A stretch of 64,000 nucleotides of DNA from Candidatus Thioglobus sp. (GTDB lineage: Bacteria > Pseudomonadota > Gammaproteobacteria > PS1 > Pseudothioglobaceae): assembly GCF_018644675.1 (NCBI RefSeq), contig NZ_JABGQC010000001.1; one strand, 5' to 3'. Under the pieces are notes generated by a model. It was not told the origin of the DNA, did no database searches, and saw only the letters and a program-made list of their open reading frames with translations. Of the stretch, positions 1 through 64,000 are shown one piece after another. The translations under genes and the position numbers were made by a program. Every line of letters starts with the position of its first letter. Positions within the stretch are counted from its first letter, which is position 1.

Positions 1-601
1 CTGATCCTTGTTCTCGAGTAATGAGTGTTTCATTAGTAAGATCTTTAATGGTGTTGCTCTGATTGTTAAGTAATGGGTGTTCTGGATGGGCAATAGCAAT
101 TAGAGGGTTCTCCATAAAAGGCTGAGTAACGAGTGGCATATCTGTTGGAGGTTCACCCATAATAATTAAATCTGCTTCACTATTATCAAGTTTTTCTAGT
201 AGTGATTCGCGGTTAGTCACTTCTAAATAAAAAGACATTCTGGGATATTGTTTTTTAAATTTTGCCAAAATATGGCTAACAAATGAGTTGGTAGTGGTGG
301 CAACAGCAATTTGTAAGTGACCCGCCTCAGGGTCAAGTGTTTGCTCAATGTCTGCCTTGCTTTGCTCCAATTTATCAATTACCTCAAGGCTAGTTTGATA
401 AAACTTCTGTCCAATAAAGGTTGGCGTGATAGTTTTTCCTTGAATGTTGACCAATTCTGAGCCCAGGTTTTCTTGCAATTGTTTGACTTGCATATAAACA
501 GCGGGCTGGGTGATGTGTAATTCTTTACTGGCCTTGGTAAAGCTCTTAAGTCGGATGACAGCTTCAAAGCTATAGAGTTGCTTAAGTGTGTAATTAATCA
601 T
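1..601 (-). CDS. cbbR: LysR-family transcriptional regulator, CbbR-like; 3' end runs off the window
   Basis: Not in the ORF track because there is no stop inside the window. The reverse complement from the ATG at 601-599 reads MINYTLKQLYSFEAVIRLKSFTKASKELHITQPAVYMQVKQLQENLG..., a LysR wHTH, and continues open to position 1. It is divergent from cbbM, the classic cbbR layout. Track ORF 379..567(-) is another frame and is spurious. Confidence 0.85.
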   Translation of the reverse strand, partial: MINYTLKQLYSFEAVIRLKSFTKASKELHITQPAVYMQVKQLQENLGSELVNIQGKTITPTFIGQKFYQTSLEVIDKLEQSKADIEQTLDPEAGHLQIAVATTTNSFVSHILAKFKKQYPRMSFYLEVTNRESLLEKLDNSEADLIIMGEPPTDMPLVTQPFMENPLIAIAHPEHPLLNNQSNTIKDLTNETLITREQGS

Positions 602-613
602 AAGTAAAAGTTA

Positions 614-628
614 TTATTTACTAAATAA
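614..628. promoter_or_regulatory. Perfect palindrome TTATTTA-C-TAAATAA in the cbbR/cbbM divergent intergenic region; candidate LysR (CbbR) operator
   Basis: A 7-1-7 inverted repeat read directly from the sequence. It sits 13 bp from the cbbR start and 66 bp upstream of cbbM. LysR regulators bind T-N11-A type dyads in such regions. Confidence 0.35.
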
Positions 629-693
629 ATATTATTTTACATTATACAAAGTTTTACATATAATAGGTGTTTTTTAATAGATAGGAGTCCACA

Positions 694-2076
694 ATGGATC
701 AATCGAATAGATATGCTGATTTGTCATTAGACGAAGATACGCTAATCGCAGAAGGCGGCCATATTTTGGTTACGTACACCATGCACCCAATGCCTGGTTT
801 CTTTGGTTACTTAGAAACTGCTGCTCACTTTGCAGCTGAGTCTTCAACGGGTACAAATGTAGAAGTTTGCACAACAGATGATTTTACTAAAGATCTAGAC
901 GCAATGGTATACGAAATTGATGAAGCTAAAGGCATCATGAAGATCGCATACCCATGTGGCTTATTTGACCGTAACGTAATTGACGGTCGTGCAATGGTTG
1001 TATCTTTCTTAACACTTGCTATTGGTAACAATCAAGGTATGGGTGACGTTAAAGACGCACAAATGATTGACTTCCATGTTCCTAAGCAAATGCTTGACAT
1101 TTTTGATGGTCCATCTATGGATATCACAGACCTTTGGAACTTATTAGGCCGTGACCGTGAAAATGGTGGTTACATTGCTGGTACTATTATTAAGCCTAAG
1201 TTAGGTTTACGTCCTAAGCCTTTTGCTGAAGCTGCATACCAGTTCTGGTTAGGTGGCGATTTCATCAAGAATGATGAGCCTCAAGGTAACCAAGTTTATG
1301 CTCGCATGAAGGATGTTACTCCTTTAGTTGCTGACGCGATGAAGCGTGCACAAGACGAAACTGGCGAAGCTAAAATTTTCTCTGCAAATATTACAGCTGA
1401 CGATCATCATGAAATGATTGCTCGTGGCGAATACATCTTGGAAGCATTTGGTGAAAATGCTAACCACGTTGCATTCCTAGTTGACGGTTATGTTGGTGGT
1501 TGTGGTATGGTTACTACAGCACGTCGTAACTTCCCTGGTCAATACTTACATTACCATAGAGCTGGCCATGGTGCGATTACGTCTCCATCTTCAGTTCGTG
1601 GTTACACTGCATTTGTTCTTGCTAAGCTTTCTCGCCTTATGGGTGCGTCTGGTATCCACGTGGGTACAATGGGCTTCGGTAAGATGGAAGGTGGTGCAGA
1701 TGATAGACATATTGCATACATGATTGAGCAAGATAGTGCTCAAGGTCCAGTTTATCACCAAGAGTGGTTTGGTATGAAGCCAACTACACCGATTATTTCT
1801 GGTGGTATGAACGCTCTACGTCTTCCAGGTTTCTTCGAGAACCTAGGTCACGGTAATGTAATCAACACTTCTGGTGGTGGTTCTTATGGTCATATTGACT
1901 CTCCTGCAGCGGGCGCTAAGTCATTACGTCAAGCGTACGATTGTTGGATGGCTAAAGCTGATCCGATTGAGTTTGCCAAAGATCATAATGAGTTTGCTCG
2001 TGCATTCGAGTCATTCCCAGGTGATGCTGATTCTCTATACCCAGGTTGGAGAGATCAGTTAGGTGTTCACAAGTAA
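694..2076 (+). CDS. cbbM: Ribulose-1,5-bisphosphate carboxylase/oxygenase, form II
   Basis: 460 aa. Form II-type N-terminus [12 protein letters not shown], active-site region [14 protein letters not shown], and GG-rich C-terminal region. Followed by cbbQ/cbbO and preceded by divergent cbbR. Confidence 0.97.
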
Positions 2077-2087
2077 ATCTTGTAGCA

Positions 2088-2178
2088 CTTAGCTAAGAAA
2101 AGCCTCTGCTTCATGTAGAGGCTTTTTTTTCTAAGGAACTCTTAGCTAAATAAGAACAACTGTTTATATTTAGCTAAG
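2088..2178. repeat. Three copies of the palindrome (C)TTAGCTAA(G) flanking the cbbM terminator
   Basis: CTTAGCTAAG at 2088-2097, CTTAGCTAAA at 2141-2150 and TTTAGCTAAG at 2169-2178. CTAAG-N5-CTTAG is also present at 2131-2145. Confidence 0.6.
2098..2130 (+). terminator. Rho-independent terminator after cbbM
   Basis: Stem AAAAGCCTCT / AGAGGCTTTT with a 9-nt loop, followed by a T8 run. Confidence 0.75.
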
Positions 2179-2237
2179 CGTTTCAAACTATACAAACCAT
2201 AGCGTTTAGCATGGTTAACATTAATAAGGATAGAACT

Positions 2238-3047
2238 ATGTCAGATTTCGATATCAATCAATTTAAAATTGAATCAGAGCCATTTTACGAAGCACAATCA
2301 AATGAAGCGCAGCTTTATACTGCCGCTTACAATGCAAGATTGCCAGTGATGGTTAAAGGTCCAACTGGTTGTGGTAAATCTCGTTTTATTGAGCACATGG
2401 CGCATAAATTAGACAAGCCTATTATTACTGTTTCTTGTAATGAAGATATTACCGCCTCTGACTTAATTGGTCGTTATTTACTTGATGCCAATGGCACCAG
2501 GTGGGTAGATGGTCCGCTAACGTTAGCCGCACGTCATGGTGCTATTTGTTATTTGGACGAAATTGTAGAGGCTCGCCAAGATACCATGGTGGTTATTCAT
2601 TCATTAACGGATCATCGTCGTGAGTTAATGTTGGATAAAAAAGGCGAACTGGTTAAGGCGCATCCTGATTTCCAATTAGTTATTTCATACAATCCTGGCT
2701 ATCAGTCACTGATGAAAGATCTTAAGCAATCAACCAAGCAGCGTTTTACTGGTATGGATTTTGACTATGCTTCAGCTGAATTGGAAGCGTCAATCGTTGC
2801 TAAAGAATCAGGTGTGGATGCCGATATGGCGGCAAATTTAGTTAAACTTGCACAAGCAACACGTAATTTAGTAGGCCACGGACTAGACGAAGGCGCATCA
2901 ACGCGCCTACTTAACTATGCAGGCACATTGATTGCTGCAGGCGTTGAAGTTAAAGATGCTTGTCATATGGCGTTAGTATGTCCAATTACAGATGATGCTG
3001 AGGTTCGTACAACTATGAGTGGTGCGATTGACGCAATTTTTGGTTAG
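2238..3047 (+). CDS. cbbQ: CbbQ, AAA+ (MoxR-type) RubisCO activase subunit
   Basis: Walker A GPTGCGKS and Walker B ICYLDEI. I moved the start from track position 2211 to the ATG at 2238 (AAGGA RBS 7 nt upstream), which gives 269 aa. Sits between cbbM and cbbO. Confidence 0.9.
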   Translation: MSDFDINQFKIESEPFYEAQSNEAQLYTAAYNARLPVMVKGPTGCGKSRFIEHMAHKLDKPIITVSCNEDITASDLIGRYLLDANGTRWVDGPLTLAARHGAICYLDEIVEARQDTMVVIHSLTDHRRELMLDKKGELVKAHPDFQLVISYNPGYQSLMKDLKQSTKQRFTGMDFDYASAELEASIVAKESGVDADMAANLVKLAQATRNLVGHGLDEGASTRLLNYAGTLIAAGVEVKDACHMALVCPITDDAEVRTTMSGAIDAIFG

Positions 3048-3060
3048 ATAGGTAGCTATC

Positions 3061-5298
3061 ATGACTGAAGAAGTTCAGCACAAGCCTCTAGATTGCGCCT
3101 TTGAATCGGTACAAGATGTTTTTGCATTAAATATTGATCAGGCAGTTGAGCACTTGACAGTAGATAGTCTTGATGAATATTATCAAGGCGCAGAGTTTTT
3201 GTCAAAAATTGGCCAAGGCGATAAGCTTTCAATTGCATTTTTAAAAACAATGCCATGGGTCGGAGAGCACTTTGGCGATGGTAGTATTAAAAAAATTACC
3301 GACTTTACATACAATAAAATCTGTCGAACGCCAAATAAACCTGCCGTTGAAATATTTTTAAATAGCTTTATTATTGTCGTAGATCATATTAACAAAGATC
3401 AGCTTGATGAGTATTTGGCATTAATTGAATACCACCTATCTAAAACAACATTTTCAATTCATGGTATTCACGATACACACCCATCTCCATCATTAATTGC
3501 TTTACTAGGTAATATTAATTTATTATTAGAACAGCTTGATTTTAAAGGGATTTATGAGTGGATTGATTATGGACTTAGATATTTTAAAGACCATCCAGAG
3601 CGTCAGCAGGAATTCTTTACACTAACCACCCCAGATTCAAAGGCGGTATTTCAACGACAAAGAAAAGGATTGTTGTTTAGTGATATAGAGCGTCCTATTA
3701 ATTTATTTCAAAGGGCACTTTGGAAAACGGATTACATGTATGCGCCATACTCTCCGGATTTTGAGAAATTGGAGCACTTTAGTCCTTATATAGAAGATGA
3801 AATTATTCGTCTGCCTGATATTTATAGCGATCTAAACGGTGTTAATGGTTGTAGGCGTTATATGGCTTTGGTTGCTCACTTGGTTGCACATCAACAATTT
3901 ACCACTAAAATTGTGGCCGATAACGCCTCTCCACAGCAGCGTTTTTTTGCCGAAGTATTTGAAGATGCGCGAGTAGAATATTTAGCTATAAAGCAATATC
4001 CAGGCCTGAAAAAATTGTGGTTAAGCCTAATTCCTATTGTTAATGAATTTGACTGCGACAATACAAATCAGTCTTGCTTGAGACACCGAGCAATTATGTT
4101 AACTCGCGCCTTGCTTGATGATGAGCATCCTTATAAAAATAAAGTAATTCTAGATTATGTAGATAAGTTTAAAACGCTAATGGGGGCTGGTGAATCATCT
4201 ACTTCTGATAGTTTAACCCTTGGTTTGGGTTATTTAATAAAAACTAGAGGCCCTTCAGATGCGTTGGCAAAAGTATATTTTGAGGGTACAGAAGTTACTT
4301 ATCGTGATGATAATCGATCAATGTGGGTGTTTATTGAAGAATTTGATGAGGATGATGAAATTTTTCAGCATGAAACTACACCAGATGATGAAGAAGTTGA
4401 AACCATTCCTCCACATTATTACGATGAGTGGGATTATGCATATGAATCATATAAGCCTGATTGGGCTGCAGTTTATGAAAGATTACACACGCATACGGAT
4501 GCATCGAAAATTGATCGAATTTTAGACAAGCACTCAGCCTTGGTGAAACAGCTTAAAAAAGTGCTGGATTTATTAAAGCCTCAAAATAAAAAACGTGTTC
4601 GTTATCAGGAAGAAGGGGCTGAGCTAGATTTGGATATTGCTCTTCGTAGTGTTATTGATATTAAAAATGGTTCACAGCCTGATACTCGAATTAATATAGA
4701 TTTTGAGCATGACTCTCGCAGTGTATCGGTATTGTTATTATTAGACTTATCCCAATCATTAAATGAAGTGGTAGGGTCATCGGGTCAAACCATTCTTGAG
4801 CTTTCTCAAGAGGCGGTGTCATTGCTAGCTTGGGCAGTGGAGCAACTCGGTGATAATTTTGCCATTGCTGGGTTTAATTCTGACACTCGTCAGAAGGTTA
4901 TGTATTACCACATCAAAGGTTATAGTGAAAGTTGGGATGATACGGTTAAATCTCGATTGGCCGATCTCAAGGCGGAATTTTCAACACGCATGGGTGCAGC
5001 AATCAGACATGGTGCGCATTATTTAGACTTGCAACAAAGTGACAAAAAACTCATGTTAATCCTAACAGACGGTGAGCCAGCTGATATTGATATACATGAT
5101 CCTAAGGCGCTGATTCAAGATACACATAAAGCGGTACAAGAAGTCCAGCAAAAAGGTATGTACCCATACTGCATTAGTCTGGATAAAAGAGCAGATGAAT
5201 ATATTGCCGATATTTTTGGATCGCACTATTCGGTGATTGACCGTATTGAATCGCTGCCAAAAGAATTGCCTCAATTATTTTTATCATTAACCAAATAA
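3061..5298 (+). CDS. cbbO: CbbO, von Willebrand factor A-domain partner of CbbQ
   Basis: 745 aa. C-terminal VWA domain with the MIDAS motif DLSQS (LLLDLSQSL). Canonical position after cbbQ. Confidence 0.9.
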   Translation: MTEEVQHKPLDCAFESVQDVFALNIDQAVEHLTVDSLDEYYQGAEFLSKIGQGDKLSIAFLKTMPWVGEHFGDGSIKKITDFTYNKICRTPNKPAVEIFLNSFIIVVDHINKDQLDEYLALIEYHLSKTTFSIHGIHDTHPSPSLIALLGNINLLLEQLDFKGIYEWIDYGLRYFKDHPERQQEFFTLTTPDSKAVFQRQRKGLLFSDIERPINLFQRALWKTDYMYAPYSPDFEKLEHFSPYIEDEIIRLPDIYSDLNGVNGCRRYMALVAHLVAHQQFTTKIVADNASPQQRFFAEVFEDARVEYLAIKQYPGLKKLWLSLIPIVNEFDCDNTNQSCLRHRAIMLTRALLDDEHPYKNKVILDYVDKFKTLMGAGESSTSDSLTLGLGYLIKTRGPSDALAKVYFEGTEVTYRDDNRSMWVFIEEFDEDDEIFQHETTPDDEEVETIPPHYYDEWDYAYESYKPDWAAVYERLHTHTDASKIDRILDKHSALVKQLKKVLDLLKPQNKKRVRYQEEGAELDLDIALRSVIDIKNGSQPDTRINIDFEHDSRSVSVLLLLDLSQSLNEVVGSSGQTILELSQEAVSLLAWAVEQLGDNFAIAGFNSDTRQKVMYYHIKGYSESWDDTVKSRLADLKAEFSTRMGAAIRHGAHYLDLQQSDKKLMLILTDGEPADIDIHDPKALIQDTHKAVQEVQQKGMYPYCISLDKRADEYIADIFGSHYSVIDRIESLPKELPQLFLSLTK

Positions 5299-5304
5299 CA
5301 AAAA

Positions 5305-5706
5305 ATGTTTACAAATATCGTTACTGCCAGAATTGATTTTGACTATCAGGGTCAGCACCATGAGTTAAAAACTGTTATTGATATTGATCACATTGTTATT
5401 CAAGAAGACTTTTTTAACTTAGTCTATATGTCAATTGCTAAAGCTAATAATATTGACATGTATTCGTATCAGTTAGAAGTGATGCTAGACCAAAGTATTA
5501 TTTTTTATAATGAAAAAGGTTGTGTCAAGGGCTGTATTGAAAATGGCAAGTTGGACTTGGAGCGGTTAAAGCAGCAATATCAAGTAGCTGAATGCATTCC
5601 TAAGGTTGAGTTAATTATGAACCAACACATCCCTAAAGATCAGCATAATGAGTCGGTTACTAAGGCACTGACTGCTGCTTACCTACTAGGAAAAAGTGAC
5701 GATTAA
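5305..5706 (+). CDS. Hypothetical 133-aa protein immediately downstream of cbbO
   Basis: ORF starts 6 nt after the cbbO stop. No recognisable motif and no clear RBS. Confidence 0.4.
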   Translation: MFTNIVTARIDFDYQGQHHELKTVIDIDHIVIQEDFFNLVYMSIAKANNIDMYSYQLEVMLDQSIIFYNEKGCVKGCIENGKLDLERLKQQYQVAECIPKVELIMNQHIPKDQHNESVTKALTAAYLLGKSDD

Positions 5707-5709
5707 TCT

Positions 5710-6240
5710 TTATTCAAACTCTTGTTCAACAAAATCTAAATTAATTTGAATATTAGAGTTATCTAAAAGCTCTAAACATTTTGGCACGGCTAAAAATACT
5801 GCGCCTAGACATACCGCAATAGCAGCCGGCTTTCCTGGTAAGTTGATAATTAAACTCGAACCTCTTGTTCCTGCCGTTTGGCGCGACAAAATAGCGGTGG
5901 GCACTGTGCGTAATGACACGGTGCGCATTTGCTCAGCAAAGCCATCAAAGATTCTCTCACACACAGCATGAGTCGCCTCGGGGGTGACATCACGTGTGGT
6001 TGGTCCTGTGCCACCAGTAGTTAAAATAAGGTTGCAGTTTCTATTATCGGCAAAGTCAATCATGGTTTGCTCAATTAATAACTGCTCATCTTCAATAATG
6101 ATACTTTCTACTTCATAAGGAGATAGTATTGCGCTTTCAATCCACTCTTGCATTGCAGGGCCGCCAATATCCTCGTATTCTCCACGTGCTGCACGATCTG
6201 AAATAGTAATAAAGCCGACTGTAATTTTTGTATTGTTCAT
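5710..6240 (-). CDS. mogA: Molybdopterin adenylyltransferase MogA/MoaB family
   Basis: 176 aa. MoCF-biosynthesis domain motifs ISDRAARGEYED and TTGGTGPTTRDVTPEAT. Confidence 0.85.
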   Translation of the reverse strand: MNNTKITVGFITISDRAARGEYEDIGGPAMQEWIESAILSPYEVESIIIEDEQLLIEQTMIDFADNRNCNLILTTGGTGPTTRDVTPEATHAVCERIFDGFAEQMRTVSLRTVPTAILSRQTAGTRGSSLIINLPGKPAAIAVCLGAVFLAVPKCLELLDNSNIQINLDFVEQEFE

Positions 6241-6327
6241 CTTTTTTAAATTTTATTGGAATTTTTTCTTGATTTTACCTAGCTAATTATTGATAAAAAT
6301 TGTCAGATTAATAATTCTAGTGTTTTC

Positions 6328-6341
6328 TTGACCTGGGTTAA
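6328..6341. promoter_or_regulatory. Hybrid Crp/Fnr-type box TTGAC-CTGG-GTTAA inside the 24-bp palindrome TTTTCTTGACCTGGGTTAAGAAAA
   Basis: Read directly, upstream of narK1. One half-site is TTGAC type and the other is GTTAA type. Confidence 0.5.
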
Positions 6342-6365
6342 GAAAACTAAAAATACCTTAACTTA

Positions 6366-6379
6366 TTGATCCAGGTCAA
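6366..6379. promoter_or_regulatory. FNR-type box TTGAT-CCAG-GTCAA upstream of narK1
   Basis: Matches the FNR/ANR/DNR consensus TTGAT-N4-ATCAA in 9 of 10 half-site positions. Its centre is about 72 bp upstream of the narK1 start. Confidence 0.6.
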
Positions 6380-6443
6380 GGTTTATAAGTTTGTTAAAGG
6401 CAAAATCACTACAAAAGTATTTTAAGATTTAGAAAAAGGAGAA

Positions 6444-7724
6444 GTGATGGGTTTATCAATGATCAAAAGCCATACTGCACAAGCTAATTCAGTTTTGGCA
6501 GCAAATACTATTGCCTTTACGGCTTGTTTCGCAGTTTGGGTTATGTTCTCAATTATTGGTATTCCTATTAAGGAGTTACTTGAATTATCCGAGACTCAAT
6601 TTGGCTTACTGGTAGCAACTCCAATTCTAACAGGATCTATCTTTAGATTGCCAGTGGGCATGTTGACTGACAGAGTTGGTGGACGTATTGTATATATGGT
6701 GCTAATGTTAGCCATGATTATCCCTTTGTGGTTTATTGGTAGCGCAACTGAGTATTGGCAGTTTTTAGTGTTAGGGTTGTTTGTTGGTATTGCGGGTGCG
6801 TCATTTTCAGTGGGTATTGCTTATACAGCTAAATGGTTTGATAAAGAGCATCAAGGTTTTGCTATGGGTATTTTTGGTGCGGGTAATGCGGGTGCGGCAC
6901 TTACTAAATTTATTGCACCTTCATTGGTTGTTGCTTACGGTTGGCAGGTAGTGCCTAAGGTTTATGCCGTTGCTATGCTGGTTATTATTATTACCTATTG
7001 GATGTTTACTTATGAGGATCCTGCTCACCATACTGCTAAAAATGTCAGTGTTAAGGATCAGTTGAAGGCATTGAATGATCCTAAACTTTGGAAGTACATG
7101 CAGTACTACTCTTTGGTATTTGGTGGCTTTGTTGCCTTATCTCTATGGATGACAAAATACTATATCAATGAATATGGATTTGATTTAAAAACCGCGGCAC
7201 TCTTGGCTGCAATTTTTGTACTGCCTTCAGGTGTGATTCGTGCACTTGGCGGCTGGTTTTCAGATAAATATGGTGCTTATAAAGTAACGTGGTGGGTAAT
7301 GTGGGTTTCGCTGGTTTGCTTATTTTTTATGTCTTATCCGCAAACTTCATTGGTGATCAAAACAACAACTGGTGATGCATTATTTGACCTAAGTTTGAAT
7401 GTCTGGGTGTTTACCGCCTTGTTATTTGTTTTAGGTATTGCCTGGGGATTTGGTAAGGCTTCAGTGTTTAAGTTTTTGTCAGATGAGTACCCAAATAATA
7501 TTGGCGTGGTATCTGGCATTGTTGGATTAGCAGGTGGTTTGGGTGGATTCTTGTTACCAATTATGTTTGGTGTCTTAATTGACTTAACAGGTATTAATTC
7601 AGTCATCTTTATGTTGTTGTACGGTGCAACAGCCGTATCACTAATTTGGATGCATTTTACTTTTGGTAAATATAAAAGAACTGACAACACTAAACAGGCG
7701 CACGCAAGCGTGTCGACTAAATAA
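6444..7724 (+). CDS. narK: MFS nitrate/nitrite transporter, NarK1-type
   Basis: 426 aa, polytopic MFS (12 predicted hydrophobic segments). GGAG RBS directly upstream. First of two tandem narK genes ahead of narGHJI. The start could be GTG 6444 or ATG 6447. Confidence 0.85.
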   Translation: MMGLSMIKSHTAQANSVLAANTIAFTACFAVWVMFSIIGIPIKELLELSETQFGLLVATPILTGSIFRLPVGMLTDRVGGRIVYMVLMLAMIIPLWFIGSATEYWQFLVLGLFVGIAGASFSVGIAYTAKWFDKEHQGFAMGIFGAGNAGAALTKFIAPSLVVAYGWQVVPKVYAVAMLVIIITYWMFTYEDPAHHTAKNVSVKDQLKALNDPKLWKYMQYYSLVFGGFVALSLWMTKYYINEYGFDLKTAALLAAIFVLPSGVIRALGGWFSDKYGAYKVTWWVMWVSLVCLFFMSYPQTSLVIKTTTGDALFDLSLNVWVFTALLFVLGIAWGFGKASVFKFLSDEYPNNIGVVSGIVGLAGGLGGFLLPIMFGVLIDLTGINSVIFMLLYGATAVSLIWMHFTFGKYKRTDNTKQAHASVSTK

Positions 7725-7759
7725 TAATTTTAATCAATTTTTAATAAGAGGAGCTTGAA

Positions 7760-9373
7760 ATGGCTAAAGATATAAAAAGCTGGAATCCGGATGATTCATC
7801 CGAGTGGGAAAGCACAGGTAAGGCAATAGCTAACCGCAACTTGTGGATTTCTATCCCAAGTTTGTTGGCTGGTTTCGCCACATGGTTAATGTGGGGAATT
7901 ATTACCGTACAAATGATGAACACCGGCTATGGCGGTTTTGATAAGTCACAGTTATTTACCTTGGCAGCAATTGCTGGTTTATCGGGCGCAACACTACGCA
8001 TCCCATCAACCTTTTTTATTCGCCTAGCAGGTGGTAGAAATACCATTTGGCTAACAACAACGCTATTGATTTTGCCTGCCCTAGGATTGGGTATTGCACT
8101 ATCATCGCCTGATACGCCTTTCTGGCACTTTCAAATCTTAGCGCTATTATCTGGTTTTGGTGGTGGTAACTTTGCCTCTTCAATGTCAAATATCTCTTTC
8201 TTCTTCCCGAAGAAAATTCAGGGTTATTCATTAGGTATGAATGCAGGTTTGGGTAACTTTGGTGTTACTACGATGCAGATTGTCATTCCTTTAGTGATGA
8301 CAATGGCAGTCATGGGTAATCCTACAGAGTTGCAGATTGCTTCAGGCACATTAATCGGAAAAATCCCAGCGGGAACAGACACTTACCTTCAGAATGCGGG
8401 TTATGTTTGGTTAATTATCTTAATTCCATTATCGCTGGCATCATGGTTGGGCATGAATAATATTACCGAAGATCATGTATCGCCTAATATTGGCTCTACT
8501 ATGGGTGCATTTATTAAGATTATTGTTATGCTAATCTTAGGTTTGTCAACTGCTGCATTTGGTTTATGGTTGATGCTACCAGAGGTTGCTTCTGGTTCAG
8601 GCTTGATGATTAGTAAATGGGTTGCACTACCAATTGTTATCTCATTGACAGTATTGTTACTTAAGTTGTTGCCACTTGGTAGTGACTATAAAGAAGGTAT
8701 TAATCGTCAGTATAAGATTTTTGGCAACAAACACACTTGGGCAATGACAATTATCTACACCATGACATTTGGTTCTTTTATTGGTTACGCCGCTACACTA
8801 GCCTTATCAATTAAAGTAATCTTTGGTTTCCAGCATATTATGGTTGATGGCATTATGACTCATGATACGATCAATCCAAATGGCCCTTCGGCGTTAACGT
8901 ATGCTTGGATGGGTGCGTTTGTTGGTGCATTGATTCGACCAGTTGGTGGCATGATTGCAGACAAGATGGGTGGTGCCAAGGTAACACAAATTATTTCTGC
9001 AGTTATGGTGGCTTCAGCATTGGGTGTGGCTTACTTTATGAAGCAGGCTTATGCAAGCGCAACGCCAGAAGAGTTCTTTTATCCATTCTTAATTTTATTT
9101 GTGGTGTTGTTTGCAATGACAGGTATCGGTAATGGCTCAACCTTTAGAACGATTTCACAAGTATTTAACAAAGAGCAGGCTGGTCCAGTTTTAGGTTGGA
9201 CATCTGCGGTAGCGGCTTATGGCGCGTTCATCATTCCAAAAGTATTTGGTGAGCAAATCAAGCTAACAACCCCTGAAAACGCATTGTATGGTTTTGCGGT
9301 GTTCTACGCTGTATGTATGGTGATTAATTGGTGGTTCTACTTACGTAAGAACGCTGAATTTCATAATCCATAG
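7760..9373 (+). CDS. narK: MFS nitrate/nitrite antiporter, NarK2-type (long form)
   Basis: 537 aa MFS protein, second of the narK pair, with an AGGAG RBS. The tandem arrangement is the same as narK1K2 in Pseudomonas-type nar clusters. Confidence 0.85.
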   Translation: MAKDIKSWNPDDSSEWESTGKAIANRNLWISIPSLLAGFATWLMWGIITVQMMNTGYGGFDKSQLFTLAAIAGLSGATLRIPSTFFIRLAGGRNTIWLTTTLLILPALGLGIALSSPDTPFWHFQILALLSGFGGGNFASSMSNISFFFPKKIQGYSLGMNAGLGNFGVTTMQIVIPLVMTMAVMGNPTELQIASGTLIGKIPAGTDTYLQNAGYVWLIILIPLSLASWLGMNNITEDHVSPNIGSTMGAFIKIIVMLILGLSTAAFGLWLMLPEVASGSGLMISKWVALPIVISLTVLLLKLLPLGSDYKEGINRQYKIFGNKHTWAMTIIYTMTFGSFIGYAATLALSIKVIFGFQHIMVDGIMTHDTINPNGPSALTYAWMGAFVGALIRPVGGMIADKMGGAKVTQIISAVMVASALGVAYFMKQAYASATPEEFFYPFLILFVVLFAMTGIGNGSTFRTISQVFNKEQAGPVLGWTSAVAAYGAFIIPKVFGEQIKLTTPENALYGFAVFYAVCMVINWWFYLRKNAEFHNP

Positions 9374-9386
9374 GCAGTTAACAATA

Positions 9387-9413
9387 AGAGGGGTGGTTAA
9401 TAGCCACCCCTCT
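9387..9413 (+). terminator. GC-rich hairpin after narK2; weak terminator or attenuator
   Basis: AGAGGGGTGG / CCACCCCTCT 10-bp stem with a 7-nt loop. The tail TTATT is T-poor. Confidence 0.4.
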
Positions 9414-9462
9414 TTATTAAAGATAATTGTTATAGTTATTTTTAATAAAGAGTTTAATTTTG

Positions 9463-9476
9463 TTGACCTTGGTCAA
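9463..9476. promoter_or_regulatory. Perfect palindromic FNR/DNR-type box TTGAC-CTTG-GTCAA upstream of narG
   Basis: Read directly. The identical 14-mer recurs at 45852-45865. Its centre is about 92 bp upstream of the narG ATG. Confidence 0.6.
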
Positions 9477-9561
9477 TGTTTGAATAGTGAATATGAGCAA
9501 AATTAATCCTTACAGAAGAGCTTTTAAATTAACAAAGAAGAGATAAAAAAAGGAGAAAAAT

Positions 9562-12500
9562 ATGAGTCATTTTTTGGATAGACTTAAATATCTTAGTCGT
9601 ACAAAATCAACCTTTTCTAAGGGGCATGGCATTGTTACGGGTGAGGATCGAGCATGGGAGGATACTTACCGTAATCGCTGGCGTCATGACAAGGTAGTTC
9701 GCTCTACACATGGTGTTAACTGTACGGGTGGTTGTTCGTGGCAAATTTTTGTAAAAAATGGCTTGGTATCTTATGAGATGCAGCAAACTGATTATCCGCG
9801 TACTCGTGAAGATCTTCCAAATCATGAGCCTCGTGGTTGTCAGCGTGGCGCTTCTTTTTCTTGGTACTTATACTCTCCGCACCGTATTAAATATCCACTT
9901 ATTCGTGGCCGTCTACTAGATTTATATCGCAGTGAAAAAGCCAGCGGAAAAGATCCGGTTGAGGCATGGGAAGCGATCCAAGCTGATAAAGCCAAGCGTG
10001 ATTCTTACGTTGGTGTACGTGGCCTAGGTGGTTTTGTTCGCTCAACTTGGGAAGAGGTTGTCGAAATGACTGCTGCTGCCAATGTTTACACTATTAAAAA
10101 ATATGGCCCTGACCGTATTTATGGCTTCTCTCCAATTCCTGCCATGAGTATGATTTCATACGCAGCAGGATCACGATACTTATCAATGATTGGTGCAGGT
10201 GTGGGTTCGTTCTACGACTGGTACTGTGACTTACCACCTGCTTCTCCACAGGTTTGGGGTGAGCAAACAGACGTGCCTGAGTCAGCGGATTGGTATAACT
10301 CTAAATATATTATTATTTGTGGTGCAAACCTACCAATGACACGTACACCAGATGCGCACTTTATGACTGAGTCGCGTTATAACGGTACGAAAATTATTTC
10401 AATGGCGCCAGATTATGCAGAATACGTTAAATTTGCAGATTTATGGATGCCAGTACAGCAAGGTACAGATGCAGCGGCCTTTATGGCTATGGGTCATGTG
10501 GCACTTAAAGAGTTCCATGTAGACAAGCAAGATCCTTACTTTGCTGAATATGCAAGAAGCTTTACTGACTTCCCAATGCAAGTTATTTTAGAAGAGGTAG
10601 ATGGTAAGACGGTAACTGGTCGATTCCTTCGAGCTTCTGACTTTGATAAGAATATGGGTGAAGATAACAACCCTGAGTGGAAGACTGTTGTATTCGACTC
10701 TAAATCAAACACCTTTGTTTCTCCAAATGGATCGATTGGTTACCGTTGGGGTGAAGAAGGAAAATGGAATATTTTAGAGCAGGCTGCAGGCAAGGATATT
10801 GTGCAAGAGCTTAGCTGTATTGATAATTCTGATGCTGTTGTAGATGTAACTTTCCCACACTTTAATCCTGAAGAGGGCGATTCTTTAGTTCGTAAGATCC
10901 CAGCACGCAAGCTAACACTTGTTGATGGTAAAGAAGTTTTGGTGACATCAGTTTGTGATTTGCAAATTGCACAGTACGGTATTGATCGTGGCTTAGGTGA
11001 TAATCTAGCAACATCTTATGATGATGAAACAGTTCCTTACACACCAGCATGGGCTGCCAAAATTACTGGCGTACCAGCAGCTGATTTAGAAAAAACAGGT
11101 CGTGAATTTGCTGACAACGCTTCTAAGACCCGTGGCAAGTCAATGGTTATTCTGGGTGCCGCAATTAACCATTGGTACCACAATGATATGAACTATCGCG
11201 GTATTATGAACCTACTACACATGTGTGGTTGTGTGGGTCAATCAGGCGGTGGTTGGGCTCACTATGTAGGGCAAGAAAAATTACGCCCTCAAGCGGGTTG
11301 GGCGCCAATTGCCTTTGGACTAGATTGGCAGCGTCCACCACGTCACATGGCGTCAACAACTTACTGGTATTTCCATACAGATCAATGGCGCTACGAGCGT
11401 GTTGAGGCAGATGATTTATTAGCCTCAACAGCGAAAGCTAAGTATCGCGGCAATCAGTTAGCTGATTACAACGTTGCAGCGCAACGTATGGGTTGGACGC
11501 CATCGATTCCTCAATTTGATCAAAACCCGATTGAGCTGGCTAAAGAAGCTGAAGATGCAGGCGCTACTGATGAAGCGGCAGTATCTGATTATGTTGCTAA
11601 TAAACTGAAAAGTGGCGATCTTAACTTTGCTTATGAAGATATTGATGCAGAAGATAACTTCCCGCGTAACTTATTCGTATGGCGTGCCAACTTAATTGGT
11701 TCATCGTCTAAAGGACATGAGTACTTCTTGAAACATCTACTTGGTGCACAAAATGGTGTATTAAGTGAAGGTACAGAAGGCGAGGCTTGCAAGGAAATTA
11801 AATGGCATGAAAAATCTCCAGTAGGAAAGCTTGATCTAATGGTTGATATTAACTTCCGCCTAAATTCAACAGGTGCTTATTCTGACATTGTATTGCCAAC
11901 AGCAACATGGTATGAAAAAGCTGACCTTAATACAACAGATATGCATCCATTTATTCATCCATTGGGTAAAGCGGTTGACCCTGCTTGGGAAGCTAAGTCT
12001 GATTGGCAGATTTTTAAGACGATTGCCAAGAAGTTCTCAGAGCTTTCTGAAAAGCACTTGGGCACCGTTAAGGATGTAGTTTCACTACCGATGCAACACG
12101 ATACGCCAATGGCAATGGCACAGCCATTTGGTGAGGTTAAAGATTGGAAGAAGGGTGAGTGTGATCTTATCCCTGGTAAGACGGCACCAATCTTTAAAGT
12201 AGTTGAAAGAGACTACCCAAGTACTTATGCCAAATATATTGCACTAGGCCCTCTCATGAAGAAGATTGGTAACAATATTAAGGGTATTGATTGGAATACA
12301 GATCATGAAGTAGATGAGCTTGCAGTGTTAAACGGTACCATTAAAGAAGAAGGTGTTTCTAAAGGTATGCCATCACTTGCTGAAGACATTCATGTGTGTG
12401 ATGCAGTAATGCGCATGGCACCTGAAACCAACGGTGAGGTTGCGCATAAATCATGGTCTGGTCAGTCTAAGAAAACTGGTATTGATCACTCACACCTGTA

Positions 12501-13305
12501 CAGAGGTCGTCGCGATGAGAAAATTACTTACCGTGACATTGTTTCACAACCACGTAAGATTATTACCGCACCTACATGGTCGGGTATTGAGTCTGAAGAA
12601 GTGAGTTATAACGCTTGTTACACCAACTTGCATGAGCATATCCCTTTAAGAACGCTAACGGGTAGAGCTCAGTTCTACCAAGATCACGAATGGATGTTAG
12701 ACTTTGGTGAAGGGTTCTGTGCTTACAAACCTGCAATAGATTTAAAGGCGCATAATAACTTACCAGACACGGTGAAAAATAAGCCACACTTAATACTTAA
12801 CTGGATTACTCCACACTCCAAGTGGGGTATCCACTCAACCTATCAAGATAACTTGAGAATGTTAACTTTATTCCGTGGCGGTCCATATTTCTGGATCTCT
12901 GAGGAAGATGCAAAATCAATTGGTCTTGAGGATAACGATTGGGTTGAAGCGGTTAATGATAACGGTGCAACAACAGCAAGAGTTGTGGTTTCTCAAAGAG
13001 TGCCAAATGGTATGGCATTGATGTATCACGCTCAAGAAAAAAATGTGAATGTTATTGGTTCTCCAACTACAGGAAAACGTGGCGGTATTTTGAATGCGGT
13101 AACCAGAACCGTACCTAAGCCAACGCATATGATTGGTGGTTATGCACAGTTGTCTTACTCATTTAACTATTACGGCACAGTGGGATCAAATCGTGATGAG
13201 TATGTTATTGTTCATAAGATTGAAGATCAAGATGTGGATTGGCTAGAAAGGCCGTTAACCCCTGAAAGGGAGGCTCAAAAGAACCCTCCAGGCATTAACA
13301 ATTAA
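9562..13305 (+). CDS. narG: Respiratory nitrate reductase alpha subunit
   Basis: 1247 aa. N-terminal FS0 motif HGVNCTGGCSW and molybdopterin oxidoreductase domains. Followed by narHJI. Confidence 0.97.
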   Translation: MSHFLDRLKYLSRTKSTFSKGHGIVTGEDRAWEDTYRNRWRHDKVVRSTHGVNCTGGCSWQIFVKNGLVSYEMQQTDYPRTREDLPNHEPRGCQRGASFSWYLYSPHRIKYPLIRGRLLDLYRSEKASGKDPVEAWEAIQADKAKRDSYVGVRGLGGFVRSTWEEVVEMTAAANVYTIKKYGPDRIYGFSPIPAMSMISYAAGSRYLSMIGAGVGSFYDWYCDLPPASPQVWGEQTDVPESADWYNSKYIIICGANLPMTRTPDAHFMTESRYNGTKIISMAPDYAEYVKFADLWMPVQQGTDAAAFMAMGHVALKEFHVDKQDPYFAEYARSFTDFPMQVILEEVDGKTVTGRFLRASDFDKNMGEDNNPEWKTVVFDSKSNTFVSPNGSIGYRWGEEGKWNILEQAAGKDIVQELSCIDNSDAVVDVTFPHFNPEEGDSLVRKIPARKLTLVDGKEVLVTSVCDLQIAQYGIDRGLGDNLATSYDDETVPYTPAWAAKITGVPAADLEKTGREFADNASKTRGKSMVILGAAINHWYHNDMNYRGIMNLLHMCGCVGQSGGGWAHYVGQEKLRPQAGWAPIAFGLDWQRPPRHMASTTYWYFHTDQWRYERVEADDLLASTAKAKYRGNQLADYNVAAQRMGWTPSIPQFDQNPIELAKEAEDAGATDEAAVSDYVANKLKSGDLNFAYEDIDAEDNFPRNLFVWRANLIGSSSKGHEYFLKHLLGAQNGVLSEGTEGEACKEIKWHEKSPVGKLDLMVDINFRLNSTGAYSDIVLPTATWYEKADLNTTDMHPFIHPLGKAVDPAWEAKSDWQIFKTIAKKFSELSEKHLGTVKDVVSLPMQHDTPMAMAQPFGEVKDWKKGECDLIPGKTAPIFKVVERDYPSTYAKYIALGPLMKKIGNNIKGIDWNTDHEVDELAVLNGTIKEEGVSKGMPSLAEDIHVCDAVMRMAPETNGEVAHKSWSGQSKKTGIDHSHLYRGRRDEKITYRDIVSQPRKIITAPTWSGIESEEVSYNACYTNLHEHIPLRTLTGRAQFYQDHEWMLDFGEGFCAYKPAIDLKAHNNLPDTVKNKPHLILNWITPHSKWGIHSTYQDNLRMLTLFRGGPYFWISEEDAKSIGLEDNDWVEAVNDNGATTARVVVSQRVPNGMALMYHAQEKNVNVIGSPTTGKRGGILNAVTRTVPKPTHMIGGYAQLSYSFNYYGTVGSNRDEYVIVHKIEDQDVDWLERPLTPEREAQKNPPGINN

Positions 13306-13325
13306 TAGGACTAGGAGAAGAAGAG

Positions 13326-14876
13326 ATGAAAATAAGAGCACAAATTTCAATGGTACTGAACCTAGACAAATGTATTGGTTGTCACACTTGTTCGGTAACT
13401 TGTAAAAATATTTGGACTAACCGAAAGGGTGTTGAATACGCCTGGTTTAACAATGTTGAATCTAAGCCTGGTATTGGCTTTCCTAAAAATTGGGAAGATC
13501 AAACTAAATGGAAAGGTGGCTGGAAAGTTGTTAAGGGTAAGTTAGAGTTAAACGCAGGTGGACGCATGAGCAAGCTCATGAATATATTTGCTAATCCTGA
13601 CATGCCTGAGATTGATGATTACTACGAGCCGTTTGATTATAAATATCATAAGCTTCAATCATCACCTTTGTCAGAAGCAACACCAACAGCACGCCCTGTA
13701 TCGCAGATTACTGGTAAGGATATGGATAAGATTGAGTGGGGTCCAAACTGGGAAGATGATCTTGCTGGTGAGTTTGAAAAGCGATCTAAAGATGTTAACT
13801 TTAAAAATGTTGATAAAGAGATGTACAAAGATTTTGAGAATACATTCCATATGTATCTTCCTCGTCTGTGTAATCATTGTCTTAATCCGGCGTGTGCAGC
13901 TTCGTGCCCATCTGGCGCTATCTATAAGCGTGAAGAGGATGGCATTGTATTAGTTGATCAAGATAAGTGTCGTGGTTGGAGAATGTGTGTAACAGGCTGT
14001 CCATATAAGAAAGTTTATTATAACTGGGAATCAGGAAAATCTGAAAAGTGTATTGGTTGTTACCCACGTATTGAATCTGGCTTGCCAATGGCTTGTGCAG
14101 AGTCGTGTGTTGGCCGAATCCGTTATGTTGGCGTTATGCTTTATGATGCAGACAAAATCGGTGGCACAGCAGCAACGCCAAATGAGACAGACTTATATCA
14201 AGAGCATTTAGATGTATTCATGGATCCTAATGATCCTGAAGTTATCAAACAAGCTTTGGCAGATGGTGTACCTCAGTCATGGATTGATGCAGCTCAGAAA
14301 TCACCAGTTTACAAAATGGTGATGGATTGGAAGATTGCCTTCCCAATTCACCCTGAATACAGAACCTTGCCAATGATGTGGTATGTACCCCCATTGTCTC
14401 CGGTTCAAAGTCAAATCGATAAAGGTAATGTTGAAACGTCAAATGGCATTATTCCAACCGTTGATGCAATGAGATTCCCAGCTAAGTATTTGGCAAATAT
14501 GTTTACCGCAGGTGATGAAAAACCTATTATGGGTTCAATGAGTAAGCTGTTAGCAATGCGAGCTCATCAGCGCTTCAAAGCAGTTGATGGCACAGACGGC
14601 AAGGAAGTGTTAGCTGATGCTGGTTTGAGTGTTGAGCAAGCAGAAGAAATGTATCAGATGCTTGGTATTGCAAACTATGAAGATCGTTTTGTTATTCCAA
14701 CATCTCATGAAGAAATGCGTCATGAAGATCCGTATGGATTCCAAGGTCAGAATGGTTTCTCAGGTGGTAATGCTAGTTCTCATGGTCCAGATGGTGGCAC
14801 AGGATTTAGCTTGTTCCCATCAACACGTAAGAAGTCATTTATTCCAGTAGAAAATATGCCTAGGCATAAAGGTTAA
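13326..14876 (+). CDS. narH: Respiratory nitrate reductase beta subunit
   Basis: 516 aa. Ferredoxin-type Cys clusters CIGCHTCSVTC, CNHCLNPACAASCP, CRGWRMCVTGCP and CIGCYPR. Confidence 0.97.
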   Translation: MKIRAQISMVLNLDKCIGCHTCSVTCKNIWTNRKGVEYAWFNNVESKPGIGFPKNWEDQTKWKGGWKVVKGKLELNAGGRMSKLMNIFANPDMPEIDDYYEPFDYKYHKLQSSPLSEATPTARPVSQITGKDMDKIEWGPNWEDDLAGEFEKRSKDVNFKNVDKEMYKDFENTFHMYLPRLCNHCLNPACAASCPSGAIYKREEDGIVLVDQDKCRGWRMCVTGCPYKKVYYNWESGKSEKCIGCYPRIESGLPMACAESCVGRIRYVGVMLYDADKIGGTAATPNETDLYQEHLDVFMDPNDPEVIKQALADGVPQSWIDAAQKSPVYKMVMDWKIAFPIHPEYRTLPMMWYVPPLSPVQSQIDKGNVETSNGIIPTVDAMRFPAKYLANMFTAGDEKPIMGSMSKLLAMRAHQRFKAVDGTDGKEVLADAGLSVEQAEEMYQMLGIANYEDRFVIPTSHEEMRHEDPYGFQGQNGFSGGNASSHGPDGGTGFSLFPSTRKKSFIPVENMPRHKG

Positions 14877-14887
14877 GGAGAATTAAC

Positions 14888-15403
14888 ATGCAAATATTTA
14901 AGGTTTTATCAAAACTAATTGATTACCCAGATAAAGAGTTAATGGAGAATCTAGATTCAGTTATTGAATTTGTTAAAGATTCGTCAGAAATTGATGACAG
15001 TGAAAAGACAGCCATTATGGAGTTTATCTCTTGGATGGGTGTGCACACAGCAACTGGCATGCAACAAACCTATGTTGAAACATTTGACATGGTGCCAGAG
15101 CATGATCTACATCTAACGCACCATATTTTTGGTGACGACAATAGTCGTGGACCTGCTTTGATTGATTTATCTGAGCACTATAAAGGCGAAGGTTTGGAAG
15201 TGAATGATGGTGAAATTCCAGACTTCCTGCCTTTAATTTTAGAATATGTATCAACCCTAAGTGAGATGGAGTCACGTGTATTTTTGGGCGATGCCAAGAA
15301 AGTGATTAAAGTGATAGCGGACAATTTAGATGAGGCGGAAAGTCCTTATTCAAAATTGATTAGAATTATTGAAAAGCGCAGCTATTTAGCTGAAGCAGCA
15401 TAA
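14888..15403 (+). CDS. narJ: Nitrate reductase molybdenum cofactor assembly chaperone
   Basis: 171 aa acidic protein in the canonical slot between narH and narI. NarJ/TorD-like size and composition. Confidence 0.85.
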   Translation: MQIFKVLSKLIDYPDKELMENLDSVIEFVKDSSEIDDSEKTAIMEFISWMGVHTATGMQQTYVETFDMVPEHDLHLTHHIFGDDNSRGPALIDLSEHYKGEGLEVNDGEIPDFLPLILEYVSTLSEMESRVFLGDAKKVIKVIADNLDEAESPYSKLIRIIEKRSYLAEAA

Positions 15404-15414
15404 GGAGAAATGAC

Positions 15415-16110
15415 ATGAGTTTAGACAACTTTTTATTTGGAGTTTATCCATATATTGCCGGCGTGGTTTTTATTCTAGGCAGTTGGATTCGTTTTGATCG
15501 AGAGCAATATACCTGGAAAGCTGATTCATCGCAGTTGTTAGGCAACAAAGGCATGGTGTTAGCAAGTAATTTGTTCCATGTGGGTATTTTGGGAATTTTC
15601 TTCGGACATGCAGCAGGTATGTTGTTGCCACATAGCTGGTGGCAGTTAGTAGCAACTGATGTTCAGCATCAGTATATAGCTATTTATGCAGGCATGGTGT
15701 TTGGTGGCATGGCAGCGATTGGTGCGGCGCTACTTTTCTATCGTCGCATGACAAATGATAGAGTTAAGGCGGTGAGCCGTTTTCGAGATAATTTTGTGAT
15801 TTTTTGGCTATTGGCGACAGCAATGTTAGGTCTAAATACAATCTTTGGCTCACTACATCATGCTGAATCTGGAGATGTATCAACTATGTTAGTTCTGGCT
15901 GAATATGTTAAGAGTATTGCTACATTGAGTGTTGACCCAACATTACTAACAGGCGTTTCACATACCTATAAGTTGCATATGTTATTTGGTATGACACTGT
16001 TCTTGATATTTCCATTTACACGTTTAGTGCATGTTTGGTCTGTTCCGTTAACTTATCTCATGCGCCCATATCAAATTGTTAGAAGAAAGAATATTAAGAC
16101 ACACCTATAG
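15415..16110 (+). CDS. narI: Respiratory nitrate reductase gamma subunit (cytochrome b)
   Basis: 231 aa with five hydrophobic helices. Conserved His residues in helices 2 and 5 (FHVGILGIFFGH, KLHMLFG). Confidence 0.9.
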   Translation: MSLDNFLFGVYPYIAGVVFILGSWIRFDREQYTWKADSSQLLGNKGMVLASNLFHVGILGIFFGHAAGMLLPHSWWQLVATDVQHQYIAIYAGMVFGGMAAIGAALLFYRRMTNDRVKAVSRFRDNFVIFWLLATAMLGLNTIFGSLHHAESGDVSTMLVLAEYVKSIATLSVDPTLLTGVSHTYKLHMLFGMTLFLIFPFTRLVHVWSVPLTYLMRPYQIVRRKNIKTHL

Positions 16111-16121
16111 GAGGATTGTAA

Positions 16122-16307
16122 ATGCTTTATTTTGAAAGTGTCAAGAAGATGGAAATTATGGGTGTGAATGATAATTACATTCAAGGTTGGGTTGCAGGCT
16201 ATTTGCACAATCCAGAAATAGAGGAACAAAGAATAACTGCAGAATATGAGGCTGGCTACAAGGATGGCAAAGATAAGATTGACACTAATTTTGAAAATTT
16301 TTGCTAG
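16122..16307 (+). CDS. Hypothetical 61-aa protein, apparently co-transcribed with narGHJI
   Basis: Strong AGGAGG RBS overlaps the narI stop and the ATG is 6 nt downstream of it. No recognisable family. Confidence 0.45.
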   Translation: MLYFESVKKMEIMGVNDNYIQGWVAGYLHNPEIEEQRITAEYEAGYKDGKDKIDTNFENFC

Positions 16308-16364
16308 TCATAATTGATCTGAAAGTGGTTATATACTTTTAGTAAAAAAGGAGTTTAAATTAAG

Positions 16365-16700
16365 ATGATGATTAATAATCGAGACATAGAATTAGACCCG
16401 GAAGGCTACCTGATTCATCCTGAAGACTGGGATCATGACGTGGCTAATGAGCTTGCTAATTCTGAAAATATCGAGCTAGCAGATGACTACTGGACGGTAT
16501 TTGATTTTATGCGCAAGTTCTATGATGAAAATGGCGTTGCGCCTGATGTGCGTCATACAACAAAGCAAATGGTTGTTGATTTTGGTGTTGACAAAAAAGC
16601 TGCAAAAGCAAAATTGTTTACCATGTTCCCATACGGCTATGTCAAGCAGGCTTGCAAAGTTTCGGGTATGAAGCGCCCAAGAGGCTGGAGTACTGGGTAA
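16365..16700 (+). CDS. DsrC/TusE-family protein lacking the penultimate catalytic Cys
   Basis: 111 aa. EGYL, HW..F.F.R.FY and LF.MFPYG..KQACK motifs of DsrC/TusE are present. The C-terminus is ...KQACKVSGMKRPRGWSTG instead of ...KQACRFAGLPKPTGCV. Confidence 0.8.
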   Translation: MMINNRDIELDPEGYLIHPEDWDHDVANELANSENIELADDYWTVFDFMRKFYDENGVAPDVRHTTKQMVVDFGVDKKAAKAKLFTMFPYGYVKQACKVSGMKRPRGWSTG

Positions 16701-16711
16701 TCTTTTCAACC

Positions 16712-16897
16712 ATGAAATTATTTTTGTTTAAATTTTCTTGGGCGTTCTTTTGGTTGTTTTTTGGGCTAATGATCGCTCAATCTAGTCAAATATTTGAGCC
16801 GGTTTGGATTGCACTAATTATGTTATTAACGCTGTTAGTGGCAGATGCTCTAAAGTTGACTGTTAGAAAAATTAAGGCCCATCTTATTAGCACTTAA
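16712..16897 (+). CDS. Possible small two-helix membrane protein
   Basis: Internal ATG of track ORF 16652..16897. Sequence MKLFLFKFSWAFFWLFFGLMIAQ... is hydrophobic. No RBS. Confidence 0.25.
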   Translation: MKLFLFKFSWAFFWLFFGLMIAQSSQIFEPVWIALIMLLTLLVADALKLTVRKIKAHLIST

Positions 16898-17247
16898 AAA
16901 AGTAATAATAAGTTAGTAAATTACATGTTTCTCTCCCTGATTTTTGCAAGAGGGTATTGAACCCACCTTCTTCAAGTATGTAGTTTGCTAACTTATTGTT
17001 ATTTATTTCCAACCAGCACTATTTAATCTAGCTTGATAAAATCAAATCTATTGCGGCTATCCAAGCACAATAAAATCTAAAAATAAGTTCAATACACTGA
17101 CTCTATTTAGTTAAAGATGGTTAGATATATTCGCATTAAAAGTGGATGCTAGCGTGACTTTTTTGAAGCTTATGCAGTGTTAACTATTGAAACATTATTA
17201 CTTATAAAAAATTATGCAACCTAATCTCTATTGAGTTTATTTAGCTA

Positions 17248-17277
17248 TTGTCAGCTGGGTGGGCGTCGGTATATAAT
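17248..17277 (+). promoter_or_regulatory. Sigma70-type promoter TTGTCA-N18-TATAAT ahead of the HPP gene
   Basis: Read directly. A 9-bp 5'-UTR hairpin GCAACTTTA/TAAAGTTGC follows at 17283-17312. Confidence 0.45.
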
Positions 17278-17359
17278 GGCAAGCAACTTTATTGTTTAGA
17301 CAGTAAAGTTGCACGCATAAATTCTATACTGGGCAGTTGATAAAAAAGGGGAGAGGCTA

Positions 17360-17842
17360 ATTAATCATAAAGAGTTATTCATATCTATAATTGGTGCATT
17401 TATTGCGGTAGCCATGGCGGGTTTTTTTACCAATGTTATTCTTTCTAGTACAGACTCTCCATTAATTATTGCCTCAGCTGGTGCTTCGGCCATGCTTATG
17501 TTTGGCCTTCCACATTCTGATGTTTCTCACCCTTATAACCTAATTGCCGGACATACTGTTTCAGCTGTTGTGGGTGTTAGTTGTTATTATTTGGTTAGCG
17601 ATCCTATAATTTCAAGCTCTTTGGCTATTTCCTTGGCATTATTAATAATGAGTTTGCTCAAATGCATGCATCCACCAGGTGGTGCAACTGCGGTTATTGC
17701 GGTTGTTGGTGGCGAGGCGATTCATCAACTAGGTTATATGTTTGTTGTTATGCCAATTTTTCTAAATTCTTTGATGTTATTGGTGGTGGCAATTGCCGTT
17801 GCAAGCTTTAGAGATAAAAATCCATTTGAGAATTATTTATAA
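17360..17842 (+). CDS. HPP-family membrane protein (putative nitrite transporter), probably starting at a non-canonical ATT
   Basis: MHPPGGATA signature. The frame is open back to 17321. A strong SD GGGGAGAGG at 17348-17356 is followed by an in-frame ATT at 17360. The track start ATG 17414 has no RBS and would remove part of the first helix. Confidence 0.7.
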   Translation: MNHKELFISIIGAFIAVAMAGFFTNVILSSTDSPLIIASAGASAMLMFGLPHSDVSHPYNLIAGHTVSAVVGVSCYYLVSDPIISSSLAISLALLIMSLLKCMHPPGGATAVIAVVGGEAIHQLGYMFVVMPIFLNSLMLLVVAIAVASFRDKNPFENYL

Positions 17843-17846
17843 GTTT

Positions 17847-18083
17847 TTATCCACCAGTGACAGGCGGATAAAAAGCCACTTCATCTGCTGAGTTAATAAC
17901 AAGATCGTCATGGGCGATTTCTTGATTCACAGCGCAGAGGATATTATCAGGAAAGAAATGCTCGCTATATTTGTCAGCTAGGAGTGTTTTAAGCTGTTTA
18001 ACTGTTGTATTATCTGCTAGTTCGATATTCTCACTTGAAGTTTTAAGGTTTTCTTTAAGTGAGGCAAAGTAAAGTATGTTCAT
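17847..18083 (-). CDS. moaD: Molybdopterin synthase sulfur carrier subunit
   Basis: 78 aa with a ubiquitin-like fold and C-terminal ...PPVTGG. Confidence 0.85.
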   Translation of the reverse strand: MNILYFASLKENLKTSSENIELADNTTVKQLKTLLADKYSEHFFPDNILCAVNQEIAHDDLVINSADEVAFYPPVTGG

Positions 18084-19081
18084 CCGCCAATCTCCACCAT
18101 TTGTCTATTGCTAATATTGTCAATAGCCGTATTAAACTCGTGTTTTTCGGGTTTTTTATTGATCGCTGTAATAATCATCGTTTTTATCTTATCATCGCTT
18201 AAATCAGAACGTACTGCGTCCTTTAAAGAGATAGAGTCTTCTTGTCCTAGGCACAGGATAAGATCGCCTTTGGCGGTGAGTCTAACGCGGTTGCAGGTTT
18301 GGCAAAAATGATTAGAAACAGCGCTAATCACGCCAACTGTTGAATTGGTGTTGCTAATCTTGTAATTACTAGCAGGACCATCAGTTTTTTTAGGGGTGAT
18401 GGGGGTTAATCGACCTTCAAGGTGTTGATTAATTCTGGATAGAATCTCTTGTTCACTCATGTATTGAGATTGTGATTCAATTCCAGCTGCACCAATTGGC
18501 ATAGCTTCTATAAAACGAATATCTATTCCTTTGTCAATTGCAAAATCAATTAATGACTCTATCTCGTCATCATTAACCCCTCTCATGGCAACTGCATTAA
18601 TCTTAATCGGACTCATTCCCGCAGCAATGGCAGCATCAATACCTTTGATTACTTCGGCCACATCTCCACCACGAGTAATCTCTTTAAAGCGTTCAGGAAT
18701 CAACGAATCAATAGAGATGTTGGTTCTATTAATGCCATTTTCATGTAATTTTCCTGCAAATTTCTCAAGTAGCTGGGCATTGGTTGAAAGGGGTACATCG
18801 GTGATGCCAGGGGTTGAGCTGATTAATTTGGCAATTTTTACAATGCCGCGTCGCAACAATGGTTCGCCACCCGTTAGACGAACTTTAGTAACCCCCATTT
18901 CAGCAAAAATCCTGACAATTCTTTGAATATCTTCATAGCTCAAGATGTCTTCGCGCTTACAATCAGGCACATGCGCATCATCACGACAATAAAAACATCT
19001 GAAATTACAGTGCTCAGTAATAGAAATACGCAGGTAATTGATTTGCCTGCCAAATTTGTCAATAAGTTTAGGCATTATCAA
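18080..19081 (-). CDS. moaA: GTP 3',8-cyclase (radical SAM)
   Basis: 333 aa. CNFRCFYC radical-SAM cluster, C-terminal CxxCxnC, and GG tail. Confidence 0.95.
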
Positions 19082-19544
19082 GTGTCCAATGACCCGACTT
19101 TCCGCCTTGTTTTTCCAGTAATTGAACGTCGGTTACTTTCATAAATCGATCAACCGCTTTACACATGTCATAGATGGTTAATGCTGCAATGCTGGCGGCG
19201 GTTAAGGCTTCCATTTCAACGCCAGTTTGTGCATTAAGTTTGGCTAGAGTGGTGATCTGAATACCGTTGTCAATAAATTCAAAATCAACACTTATCTTTG
19301 AAAGGTTGAGGCTGTGACACATAGGGATTAAATGGTGGGTTTGTTTTGCCGCCATAATGCCTGCTATTCTTGCTACAGACAGGACATCGCCTTTTTTAAA
19401 GCCGTTATCTTTAATTTTTTGCAGCGTTTCTGACTTCATTAATATTTTGGCGCTGGCTTTGGCAATGCGTATTGTGTTGTCTTTATCGGAAACATCAACC
19501 ATATTGGCTTCGCCTTTGTTATTAACGTGCGTTAATTTGCTCAT
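19068..19544 (-). CDS. moaC: Cyclic pyranopterin monophosphate synthase
   Basis: 158 aa. Conserved MVDVSDK, HLIPMCH and [10 protein letters not shown] motifs. Confidence 0.95.
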
Positions 19545-20806
19545 AACATCATCTCGTTAAGGGGATAAAAATTAATCATTTCACCCGATTTAAAAACACT
19601 TTTTTCAGGAATTTCTGCAAAGCCATCTGCCCAGACCATTGAGGATAGAACGTCAGAGCCTTGTTTAGGATATTGATCTGCTTTAGCTGGAATGCTTGAT
19701 TGGTTCAGTTGAACACGCACAAATTCACGCCTTGGTTTGGGTCTGTGCCAGTCAAAATTAGCAGCTACTTTAAAATTGGTATTTAAGTAGTGACTACACC
19801 CTTGTATTTTTTTAATAAACGGACGAGCAAATAAAAGAAAAGTCACCATGGCTGAGACAGGATTTCCTGGTAGTCCAATAAAGGCTGATTGACCAACTTG
19901 ACCAAAGGCCAACGGCTTGCCAGGTTTCATTTTAATGCGCCAAAGATCAAGCTTTCCAAGTTGCTCTACTGCAGGTTTAACATGGTCCTCTTCTCCAACA
20001 GAGACACCACCTGTGGTGATAATTAGATCGCATTTATCTTGAAGTAGAGCCAAGGCTTTAACGGTGTCATCAAGTGTATCTTGAACATGATTAAGATTAA
20101 TGATGTCACAGTCTAAATTTTTAAGTAGCGCAGTCAAGGCGTATCTATTTGAATCGTAGATTTGCCCAGGCTCTAGGGTGTCACCTGGCTTGACTAATTC
20201 ATCGCCAGTGAAAAATACACCTACTTTAATTTTTTTAAATACCTCTAATTGACCAATACCAATGGAGGCGGCCAATGCAATAGCTTGAGGCTTGAGTTTT
20301 AAACCTTTTTTTAGAATGATATCATCGATTTTAATATCATTGCCCATTGGTCTGATATTTTCATTCAGATTGATGGGGCGATAAATTTCAATTTTAGAAT
20401 CCCCTTCAATCAATTCGCATTCTTCTTGCATAATGACCGTATTAGCACCTTTAGGTGTTGGTGCGCCAGTAAATATTCGTGCTGCACACCCTGGCTTTAA
20501 TTCGTGCCCCGTGGTGCCAGCAGGAATTCTTCCAGTAATCTCAAATGAGATGCCGCCCGGAGTGTTTATTTGATCTTTTTTAAGATGAATGGCGTAGCCA
20601 TCCATAGCAGAGTTATCAAATCCGGGTACATTAATATTAGAAAGGATGTTGGTGGCAAGTATGCGCCCAAGCGCCTCGTCTAATGCTACGAATTCAGTAG
20701 CATTAATAACCTTAGCTGCATTGGTCAGGGTTGTGAGTGCCTGGTCGGTTGATAGTAGGGATTGTGGTATTTCGTCACAGCCGCATTCAACACTTTGATT
20801 ATTCAT
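19541..20806 (-). CDS. moeA: Molybdopterin molybdenumtransferase
   Basis: 421 aa. MoeA N/linker domains plus the MoCF domain ([12 protein letters not shown]). Overlaps the moaC start. Confidence 0.9.
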
Positions 20807-20884
20807 TTATTTCGTACTCTATTAATTTAAAAAAATGCATTTAATTGTATCACATGCGTATTAATTTACCGATAACATAACCAC

Positions 20885-21469
20885 ATGAAAAGTATAAGTA
20901 AACACGATGTTAGTGCCGTTATTCTTGCTGGCGGGCAAGCTTCGCGCATGGGTGGAAAAGACAAGGGCTTGATTTTGTTTAATCAAAAACCACTCATCCA
21001 ATATGCCGTCAATGTTGTTAGTCAATCGGTAGATAGTATATGGGTGAGTGCTAACAGAAACCTTGACCTATATCAAAAATTCGGCAGGGTGGTAACCGAT
21101 GAATTATCTGATTATCAAGGGCCATTAGCAGGCATTTCTGCCACATTGAGTCAGATTTCTACAAAATACTTGTTAATTATTCCATGTGATGGGCCTTATG
21201 TTGGCAATATATTGCTAGAAAGGCTTAGTCGTGAAATGTTAAAAAATCAGGCTAAGATATGTGTGGCGAGTGCGAATGGCCATTTGCATCCAACGTTTGC
21301 ATTGGTGGAGGTCTCCATCAAAACTCCGTTGGATGCGTACTTAGCTAGCGGGGAAAGAAGATTGGGGAAATTTTTCAAAGACAATCAAGCGCTTGAAGTG
21401 GACTTTTCAGATCTTGAGAAGATGTTTATTAATTTTAATTTTTTGACAGATTTGCAAGAATCTGAGTAA
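20885..21469 (+). CDS. mobA: Molybdenum cofactor guanylyltransferase
   Basis: 194 aa. N-terminal ILAGGQASRMGG nucleotide-binding motif. Confidence 0.85.
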   Translation: MKSISKHDVSAVILAGGQASRMGGKDKGLILFNQKPLIQYAVNVVSQSVDSIWVSANRNLDLYQKFGRVVTDELSDYQGPLAGISATLSQISTKYLLIIPCDGPYVGNILLERLSREMLKNQAKICVASANGHLHPTFALVEVSIKTPLDAYLASGERRLGKFFKDNQALEVDFSDLEKMFINFNFLTDLQESE

Positions 21470-21471
21470 TA

Positions 21472-22077
21472 GTGAATATTGAAATTTTTAATAAAATTTT
21501 GTTCTTTTGGTTTATATTTTTTGTGACACCAGGCCCAGTTTGGCTGGCCGTTATGGCAACAACTAATCAGCAAGCAGCAAAAGATATTGTTAAGTTTTTC
21601 TTTACTGTTTTTTTGAGTGTCAACCTAATCATTCAAGTCCCACAAGCCATTGTTAGCGTAGTATTTGTTGATATTATTACTCAGCTGTTTAGTGCTGCTG
21701 GCTATGTGTTTTATTTTCTTGGTGGTGCTTATATTTTATTTATGGCGGCAAAATCTTTTAAAGCAGGGTGGACTGACTCCCCACTTCAATTGAGTTTTGT
21801 TAACTTACTGATGATTATGCTGCTATCGCCCAAGATTTGGATTTTATTCCCTTCAGGCGCTGTTATCGCTAATCAATTAAATTTGGGGTTGATGGTGAAC
21901 GCTGGTATTTATGCGTTTATTATGTTTAGTGTCAGCTCAATACTATTTTACTTTTATGTGTTGATTGGAAAAATTGGCCAAAAATTATTAAAAGATAACT
22001 TTTCTTATTTGGTTACTTTTTTACTTGGTATTTTTGCAATGTTTTTATTCATACAAGGGTTTAAGCTAATTCTGTGA
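21472..22077 (+). CDS. LysE/RhtB-family small-molecule exporter
   Basis: 201 aa with six hydrophobic segments and the N-terminal FVTPGP motif. GTG start 3 nt after the mobA stop. Confidence 0.6.
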   Translation: MNIEIFNKILFFWFIFFVTPGPVWLAVMATTNQQAAKDIVKFFFTVFLSVNLIIQVPQAIVSVVFVDIITQLFSAAGYVFYFLGGAYILFMAAKSFKAGWTDSPLQLSFVNLLMIMLLSPKIWILFPSGAVIANQLNLGLMVNAGIYAFIMFSVSSILFYFYVLIGKIGQKLLKDNFSYLVTFLLGIFAMFLFIQGFKLIL

Positions 22078-22524
22078 TCGCCATTTATCGCTTTGTTGCA
22101 AGTCGCTGTCTTTTGCCTCTACCCATTTACTCTCAGTTGTCGTGTGTTCTTTTTTCCAAAAGGGTGCTTGAGTTTTAAGATAGTCCATTATAAATTCACA
22201 AGCCTCGAAAGCTGCTTTACGATGTTTGCTGGTGGTAATAACCAACACAATCTGATCATTAATTGATAATTCTCCAACCCGATGAATGACAGTTGTATTG
22301 CCAAGGGGCCAGCGTAATTGTGCTTGCTCCACAATAGAATTTAATGCTTTTTCTGTCATCCCTGGGTAATGCTCTAGCGTCATTTTATTAATGGATTCAT
22401 TGTCCAAATCACGCACCGTTCCAACAAAAGAAACCACAGCGCCAATGTCGCTGTCATTGCCTCTGGCTAGCGCCACTTCCATGGTTAGGTCAAAATCTTT
22501 TTCTTGTACAATAACTTTATTCAT
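22066..22524 (-). CDS. moaE: Molybdopterin synthase catalytic subunit
   Basis: 152 aa. GAVVSFVGTVRD, HYPGMTEK and APFWKKE motifs. Confidence 0.9.
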   Translation of the reverse strand: MNKVIVQEKDFDLTMEVALARGNDSDIGAVVSFVGTVRDLDNESINKMTLEHYPGMTEKALNSIVEQAQLRWPLGNTTVIHRVGELSINDQIVLVITTSKHRKAAFEACEFIMDYLKTQAPFWKKEHTTTESKWVEAKDSDLQQSDKWRSQN

Positions 22525-22589
22525 ACTTTTAATTATAGGACTATATATTGCAATGAGTTGTATTTTTATTCAGTTTATTCTAATATACT

Positions 22590-22598
22590 AAACAAAAT
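22590..22598 (+). promoter_or_regulatory. Extended -10 promoter element TGGTATAAT for the nas leader
   Basis: TGnTATAAT read directly. It is about 240 nt upstream of the nirB ATG. Confidence 0.4.
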
Positions 22599-22611
22599 TT
22601 GGTATAATTAC

Positions 22612-22648
22612 ACTCAGTTACTTCCCAAAGACGGGAACAGCAACAAAC
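22612..22648 (+). promoter_or_regulatory. ANTAR-type dual hexaloop hairpins (P1 TTCCC[AAAGAC]GGGAA; P2 AAAC[ACAGAC]GTTT)
   Basis: Both loops are 6 nt with A at position 1 and G at position 4. A 7-nt linker separates them. The P2 3' arm is part of the 5' arm of terminator T1. Confidence 0.45.
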
Positions 22649-22695
22649 ACAGACGTTTATTTTTTAAATCCATTTAAGTGGGTTTTAAAATAAGC
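22643..22695 (+). terminator. Leader terminator T1
   Basis: About 19-bp imperfect stem, ACGTTTATTTTTTAAATCCA / TGGGTTTTAAAATAAGCGT, followed by a T9 run. The U-tail is on the plus strand only. Confidence 0.7.
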
Positions 22696-22736
22696 GTTTT
22701 TTTTTGCCAATTTTAAAGATGAAATTGGCCCCAAGG
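22696..22736 (+). promoter_or_regulatory. Second possible dual-hexaloop module (P3 GCCAATTTT[AAAGAT]GAAATTGGC; P4 GGT[ATTGAA]GCC)
   Basis: P3 has a 9-bp stem. P4 has only 3 bp, but its 3' arm overlaps the 5' arm of T2. Both loops have A1/G4. Confidence 0.3.
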
Positions 22737-22785
22737 TATTGAAGCCGGCTATTAATCTATGCAATTTTGCTAGAGATAATAGCCG
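22732..22785 (+). terminator. Leader terminator T2, about 50 nt before the nirB start
   Basis: Perfect 13-bp stem AAGCCGGCTATTA / TAATAGCCGGCTT, with inner pairing as well, followed by a T8 run. Confidence 0.8.
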
Positions 22786-22837
22786 GCTTTTTTTTGGCTT
22801 AAAAAAAGTCATTGATTAACGCATATAGGTATAAAAA

Positions 22838-25219
22838 ATGAAAAATTTAGTAATTGTTGGTTCAGGTATGAGTGCTATGAAGGTGGTGGATGAGGTATTG
22901 AAAATAGATCCATTAATGTATCGCATCATCATTATTGGTGCAGAGACGGTAATGCCTTACAACAGGATTATGTTGTCACCAGTATTAGCTGGAGAGAAAG
23001 AGTTTGAAGATATCAAAACTCATGGTGAAGAATACTTTGTGCAAAACAATATTACTTTCAAGCCAGGCTATGAGGTTACTACTGTTGATAGAAAGTCCAA
23101 AAATGTATCTATTAGCAATATTCAAAGTCAAGAGAGTGATTTAATTAACTATGATCGCCTGGTTATTTGTACAGGATCAACGCCATTTATTTTGCCACTA
23201 CCTGGTAAAGAGCTTGATGGTGTGGTTTCATTTAGAGATATCTATGATGTTGAGTATATGCAGTCTAAGGCTGGTAAAAATTTGAAGGTGGCTGTTATTG
23301 GCACTGGGTTATTAGGTCTTGAGGCGGCAAATGGTTTAAATGAACTTGGATTTGATGTGACCGTTATTGGCAATATGAACTCCATTATGAATATGCAGTT
23401 AGATGCCTCTTCAGGTGGTTTACTGCAAAAGGTGTTAGAACAAAAAAATATCAATTTTAAGTTGAATGCAATTACAACTAATATTATTGGTCAAGAAAGT
23501 GTTGAATCATTAGAGTTTGAAGATGGATCAATGATGGATGTCGACATGGTAGTCATGTCAGTTGGTATTGTGCCAAATGATGAACTCGCTAAGAATATTG
23601 GCCTGCATACGGATCGAGGTATTATGGTTGGTGATACGATGATGACCTCAGATCCTGCTATTTATTCGGTGGGAGAATGTATTAAACATCGTGGCATGTC
23701 ATATGGATTGGTGGCACCATTATTCGAACAAGCTAGAGTTTGTGCAGAGCAAGTATGTGAAGTGTCGCACCATATGTATACCGGATCAGATATTTCCACT
23801 AAGCTAAAAATTTCTGGGGTGGATGTATTCTCAGCGGGCGAGTTTGACAATGAAGATGATGAGATTATGTGTTCTAAGGATCATTCATTAAACACTCGAA
23901 AACGCTTATCAATTAGAGATAACAAATTAGTGGGCGCAGTGCTTTTTGGTGACTCTACTGACGGTCTGTTTTATTTTGATTTAATTAAAAATGAAACAGA
24001 CATTACCGACTTGCGTAAAACTTTGTTATTTGGCGATATTAGCATTGATAGTGCTTCTGCTGGATCTGTTGGTGTTGAAAAAATGGCTAATGATGAGCAG
24101 GTTTGTGGCTGTTTGGGCGTGACCAAAGGCGACATTGTGACAGCTGTTGCTGGTGGTTGTGATAACTTTGAGGCCGTACAAGAGGAAACGGGTTGTGGCA
24201 CGGGTTGTGGTGGTTGTACATCAGTAGCAAAACAAATTTTTAGCTTTGTATCAGGTGCTGAATTGGTTGTCAAAGATACGCTATGTGATTGCACAACGCA
24301 CACCACCGAAGAAGTTCGGAAGTATGTTAGATCATTAGAAAAGCTAGTAGATATTGACAAGGTTAGATCATCTCTAGGGTTTGATGGATCATGTGAAAAA
24401 TGTGGTGCAGCAATCAACTACTACCTTTCTTCACAGTTTAATGAAGAGTATGAGCATAATGATCAAGAGCGACCACACAATGAAATGATGCACGCCAATC
24501 TGCAAAATGATGGTACTTATTCAATTGTGCCACAAATGCAGGGCGGACTAACAACACCAGAAGAGCTTAAAGCGTTAGCTGATATTGCTGTCAAATATGA
24601 AGTGCCAACCGTGAAAGTAACCGGTGGTCAGCGTATTGATTTACTAGGCATTCCTAAAGAAAATTTAAATGATATGTGGAGTGAAATTGCTGCTGCGGGC
24701 ATGGAGTCAGGTTATGCCTATGGTAAGGCAACTAGAACTTGCAAATCTTGTGTTGGTAAGGATCATTGTTTAATGGGAACTCAAGACTCGATGGGTCTAT
24801 CGATAAAAATGGAAGACGCCGTTTGGTCGCATTTTATGCCGCACAAATTCAAGATGGGTGTGAGTGGTTGTCCGCGTAACTGTGCGGAAGCAACCATTAA
24901 AGATTTTGGTGTTATTTGTACCGAAAAAGGCTATGAGATTCATGTGGCAGGTGCTTGTGGTATTCGCACCAAGGCTTGCCTAAAAGATCGATTCTTTGAA
25001 ACAGAAGACGAGGTAATTGAATATCTTAAAGCATTTACCCAACTTTATCGTATAGAGGCAAATTATTTAGAGCGTGTGATGCATTTTGAAGAGCGTGTAG
25101 GACTTGAATATATTCAATCAAAATTAGACACACCTGAAAAAATCAAGCATTGGGCAGCTCAACTACCTCAAAGCCTTAAAAATCCGTGGTTAACAACAAA
25201 TCATCGATTGTCTGTTTAA
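22838..25219 (+). CDS. nirB: NAD(P)H-dependent assimilatory nitrite reductase large subunit
   Basis: 793 aa. N-terminal FAD/NAD GSGMSA fold, BFD-like 2Fe-2S region (CGCLGVTKGDI, CGTGCGGC), and sirohaem/4Fe-4S site (CKSCVGKDHC, SGCPRNCAEA). Confidence 0.9.
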   Translation: MKNLVIVGSGMSAMKVVDEVLKIDPLMYRIIIIGAETVMPYNRIMLSPVLAGEKEFEDIKTHGEEYFVQNNITFKPGYEVTTVDRKSKNVSISNIQSQESDLINYDRLVICTGSTPFILPLPGKELDGVVSFRDIYDVEYMQSKAGKNLKVAVIGTGLLGLEAANGLNELGFDVTVIGNMNSIMNMQLDASSGGLLQKVLEQKNINFKLNAITTNIIGQESVESLEFEDGSMMDVDMVVMSVGIVPNDELAKNIGLHTDRGIMVGDTMMTSDPAIYSVGECIKHRGMSYGLVAPLFEQARVCAEQVCEVSHHMYTGSDISTKLKISGVDVFSAGEFDNEDDEIMCSKDHSLNTRKRLSIRDNKLVGAVLFGDSTDGLFYFDLIKNETDITDLRKTLLFGDISIDSASAGSVGVEKMANDEQVCGCLGVTKGDIVTAVAGGCDNFEAVQEETGCGTGCGGCTSVAKQIFSFVSGAELVVKDTLCDCTTHTTEEVRKYVRSLEKLVDIDKVRSSLGFDGSCEKCGAAINYYLSSQFNEEYEHNDQERPHNEMMHANLQNDGTYSIVPQMQGGLTTPEELKALADIAVKYEVPTVKVTGGQRIDLLGIPKENLNDMWSEIAAAGMESGYAYGKATRTCKSCVGKDHCLMGTQDSMGLSIKMEDAVWSHFMPHKFKMGVSGCPRNCAEATIKDFGVICTEKGYEIHVAGACGIRTKACLKDRFFETEDEVIEYLKAFTQLYRIEANYLERVMHFEERVGLEYIQSKLDTPEKIKHWAAQLPQSLKNPWLTTNHRLSV

Positions 25220-25233
25220 CTTAGGGAAATACT

Positions 25234-26700
25234 ATGGAAGATAAATTAAATCTATTTTCATTTAAAGGCAAGACTCGGATTCTGCATCTGACCTGGTTTG
25301 CTTTTTTCATGACTTTTGTTGTCTGGTTGAGTCTAGGTCCAATGATGCCCTTTATCCAAGAGGCATTATCATTAACTGAGCAGCAAGCAAAGGTATTGTT
25401 AATTTTAAATGTTGCCATGACCATTCCATCCAGAATTGTTGTGGGCATGCTGGTTGATAAATTTGGCCCCAAAATATTATTTTCAAGTATCTTAATTTTA
25501 GGTGGTCTTATATCTATTATTTTTAGCTGGATGCAAACGTACGAACAATTAGCGCTAATGAGATTTTTATCAGGCTTTATTGGCGCAGGTTTCGTAGTTG
25601 GTATTCGCATGATATCTGAATGGTTTCCAGCGAAACAAACGGGTGTTGCTCAGGGTATTTATGGTGGCTGGGGAAACTTTGGTTCAGCGGGTGCAGCAGT
25701 CTCTTTGCCATTCATTGCAGCCAGTTTTGGCGATGTTGATGGCTGGCGCTACGCCATTACTATCGCAAGTATTTTGGCGATTGCTTACGGTGTTTTTTAT
25801 TACTTTAATGTCACCAATACACCAAAAGGCTCAACCTACTTCAAGCCCAAAAAATCAGGTGCTATGGAAGTTAGTAATAAGTGGGATTTGCTACTGTATG
25901 TTTTGATGAATATACCGTTGTATTTAGCATTATCTCTATTAACCTGGAAGTTATCTCCGGCAAATATGAACATGATTTCATCTAATACTGAGCTGAGTGT
26001 GTATTTGATATTAGTGCTAGTATTTGTCTTACAAGTGTATAAGACTTGGCAGGTGAACGCTAGCATCCTCAAAGTGCCCGTGCCTAAACAGCATCAATAT
26101 AAATTTAAACAAGTGGCTATTTTAGATTGGGCATACTTTGTTACCTTCGGTACCGAGTTGGCAGTGGTTTCAATGTTGGCGATGTTTTATGTTGACTGGT
26201 TCGAATTGCCTAAAATTACAGCAGCATTATTGGCAGGTGTTTATCCATTCATTAATTTATTTGCCCGACCAGGCGGGGGTTATTTAAGTGATAAATACGG
26301 ACGAAAATTAACTTTAATTGTTGCCTTTTCGGGCGTTACCTTAAGTTTTATAGCTTTAGGAAATGTCGACAAAGGGTGGTCTATCTATGCCGTAGTTGCA
26401 TTAACCATCTTGGGCGGTATATTCTCCAAGGCAGGCTCAGGTGCAATTTTTGCTATGGTGCCACTGATTCAAAGACGGTTAACAGGTCAAATAGCTGGCA
26501 TGGCAGGTGCTTTTGGTAATGTGGGTGCCGTACTATTCCTAACTGTCAATTCATTGGTTGATTATGATCAGTTCTTTATGCTGATTGGCGCTGTTAGTTT
26601 TGTTGTTCTAGTGCTTATCGTGATTTTCCTAGAAGAGCCAAAAGGTCATATGACTGAAGTGCTAGATGATGGAACTGTTGAAATTATTAAATTAAACTAA
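25234..26700 (+). CDS. MFS nitrate transporter (NrtP/NasA-transporter type)
   Basis: 488 aa polytopic MFS protein, 14 nt after nirB, in the assimilation operon. Confidence 0.85.
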   Translation: MEDKLNLFSFKGKTRILHLTWFAFFMTFVVWLSLGPMMPFIQEALSLTEQQAKVLLILNVAMTIPSRIVVGMLVDKFGPKILFSSILILGGLISIIFSWMQTYEQLALMRFLSGFIGAGFVVGIRMISEWFPAKQTGVAQGIYGGWGNFGSAGAAVSLPFIAASFGDVDGWRYAITIASILAIAYGVFYYFNVTNTPKGSTYFKPKKSGAMEVSNKWDLLLYVLMNIPLYLALSLLTWKLSPANMNMISSNTELSVYLILVLVFVLQVYKTWQVNASILKVPVPKQHQYKFKQVAILDWAYFVTFGTELAVVSMLAMFYVDWFELPKITAALLAGVYPFINLFARPGGGYLSDKYGRKLTLIVAFSGVTLSFIALGNVDKGWSIYAVVALTILGGIFSKAGSGAIFAMVPLIQRRLTGQIAGMAGAFGNVGAVLFLTVNSLVDYDQFFMLIGAVSFVVLVLIVIFLEEPKGHMTEVLDDGTVEIIKLN

Positions 26701-26704
26701 GAAT

Positions 26705-28405
26705 ATGAAACAATTAAAAGTCACTGTCGACTCCTCCTCTATTGCTGGCATCAAGTCGGAAAATCAAGATGCTTGCTCTTATCATGTGCCTGATACCAAG
26801 GCGGTTGAATACAAAGGTGTTGCTGCGGTAATTTCTGATGGTGTTAGTGCATGTGAGCGTGCACGTGAGGCGAGCGCTTGTTGTGTTAATGGATTTTTAA
26901 GTGATTATTACTCAACACCTGATTCTTGGAGCGTTGAGCATTCAGCTACTAAGGTAATTTCCGCACTTAATAATTGGCTATATTCACAATCGATGAGGTC
27001 CAACGAAGTTTCTTCGATGCTTTCAACGCTTAGTGCGATTGTTTTTAAATCAAATATAGCGCATGTATTTCATGTTGGGGATTCACGAATTTATCGAATT
27101 CGTTCAGGTGTGTTGACTCAGATCACTAAAGATCATGTGCTTAATCTTAATAAAGAAAAAACCTATCTCTCCAGAGCAATGGGATTTGATCTTAAAATTA
27201 ATGTGGATTACCAGACATTTGATTTAGCATTGGATGATCAATTTTTAATGACAACAGATGGTGTGCACGACTATTTGGATAATTCATTGCTTGAAATACT
27301 CATGAATCGAGGATCGAAATCCAGTGATATTATTGATAGAGCAGTGAACAAAGGTAGCTTGGATAATTTATCCGCCATGATTGTTAAGATTGAGCAACTA
27401 CCTGAAAAAAATCTGAATGAGGCTTTTGATGAGTTAACCCAAAGACCGGTGCCACCTGATCTCACTCAGGGTATGAAAATTAATGGATTTGAGGTGGAAT
27501 CACTATTGGTGTCTAGTTCAAAGATGCAGCTCTATAAAGCCAAAGACATTGCCTCTTCTCAGTTAGTGGCACTCAAAACCCCATCGGTTAATTTTGAAGA
27601 TGACCCACAGTACTTAAAGAATTTTATGTATGAAAAATGGGTTGGTCAGCGTGTACAAAGCCCGCATGTAGTCAAGATTTACAACAATAATGAGCAGTCT
27701 AATTTTATGGCGTATGCGATGGAATACATCAAAGGTCAAACTTTACGAGCATGGATGGATGAGCATCCAAACCCAGAGGTTGAAGTGGTGGTTAGTTTTG
27801 TTAAGCAAATTATTCAAGGACTTCGAGCATTTCATCGTCAAGAGATGCTTCATTGTGATCTCAAGCCTGAAAATATCATGATTGATGAAATTGGCCAAAT
27901 TAAGCTTATTGATTTTGGCTCAGCAAGAATTGCAGGCGTTACAGAACTAGTCAGCCCTATTCATACCGTGGGTAATCAGGGTACGCAAGGGTATACTGCC
28001 CCTGAGGTAATTTTGGATGAGCGCGTTTCACAAGTCTCTGACCAATTTAGTTTGGGTGCTATTGTGTATGAGATGTTTGCCTCGACCTTGCCTTATGAAG
28101 ATAAGCTGGATAAAAATTTAAATGCCAAAAAATTGTCTAAATTAAGATATGAATCAACCCTTGTGCACAACCCTAATTTGCCAATATGGATTGATGGCGC
28201 TATTAGAAAAGCTTGCTGTCTCGATCACACCAAAAGGTACGAGGTTTTAAGTGAATTTTTATACGATTTAGAGTATCCGAATTCAAAATTTTTAAGCTTG
28301 CAAAAGGATAAAAAACCAGAATCTGAGCTAAACAAATACAGACTTTGGATAGCATTGTCTTTCGCGGTTAATTTTGTATTGCTGTTATTGTTAATTATTA
28401 AATAA
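26705..28405 (+). CDS. Bifunctional PP2C phosphatase / Hanks-type Ser-Thr protein kinase with a C-terminal membrane anchor
   Basis: PP2C motifs ENQDAC, ISDGVSA, VGDSRIY, TTDGVHD and DNLSAM. Kinase motifs ALKTP, HCDLKPENIM, DFGSAR and GTQGYTAPE. C-terminal LWIALSFAVNFVLLLLLII. Confidence 0.85.
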   Translation: MKQLKVTVDSSSIAGIKSENQDACSYHVPDTKAVEYKGVAAVISDGVSACERAREASACCVNGFLSDYYSTPDSWSVEHSATKVISALNNWLYSQSMRSNEVSSMLSTLSAIVFKSNIAHVFHVGDSRIYRIRSGVLTQITKDHVLNLNKEKTYLSRAMGFDLKINVDYQTFDLALDDQFLMTTDGVHDYLDNSLLEILMNRGSKSSDIIDRAVNKGSLDNLSAMIVKIEQLPEKNLNEAFDELTQRPVPPDLTQGMKINGFEVESLLVSSSKMQLYKAKDIASSQLVALKTPSVNFEDDPQYLKNFMYEKWVGQRVQSPHVVKIYNNNEQSNFMAYAMEYIKGQTLRAWMDEHPNPEVEVVVSFVKQIIQGLRAFHRQEMLHCDLKPENIMIDEIGQIKLIDFGSARIAGVTELVSPIHTVGNQGTQGYTAPEVILDERVSQVSDQFSLGAIVYEMFASTLPYEDKLDKNLNAKKLSKLRYESTLVHNPNLPIWIDGAIRKACCLDHTKRYEVLSEFLYDLEYPNSKFLSLQKDKKPESELNKYRLWIALSFAVNFVLLLLLIIK

Positions 28406-28411
28406 AGAAAT

Positions 28412-29866
28412 ATGAGCTTTAAAACAACCTGTCCTTATTGTGGTGTTGGCTGCGGCATAGATATCAGTCGATCAGGATCAACCCTGAAGCTAACGGGCGA
28501 TAAAGCCTCGCCTGTTAACCAGGGAATGTTATGCATTAAAGGCCAAACCCTATTAGAAACGGTTGGCACTGATGAAGATAGACTGCTATATCCATCAATT
28601 GGTAGTTGGGAAAAAGCTGTACACACCATTCGTGATAATTTTTTAACCACGCCAAAGAGTGAAATTGCCTTGTATGTATCCGGGCAAATGTTGATGGAAG
28701 ACTTGTACGTGGCCAAGAAATTTGCAGACGCATTCGGCATTAAAAATATCGAGAGTAATTCTCGCTTGTGTATGTATTCAACAGTGGAAGCCAATAAAAG
28801 AGCCTATGGCGCTGATATTGTTCCTGTTTCTTATAATGATATTTACTTAGCTGAAACCATTTTTATCATTGGTAGCAATACCGCTGATTGCCATCCAATT
28901 GTGTTTAACCATATTAAAAAATCCAAAGCTTTTGTGGTGTGTGTTGATGTGTATGAAACCACAACTGCCAAAAGATCAGATTTATTTATTAAAGTAAAGG
29001 CAGGCCAGGATATGACGCTGATTGATGATTTGGTGAATCAGCCCTGGTTTAAAGATAAAAAAACGCTCAGTATTTACTCCCAAGGGCTAACCCAATCAAC
29101 CGATGCTACTGACAAAGTAAACGCTTTGATTAATGCACATATTTATACAGGCAATATTAACAAACCCGGTTGTGGTGTTTTGTCGCTCACCGGCCAGTCA
29201 AATGCTATGGGTGGGCGCGAGTTGGGTATACGAACAGCCGATCTAACTGCAACAGAATTTTTCTCAACAGAGCAAATTAAAACCCTCTGGGTAATGGCGA
29301 CAAATCCAGCCCATAGCATGATTAACTACCGACAATTTGACACTTTGATCGTTTCAGACTTTACCAAAACACTCACTACAGAAGATGCGGATATCATTCT
29401 GCCGGCATGCTCTTGGAGTGAGAAAACAGGTCATCAAAAAAATTCAGAGCGTCGGTATTTAAAGCAAAACGCCTTCTTGCCTCCAGCAGGAGAGTCCAAG
29501 CCAGATTGGGAGATTATTTGTCTGGTGGCCAAGTCACTTGGTCTTAAGGGTTTTGAGTATCAATCTGCAGCTGAAATATGGCATGAGATGGATGTTGATC
29601 AGCATTGGTCAGCTCAAGTTAAAGTGCCTGAAATACCGGTTGAAATTAAAAGTACTAATCGTAACTACGAAAACTCTATTAACAATGGTCGGTTGCTGAC
29701 GCAGTGGCATGGCATGTCTCGCACTCAAAAAAGCAAAACTCTAAATGAAATGACAAAGCAAAATCCTGATACAGTGTCAATACATCATATCACCAATGCT
29801 GAGCTATTTAAAGATAAGGAAGTTGAGTTAGATCGTTACTCAAGGCAGCCGTGTTTTAAGGGCTAG
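28412..29866 (+). CDS. nasA: Assimilatory nitrate reductase catalytic subunit homologue, strongly shortened (484 aa)
   Basis: N-terminal [11 protein letters not shown] 4Fe-4S motif, Mo-ligand region [19 protein letters not shown] and TNPAHS motifs. It ends inside the C-terminal barrel domain, and its stop overlaps the convergent pdxB stop. Confidence 0.7.
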
Positions 29867-30900
29867 GCAATGGGTAGTGTTACCTTGCTGTTGTAATGAG
29901 GCCATTCATAGCGAATGGGGTAATTTCGGCGGTAATATTCAAAATTTTCTAAATTTTTAATGGCCAAAGTGTCTTGTTTAAAGTCATAAACCTCATTCAA
30001 ACAATCAAGTAGATTATCACTTTTTAGTGATAAAACGCCAGGATTTATCAAATTTTTAATACTTTCTTGCTGTTTTTCGCCTAAAAAATCACATAAAGCT
30101 TCATAAACCATGAAACTTCCCATAAATTTGGCGTCAACTGAATGCCCTGCGATGTGTGGTGAAGCCAAATAGGCAGTTTTTTGTAAGTTTTGGTTAATAT
30201 TTGGCTCGTTTTCCCAACAATCAATCACATTTTCTAGCGTTTTCGTTTTTTCCCAAATTTTTTCATCAATCACACCACCTCGAGCAGCATTAAAAAGAAT
30301 GGTTTTGTCGCTAATACAGTGAAAATTAGCTTGATTTAGTAGTTTAAAGCTCGGAAAGTCACCATTAAAAGTTAGCGGTGTATGAAAGGTGACAATATCT
30401 GCACTCAGCGCTGTGTCAAGATTAACAAAATTTGGCAAATTTTCATTTTGCTGGCGTATTGGATCATTAAGTAAGGTTTTAATGCCTAATAGTTCTGCTT
30501 TGGCGGCTAGTCGTGAACCAACATTGCCCACACCGATAATGCCTAGTGTTTTATCTTGATAGTTAAAGTTGTGTTTGTCCGCTAGATTGAGAATAGTGGC
30601 GATAACAAATTCTGCAACTGCCATCGAGTTACAGCCTTGAGCTGAGAAAAAACGAATATTGTTATCTTTCAAATAATCTTGATCAACATGGTCAAGTCCT
30701 GCCACAGTTGAGCCAACAAACTTAATTGAGCTGCCTTTAAGCAGTGCTTCATTAACCTGCGTGCGTGAGCGCACAATTAATACGTCACAATCTTTTACTG
30801 AGGATGTATCTATATCACGCCCAGCCATTGTAATAATCTCTCCAAACGATGAGAAAATTTCGTTATAAGCGTAGCAGGCATCGTCAATTATTAATTTCAT
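29863..30900 (-). CDS. pdxB: 4-phosphoerythronate dehydrogenase
   Basis: 345 aa. MKLIIDD...VRS.T.VN..LL....I.FVG....G.DHVD pattern typical of PdxB, and NAD fold GIIGVGNVG. Confidence 0.85.
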
Positions 30901-30938
30901 ATTTTTTAGTTTTGGAGGAAGGCAAGGCCTTCCTCTTT

Positions 30939-31607
30939 CTACCAGTTTATAGATTTAAGTTTATGTATTTTAAGGTACTCATTGGTTTTGGAAAAATGTT
31001 TACAACCAAAAAAACCTTTATGTGCTGAAAAAGGCGAAGGGTGTGAGGCGCTCAATACCAAATGCTTGTTTTGATCAATTAGTTCGATTTTTTTCTGGGC
31101 ATGAGCGCCCCAGAGTAAAAACACCAAATTTTGTTTTTTGTCGCTGAGTAATTGAATGACTGATTCAGTGAAATCAACCCAAGGGGTTTTGGCGTGTGAT
31201 CCAGGTGAGTTTTTTTCAACTGTAAGCGCGCTATTAAGGAGTAGTACACCTTGTTTTGCCCAATGCTCTAGACTGCCGCTTGGATTTGGAGGTATGCCCA
31301 GGTCCAGTTCTAATTCTTGGTAAATATTCCTAAGGGATGGTGGAATCTTAACCCCCTCTGGCACAGAAAAGCTTAGTCCGTGTGCTTGATGTTCATTATG
31401 ATAAGGATCTTGGCCAACGATAACAACCTTGGTTTGCTTAAAGTTGCTGAGTTCAAAAGCATTAAAAATCTGGTCTTTGGGTGGAAATAGAGTGAGATTG
31501 TTACTTTCTTGATGGGTTAAAAAGTCAGTTAAGCGCAGGTAGGACTCGCGCTTAAATAGGGGGTCTAGGTGTATAGACCAGTCGTTACTTACAATCCTGC
31601 CCACCAC
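30939..31607 (-). CDS. ung: Uracil-DNA glycosylase
   Basis: 222 aa. GQDPYH, GLSFSV, LLLN and HPSP motifs. Confidence 0.95.
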
Positions 31608-32089
31608 AGTCTTAAGCGATAGCCCAATGTGGTTACATAACCAATTTCAGTAAATTGAATTTGACCTTTGGTGTTAACAAAGAAGCTACTGGGTGTGCCT
31701 TTAACGCCAAAAAGTTTTGAGATAGAGCCTGATTGATCGTTAATAATATTATCAAGTTGCATATTGTTATCTTCAGCATGTGCTTGAATTTCAAGATCGC
31801 TACCTGATTGAATGGCAATATTAAGCACCTTAAAATCTTTTGAAATGGCTTGAATATTGTCATTTTCTAAATTACAAACCGGACACCAAGTTGCCCAGAA
31901 ATGAATAAGCACACCTTGATCCGGAAGTGGGCTGGAATTTATCACTTCACCACTGAGTGTCTGAGAGCTGAAGCTTGGCACTTGACCTGTGGTTAGATCT
32001 TGTTGTTGATAGGCGCGAATGATAAAAATGGCTAAAACAATCATCATAAGCTGCATGATGGTTTTACGCTTTGGTCGTTTAATGTTCAT
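31589..32089 (-). CDS. Membrane-anchored thioredoxin-like thiol:disulfide oxidoreductase (TlpA/ResA type)
   Basis: 166 aa. N-terminal anchor and the WATWCPVC active site. Confidence 0.75.
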   Translation of the reverse strand: MNIKRPKRKTIMQLMMIVLAIFIIRAYQQQDLTTGQVPSFSSQTLSGEVINSSPLPDQGVLIHFWATWCPVCNLENDNIQAISKDFKVLNIAIQSGSDLEIQAHAEDNNMQLDNIINDQSGSISKLFGVKGTPSSFFVNTKGQIQFTEIGYVTTLGYRLRLWWAGL

Positions 32090-32170
32090 TTTTAAATTAT
32101 ATCCTAAGCGCTCAATCTATAAATTTTTACCCTTGTTTGTTTTTAGAATATGTCGTCTTATAAAAAAAGT

Positions 32171-32184
32171 TTGACCAAAATCAA
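32171..32184. promoter_or_regulatory. FNR-type box TTGAC-CAAA-ATCAA
   Basis: Read directly. About 92 bp upstream of the crp/fnr gene at 32270. Confidence 0.55.
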
Positions 32185-32190
32185 GAATTA

Positions 32191-32204
32191 TTAACCTAGG
32201 TTAT
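32191..32204. promoter_or_regulatory. TAAC-type box TTAAC-CTAG-GTTAT
   Basis: Member of the wyAAC-N4-GTTrw family. It lies 6 bp after the FNR-type box. Confidence 0.45.
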
Positions 32205-32269
32205 TTTTTATTTAAACAGTGAATCATATAATGTGCTTGTCAAATTAATTTAATACCTGGGGGTTTGAA

Positions 32270-32995
32270 ATGATTTCTGCAAAAAATTACCACAATAAAT
32301 ACTATAAGTTTTTGGAAAAGACGTCTATATTTAAAGATATAGATACGAACGATCTGGTCGATTTTCTTGAGACGATTAAAATTAAGCAATATCGCAAAGG
32401 GGAGATGGTCACCTTTGATTCGCAAGAGCATGCCAAGTGTTATATTGTATTTGATGGCTTGTTCAAACTTACCAGAGTAGATGAGCGGGGTGATGAAATA
32501 GTCATTGCCCTGGTGGATAAAAAAGACATTGTGTCGCCAATGCATTATTCTAAGCATTATGACATTTGTGCAGAATTCGTTAAAAATACCACTTTGATTT
32601 ATTTTAATAAAGATGAAATTGAGCGATTCACAGAGAAAAGCCATCAATTCTCTACCAACATCATTACTTATTTGGCAGGCAATGTGCAGAAATTGATGGT
32701 TAATGCCGAGGTGTTGCAATTGAAATCTGCCAAGGAGAAAGTGGGCTGGTATTTGGTGCACAGCAAAATTAACAACACATTTAGATTGCCTTATTCAAAA
32801 AGCCTGATTGCCTCTTATTTGGGGATAAAGCCCGAGTCTTTTTCAAGAGCGTTAATTTTATTAAAAGAAGAGGGTATTAGCCTTGCCAACAAGACTATTA
32901 ATCTTGAAAGTGGTGATGAGCTGTGTAAATATTGCGACAAAGTGACGGGATCAAGTTGCCGCTCTTTTGAGTCTGAAGGCTGTGCACACGCTTAG
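32270..32995 (+). CDS. Crp/Fnr-family regulator with a C-terminal Cys cluster
   Basis: 241 aa. cNMP-like beta-barrel and an HTH with the FNR-type recognition motif E-SFSR (PESFSRAL). C-terminal CKYCDKVTGSSCRSFESEGC. No N-terminal Cys cluster. Confidence 0.85.
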   Translation: MISAKNYHNKYYKFLEKTSIFKDIDTNDLVDFLETIKIKQYRKGEMVTFDSQEHAKCYIVFDGLFKLTRVDERGDEIVIALVDKKDIVSPMHYSKHYDICAEFVKNTTLIYFNKDEIERFTEKSHQFSTNIITYLAGNVQKLMVNAEVLQLKSAKEKVGWYLVHSKINNTFRLPYSKSLIASYLGIKPESFSRALILLKEEGISLANKTINLESGDELCKYCDKVTGSSCRSFESEGCAHA

Positions 32996-32996
32996 T

Positions 32997-33476
32997 TTAA
33001 TTCGTTTTTCCGGCTTTAGCCGCTCTGGCTAACACAGCTTGCTTTTTGTCAATATATTCAACAATTTTACTTGCATGCTCGAGTGTTGGTTTTAGGGCTA
33101 AAGCCTGCTGCGCCATTGCTTTGGATGCTTCGTAAAATCCAAGATGCAGATAGGCAACAGACATAGATGTAAAGACCTTTGGATCTGTTGGCTCTAATAG
33201 CGCCGCCTCTTGATAATAACCGATTGCCTCCTGGTTTTTGTTTTGTCCAATATATAAATTGGCTAATTCTACATAAGCTTGCTTACTGGGAGAATTTGCA
33301 ATTATATTTTTGAGCTTTTGCTCAGACTCTTTGAATTTATTATCTTGCATTATTTGACCTACCTGTTGCAAAATTTTGCTTGAATCTGGTAATTTTGCCA
33401 GGGCAGGGTAGTTTAAAGCAGTGATACAAAATAGTAGCAATGTGATTAGTTTTTTTGATTTCATTTTCTTATCCAT
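32997..33476 (-). CDS. Secreted TPR-repeat protein
   Basis: 159 aa. Signal peptide followed by TPR-like repeats (AYVELANLYIGQNKNQEAIGYYQEA..., FTSMSVAYLHLGFYEASKAMAQQAL). Confidence 0.7.
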   Translation of the reverse strand: MDKKMKSKKLITLLLFCITALNYPALAKLPDSSKILQQVGQIMQDNKFKESEQKLKNIIANSPSKQAYVELANLYIGQNKNQEAIGYYQEAALLEPTDPKVFTSMSVAYLHLGFYEASKAMAQQALALKPTLEHASKIVEYIDKKQAVLARAAKAGKTN

Positions 33477-33488
33477 ATAAAAAATAGT

Positions 33489-33526
33489 AAAAAAAATACC
33501 CCTGTCAAGTTGCCTTGTCAGGGGTA
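33489..33526 (-). terminator. Rho-independent terminator between the hao-like gene and the TPR gene
   Basis: On the minus strand, TACCCCTGACAAG / CTTGACAGGGGTA stem with one mismatch, followed by a T8-9 run. Confidence 0.65.
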
Positions 33527-33552
33527 TTTAAGTTAAAACTTATGAGGCTTTG

Positions 33553-35013
33553 TTATTTTTCAAATTGAGCCTTAAAGTCTGCAGTCGCCTTCTTGCGAAT
33601 CTCCTGCTGTTTGGCGCTCATCTTGCCCAGGTACCATTTATGGTTATCCGAGTTGAGCACTTCATCAATGGTTGCCTGTAAAAGCGCAGCAGACACTTGT
33701 TTCTTCTCAGATGTAGAGCGCATACCTTTTTCAACTAGGTACTCTAATTCTGGAATGAACTTAGCATAGAAATGCTTAGCAACTTCATAAGTACCATGCC
33801 AATGAGTGATATCAGGACCCATCATTGCGGCGCCATGACGAGCTCGACGACCTTCGTGATGCCAGATTTCAAACCAAATAAAGTCAATCTTATTAGAGAA
33901 TTTAACTGGCTTCATCAATGGTTTAGCGGCCTTCATTAACTTAATACCAGGCTTGGCAAACTTTTCATTGTACAAGTTAACCAATCCATCATATTGTGTA
34001 TAGAAGTTTTCAATATAGTCTTCTGAGTGACAAGCGGAACAAACATCTTGCATGTTGTCTCGACGAGTTTCCCAATCGACGTGTTGACCAGGTAGATCCA
34101 TTTTCTTATCAGACACTTCAGGACGAATAGATACTGGTGGGCGATTGTTCCAAGAGATGCGCATACCTACATCATGTGTCACATCTTGATCTTTAGTCGC
34201 ACCCATATGACAAGTTGAGCAAGTTGGGGCGGTGTAGTAATCTTCACCAGGAACCCACTTGGACTTATCCATACCTAATTGACCTTTTTGAGAAGCATAT
34301 TGAATACCATGCTTAGACTCATTGTAGATTTCGATATGTGGATGATCAGGGCCCATATGACACTTACCACAGGTTTCAGGTGCACGTGCTTGCTCTACCG
34401 AGAAGCTATGACGAGAATGACAAGCTGTGCAAGCTCCTTCTGAGCCATCAGGGTTGATTCTACCAATACCTGTGTTTGGCCATGTTGCAGGATCTAGCGC
34501 ACCATTTTCTAGTACCTTCACCTGTGAACCGTGACACTGCCAACAGCCATTAACGGCAGCAGCAGAATTACCATCAGGGAATCCTTCTGTTACAAAGCCA
34601 CTATTACCCTCCACAACCTCTGCTAATAAATTATCTAGCGATCCTAGAATTCGACCTGCTTTAGCATGGTGTGAATCTTCAGTTTGTTTAACTTCGTGAG
34701 CGTGGCAATTTGCACAATCACGTGGGGATACGATAATGGAGATTAGTTTTTTATCGCCTTTCTTACCATGCAAGAAAGCATCTTTATCTCCAGGATCAGC
34801 AGCGTGACATTCGTAACAGCCTACTTTAGCACGATGATGTTTGCTGTCCCCCCATTGCTGGACGATGCCGTTATTGTTCTTTTTATGGCAAGTGGCACAT
34901 TGCTTACTAGTCTCTGACATTTGAGCGGGCGGCTCAGTAACTGACGAAAACGCCGAGCTACTTAAAAACATCAAAGATAAAAAGAAAATTAAACTTTTTA
35001 TAATTGCTTTCAT
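33553..35013 (-). CDS. hao: Octahaem cytochrome c of the hydroxylamine oxidoreductase (HAO) family
   Basis: 486 aa with a signal peptide and eight CxxCH motifs (CATCH, CYECH, CANCH, CWQCH, CTACH, CGKCH, CSTCH, CSACH). CTACHSRHSFS...RAPETCGKCHMGPDH...YNESKHG closely parallels, from memory, the haem 5-6 region of Nitrosomonas HAO. Confidence 0.85.
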   Translation of the reverse strand: MKAIIKSLIFFLSLMFLSSSAFSSVTEPPAQMSETSKQCATCHKKNNNGIVQQWGDSKHHRAKVGCYECHAADPGDKDAFLHGKKGDKKLISIIVSPRDCANCHAHEVKQTEDSHHAKAGRILGSLDNLLAEVVEGNSGFVTEGFPDGNSAAAVNGCWQCHGSQVKVLENGALDPATWPNTGIGRINPDGSEGACTACHSRHSFSVEQARAPETCGKCHMGPDHPHIEIYNESKHGIQYASQKGQLGMDKSKWVPGEDYYTAPTCSTCHMGATKDQDVTHDVGMRISWNNRPPVSIRPEVSDKKMDLPGQHVDWETRRDNMQDVCSACHSEDYIENFYTQYDGLVNLYNEKFAKPGIKLMKAAKPLMKPVKFSNKIDFIWFEIWHHEGRRARHGAAMMGPDITHWHGTYEVAKHFYAKFIPELEYLVEKGMRSTSEKKQVSAALLQATIDEVLNSDNHKWYLGKMSAKQQEIRKKATADFKAQFEK

Positions 35014-35089
35014 TGCATTTCTCCTATAGATTTTTATAACAAAATAGTGATTTTCGATGCAATCTTAACTTATTTAAAAAAATATAAAA

Positions 35090-35103
35090 ACAACTTAGGT
35101 TAT
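35090..35103. promoter_or_regulatory. TAAC-type box ACAAC-TTAG-GTTAT
   Basis: In the hao/napD divergent intergenic region. Confidence 0.4.
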
Positions 35104-35128
35104 CAAAATAAAACTATTTTTTATTAAG

Positions 35129-35142
35129 ATAACATAGGTCAA
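35129..35142. promoter_or_regulatory. TAAC-type box ATAAC-ATAG-GTCAA
   Basis: In the hao/napD divergent intergenic region. Confidence 0.4.
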
Positions 35143-35167
35143 GAAAAACGTTAAAAATTATAAAAAA

Positions 35168-35181
35168 TTAACCTATATTAT
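35168..35181. promoter_or_regulatory. TAAC-type box TTAAC-CTAT-ATTAT (degenerate right half)
   Basis: In the hao/napD divergent intergenic region. Confidence 0.3.
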
Positions 35182-35300
35182 TGAAATTAAAGGAAATTTT
35201 ATTAGAATGCAATTGTGCCTTCTGTATATTATTCTCCCAATATAGTAGCTAACAGGAGGCACGCCTTCTTTATCATTTCAATACCGTGAGTTAACTAAAA

Positions 35301-35314
35301 ACAATCTATGTTGT
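35301..35314. promoter_or_regulatory. TAAC-type box ACAAT-CTAT-GTTGT
   Basis: About 75 bp upstream of the napD ATG. Confidence 0.35.
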
Positions 35315-35382
35315 TGTTAATTTGGGGTGTCTTTTTTATAATGTCAGTCTATATTTAAAATTGGTATTGGGTGGTCTTAACA

Positions 35383-35637
35383 ATGGAGCAGACTAAGGAT
35401 AGTATTGATATTTGTGGCGTTTTAGTGCACACAAGTAAAGGTAAGGAAGAAGAGGTAAAAAATGCACTCAGCATAATAGAAGGCGTCGAAGTGCATCATA
35501 CAACACAAGATTCACGATTACTAGTCACCATTGAGCTCCAAGGCAGACAACAAATTATGGATACCATGGGCAGTTTTAACGATATACCTTATGTAATTTC
35601 TACTGTATTAACTTACCAACACTCAGAAGAAGTATAG
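35383..35637 (+). CDS. napD: NapD, NapA signal-peptide-binding chaperone
   Basis: About 84 aa from ATG 35383; the track ORF starts at GTG 35371. ICGVLVHT...VEVHH...LLVTIE pattern of NapD. First gene of the nap cluster. Confidence 0.8.
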   Translation: MEQTKDSIDICGVLVHTSKGKEEEVKNALSIIEGVEVHHTTQDSRLLVTIELQGRQQIMDTMGSFNDIPYVISTVLTYQHSEEV

Positions 35638-35648
35638 GCTTGGGCAGT

Positions 35649-36491
35649 ATGGCAATTTCTCGTCGAGAGTTTTTCATAAATTCTGCAAAATTAGCCACCA
35701 CATCAGCCCTGATTGCTACCGGGCTCATCAGTTATTCAAAATATGCGTATGCAATTCCAGCAACTGCCATACGCCCGCCTGGCGCCTTAAAAGAAAAAGA
35801 GTTTATTTCAGCTTGTATTCGTTGCGGGTTGTGTGTCAATGATTGCCCATTTCCAACCTTATCGCTAGCAACTGAAAAAGACAATATAGCAATTGGCACT
35901 CCTTTCTTTACTGCGCGTAAAGCAGGATGCGAGATGTGCGACGATATTCCTTGTGTAAAGGCCTGTCCAACGGGTGCTTTGGATAAAAATCTAACTGATA
36001 TTAACGATGCAAAAATGGGTCTTGCTCGTATTGTTGATACCCAGGGGTGCATCGCTTATCAAGGTTTAAGATGCGAGGTGTGTTTTAATGTTTGTCCAAT
36101 TCGCGGCAAGGCCATTACAGTTGAAATGAAGCACAATGAGCGTAGTGGCAAACATACATTGTTTATTCCTGTAGTTCATTATGATCATTGCACTGGCTGT
36201 GGCAAGTGTGAAGAAGCTTGCATTATGGAGGAAGCTGTTATTAAGGTGTTACCCGTAAAGCTGGCTATGGGTAAGCGTCAAGATCATTACAGGCTTGGCT
36301 GGGAAGAAAAACAAAAGGCAGGAGAGTCATTAGTTTCTCCAGATATTGAGCATCAATACAACCTACCTGAAGGTAAGAAGTACGACTTGCAGGGTGAGGG
36401 TCTGACAGATGTCAAGATAGAGTCCAAACTAAACAATGCACTCGATAAGCTTAACAGCTTTAATCCTTTGTTTGAAATTAAGAGAAAATGA
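35649..36491 (+). CDS. napG: NapG, periplasmic ferredoxin-type subunit of the NapGH quinol dehydrogenase
   Basis: Tat signal MAISRREFF. Four ferredoxin-type Cys clusters (CIRCGLCVNDCP, CEMCDDIPCVKACP, CEVCFNVCP, CTGCGKCEEAC). Confidence 0.85.
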   Translation: MAISRREFFINSAKLATTSALIATGLISYSKYAYAIPATAIRPPGALKEKEFISACIRCGLCVNDCPFPTLSLATEKDNIAIGTPFFTARKAGCEMCDDIPCVKACPTGALDKNLTDINDAKMGLARIVDTQGCIAYQGLRCEVCFNVCPIRGKAITVEMKHNERSGKHTLFIPVVHYDHCTGCGKCEEACIMEEAVIKVLPVKLAMGKRQDHYRLGWEEKQKAGESLVSPDIEHQYNLPEGKKYDLQGEGLTDVKIESKLNNALDKLNSFNPLFEIKRK

Positions 36492-37348
36492 AAAAAACCA
36501 ATATCTGTAAAATAGTTGGCCAAGATGTCAAGAGTTCTAGAGGTTGGTTTAGCGCCAATAAATACCTGCTATTGCGTCGAGTATCACAGCTAAGTATTTT
36601 AGGTTTATTCTTGTTAGGTCCTTGGTTTGATATATGGATTATAAAGGGCAATCTTAGTTCTAGTCTTATACTTGACACAGTTCCGTTGACAGATCCTTTT
36701 GTTTTATTACAATCTATTTTTGCGGGCCATTCAGTGGCGACTGACGCATTAATTGGCGCCTTGATTGTGCTGGTATTTTATTTATTTGTTGGTGGTCGGG
36801 TTTTTTGTTCGTGGGTATGTCCTGTTAATATTGTGACTGATTCAGCATCATGGTTGCGTTGTAAATTGGGCATTAAAACAAGTAGTGGTGGCGTGTCAAA
36901 TAAAACGCGTTATTGGTTGTTAACAACCATAATGATTGCTGCATTTATCACTGGATCTATCGTTTGGGAGTTGATAAACCCTGTTTCAATCCTGCATCGC
37001 GGTATTATTTTTGGCATGAGCTTTGGCTGGTTTTTAATTGCTTTTATATTTTTATTTGACGCTCTTGTTGTAAAAAGAGGCTGGTGTTCACGCATCTGTC
37101 CAATGGGCGCTTTTTATTCCTTATTGGGAAAATTTTCAATACTTAGGGTTAACGCTAAAGACCGAAAAGAGTGTACTGACTGCTTGGAATGCTATATTGT
37201 CTGTCCAGAGTCACAAGTAATCAATCCTGCTTTAAAAGGTAAGGGTGGTATTGTCATTATGGATGGAAATTGTACCAATTGCGGCAGATGTATTGACATT
37301 TGCGAGCCAAAAGTTTTTAGTTACTCCTCTCGAATAAAAAGAAATTAG
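36488..37348 (+). CDS. napH: NapH, membrane-bound iron-sulfur subunit
   Basis: 286 aa with four hydrophobic helices, CxxxCP motifs (CSWVCP, CSRICP) and C-terminal CTDCLECYIVCP and CTNCGRCIDIC. Overlaps the napG stop. Confidence 0.85.
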   Translation: MKKTNICKIVGQDVKSSRGWFSANKYLLLRRVSQLSILGLFLLGPWFDIWIIKGNLSSSLILDTVPLTDPFVLLQSIFAGHSVATDALIGALIVLVFYLFVGGRVFCSWVCPVNIVTDSASWLRCKLGIKTSSGGVSNKTRYWLLTTIMIAAFITGSIVWELINPVSILHRGIIFGMSFGWFLIAFIFLFDALVVKRGWCSRICPMGAFYSLLGKFSILRVNAKDRKECTDCLECYIVCPESQVINPALKGKGGIVIMDGNCTNCGRCIDICEPKVFSYSSRIKRN

Positions 37349-37354
37349 TACAAA

Positions 37355-37368
37355 ACAACCTATGTTAA
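37355..37368. promoter_or_regulatory. TAAC-type box ACAAC-CTAT-GTTAA in the napH-napA gap
   Basis: In the 102-bp gap inside the nap cluster, about 90 bp upstream of the napA ATG. Confidence 0.4.
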
Positions 37369-37450
37369 TGAAATAAAACGTTGAAGCGTTTAAAGTTGTT
37401 AGTTCATTTTAATAGCTAATTTATTTCAATAAAATTTACGAGGAGAAGAG

Positions 37451-45922: not shown

Positions 45923-46660
45923 ATGTCTTGTGGGGGTAGTGATAAAAATAAAGTAAACTGCATGGAATGTGGCATACGAAAGGACTCGCTGTTTAAAGAT
46001 TTGGATGATGAAGAGATCGTGCTAGCAGAGTCACACATTGATTTACAAAGGCAGTGTAAGCCAGGTGAGTATGTTATCAGTGAGCAGCATCAGGCAAAAT
46101 CAAGCTACATTCTTGCTTCAGGCTGTGTAATTTTAGGCACTTATTTGGAAGATGGCTCTCGGCAAATATTCCAATTGGCCTTGCCTGGTGATGTAATCGG
46201 CTTTGGTGTTAATAAAGACAATGGGTATTTTGCACAAGCCATTTCCGATGTAAAAGTGTGTGTTATGAGTAACACCTCCTTGGATAATTTGGTAAAAAAC
46301 CACAGTGCTGTTGCTGTGCGTCTGATTAAAAACCTTGCTAAAAGCAATTCTTCTTACCAGCAATATTTGTTAAACCTAGGTCGTAAAGATGCTAGACAAG
46401 CGCTAGCCTATCTAATAATGGATGTGACAGGGCGGCTTAAGAGGCAAGTTCCCGGGTGTTCACTTGATCATTCAAAGGCTTGTTTTTTTCCACTAAACCA
46501 AGAGGCGATGGCTGATACTTTAGGCATTACAAAGGTGCATGTTTCTCGTGTGATATCTCAATTCAAAAAAGAAGGCTTGATTGAGTGTAGTCATAAAAAA
46601 CTAAAAGTGTTAAATCAAGAAAAACTTGGTGAAATAGGTAACTACGCCGCTAGTATTTAA
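45923..46660 (+). CDS. fnr: FNR-like Crp/Fnr-family regulator with an N-terminal Cys cluster
   Basis: 245 aa with Cys3, Cys13-x2-Cys16 and a central Cys in VKVCVMS (C122-like position). The HTH reads TKVHVSRVI, so the position equivalent to E. coli FNR Glu209 is Val. Confidence 0.8.
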   Translation: MSCGGSDKNKVNCMECGIRKDSLFKDLDDEEIVLAESHIDLQRQCKPGEYVISEQHQAKSSYILASGCVILGTYLEDGSRQIFQLALPGDVIGFGVNKDNGYFAQAISDVKVCVMSNTSLDNLVKNHSAVAVRLIKNLAKSNSSYQQYLLNLGRKDARQALAYLIMDVTGRLKRQVPGCSLDHSKACFFPLNQEAMADTLGITKVHVSRVISQFKKEGLIECSHKKLKVLNQEKLGEIGNYAASI

Positions 46661-47157
46661 TTTATTTCTTTATTGTTTTTAAAGTTTTTTTCTGCCCATA
46701 TTTTTCCTGATTTATCCCACCAGGTAGATTGCCCGTCTAGTTGGTTGTTTTTGTAATGGTAGCGCTTCATTTTTTTACCATTGGAAAAAAACCAAGTTTT
46801 TGGTCCGTTTAAGGCGCCATATTGATAGCTTATCTCAATTTTCTTGTGACCATTTTTTCGCCAAAAAGTGCTAACTCCGTGCTCAACGCCGTTGTCGAAG
46901 TTGGCTATAAAATCTTTGTTGCCATTAGGTAGGTAGAATATTGATTGCCCTTGTTCTTTGCCGTCTTTGTAGTTAGACTTTCTAATAATTTGCCCATTTT
47001 TGTGTTTACTGATTACTTTCCCGGTGAACACCTTCGAGCTGCCTTTTTTATAAATTGTGCCATTAATACTGATGGTATCACTTGCGTCCAAAGTGGCATC
47101 TGAACAGGAGGCTGTAAAAAATAGTAACAGGCAAGCAATGACAAGGTTTTTAATCAT
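46657..47157 (-). CDS. MORN-repeat (YwqK-like) lipoprotein
   Basis: Lipobox LFFTASC. Repeated Y..G...G....F..NG motifs. Confidence 0.6.
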   Translation of the reverse strand: MIKNLVIACLLLFFTASCSDATLDASDTISINGTIYKKGSSKVFTGKVISKHKNGQIIRKSNYKDGKEQGQSIFYLPNGNKDFIANFDNGVEHGVSTFWRKNGHKKIEISYQYGALNGPKTWFFSNGKKMKRYHYKNNQLDGQSTWWDKSGKIWAEKNFKNNKEIN

Positions 47158-47159
47158 TA

Positions 47160-47339
47160 CTAGACTTTATTTTCAGCGATAGACTTAGACTCTCCTGTCT
47201 TTACTTCTTCTTTCATTGATTTTTTAAAGCCTTTAATGGTGCTACCTAAATCGGTGCCAATATTTTTTAGACGTTTTCCGCCAAAAAGTAATAACACAAT
47301 TGCTAAAATAATAACGAGTTCAAATGGTCCAGGCATCAT
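47160..47339 (-). CDS. tatA: Twin-arginine translocase TatA/TatE-family protein
   Basis: 59 aa, below the ORF-track cut-off. The reverse complement reads [45 protein letters not shown]..., i.e. the TatA helix-hinge-amphipathic helix signature. Confidence 0.8.
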
Positions 47340-47428
47340 GCTTTATCCTTATAATTATGATTAAATTTACCTAATTTTAACAAGTTAAAATACTACTGTG
47401 TCGCCTATTTGACAAGGCTTTGCTATTG

Positions 47429-47442
47429 TTAACATAGGTTAA
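47429..47442. promoter_or_regulatory. Perfect TAAC-type box TTAAC-ATAG-GTTAA in the tatA/tpm divergent region
   Basis: Read directly. Confidence 0.45.
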
Positions 47443-47499
47443 TTATTATTTGTATTTTTAGTTAAAATATTGACTTGATATTTCATTATTAATAAGTAT

Positions 47500-48150
47500 A
47501 TGACGAATTGGATCCAACGTTGGAATGAGGGAAAAATTGGTTGGCATCGAGAGGTGCCAAACTCAAAATTAATAGAGTTTATTGACCATCTTCAGCTAAA
47601 AATTGCTGACACGGTATTTGTTCCATTGTGTGGCAAGAGTGTGGATATGCTGTATCTACTAGAGCAGGGTTATCAAGTCATTGGTGTTGAGCTGAGTACG
47701 ATAGCTGTTGAACAATTTTTCTCAGAGAACTCAATCCCATTTGAGGTTTTTCAAGAGCCTGATTTTGTTATTTATCAGTCAGATAAGTTGCGTATTTATT
47801 GTGGTGACTATTTTAAATTAAACGCAAAACATTTAGCGTCAGTTGTGGCGGTGTATGATCGGGCGGCTTTAATCGCATTGACAGCGGGGTTAAGGGTGAA
47901 ATACGCACAGCACTTATACGCTATAATAGCCAAAGATTGCCGGATACTATTATTAACTTTGAATTATCCGCAATCGCAAATAAGTGGTCCGCCTTATGCA
48001 GTAAATGAGGCTGAAGTGGTATCACTTTACAAGAATGGGTTCGAGTGTCAACTATTACAATGCTTTAATGACATAGAAAATGAGCCTAAGTTTCAACGTG
48101 CAAACGTTGATTTTATTGAAAAAGCAACTTATTGTTTGCGTAAATATTAA
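47500..48150 (+). CDS. tpm: Thiopurine S-methyltransferase family (Se/Te methyltransferase)
   Basis: 216 aa. W..RW.EGKIGWH and VFVPLCGKSVDMLYLLEQGYQVIGVELS motifs. Confidence 0.8.
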   Translation: MTNWIQRWNEGKIGWHREVPNSKLIEFIDHLQLKIADTVFVPLCGKSVDMLYLLEQGYQVIGVELSTIAVEQFFSENSIPFEVFQEPDFVIYQSDKLRIYCGDYFKLNAKHLASVVAVYDRAALIALTAGLRVKYAQHLYAIIAKDCRILLLTLNYPQSQISGPPYAVNEAEVVSLYKNGFECQLLQCFNDIENEPKFQRANVDFIEKATYCLRKY

Positions 48151-48159
48151 GAGGAAGAA

Positions 48160-48498
48160 ATGGCTAAAAAAATAAAGGGCGTGGTGGCACAATTTGGCAC
48201 CAAGGGATATGGATTTATTACTGGTGATGATGAGGAAAAGTACTTTGTCCATCAAAAAAACATCTTTAACAAATCTCGTCTTAAAGCGGGCACAAGAGTT
48301 GTGTTTAAAGCTCAAGAATCAGAAAAAGGCTTGGTAGCAAGTGATGTAGAGCTTGAAAATGGTTCTGAAAAAGTAAACACATCAACCAACACATCTTCAG
48401 GTTTATCGGCTGGCACTATTAAGGCTGCCTTAAGTATTTTATTTATTGCCCAAGCTGTGGTGATTTATAAAGTATTTTTCACAAGTGTAGCTGGCTAA
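48160..48498 (+). CDS. Cold-shock-domain-like protein with a C-terminal hydrophobic tail
   Basis: KGVVAQFGTKGYGFI...YFVHQ is CSD-like. C-terminal AALSILFIAQAVVIYKVFF. Confidence 0.5.
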   Translation: MAKKIKGVVAQFGTKGYGFITGDDEEKYFVHQKNIFNKSRLKAGTRVVFKAQESEKGLVASDVELENGSEKVNTSTNTSSGLSAGTIKAALSILFIAQAVVIYKVFFTSVAG

Positions 48499-49104
48499 AT
48501 GAAAAAACTGCTACCACTGTTACTATTACCCTTGTTTTTAACTGGCTGCTTTTCGACACCTGCAGTCACTGTTAATAACATTTGCACCTTAATGGATGAA
48601 GAGGTGAGTTGGTATCGTTCAGTTAAGGCGGTTGAGAAAAAATATGATGTCCCTGTGCACGTATTATTAGCAGTCGTATATCAAGAATCACGTTTTGCTT
48701 CAGATGCCAAGCCACCTAGAGAAAAGTTGTTTGGCATAGTGCCTTGGTTTAGGCCGACAACCGCCTATGGTTTTGCCCAAGCAGTGGATGGCACATGGGA
48801 TTGGTACAAGCTTAAAACAGGCAATCATAATGCAGATCGAGATGATTTTGACGATGCTGTAGATTTTATGGGCTGGTACATGAATCAATCTAATAAGCGT
48901 TCAGGTGTTGCTAAATCAGATGCTTATCATCAGTATTTGGCATACCATGAAGGCCATGGCGGTTTTAATAAAAAAACTTACCAAAAAAAACCTTGGCTAA
49001 TGAAAGTGGCTCGTAAAGTTGAAAATAATGCTAAGCGTTATAATCGCCAGCTAAATCAATGTGCTTCCGAGCTAAATAGTAATAGTATTTGGAGCTTGTT
49101 TTAA
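48499..49104 (+). CDS. Lipoprotein, lytic-transglycosylase-like
   Basis: Lipobox LFLTGC. The LLAVVYQESRF and YGFAQAVDGTW motifs resemble the SLT family. Confidence 0.5.
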   Translation: MKKLLPLLLLPLFLTGCFSTPAVTVNNICTLMDEEVSWYRSVKAVEKKYDVPVHVLLAVVYQESRFASDAKPPREKLFGIVPWFRPTTAYGFAQAVDGTWDWYKLKTGNHNADRDDFDDAVDFMGWYMNQSNKRSGVAKSDAYHQYLAYHEGHGGFNKKTYQKKPWLMKVARKVENNAKRYNRQLNQCASELNSNSIWSLF

Positions 49105-49174
49105 TCTGGCAATCAAGATCCATTAGATTAGAACAAGTCGTACTTTTTTTGAGAAAGAAATAGCATTAACTACC

Positions 49175-49471
49175 ATGTGGATAAAAGTCTTAGACAAAAT
49201 ACCAAAAGAAGGCACAATGAGTGCCTTTCAAGTTAAAGGAAAAAAGCTTTTTATAACACTAACAGGTGGTGAGCTATTTTGCGCTGAGAATCGTTGTCCA
49301 CATGAAGATATCGAATTAACACTGGGTTGCTTAAAAAAAGGTAGTGTTGTGTGTTCGTTGCATGGCTTTAGTTTTGATTTGGCCACGGGTAAAAGCTCTG
49401 ATAATGATGTGGATAATATGAAAACCTATCCAGTAAAATTAGAAAATAACGAAATATACATACAACTATGA
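49175..49471 (+). CDS. Small Rieske [2Fe-2S] ferredoxin
   Basis: 98 aa. Ligand boxes CPH (RCPHED) and CSLHG. Confidence 0.75.
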   Translation: MWIKVLDKIPKEGTMSAFQVKGKKLFITLTGGELFCAENRCPHEDIELTLGCLKKGSVVCSLHGFSFDLATGKSSDNDVDNMKTYPVKLENNEIYIQL

Positions 49472-50532
49472 CTTCTACAGAATTAATGAAATCCATCATC
49501 CAGCGTATTGCTACGGGTCCAGAGTTAAGTAAAGATTTAGATTTTGACGAAACCAAAGCTGGCATGCAGGCTATTTTGCGTGGCGAAATCGACGATGTGC
49601 AGTCAGCTATTTTCTTTATCGCTCTGCGTATGAAGCGTGAAACTGAAGAAGAAAATAAGGGTGTATTAGCAGCCATCTTGGCAGAGAGCGACAAGCGGCA
49701 AGTTAATGTCGATGATTTGGTTGATTTGGGTGATCCGTACAGTGGTTACAATCGCTCTATTCCGATTTCATCATTCTTGCCGGTGGTTTTGGCTGAGTTG
49801 GGCTTGCCGTGTGTAATACACGGATTAAATAGTGTTAGCCCTAAATTTGGGCTAACGCATAGGCACATTATTCAAGCAATGGGGCTGAATGCAGATCTTT
49901 CAACAGCTGAGGCTAAGACTAGGTTGGAAGATGGCTCAATTGGCTGGAGTTACATTGATCAAGCGAGCTACTGTAAGGGTTTGCACAATTTAGTGCCGCT
50001 TCGTGATCGTATTATTAAGCGTACGGTTATCAATACGGTAGAAACACTTATCACCCCACTTAGAGGTCGTAAAACGCATTCTATTTTGGGATATGTGCAT
50101 AAACCTTATCCACCAAAATATGCCGCATTGGTAAAAGAATCTGGCATGGAAACAGCACTACTAATCCGTGGTGTTGAGGGTGGTGTGATTCCATCATTGC
50201 GCCAAAAAGGTTTAATGGTGTCTTATGAAGGTATTGATGAAAAAGACCGTGTTGATATCGAACCAACATCATTAGGTATTGAGCAGGACATGCGTGCAAT
50301 TTCTTTTCCGGCTGACATGGATGTGCATAACAACATTAATGAACTGGCAGACTACACAGTTAAACTTGGCAAAGCAGCCCTATCAGGTGAGAAGGGTATG
50401 TTTTATGATGGTCTGGTGTTAAGTGCCTCATTGGTGCTTTGGCACACCAAGAAAGTCACGTCACTACTTGAGGCAGCTGATTTGGTACGAAGTGCACTTG
50501 ACTCTGGTAAGGTATTAGCTAGGCTGAAATAG
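49468..50532 (+). CDS. TrpD-fold (glycosyltransferase family 3) protein with degenerate catalytic motifs
   Basis: 354 aa. N-terminal helical bundle IFFIALRMKRETEEE. GDPYSG replaces GTGGDG and IHGLN replaces KHGNR. Its start overlaps the Rieske stop (ATGA). Confidence 0.7.
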   Translation: MTSTELMKSIIQRIATGPELSKDLDFDETKAGMQAILRGEIDDVQSAIFFIALRMKRETEEENKGVLAAILAESDKRQVNVDDLVDLGDPYSGYNRSIPISSFLPVVLAELGLPCVIHGLNSVSPKFGLTHRHIIQAMGLNADLSTAEAKTRLEDGSIGWSYIDQASYCKGLHNLVPLRDRIIKRTVINTVETLITPLRGRKTHSILGYVHKPYPPKYAALVKESGMETALLIRGVEGGVIPSLRQKGLMVSYEGIDEKDRVDIEPTSLGIEQDMRAISFPADMDVHNNINELADYTVKLGKAALSGEKGMFYDGLVLSASLVLWHTKKVTSLLEAADLVRSALDSGKVLARLK

Positions 50533-50584
50533 GAAATTAACCAGCTATTTAGTTTTATCTGCTTTAAAAAAGTATCAGAAACCC

Positions 50585-50609
50585 AAAAGCCACTTAATAA
50601 GCGGCTTTT
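50585..50609 (+). terminator. Weak terminator after the TrpD-like gene
   Basis: AAAAGCCAC / GCGGCTTTT stem with one mismatch and a short T run. Confidence 0.4.
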
Positions 50610-50829
50610 GAGCAGAGGGAGTTTTATTTTTTAGCTATGTGAAGCAGGGGCTGCGCACAGTTCTCGTTTGGTAAAGTATCTGCGTAAAACAACAGCAGGG
50701 CTGTAACCTTTTTTAATCAGTTTTTTACTTGTCTTTTTGTCATTTATATATCCTTTGTTTTAAATAGTGTTCATTTGTATATACGCAATCAATTTGCTAA
50801 TAGTTTCAAAAAATATGATTTTATTTCAA

Positions 50830-51324
50830 TTAATTAACAATGGTTATTTCAGCGTTAACTTTTGCGTTGTGCGTAAAGACAAGATCATTGCCCGATGCAG
50901 CTTGATGACAAGCAATACAGCCTTTATCTTTACCAGCTCTGGTGATAGAGTTTTTTACAAATAACTCGCCATTAGGCTTGTATTTAGCCCAAAACCAATC
51001 CTTATGTGCCGGATCATAATCAGGTCTTTTTTGCATAACTGTTAGTGCTTTAAGCCATTTTTTAGGATCTTTAGCAACTTTCTCAGGGGTGATACTTGGT
51101 CCACCATAATTAAACTTAACAATGGTTCTTTGACCGTTGATATTGCCTTCTACTACCGCTCTAACTGGTCCGTGCGGTGGGCCGCCAACGTATAGGTTTT
51201 GAGGTGCTTGCATGAATGATTTTTGTTTTAATTGTTCAAATAAATTCTTAGCGATTTCTTGATCTGTTTGTGCAAAAGCACTGGCTGATAACGTTATTAG
51301 TGTGGCGATTATGGTTTTTTTCAT
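50830..51324 (-). CDS. Periplasmic monohaem protein, cytochrome P460 / c'-beta family candidate
   Basis: 164 aa with a signal peptide. Single CIACH near the C-terminus, preceded by DWFWAKYKPNG and followed by NDLVF, a layout typical of the P460 family. Confidence 0.55.
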   Translation of the reverse strand: MKKTIIATLITLSASAFAQTDQEIAKNLFEQLKQKSFMQAPQNLYVGGPPHGPVRAVVEGNINGQRTIVKFNYGGPSITPEKVAKDPKKWLKALTVMQKRPDYDPAHKDWFWAKYKPNGELFVKNSITRAGKDKGCIACHQAASGNDLVFTHNAKVNAEITIVN

Positions 51325-51374
51325 TTTTTTTATCCTTGTTTTTTTATATTAATATTGCTGCTTTTTGTAACAGT

Positions 51375-51410
51375 ACTTAGTTATACGAGTAGGTTTTAAA
51401 ATAGTTTCAA
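51375..51410 (-). promoter_or_regulatory. ECF-type promoter TGAAAC-N16-CGTATAACTAAGT upstream of the P460-like gene
   Basis: Minus-strand read TGAAACTATTTTAAAACCTACTCGTATAACTAAGT. Near-identical element at 51958-51995. Confidence 0.5.
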
Positions 51411-51448
51411 AATAATAATAAAAAAAATTTGATTAAATTTTAGACGTT

Positions 51449-51474
51449 AAAAAAGCCGCTCATAGAGCGGCTTT
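51449..51474 (-). terminator. Terminator after the Met-rich membrane protein gene
   Basis: AAAGCCGCTC / GAGCGGCTTT stem with a 3-nt loop. The T run is on the minus strand. Confidence 0.6.
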
Positions 51475-51484
51475 AAGTTATTTC

Positions 51485-51913
51485 TTAGCTTTTAGTTGAT
51501 TCACCTTTGGCGTAAACTGCGCCTAATACTGCACCAAAGACAATGTGGCCAATCAAACTACCGATGATAGCCATCATATCACCACCTGACCAAAAACCAT
51601 TACCCATCATCGGCATCATCATAGATTGTGCAATAACAAATGGAATCATCGCAAAGATAATACCGCGAACGGCGTATGAGCCACTCAGTCTGTTAATAAA
51701 GACCGACGCATAAACTGCTGTTAGTACGATACCAACCACAAAGTGTATCATCCAACCAGCCATATATGGCATTGCCATCATTGGATTGTTAGTGCCTAGC
51801 ATCGTACCAAAATCCATTTTAGGCATCCCCATCATGGGTGCTACCATAACGGCCACAATTGACATAACCGCTGTTGCTGCGATACCGGCTGTCATTACTT
51901 TTGTTGTATTCAT
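51485..51913 (-). CDS. Met-rich polytopic membrane protein of unknown function
   Basis: 142 aa with four hydrophobic segments. Met clusters MMGMPKM, PMMAMPYM, SMMMPMMG and GDMM. Confidence 0.6.
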   Translation of the reverse strand: MNTTKVMTAGIAATAVMSIVAVMVAPMMGMPKMDFGTMLGTNNPMMAMPYMAGWMIHFVVGIVLTAVYASVFINRLSGSYAVRGIIFAMIPFVIAQSMMMPMMGNGFWSGGDMMAIIGSLIGHIVFGAVLGAVYAKGESTKS

Positions 51914-51957
51914 TTTTTCACCTCTTTTGTTATTAATAAATATCGTCTTGTTAACGA

Positions 51958-51995
51958 CACTTAGTTATACGAGGTGTATTTTAAAAGAGTTTCAA
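51958..51995 (-). promoter_or_regulatory. ECF-type promoter TGAAAC-N17-CGTATAACTAAGT upstream of the Met-rich membrane protein gene
   Basis: Minus-strand read TGAAACTCTTTTAAAATACACCTCGTATAACTAAGT. Confidence 0.5.
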
Positions 51996-52010
51996 AATAA
52001 TTAAAATAAG

Positions 52011-52649
52011 TTAAGAGATTTGATTGCGATACTCAATACGAGTTGGTTGATTCATTGGCTTATCAGATGATTCAATAGAAATAATTGCTTCACCACCTTG
52101 AAGCATTTGGGCGATTTTTGGACTCATGGATACCGTTTTATTGCCACTATTAGGTAGGGTACTAACGAAGTAAGTTGCCCCATCTTTTTGTACCCACAAG
52201 GCGCATACTTCATTTTTCCCTACTAACATTGGGCTAACTGAGGCAATTGATAGTTTGCGGTTGTCAATATCAGCATTTACTTCCCAGCCTACTTTAGCAT
52301 TAATAATAGCCATGGAGTATGAATCGGCTACTGGTGATGTTTGTTGAAATAACATCAGACTGCCAAATGCCATAAATATAGCAGGTAGCACATACAGCCA
52401 CATTCTGAAACGCGACATGAGCGTATCTTGCCAAGTTTCTTTTTCGGATTTAATTTTTTGGCTAATGTTGTTCCAGATTTTTTTACTACTGTCTTTGTCG
52501 AGTGGTGCTTGTAATTGTAAGGCAGATAGCTTTAAGTGAGCTTGCTCTACTTCTGTTAAGAATTCTGGTGTCAGTTCAATGTCGGCTTTTTCTTCTTTAC
52601 TTAAAAGACCTAATGCATATTCATAAGCAAGTGTATTTTGATTAGGCAT
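52011..52649 (-). CDS. Anti-sigma factor, RskA-like (single TM)
   Basis: 212 aa. N-terminal LAYEYALGLLSKEE anti-sigma motif, central TM, and C-terminal extracytoplasmic domain ending ...ISIESSDKPMNQPT. Overlaps the sigma gene stop by 8 nt. Confidence 0.75.
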   Translation of the reverse strand: MPNQNTLAYEYALGLLSKEEKADIELTPEFLTEVEQAHLKLSALQLQAPLDKDSSKKIWNNISQKIKSEKETWQDTLMSRFRMWLYVLPAIFMAFGSLMLFQQTSPVADSYSMAIINAKVGWEVNADIDNRKLSIASVSPMLVGKNEVCALWVQKDGATYFVSTLPNSGNKTVSMSPKIAQMLQGGEAIISIESSDKPMNQPTRIEYRNQIS

Positions 52650-53190
52650 GTGCAGCCTCCAAGCATTTTTTTAAAATAGGTAATGATCTTGATACCCAGG
52701 TTTTAACAGTGCTGACTGGTGAGCCAACCGCTTTGGCGATGTTGTCATAAGTGAGGCCGTTAAAATAAGCCATAAACACCACGGTTTTTGATTCTGCTTT
52801 GAGTTGTCCTAAGCAATCATGCAATTGCTTACTGGCGTCTTTTGCTTCTAAGCTGTCCAAAAAATGCACCTGATCGTCTTTAATAATGCTCATTTCAAAG
52901 TCATCTTGAATGGGTAGCTCGTGCTTGCGCACGTAATCAATTGCATGGTTTCTAGCAATGGTGGACATCCATGTCATCATATTGGCCCTCGTAGTATCAT
53001 AGGTTTCGATTCGATTCCATATCTTTACATAAGTCTCCTGTAGGCAATCCTCAGAGAGTTCTTTTCTCTTTAATATACGGATGATGACACCAAAAAGACG
53101 CACAGAGGTCAATTTATATATTTTTTCAAAATTTTTCTGAGTTTTGTTTTGTTGTAATTTGTCAAAGTAATAATCCAGATTTTTATCCAT
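52642..53190 (-). CDS. ECF (group IV) RNA polymerase sigma factor
   Basis: 182 aa. Region 2 (DCLQETYVKIW, WMSTIARNHAIDYVRK) and region 4 (LTYDNIAKAVGSPVSTVKTWVSRS). Confidence 0.9.
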   Translation of the reverse strand: MDKNLDYYFDKLQQNKTQKNFEKIYKLTSVRLFGVIIRILKRKELSEDCLQETYVKIWNRIETYDTTRANMMTWMSTIARNHAIDYVRKHELPIQDDFEMSIIKDDQVHFLDSLEAKDASKQLHDCLGQLKAESKTVVFMAYFNGLTYDNIAKAVGSPVSTVKTWVSRSLPILKKCLEAAHA

Positions 53191-53192
53191 GA

Positions 53193-53226
53193 TTGAAACT
53201 ATTAGGAAAGATACAACGTATTTTAA
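53193..53226 (+). promoter_or_regulatory. ECF-type promoter TGAAAC-N17-CGTAT facing the DUF2892 gene string
   Basis: Plus-strand read TGAAACTATTAGGAAAGATACAACGTATTTTAAAGT. It starts 3 bp from the sigma gene start codon. Confidence 0.5.
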
Positions 53227-53280
53227 AGTGTAGAAGAGATAAAAAGCATATTTAATCCAGGTAGCAATAAGGAGTTGGTG

Positions 53281-53502
53281 ATGACAGTTGATAAGGGTAT
53301 TAAGATATTAAGCGGAACCATGGTGATTATTTCAGTACTATTAGGTATGAATCTGAGCGATGCCTGGTTTTACTTAACTTTGTTTATAGGGTTTATGTTG
53401 ATACAGTCGGCTTTTACAGGGTTTTGCCCTTGTGGAGGTTTGGCTAAAGTTTTAGGGGCTAAAGAGATATCTTGCGCTCGCAATAAAACAAAATCGGAGT
53501 AG
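53281..53502 (+). CDS. DUF2892 (YgaP C-terminal-like) small membrane protein
   Basis: AAGGAG RBS 6 nt before ATG 53281. Two helices and the QSAFTGFCP motif. Confidence 0.6.
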   Translation: MTVDKGIKILSGTMVIISVLLGMNLSDAWFYLTLFIGFMLIQSAFTGFCPCGGLAKVLGAKEISCARNKTKSE

Positions 53503-53714
53503 TGGCAATGAGTATGACTTTAAAAGAATGCAAAGCATTAATACAATCCAATCCGTGTTATGCGCCTCAAGCGATTGCAATGTATTACGAGGATCAACAA
53601 AATTTTGATCCTGAACGAAAATGGCAAGCAAAGTTTTCAACCTATAGTACCTGTCGATATATCGATTATGGCAATACTCATTGGGATATTAATAAAAAAA
53701 ATAGCGAGGTTTAA
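53502..53714 (+). CDS. Hypothetical 70-aa protein
   Basis: ORF wedged with no gap between the DUF2892 and DUF3179 genes. No motif recognised. The start may be ATG 53508. Confidence 0.35.
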   Translation: MAMSMTLKECKALIQSNPCYAPQAIAMYYEDQQNFDPERKWQAKFSTYSTCRYIDYGNTHWDINKKNSEV

Positions 53715-54683
53715 ATGAAAGTCACTAATCAGTTAAAAAGTATTATCATTATTATTGGGATTACGTCTGCGGTGTTTGTGAGTAGCTGCAATGCTCAAAA
53801 CTCCCCCTCTAAAAATGGTTTTGATTTATCTAATGCAAGCATTCCTGTCGAAAAAATATTGTCTGGTGGACCTGGAAAAGATGGTATTCCTGCGATTGAT
53901 CACCCAGTGTTGGTCGACAAAGATCAGGCTGATTTTATCAAAGACAGTGATCGAGTATTAGCATTGACAATTGGCAGCGTCGCTAAAGCTTATCCTATTA
54001 ATATTTTGAACTGGCATGAGATTGTGAATGACAAAATTGGCGATCAAGCCTTTGTTGTTACTTACTGTCCATTATGTGGGACAGGGGCGATATTTTCAGC
54101 AGATATCAGGGGTAGACATTCTAGTTTTGGTGTATCAGGGTTGTTGTATAACTCCGATGTGCTTTTGTATGATGACCTGACAGAATCATTATTTTCTCAA
54201 ATTTTATCTAAAGCGGTTAGCGGTCCGTTAGTTGGTGAGCATCTAAAGCCACTCGTTAGTACGCATACCACCTGGGGAAAATGGAAAGAGCTACATCCAA
54301 ATACTCAGATTTTATCAACCAATACTGGATATGCAAGAGACTATACGCGTAACCCTTATGAGGGCTATGCATCTAGTAGGGTGTTATATTTTCCAGTGCC
54401 AAGTTCAACAGGTAGCCCTGGTTCTTTCCATCCCAAAGAAACTGTGGTTGGGTTGATTGATGGGAATCGAATTAAAGCTTATCCATTTAGTGAGCTAAAT
54501 AAAAATAACCAATCCAGTTTTAAGGATTTAATTGCCGGAAAGCAGTATCAAATTATATGGGATGGTCAGAATAAATCCGCTCAAATTAAAGATGAAAATG
54601 GCCAGATAATTCCCACTATTCAAGGCTTTTATTTTGCTTGGATGGCGTTTTATCCAGACTCAGAAGTATACATATTAAAATAA
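53715..54683 (+). CDS. DUF3179-family secreted protein
   Basis: 322 aa. DGIPAIDHP, AYPINILNWHEIVND, YCPLCGTG and GVSGLLYNSD motifs. Confidence 0.7.
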   Translation: MKVTNQLKSIIIIIGITSAVFVSSCNAQNSPSKNGFDLSNASIPVEKILSGGPGKDGIPAIDHPVLVDKDQADFIKDSDRVLALTIGSVAKAYPINILNWHEIVNDKIGDQAFVVTYCPLCGTGAIFSADIRGRHSSFGVSGLLYNSDVLLYDDLTESLFSQILSKAVSGPLVGEHLKPLVSTHTTWGKWKELHPNTQILSTNTGYARDYTRNPYEGYASSRVLYFPVPSSTGSPGSFHPKETVVGLIDGNRIKAYPFSELNKNNQSSFKDLIAGKQYQIIWDGQNKSAQIKDENGQIIPTIQGFYFAWMAFYPDSEVYILK

Positions 54684-54758
54684 TAAAAATTTCTTTGGAT
54701 TAACGGTTGAATTTATCCTGATTAGGCGTAAGATGACCTTAAAATATTCGGGGGAATA

Positions 54759-56264
54759 ATGGACTCGTTTGAGACATCCAATACAGTTTTAAATATAATG
54801 CCAACCTTATTTGTTTGGCTATTAGGGATAGTATTCGCCATTATTATGGTGACTTTTATTTTTGACGTCACGCAAAGTAAAAATGCCATTCTAAGAAACT
54901 ACCCAGTAGTAGGTCATTTTCGCTACCTATTTAGCAATTTAGGCGAATTTTTTCGTCAATATTTCTTTGCCATGGATAGAGAGGAGATGCCTTTTAATCG
55001 TGCTGAACGTGAGTGGGTAAATCGCGCCTCAAAAGGTAAAGATAATACGATAGCTTTTGGGTCGACAAAAAATCTTAACATCCCTGGTTCAACCATCTTT
55101 ATTAATTGCCCTTTTCCAATGCTTGATAGTGATGCTGTAGAAACTAGGACAGTGACAATTGGCGAGAGTTACAGCAAGTACCCTTACGCGGCGAAATCAA
55201 TTTTCAATATTTCAGGTATGAGTTATGGCGCTATTTCTAAGCCTGCCGTATTGGCCTTATCTGCAGGTGCCAAAATAGCAGACTGTTGGATGAATACAGG
55301 TGAGGGTGGTTTGAGTCCTTATCATCTTGAGGGTGGTGCAGATTTGGTTTTTCAGATTGGTACCGCTAAATATGGCGTCAGACATGAAGATGGTAGTTTA
55401 GATGATCAAAAATTGGCAGATATTGCTGAGCACGATCAAGTAAAAATGTTTGAAATAAAAGTTTCTCAAGGCGCCAAACCTGGCAAAGGAGGTATTTTGC
55501 CGGGCGTTAAGGTGACAGAGGAAATTTCAATTATTAGAGGTATACCAAAAGGTGTGGAGTCAAACTCCCCTAATCGTCATGTTGAAATCTCTAATGCCAG
55601 TGAATTGCTAGATATGATTAATCATGTTCGAGATGTTACCGAGAAGCCGGTTGGTTTTAAAACAGTTATTGGCCATATTCGTTGGTTAGAGGCTTTGTTG
55701 GATGAAGTGAATAAACGTGGCATTCAAAGTGCACCTGATTTTATTACCGTTGATGGTGGTGATGGTGGCACGGGTGCAGCGCCTATGGCACTAATGGATA
55801 ACGTGGGTCTACCACTAAAAGAAGCATTACCCTTAGTGGTGGATAAAATCATGCAATGTGGCTTGGAAGATAGAATTAAAGTGGTTGCCTCTGGAAAAAT
55901 GATCACCCCATCCGATGTGGCTTGGGCAATTTGTGCAGGCGCTGACTTTGTTACTTCAGCACGTGGATTTATGTTCGCTATTGGCTGTATCCAATCACTA
56001 AAATGCAATAAAAACACCTGTCCAACGGGTGTTACAACGCACAATAAGCGCCTACAAAAAGGCTTAGATCCTAAGAGTAAATCAGTTAAAGTTGCAAACT
56101 ATGTTAATAATATGACTAAAACAGTCGAAGTGATCGCACACTCGTGTGGTGTTGAAGAGGTGCGTCTTTTAAATCGAGCGCACGTTAGAATTGTTCAGGT
56201 TGATGGCAAGTCTATTCCTATGAATGAATTATGCCCAATATGTGTTGAAGGAGATAACGAATGA
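54759..56264 (+). CDS. FMN-binding glutamate synthase-family protein (GltB domain 2-like) with an N-terminal TM helix
   Basis: 501 aa. ISGMSYGAIS, NTGEGG, QGAKPGKGG and DGGDGGTGAAP motifs. Confidence 0.8.
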   Translation: MDSFETSNTVLNIMPTLFVWLLGIVFAIIMVTFIFDVTQSKNAILRNYPVVGHFRYLFSNLGEFFRQYFFAMDREEMPFNRAEREWVNRASKGKDNTIAFGSTKNLNIPGSTIFINCPFPMLDSDAVETRTVTIGESYSKYPYAAKSIFNISGMSYGAISKPAVLALSAGAKIADCWMNTGEGGLSPYHLEGGADLVFQIGTAKYGVRHEDGSLDDQKLADIAEHDQVKMFEIKVSQGAKPGKGGILPGVKVTEEISIIRGIPKGVESNSPNRHVEISNASELLDMINHVRDVTEKPVGFKTVIGHIRWLEALLDEVNKRGIQSAPDFITVDGGDGGTGAAPMALMDNVGLPLKEALPLVVDKIMQCGLEDRIKVVASGKMITPSDVAWAICAGADFVTSARGFMFAIGCIQSLKCNKNTCPTGVTTHNKRLQKGLDPKSKSVKVANYVNNMTKTVEVIAHSCGVEEVRLLNRAHVRIVQVDGKSIPMNELCPICVEGDNE

Positions 56265-57898
56265 AGGCGTCAGACCTATTTGTAAAAGCGTTAGAAAATG
56301 AGGGTGTAGAGTATATTTTTGGCATTCCTGGTGAGGAGAATCTAGATTTACTCGATTCATTGCGAGGTTCAAAAATCAAATTTATTTTAACCCGTCATGA
56401 GCAGGCCGCCGCCTTTATGGCGGCCACTTATGGTCGTTTAACAGGTAAAGCTGGCGTTTGTTTGGCAACTTTAGGTCCAGGTGCAACAAATTTAGTCACC
56501 GCTATTGCCTATGCGCAGCTTGGCGCTATGCCTATGGTGGTGATCACAGGGCAAAAGCCAATTAAAGCAGGTTTACAAGGAAAATTCCAAATTTTAGATA
56601 TTGTTAGAATGATGGAGCCTCTGGTTAAGGACTCTGATCAAATTGTTTATGGAAGGCAGATTCCTGCGCTGGTTCGCGGTGCGTTTCGTATTGCTGAAGA
56701 AGAGCGTCCAGGTGCAGTACATTTGGAATTGCCAGAGGATATTGCCAGAGAAGAGGTGGAAGATGAAAGTGTCTTTCCTAGACAGACGATCCACCGAGTG
56801 TTCGCTAGTGATCGTGCCATTGAGAAAGCGGTTAAAGTTATTAAAGCCGCCAAAAGACCATTATTACTCGTGGGTGCAGGTGCTAATCGTAAACGTATTC
56901 GCAAGCCGTTGTCAGATTTTGTTAATAAGACAGGGATTATGTTTTTCAACACCCAAATGGGCAAGGGTGTTTTAAGTGGCGATGACTCTCATTTTATTGG
57001 AACCGCTGCATTCTCCTCAAAAGATTATGTACATGAGGCTATCAAGGCGGCTGATTTAATTATTAATGTGGGTCATGACATCATTGAAAAACCACCTTTT
57101 ATCATGAGAGGTAATGAGCAAAAAGTCATTCATGTTAATTTTCATTCTGCACAAATTAAAGACATTTACTACCCGCAAGTTGAAGTGGTCGGCAATATTT
57201 CCAACACCATGGACCGGATTAATGAGGCTCTCGATGAGTGTTATGCTTGTAATCGAGATTGGATTAAACCAATTCGTGAAAAAACTAGAGCGGCCATTCA
57301 CTCCTTGGATGATGATACTTCTTTCCCAATGTTGCCACAACGCGTGGTATCAGATGTGAGAAAAGTGCTTGACGACGATGGCATTGTCTCATTAGATAAC
57401 GGCATGTTTAAGCTTTGGTTTGCCAGACATTACCATACCCATCAGCCTAATACCTTGTTGTTAGATAACGCTTTAGCAACTATGGGTGCTGGCTTGCCAG
57501 CAGCAATGACTTGTGCACTGATGTATCCTGATCGTCAAGTGGTTGCAGTATGTGGTGATGGTGGCTTTATGATGAACTCTCAGGAGTTGGAAACTGCTGT
57601 AAGACTTAAACTTAATTTAATCACCATTATTTTTAATGATAGTGGTTATGGCATGATTAAATGGAAACAAGCAGGGCAAGAATTGCCTGATTTTGCACTT
57701 GATTTTAATAACCCAGACTTCGTAATGTATGCACAAAGTTATGGTGCCACTGGCCATAGAATTGGCTCAAGTGAAGAGTTAATCCCTATCATGAAGCAAG
57801 CATTTAAAGAGGGTGGTGTGCATGTGATTGATCTGCCAATTGATTACTCACAAAACACCAAAACATTGCTCGATGATTTAAAGCAATTTAATAACTAG
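56261..57898 (+). CDS. Thiamine-diphosphate enzyme of the acetolactate synthase (AlsS-like) family
   Basis: 545 aa. GIPGEENLDLLD, RHEQAAAFMA, GPGATN and GDGGFMMN..ELET motifs. Its start overlaps the upstream stop. Confidence 0.85.
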   Translation: MKASDLFVKALENEGVEYIFGIPGEENLDLLDSLRGSKIKFILTRHEQAAAFMAATYGRLTGKAGVCLATLGPGATNLVTAIAYAQLGAMPMVVITGQKPIKAGLQGKFQILDIVRMMEPLVKDSDQIVYGRQIPALVRGAFRIAEEERPGAVHLELPEDIAREEVEDESVFPRQTIHRVFASDRAIEKAVKVIKAAKRPLLLVGAGANRKRIRKPLSDFVNKTGIMFFNTQMGKGVLSGDDSHFIGTAAFSSKDYVHEAIKAADLIINVGHDIIEKPPFIMRGNEQKVIHVNFHSAQIKDIYYPQVEVVGNISNTMDRINEALDECYACNRDWIKPIREKTRAAIHSLDDDTSFPMLPQRVVSDVRKVLDDDGIVSLDNGMFKLWFARHYHTHQPNTLLLDNALATMGAGLPAAMTCALMYPDRQVVAVCGDGGFMMNSQELETAVRLKLNLITIIFNDSGYGMIKWKQAGQELPDFALDFNNPDFVMYAQSYGATGHRIGSSEELIPIMKQAFKEGGVHVIDLPIDYSQNTKTLLDDLKQFNN

Positions 57899-57899
57899 G

Positions 57900-59285
57900 A
57901 TGGATATGTCAAATTTATTACACGTTAAGCAGGCCTATACCGGTAAGGTGTTAAAAACACTAGAAATGCATGATAGTGAGCAGGTAAATAGTATGTTAGA
58001 GACCGCTCAAGCGCTACATCAACAAGGTGCCTTGCCTATTTATGAGCGGGTTAATATATTAAGAAAATTGGCTGATTTGGTGGCTAATGAGCACGAACAA
58101 TTTTCACAACTTATTGCGAACGAGGGTGGCAAGCCAATTCGAGATGCTCGCGTTGAGGTAACGCGTGCAGTTGGCGGTATTCATATTGCAATTGCTGAAA
58201 TCCAAAAAATCCAGGGTGACGAGATACCCATGGATTTAAGCGCTGCTGGCGCTGGTAGAAAGGCTTTTACAATTATGGAGCCGATTGGCGTTGTGGTGGC
58301 GGTTAGTGCTTTCAACCATCCGCTAAATTTAGCCATTCATCAAGTGATTCCTGCTGTGGCAGCAGGTTGTCCAGTGATTATCAAGCCAGCAGCTGTGACA
58401 CCATTATCTACTTTGCGCTTGGCTGAGCTAATTGCACAAGCGGGCCTGGCTGACGGCTGGGTGCAAGTTGCACTCACCAATCGAGAAAATTCTGAAAAAC
58501 TGGTAACCGATTCACGAGTTGCCTTTTTTAGCTTTATTGGTTCTGCACAAGTTGGTTGGTATCTAAAATCAAAACTAGCACCAGGTGTGCGTTGTGCGCT
58601 GGAGCATGGCGGCGTAGCGCCACTTATTTTTGATCAATATACTGATGAAGTGGGATTTGTTAATGGCGTGGTGAAGGCAAGTATGTATCACTCAGGTCAA
58701 GTTTGTGTTTCTGTTCAACGTGTATATGTACCGCAAGAGAGAGCCGATGAGCTGGCGCAAAAAATTGCCGATATTGCTGCTAAGCAGATTGTTGGTGATG
58801 CGATTAATGAAGACAGCGATTTAGGTCCACTTATCTTGCCAAAAGAAACTGACAGGATAGAATCATGGGTTGATGAGGCCGCTACACAGGGTGCGCAGGT
58901 AATTACAGGCGGTAAGCGTATTAACGCGGTGAGTTATGAGCCGACTGTTTTGCTTAATCCTTCCAAACAATCCAAGGTTTCTACTCATGAGATTTTTGGA
59001 CCTGTTGTTTGTGTGTATGGTTATCAAGATATTAATGAGGCGATTGCAGATGCTAACAGCCTGGATGTTTCATTCCAAGCAGCTGTATTTAGTGATGATG
59101 TTTCTAAAGCCATGGATATTGCAAAAAAACTAGAAGCCTCAGCAGTGATGATTAATGATTACACCACCTTTAGAGTAGACTGGATGCCATTTGCAGGGCG
59201 TAAGCACTCAGGTTATGGTGTTGGCGGTATTGGCTACAGCATGAAAGATATGCTTGAGCACAAAATGCTGGTTATTAAAAATTAA
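57900..59285 (+). CDS. NAD(P)-dependent aldehyde dehydrogenase
   Basis: 461 aa. Catalytic LEHGG (Glu) and GQVCVSVQR (Cys) motifs. Starts 1 nt after the TPP enzyme stop. Confidence 0.9.
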   Translation: MDMSNLLHVKQAYTGKVLKTLEMHDSEQVNSMLETAQALHQQGALPIYERVNILRKLADLVANEHEQFSQLIANEGGKPIRDARVEVTRAVGGIHIAIAEIQKIQGDEIPMDLSAAGAGRKAFTIMEPIGVVVAVSAFNHPLNLAIHQVIPAVAAGCPVIIKPAAVTPLSTLRLAELIAQAGLADGWVQVALTNRENSEKLVTDSRVAFFSFIGSAQVGWYLKSKLAPGVRCALEHGGVAPLIFDQYTDEVGFVNGVVKASMYHSGQVCVSVQRVYVPQERADELAQKIADIAAKQIVGDAINEDSDLGPLILPKETDRIESWVDEAATQGAQVITGGKRINAVSYEPTVLLNPSKQSKVSTHEIFGPVVCVYGYQDINEAIADANSLDVSFQAAVFSDDVSKAMDIAKKLEASAVMINDYTTFRVDWMPFAGRKHSGYGVGGIGYSMKDMLEHKMLVIKN

Positions 59286-59339
59286 CTACAACTTTTTATT
59301 TTATCAATAAGAGTAGAGGTTGATGACTTCCGGATTTTG

Positions 59340-61061
59340 CTAGGTTTTAAACTGATGATTGTGTAGGGAGGCGTATTCACCTTTCTGATCAAGCAACTGT
59401 TGATGAGAACCTTGTTCAATGATATTTCCCTGGCGCAAGACGATAATTCTGTCAGCTTTTTGAATGGTGCTCAATCTGTGTGCAATGATAATGGTGGTGC
59501 GATCTTTTTGCATTTCATCAATTGCAGCTTGCACCTGTTTTTCTGTTGCCGAGTCAAGTGCTGAAGTAGCTTCATCTAAAATAAGAATTGGACTATCTTT
59601 GGCAATCGCTCTGGCGATAGCTAGGCGTTGGCGCTGACCACCCGAAAGTTTGGTGCCATCTTCACCGATTTCACTATCAAAACCATATTCCATTTGCTCA
59701 ATAAACTGGGCAGCATTAGCAACTTTAGCAGCATGCTTAACCTTTTCATCGCTCATTACATCGGCTTGTCCAAGTGCAATATTGCCTTTAATAGTGTCAT
59801 TAAATAAACGCACATTTTGATCAACAAAAGAGATTTGAGCGCGCAATGAGTCAATATCAAAATCGTTAATATCAACGCCATCTATCGTAATAGAGCCTTG
59901 TGTTGGGTTATAAAACCGAGCAATTAATTGAATAATGGTGGTTTTTCCACTGCCAGTGGAGCCAACAAGGGCAATAGTTTCACCCGGGGTGATATCTAAA
60001 TTAATGCTATTAAGAACTGTTTTGTTATCTTGATAGGCAAATGAAACGTTGTTGAATTTAATACCACCTTTTGATCTTGATAAGACTTTTGACCCTTGGT
60101 TTTTCTCCTCGGTTTCATCAATAAGACCAAAAACACTTTCGCCAGCAGCCATGGCAGTTTGCAGAGGTTTGTTAATGTTAACCAAACTTTTGGCTGGTTT
60201 AATCAGCATGCCCATGGCAGTAAAGAAAGACAAAAATTCACCAGCACTCATTTGTAAAGAGGTTGAGGAAAAATACACCACACTGCCCAAAGATAGTCCA
60301 ATTAAAATATTGACAAAACCAGTATTGAATGCACCTGTCATGTCAACTTTAAAGCGTTGTTGACGAATATTCTTAATAAGATTATTAAACTTAGAGCTCT
60401 CTTGGTTTTGTGCGTGATAAATTTTAACCAGTGATGATCCAGAGATATTTTCATCCAATAGGTGTGTCATGTTGCCCATTGATTGTTGTACCTTGGTACT
60501 GGCACTACGCATACGATTTGATGACAGTTTGACGGCTAAATACACCAGAGGTAGAAGAATAATTAAACTCAAACTAAGTTGCCAATTTTTATAAAATAAG
60601 TAGCCAATGAGAATGACAACTGTCATGGATGATTTGATAAAATCAAGCCAAATAGTAGAGGCGGCTGCAGCAATTTGTTCGACATCAAAAGTAAGTTTTG
60701 ATAAAGTTTTTCCAGTGGGATTTTTGTCAAAATAAGACTTAGGTAATTTGAGTAATTTGGCAAACATAGCCTCTCTCAAATCCATAATAACTTTGTTAGA
60801 TACCCATGAACTGGCCGCTGTTGAGGTGAGTGCAAAAACAGAGCTCAAAACAATAATACCAAACAGTGCCAGTGCATAAATAAAGGCCGAGCTTTCACTA
60901 CGCTCACCCGCAAATAGCTCGTCAACAATTTGTCCGGTAATTTCTGGAATGGCACTTTCTAGAGCGGTTGCCAGCATCATCATCACTGAGGTGAAGATGA
61001 GTTTGCCGATATGTGGCTTTAAATAAACAAATAAGCGAGAAACAAACTGTTTGTACTGCAT
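59340..61061 (-). CDS. msbA: ABC transporter permease/ATPase, MsbA-like lipid A exporter
   Basis: 573 aa. Six-TM domain plus NBD with GSTGSGKTT, LSGGQRQR and ILILDEATSALD. Confidence 0.85.
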   Translation of the reverse strand: MQYKQFVSRLFVYLKPHIGKLIFTSVMMMLATALESAIPEITGQIVDELFAGERSESSAFIYALALFGIIVLSSVFALTSTAASSWVSNKVIMDLREAMFAKLLKLPKSYFDKNPTGKTLSKLTFDVEQIAAAASTIWLDFIKSSMTVVILIGYLFYKNWQLSLSLIILLPLVYLAVKLSSNRMRSASTKVQQSMGNMTHLLDENISGSSLVKIYHAQNQESSKFNNLIKNIRQQRFKVDMTGAFNTGFVNILIGLSLGSVVYFSSTSLQMSAGEFLSFFTAMGMLIKPAKSLVNINKPLQTAMAAGESVFGLIDETEEKNQGSKVLSRSKGGIKFNNVSFAYQDNKTVLNSINLDITPGETIALVGSTGSGKTTIIQLIARFYNPTQGSITIDGVDINDFDIDSLRAQISFVDQNVRLFNDTIKGNIALGQADVMSDEKVKHAAKVANAAQFIEQMEYGFDSEIGEDGTKLSGGQRQRLAIARAIAKDSPILILDEATSALDSATEKQVQAAIDEMQKDRTTIIIAHRLSTIQKADRIIVLRQGNIIEQGSHQQLLDQKGEYASLHNHQFKT

Positions 61062-61067
61062 AGGTAA

Positions 61068-62780
<1,713 letters not shown>

Positions 62781-63113
62781 GTGTTTAAAAAAGTTTTAAA
62801 GCATTGGGATAGCGATGATTTTCCCCAGTATTTTAAACACGCTTTCAACACCTTAAAACTTGAAGATTTACCCCTTTTTCAACACTGTACCCATAGTGGT
62901 GTTATTGATGAAGATAGTGTCGAAGTTAGGGTTTTATCACGCTCAATGGATGAGCAAATTGCACACCTAACCATTGGTGTATTTTTTTGCGAGGTGTTAT
63001 CAGGTTGCGCTTGTAGTGATGATCCTTCTCAAGCTATGATGCTTGAGAATTCCTATTGCGAACTGCGTATGGACATTGACTGTACTAGTGCACAGATAGA
63101 ATTTTTAGACTGA
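62781..63113 (+). CDS. Hypothetical 110-aa Cys-containing protein
   Basis: GTG start immediately after the pyrG stop. No motif recognised. Confidence 0.35.
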   Translation: MFKKVLKHWDSDDFPQYFKHAFNTLKLEDLPLFQHCTHSGVIDEDSVEVRVLSRSMDEQIAHLTIGVFFCEVLSGCACSDDPSQAMMLENSYCELRMDIDCTSAQIEFLD

Positions 63114-63126
63114 ACAGTTTTAACAA

Positions 63127-64000
63127 TTAACGCTTTTTTCTCTTCTTGATAAACTGCATTAAACGACGTTTTTTAGTCACTTGACGTGCGCTGAGTTCGT
63201 TCTTATTGTCTTTAAATGGATTCTCTCCACTCTTATATTCGATTCTCAGCGGTGTATTGGTTAACTTTAGTGCATTGATAAAGAAATTCTTCAAATAACG
63301 ATCATATGCATTAGGAACGTTCTGAAGGTGGTTGCCGTGAAAGGTAAGTGTTGGCGGAAAAACATCGGTTTGGTTAACGTATTTAATTTTCAAACGTCTA
63401 CCTTTGACCGGTGGCGGCTGATGACCTGCATTGGCACTCTCTAAAATTTTATTTAAAGTTGAGGTGGAGTGCTGGGTGCTGGCATTTTTGTAAGACTTGA
63501 TAATAGGCTCAAAAAGCTTACCAACACCCGATCCATGCAAGGCAGAAATATAATGCACACTCGCATAATTGACAAACGAGAGCTTAACATCTAATTTTCG
63601 TTTAACTTCTGATTTTTGATATTCGTCTAGACCGTCCCACTTATTGATCACAATTAGTAGCGCTCGGCCTTTATCAGCAATCATGCCAAGTAGCGTTGCA
63701 TCTTGCTCGGTAACCCCTTCACGAGCATCCAACACCAAAATAACCACATGCGATCGATCTAGCGCATCAATGGCTTTGATAATGGAAAAAATTTCAATTT
63801 TTTCATGAGTAGAGCGTTTGCGTCGTATGCCCGCTGTATCAATTAGTGTATATTTTTGACCTTCACGCTCAAAAGGTATATAGATGCTGTCACGTGTTGT
63901 ACCAGGCATGTCAATTGCCAATACTCTCTCTTCACCTAGGATTCGGTTAATCAGAGTTGATTTTCCAACATTGGGTCTACCCAGTACAGCCACGGCAATA
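63127..64000 (-). CDS. der: Ribosome-associated GTPase Der (EngA), C-terminal part; 5' end runs off the window
   Basis: The frame stays open to position 64000 (..IAVAVLGRPNVGKSTL is the G1 motif of the second GTPase domain), then DTAG, NKWD and a basic KH-like C-terminus. The M at 63993 in the track is an internal GTG Val. Confidence 0.9.
   Translation of the reverse strand, partial: IAVAVLGRPNVGKSTLINRILGEERVLAIDMPGTTRDSIYIPFEREGQKYTLIDTAGIRRKRSTHEKIEIFSIIKAIDALDRSHVVILVLDAREGVTEQDATLLGMIADKGRALLIVINKWDGLDEYQKSEVKRKLDVKLSFVNYASVHYISALHGSGVGKLFEPIIKSYKNASTQHSTSTLNKILESANAGHQPPPVKGRRLKIKYVNQTDVFPPTLTFHGNHLQNVPNAYDRYLKNFFINALKLTNTPLRIEYKSGENPFKDNKNELSARQVTKKRRLMQFIKKRKKR

What the first reader, a model, noticed from the sequence alone, without database searches (positions are those of the whole stretch)
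22590..22837. Tandem ANTAR-style antitermination leader in front of the assimilatory nirB operon, with no ANTAR regulator gene in the window
Between a TGGTATAAT extended -10 element (22590) and the nirB ATG (22838) there are two strong plus-strand intrinsic terminators: T1 at 22643-22695 with T9, and T2 at 22732-22785 with a perfect 13-bp stem and T8. moaE points away from this region, so the terminators cannot belong to it. Each terminator is preceded by a pair of hexaloop hairpins. P1 is TTCCC[AAAGAC]GGGAA and P2 is AAAC[ACAGAC]GTTT. P3 is GCCAATTTT[AAAGAT]GAAATTGGC and P4 is GGT[ATTGAA]GCC. All four loops have A at position 1 and G at position 4. The 3' arms of P2 and P4 are shared with the 5' arms of T1 and T2. 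This is the architecture described for ANTAR-domain antiterminators (NasR, NasT, EutV, AmiR). Two modules in series would be an unusually tight double gate. P4 has only 3 bp and is weak. An alternative reading is that the promoter plus T1 define a ~90-nt sRNA.
Basis: partly seen in the sequence, partly recalled or inferred. Interest (0 to 1): 0.66.

Follow-up and report, generated by a model that had tools for sequence, protein, structure and literature searches.

The report
Tandem NasT-type antitermination leader of nirB
The untranslated leader of the nitrite-reductase operon in this SUP05-clade sulfur oxidiser carries two "protein-opened terminator" switches in series. It is a well-conserved but previously undescribed example of a known bacterial nitrogen-control mechanism (ANTAR/NasT antitermination).

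Summary
A conserved TATAAT (22603-22608) is followed by two modules. Each module has two short hairpins with A at loop position 1 and G at position 4, and the second hairpin shares its 3' arm with a strong intrinsic terminator (T1 -16.3 kcal/mol with U9; T2 -26.0 kcal/mol with U8). A descriptor taken from the published ANTAR definition hits exactly these two sites in 64 kb (0.13 expected).

The whole tandem leader is conserved upstream of nirB in 26 SUP05-clade genomes (Thioglobus, Ruthia, Vesicomyosocius, Bathymodiolus symbionts), with abundant compensatory changes.

The window has no ANTAR gene. The clade, however, universally encodes a NasT-like REC+ANTAR protein elsewhere, just downstream of glnK-amtB. 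That operon carries a paralogous tandem leader.

The best model is NasT-dependent, two-step antitermination with a default-off state.

Novelty is modest. ANTAR leaders before nirB are known, and tandem same-leader ANTAR hits already appear in Ramesh et al. 2012, Table S2. New here are:
- the SUP05 instance;
- the glnK-amtB/nirB regulon;
- a NasT whose receiver lacks the phospho-acceptor Asp;
- no NasS gene next to nasT or nirB.

Nothing has been tested experimentally.

The parts
22600..22608 (+). Promoter -10 element TGGTATAAT (extended -10). The predicted transcription start is near 22615-22617.
   Evidence: Read. The TATAAT hexamer (22603-22608) is invariant in 27/27 aligned leaders. No other promoter-like site lies between T2 and the nirB ATG.
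22617..22644 (+). P1 hairpin TTCCC[AAAGAC]GGGAA (22622-22637), with a lower extension GUU(22617-19)/AAC(22642-44). Proposed recruitment hairpin of module 1.
   Evidence: -5.6 kcal/mol. Loop A1 in 26/27 and G4 in 27/27. The stem shows CG/UA/UG variation. RNAalifold predicts both the stem and the GUU/AAC extension.
22645..22658 (+). P2 hairpin AAAC[ACAGAC]GTTT. Proposed antiterminator hairpin of module 1, 7 nt after P1.
   Evidence: Only -0.4 kcal/mol on its own. Loop A1 and G4 in 26/27 alignment rows; the exception, L018, has a 1-nt insertion giving a 7-nt loop. In L002/L039, A-U changes to G-C in P2 and the shared base also changes U-A to C-G in T1.
22653..22705 (+). Intrinsic terminator T1: stem 22653-22697 and U9 tract 22697-22705.
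   Evidence: -16.3 kcal/mol. Basal 10 bp are 98% paired across 27 sequences, with 4 pairs showing double changes. The 5' arm shares 22655-22658 with P2.
22706..22729 (+). P3 hairpin GCCAATTTT[AAAGAT]GAAATTGGC. First hairpin of module 2; it starts directly after the T1 U-tract.
   Evidence: -9.6 kcal/mol. 7 of 9 pairs show compensatory changes. The loop core AAAG/AAGG is conserved, but the loop register and length (5-7 nt) are ambiguous in some relatives.
22735..22746 (+). P4 hairpin GGT[ATTGAA]GCC. Proposed antiterminator hairpin of module 2, 5 nt after P3.
   Evidence: 3 bp, -0.9 to -2.3 kcal/mol. The loop is AUUGAA in 22/26, with A1 and G4 in 26/26. It is among the most conserved segments of the leader. 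In paralogous glnK leaders the motif is GGU-A(U/A)(A/U)GAA-GC(C/U). Only U.G<->C-G variation is seen in the stem.
22743..22795 (+). Intrinsic terminator T2: stem 22743-22788 and U8 tract 22788-22795.
   Evidence: -26.0 kcal/mol. 9 of the 11 basal pairs show compensatory changes; 93.6% paired. The 5' arm shares 22744-22746 with P4.
22838..29866 (+). Regulated operon: nirB (22838-25219), NarK-like MFS transporter (25234-26700), PP2C-Ser/Thr kinase fusion (26705-28405), short NasA-like molybdopterin oxidoreductase (28412-29866).
   Evidence: Pfam assignments. The genes are tightly spaced on one strand.

Best explanation
The 5' leader of the nirB-narK-kinase-nasA operon is a two-stage transcription attenuator of the ANTAR type.

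Proposed mechanism:
1. Transcription starts a few bases after a conserved TATAAT.
2. By default the nascent RNA folds into terminator T1. Any polymerase that escapes T1 meets terminator T2, so the operon is off and short RNAs of about 88 nt and about 180 nt are made.
3. When the clade's NasT-like protein (pseudo-receiver plus ANTAR domain, encoded elsewhere next to glnK-amtB) is active, a dimer binds the A..G.. loops of P1 and P2. This clamps the intrinsically unstable P2 and withholds the GUUU strand that T1 needs.
4. A second binding event at P3/P4 withholds the GCC strand that nucleates T2.
5. Full-length mRNA therefore needs two independent antitermination events. That gives low leakage and a steeper response to active NasT.

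The same tandem design sits in front of glnK-amtB (with nasT just downstream), so NasT probably co-ordinates ammonium uptake, PII and nitrate/nitrite assimilation.

What is shown and what is inferred:
- Shown: the RNA elements, their mutual exclusivity, their conservation and covariation, and the presence of NasT in the clade.
- Inferred: that NasT binds these sites, the order of events, the signal, and the gain from having two gates.
For: RNA elements in the window:
- Sequence and geometry were read.
- Linkers of 7 and 5 nt lie within the 5-12 nt range found in functional eut sites (PMC3369931).
- All four loops have A1/G4, the residues shown to be required for NasT action on the Pseudomonas putida nirBD leader NalA (PMC10783516).
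- P2 (-0.4) and P4 (-0.9 to -2.3 kcal/mol) are far weaker than T1 (-16.3) and T2 (-26.0). The default state is therefore termination, and a stabilising factor is needed.
- The literature-derived descriptor hits only these two sites in the window; 0.13 are expected.

Conservation:
- 27 leaders were aligned. 93.9% of cells are paired in the terminator state, against 35-49% when the partners are slid. 21 pairs have double changes.
- RNAalifold independently predicts P1, T1, P3 and T2, with 26 of 42 pairs compensatory.
- A three-way change in L002/L039 preserves both P2 and T1 pairings of the shared strand.

Regulator:
- Pfam finds ANTAR (1.9e-19) plus Response_reg in L018:3585-4187.
- Homologues at 70-91% identity occur in Thioglobus, Ruthia magnifica, Vesicomyosocius and Pseudothioglobus.
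- The closest solved structures are EutV, Rv1626 and NasR.

Second target:
- Tandem modules lie upstream of glnK-amtB in L041-44, L018, L050 and L051.
- These leaders align over their full length with the nirB leader at 69% column identity.

No promoter-like site lies between T2 and the nirB ATG.
Against: - There is no experimental evidence for a transcription start, termination or protein binding.
- The regulator gene is not in the window, and its presence in this particular genome could not be checked.
- P4 has only 3 bp (one is G.U) and shows no double-sided covariation.
- The P3 loop is 5-7 nt in some relatives (for example UAAGAUA in Vesicomyosocius, AAAAGU register in L006), so module 2 is less canonical.
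- No Rfam 15 family matched the region even at E <= 10. This may only mean that no ANTAR-target model is curated.
- No NasS-like gene lies next to nasT or nirB, so the activating signal is unknown.
- A terminator-like hairpin sits in the amtB-nasT spacer, so autoregulation of nasT is uncertain.
- The descriptor was written after seeing the site, although it follows the published definition.
Confidence: 0.8

Rival explanations
1. The promoter plus T1 is chiefly a small-RNA gene producing a stable RNA of about 88 nt that acts in trans. nirB expression would depend on something else.
For: There is a strong conserved -10 and an efficient-looking T1. The analogous Pseudomonas leader is treated as an RNA in its own right, NalA (PMC10783516).
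Against: No promoter-like site lies between T2 and the nirB ATG. The same leader precedes a second N-metabolism operon, which points to a cis role. The conserved features are those of a cis antiterminator: P2/T1 and P4/T2 share strands. The short RNA is the expected by-product of attenuation, so this rival is not exclusive.
Confidence: 0.08
2. Only module 1 is a regulated ANTAR switch. Module 2 (P3 plus T2) is a constitutive partial terminator or RNA-stability element, and 'P4' is a coincidence.
For: P4 has 3 bp and no compensatory changes. The P3 loop length varies. One relative (L038, genome OZ255703.1) manages with a single module before nirB.
Against: GGYAUUGAAGCC is among the most conserved stretches of the leader. 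Its loop varies only at positions 2-3, while A1 and G4 are invariant in 26/26. The same motif recurs in glnK leaders as AUAGAA or AAAGAA. The 5-nt linker and the overlap with T2 fit the ANTAR definition, and the descriptor scan picks it up independently.
Confidence: 0.1
3. The hairpins are recognised by a different factor: a metabolite (riboswitch) or a non-ANTAR RNA-binding protein.
For: The ANTAR gene is unlinked to nirB in the window. The clade NasT has a degenerate receiver and no adjacent NasS.
Against: No multi-helix ligand pocket is conserved and nothing matches in Rfam. The conserved nucleotides are exactly the A1/G4 loop signature of ANTAR targets. NasT is retained even in the roughly 1.0-Mb vesicomyid symbiont genomes that keep the nirB leader.
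Confidence: 0.04

Closest known systems
NasT / NalA leader of nirBD in Pseudomonas putida and P. aeruginosa (PMC10783516)
   Same: A leader of an assimilatory nirB operon. Two hexaloop hairpins with essential A1 and G4. The second hairpin competes with a Rho-independent terminator. The regulator is a REC+ANTAR protein.
   Different: Pseudomonas has one module and a NasS sensor partner. According to that paper's introduction, nas transcription there also depends on NtrC and RpoN. Here there are two modules in series and a sigma-70-like TATAAT. nasT is unlinked to nirB and lies behind glnK-amtB. No NasS is adjacent, and the receiver lacks the phospho-acceptor Asp.
Tandem ANTAR-target hits in Desulfotomaculum acetoxidans, D. 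carboxydivorans and Pelotomaculum thermopropionicum (Ramesh et al. 2012, Table S2)
   Same: Two dual-hairpin/terminator hits 80-250 nt apart on the same strand, upstream of the same nitrogen genes. Examples: 34402/34596 before amt-PII; 813893/813992 before urea genes; 651231/651312 before amt-PII.
   Different: These are Firmicutes, only tabulated and never analysed as tandem gates. The regulators are different and presumably phosphorylatable. They are not nirB leaders.
NasR / nasF leader of Klebsiella oxytoca
   Same: Nitrate-assimilation operon leader with an ANTAR-dependent antiterminator (PMC3369931, PMC7496416).
   Different: NasR is a one-component NIT+ANTAR protein, and the leader has a single module.
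EutV/EutW control of the Enterococcus faecalis eut locus (PMC3369931, PMC8934654)
   Same: Defines the motif: dual hexaloops, linker constraint, P2/terminator overlap, and dimer binding with a recruitment hairpin and an antitermination hairpin.
   Different: The four sites are spread over separate intergenic regions, not stacked in one leader. The regulator is activated by phosphorylation.
Tandem riboswitches and tandem T-boxes (from general knowledge, not checked here)
   Same: Two complete sensor-terminator units in series in one leader, thought to lower leakage and sharpen the response.
   Different: The ligand is a metabolite or tRNA, not an ANTAR protein.

Membership tests
ANTAR-target RNA (dual-hexaloop antiterminator; Ramesh et al. 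2012) | Two adjacent hairpins, each with a stem of at least 3 bp | tested here: met
   P1 5 bp, P2 4 bp, P3 9 bp, P4 3 bp. The definition was read.
ANTAR-target RNA (dual-hexaloop antiterminator; Ramesh et al. 2012) | Hexanucleotide loops with A at position 1 and G at position 4 | tested here: met
   Window loops are AAAGAC, ACAGAC, AAAGAU and AUUGAA. Across relatives: P1 A1 26/27 and G4 27/27; P2 26/27; P4 26/26. The P3 loop register is ambiguous in several relatives.
ANTAR-target RNA (dual-hexaloop antiterminator; Ramesh et al. 2012) | Short linker between the hairpins (5-12 nt in functional eut sites; 3 or 14 nt impair function) | tested here: met
   7 nt (22638-22644) and 5 nt (22730-22734).
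ANTAR-target RNA (dual-hexaloop antiterminator; Ramesh et al. 2012) | The second hairpin is mutually exclusive with a downstream intrinsic terminator | tested here: met
   The P2 3' arm 22655-58 is the base of the T1 5' arm, and the P4 3' arm 22744-46 is the base of the T2 5' arm. A three-way covariation in L002/L039 preserves both pairings.
ANTAR-target RNA (dual-hexaloop antiterminator; Ramesh et al. 2012) | An ANTAR-domain protein is encoded in the same genome | tested here: inconclusive
   None is in the 64-kb window, and the rest of this genome is not available. In relatives it is met: L018 carries nasT and both leaders on one contig. Genome OZ255703.1 has both nasT and the leader. NasT is found throughout the clade.
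ANTAR-target RNA (dual-hexaloop antiterminator; Ramesh et al. 2012) | Protein binding and protein-dependent read-through | not testable with these tools
   Needs EMSA, in vitro transcription or reporter assays.
NasS-NasT nitrate-responsive two-component regulator (PMC3795266) | NasT has an N-terminal REC-like domain plus a C-terminal ANTAR domain | tested here: met
   Pfam Response_reg plus ANTAR on the clade protein. However, the phospho-acceptor Asp is Asn and the conserved Lys is Asp in alignments to EutV and Rv1626.
NasS-NasT nitrate-responsive two-component regulator (PMC3795266) | A cognate NrtA-like NasS sensor, typically co-transcribed with nasT | tested here: not met
   The neighbours of nasT are glnK, amtB (or a CBS-domain gene in clam symbionts), tatC, and in one genome an RNase H gene. 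No NMT1/NrtA-like gene lies within the flanks retrieved around nasT (4-10 kb each side) or around nirB (up to 10 kb each side). A NasS elsewhere in the genome was not tested.
NasS-NasT nitrate-responsive two-component regulator (PMC3795266) | Induction by nitrate or nitrite | not testable with these tools
   Requires expression data. The paralogous leader on glnK-amtB hints at a broader nitrogen-status signal (inference).
Rho-independent (intrinsic) terminator | A stable G+C-containing stem-loop immediately followed by a U-tract | tested here: met
   T1 -16.3 kcal/mol plus U9. T2 -26.0 kcal/mol plus U8. Stems covary and U-tracts are conserved.
Any curated Rfam 15 family | Covariance-model score at or above the gathering threshold | tested here: not met
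   The best hit was tsr26 at 24.5 bits against a gathering score of 141. Nothing was relevant at E <= 10.

The most novel reading that the evidence does not exclude
In the SUP05 clade, a phosphorylation-incompetent NasT is the master nitrogen-status regulator. It has Asn at the acceptor site, no adjacent NasS, and is encoded directly behind glnK-amtB. It would gate both ammonium uptake/PII and nitrate/nitrite assimilation through paralogous double attenuators. Its activity would be set by sequestration by the PII protein GlnK (or, in clam symbionts, the CBS protein fused to its operon) rather than by nitrate sensing. This would be an RNA-level substitute for the usual NtrBC/sigma-54 control in these streamlined genomes.
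Probability: 0.15. Interest if true: 0.6.

Novelty: new member of a known kind. Interest (0 to 1): 0.4.

Why it matters
SUP05 bacteria are among the most abundant chemoautotrophs in oxygen-minimum zones and at hydrothermal vents. They are also the symbionts of vent mussels and clams. How they decide between ammonium and nitrate/nitrite assimilation affects marine nitrogen-loss budgets.

This leader gives a concrete, testable handle:
- a small regulon (nirB operon and glnK-amtB) switched by one RNA-binding protein;
- predicted prematurely terminated RNAs (about 88 and about 180 nt) that can be looked for in existing metatranscriptomes as an in situ read-out of nitrogen status.

For RNA biology, it is a well-supported natural case of stacked ANTAR attenuators. 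It could be used to measure what a second protein-dependent gate buys. It also pairs them with a NasT that apparently works without phosphorylation and without a neighbouring NasS.

Tried and rejected
- **Rfam scan** of 22000-23400 at E <= 10: only chance hits.
- **Built-in terminator scan:** it missed T1 and T2 because of loop and stem limits, so folding was used instead.
- **Leader-peptide attenuation:** the only ATG in the leader (22719) opens a 7-codon ORF without an SD and is not conserved. Rejected from reading the sequences.
- **Terminators serving moaE:** rejected, because moaE is divergent.
- **ORF201 (21472-22077) as a cryptic ANTAR protein:** no Pfam hit even at E <= 1, and no ANTAR HMM hit.
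- **Dual hairpins without a terminator requirement:** 20 in the window against 18.2 +/- 4.7 expected. That relaxed motif alone carries no information.
- **Prior description in SUP05, Ruthia or Bathymodiolus symbionts:** none found in the library. 'SUP05 + NasT' hits refer to the NAST aligner. Ramesh Table S2 contains no Ruthia or Vesicomyosocius entry. A 2025 review has no mention of tandem ANTAR sites.
- **Identifying the window's genome:** its NirB occurs on many marine metagenome contigs of 200 kb or less, and no complete genome was found, so nasT could not be linked to it.
- **NasA truncation:** a suspected truncation of NasA (484 aa) in the window was rejected. The short form is conserved clade-wide.
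- **Own covariance model:** not built, because it would be circular for the window.

Full report
**1. What is there**

The 313-bp gap between divergent moaE (22066-22524, minus strand) and nirB (ATG at 22838) was read. Gene identities come from Pfam. The downstream operon is:
- nirB (793 aa);
- a NarK-like MFS transporter;
- a PP2C-Ser/Thr kinase fusion;
- a 484-aa NasA-like molybdoenzyme.

- TGGTATAAT is at 22600-22608, not 22590.
- T1 is 22653-22697 plus U9 (22697-22705).
- T2 is 22743-22788 plus U8 (22788-22795).

The four hairpins are as quoted, and all four loops have A1 and G4:
- P1 22622-22637
- P2 22645-22658
- P3 22706-22729
- P4 22735-22746

The P2 3' arm (GUUU) is the base of the T1 5' arm. 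The P4 3' arm (GCC) is the base of the T2 5' arm.

**2. Is it more than chance?**

- The leader folds at -71 kcal/mol, z = -6.96.
- Individually, T1 is -16.3 and T2 is -26.0 kcal/mol. P2 (-0.4) and P4 (-0.9 to -2.3) are marginal. The default fold is therefore two terminators, and the antiterminator hairpins need outside stabilisation.
- I wrote a descriptor from the published ANTAR-target definition: stems of at least 3 bp, hexaloops with A1/G4, a short linker, and the second hairpin overlapping a terminator (PMC3369931). Over both strands of the 64-kb window it returns exactly two hits, the two modules. Markov-simulated sequence gives a mean of 0.13.
- Without the terminator requirement the motif is uninformative (20 found, 18 expected).
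- The linkers (7 and 5 nt) lie within the 5-12 nt range found in functional eut sites.
- Rfam 15 has nothing matching.
- The built-in terminator scanner missed T1 and T2 because of their long, bulged stems.

**3. Origin and conservation**

A scan of one-genome-per-species contigs with NirB returned 40 loci. The loci with 64-90% NirB identity are SUP05-clade: Thioglobus, Ruthia, Vesicomyosocius, Thiodubiliella and Bathymodiolus symbionts, including loci titled only as Gammaproteobacteria, Piscirickettsiaceae or Proteobacteria MAGs. Six more distant loci (L030-L035, 45-48% identity) are Halofilum, Ectothiorhodospiraceae, Spectribacter and Salinisphaeraceae. The window's exact NirB occurs on many marine metagenome contigs.

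In 26 relatives with NirB identity of at least 79%, the whole tandem leader is present. TATAAT is invariant.

On the MAFFT alignment, which was not fitted to any structure:
- The terminator-state structure is 93.9% paired, against 35-49% when the partners are slid.
- 21 of 35 pairs have double changes.
- RNAalifold independently predicts P1 (with a GUU/AAC extension), T1, P3 and T2, with 26 of 42 pairs compensatory.

For the antiterminator state, the variation in P2 and P4 is mostly one-sided. One informative event occurs in L002/L039: P2 A-U becomes G-C, and the shared base simultaneously keeps its T1 pairing (U-A becomes C-G). This is what two alternative pairings of one strand predict.

Loop signatures:
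- P1: A1 26/27, G4 27/27.
- P2: 26/27. The exception, L018, has a 7-nt loop.
- P4: AUUGAA in 22/26, with A1 and G4 in 26/26.
- P3: a long, strongly covarying stem. Its loop (AAAG/AAGG core) is 5-7 nt in some lineages, so module 2 is less canonical.

The strict descriptor recovers module 1 in 20 and module 2 in 16 of the 26 relatives. It gives one probable false positive in about 0.8 Mb.

**4. The regulator**

The window has no ANTAR ORF. This rests on a six-frame HMM search, which served as its own positive control by finding ANTAR ORFs in L018 and L033-35, and on tblastn with a clade NasT.

- The L018 ORF is REC+ANTAR by Pfam.
- Homologues at 70-91% identity occur in Thioglobus, Pseudothioglobus, Ruthia magnifica and Vesicomyosocius, including genomes of about 1.0 Mb.
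- In seven loci examined, nasT lies just downstream of glnK-amtB. In clam symbionts amtB is lost and a CBS-domain gene abuts nasT. The downstream neighbour is convergent tatC in most loci.
- No NrtA/NMT1-like NasS is nearby.
- Alignment to EutV (6WSH) and Rv1626 (1S8N) puts Asn at the phospho-acceptor Asp and Asp at the conserved Lys. The receiver is therefore a pseudo-receiver.

**5. A second target**

The descriptor scan also found tandem modules upstream of glnK-amtB:
- L041-44 at 7873-8027;
- L018, minus strand, at 9329-9150;
- L050 and L051, found by eye.

These leaders align with the nirB leader over their whole length at 69% column identity, so the two leaders are paralogous.

Other lineage patterns:
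- In genome OZ255703.1 the glnK leader is tandem but the nirB leader has a single module.
- In Ruthia and vesicomyid symbionts the glnK leader is decaying along with amtB, while the nirB leader stays intact.
- A terminator-like hairpin in the amtB-nasT spacer leaves nasT autoregulation open.

**6. Mechanism**

The best-supported model is NasT-dependent antitermination at two serial gates, as laid out in the best explanation. The structural work on EutV supports one dimer using a recruitment hairpin and an antitermination hairpin under a linker constraint (PMC8934654). The P. putida work shows that A1/G4 of both loops are needed for NasT action on a nirBD leader (PMC10783516).

The following steps are inference: that SUP05 NasT binds these sites, that each gate needs its own binding event, and that the signal is nitrogen status or nitrate.

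**7. Comparison and novelty**

- ANTAR leaders before nitrate/nitrite genes are common in Ramesh et al., Table S2.
- The same table lists same-strand pairs 80-250 nt apart before one gene set in Desulfotomaculum acetoxidans, D. carboxydivorans and Pelotomaculum thermopropionicum. A double ANTAR gate is therefore not unprecedented, though it was never analysed as such.
- No SUP05, Ruthia or Vesicomyosocius entry is in that table.
- No paper in the library links ANTAR to these organisms.

I therefore class this as a new member of a known kind, with three variant features worth follow-up: stacked gates in a NasT system, a glnK-amtB plus nirB regulon, and a non-phosphorylatable NasT without an adjacent NasS.

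**8. Verdict**

Confidence in the ANTAR-type tandem attenuator is about 0.8. Interest is moderate (0.4).

Noticed in passing
window 28412-29866 (+): The NasA-like molybdopterin oxidoreductase is only 484 aa. It has the Fe4S4 and Molybdopterin domains but no C-terminal Molydop_binding domain, and it abuts a convergent gene. The short form is conserved end to end in about 20 SUP05 loci, so it is a clade trait and not a local truncation. How it works as a nitrate reductase is unclear.
   Followed up: partly
window 26705-28405 (+): A PP2C phosphatase-Ser/Thr kinase fusion (566 aa) is embedded between the NarK-like transporter and the NasA-like gene in the nirB operon. It is a possible post-translational layer of nitrate-assimilation control.
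   Followed up: no
window ~22567-22585 (+), upstream of the -10: An imperfect palindrome TATTCAG-N-CTAATA (ATTAG-N6-CTAAT in L006, L011, L021; imperfect in L013, L029) is centred about 40 bp upstream of the predicted start. Ruthia-type loci carry a different palindrome (AATTAAGT-N7-ACTTAATT) at the same place. It looks like a Crp/Fnr-family class II site. A Crp-family ORF lies at 32270-32995.
   Followed up: no
L023, L024, L026, L027 (upstream of nirB; NirB 64-66% identical): Distant Thioglobus relatives have two or three A1/G4 hexaloop hairpins followed by a hairpin that sequesters the Shine-Dalgarno sequence (TCCTT...AAGGA), with no U-tract. This may be translational rather than transcriptional ANTAR control.
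   Followed up: no
L038 / L050 (genome OZ255703.1): In the same genome the nirB leader has one module while the glnK-amtB leader has two. This suggests the tandem form is older on glnK, or that modules are gained and lost independently.
   Followed up: partly
L045 9510-10525 and L052 3564-4588 (Ruthia magnifica, Vesicomyidisocius): In clam symbionts amtB is lost, and a 146-aa CBS-domain gene sits immediately upstream of nasT; in L052 it overlaps the nasT start by 4 nt. The glnK leader there shows decayed P2/P4, while the nirB leader stays intact.
   Followed up: partly
L002, L005, L007, L028, L039 (next to the nirB leader): A short repeated element (CCTTTGCATAAATAGGGATGATTAGCAAAAT and its complement) recurs beside the leader in Bathymodiolus-symbiont loci. 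In L028 it is inserted between T2 and the nirB start codon. It looks like a MITE.
   Followed up: no
L001 8426-8636: This MAG lacks the P4 hairpin and the 5' arm of T2 (about 17 nt missing relative to its near-twin L005). This is either a real deletion that disables the second gate or an assembly artefact.
   Followed up: no
window 1-20000 and 35600-43000: The window is dense in nitrogen and sulfur respiration genes: CbbQ/NorQ-like, NarK-like MFS, a narGHJI-type set (delta and gamma subunits confirmed), DsrC, moaA/C/E, moeA, mobA, napB with flanking ferredoxins, and soxYZ. None of these carries an ANTAR-type leader by the descriptor scan.
   Followed up: partly
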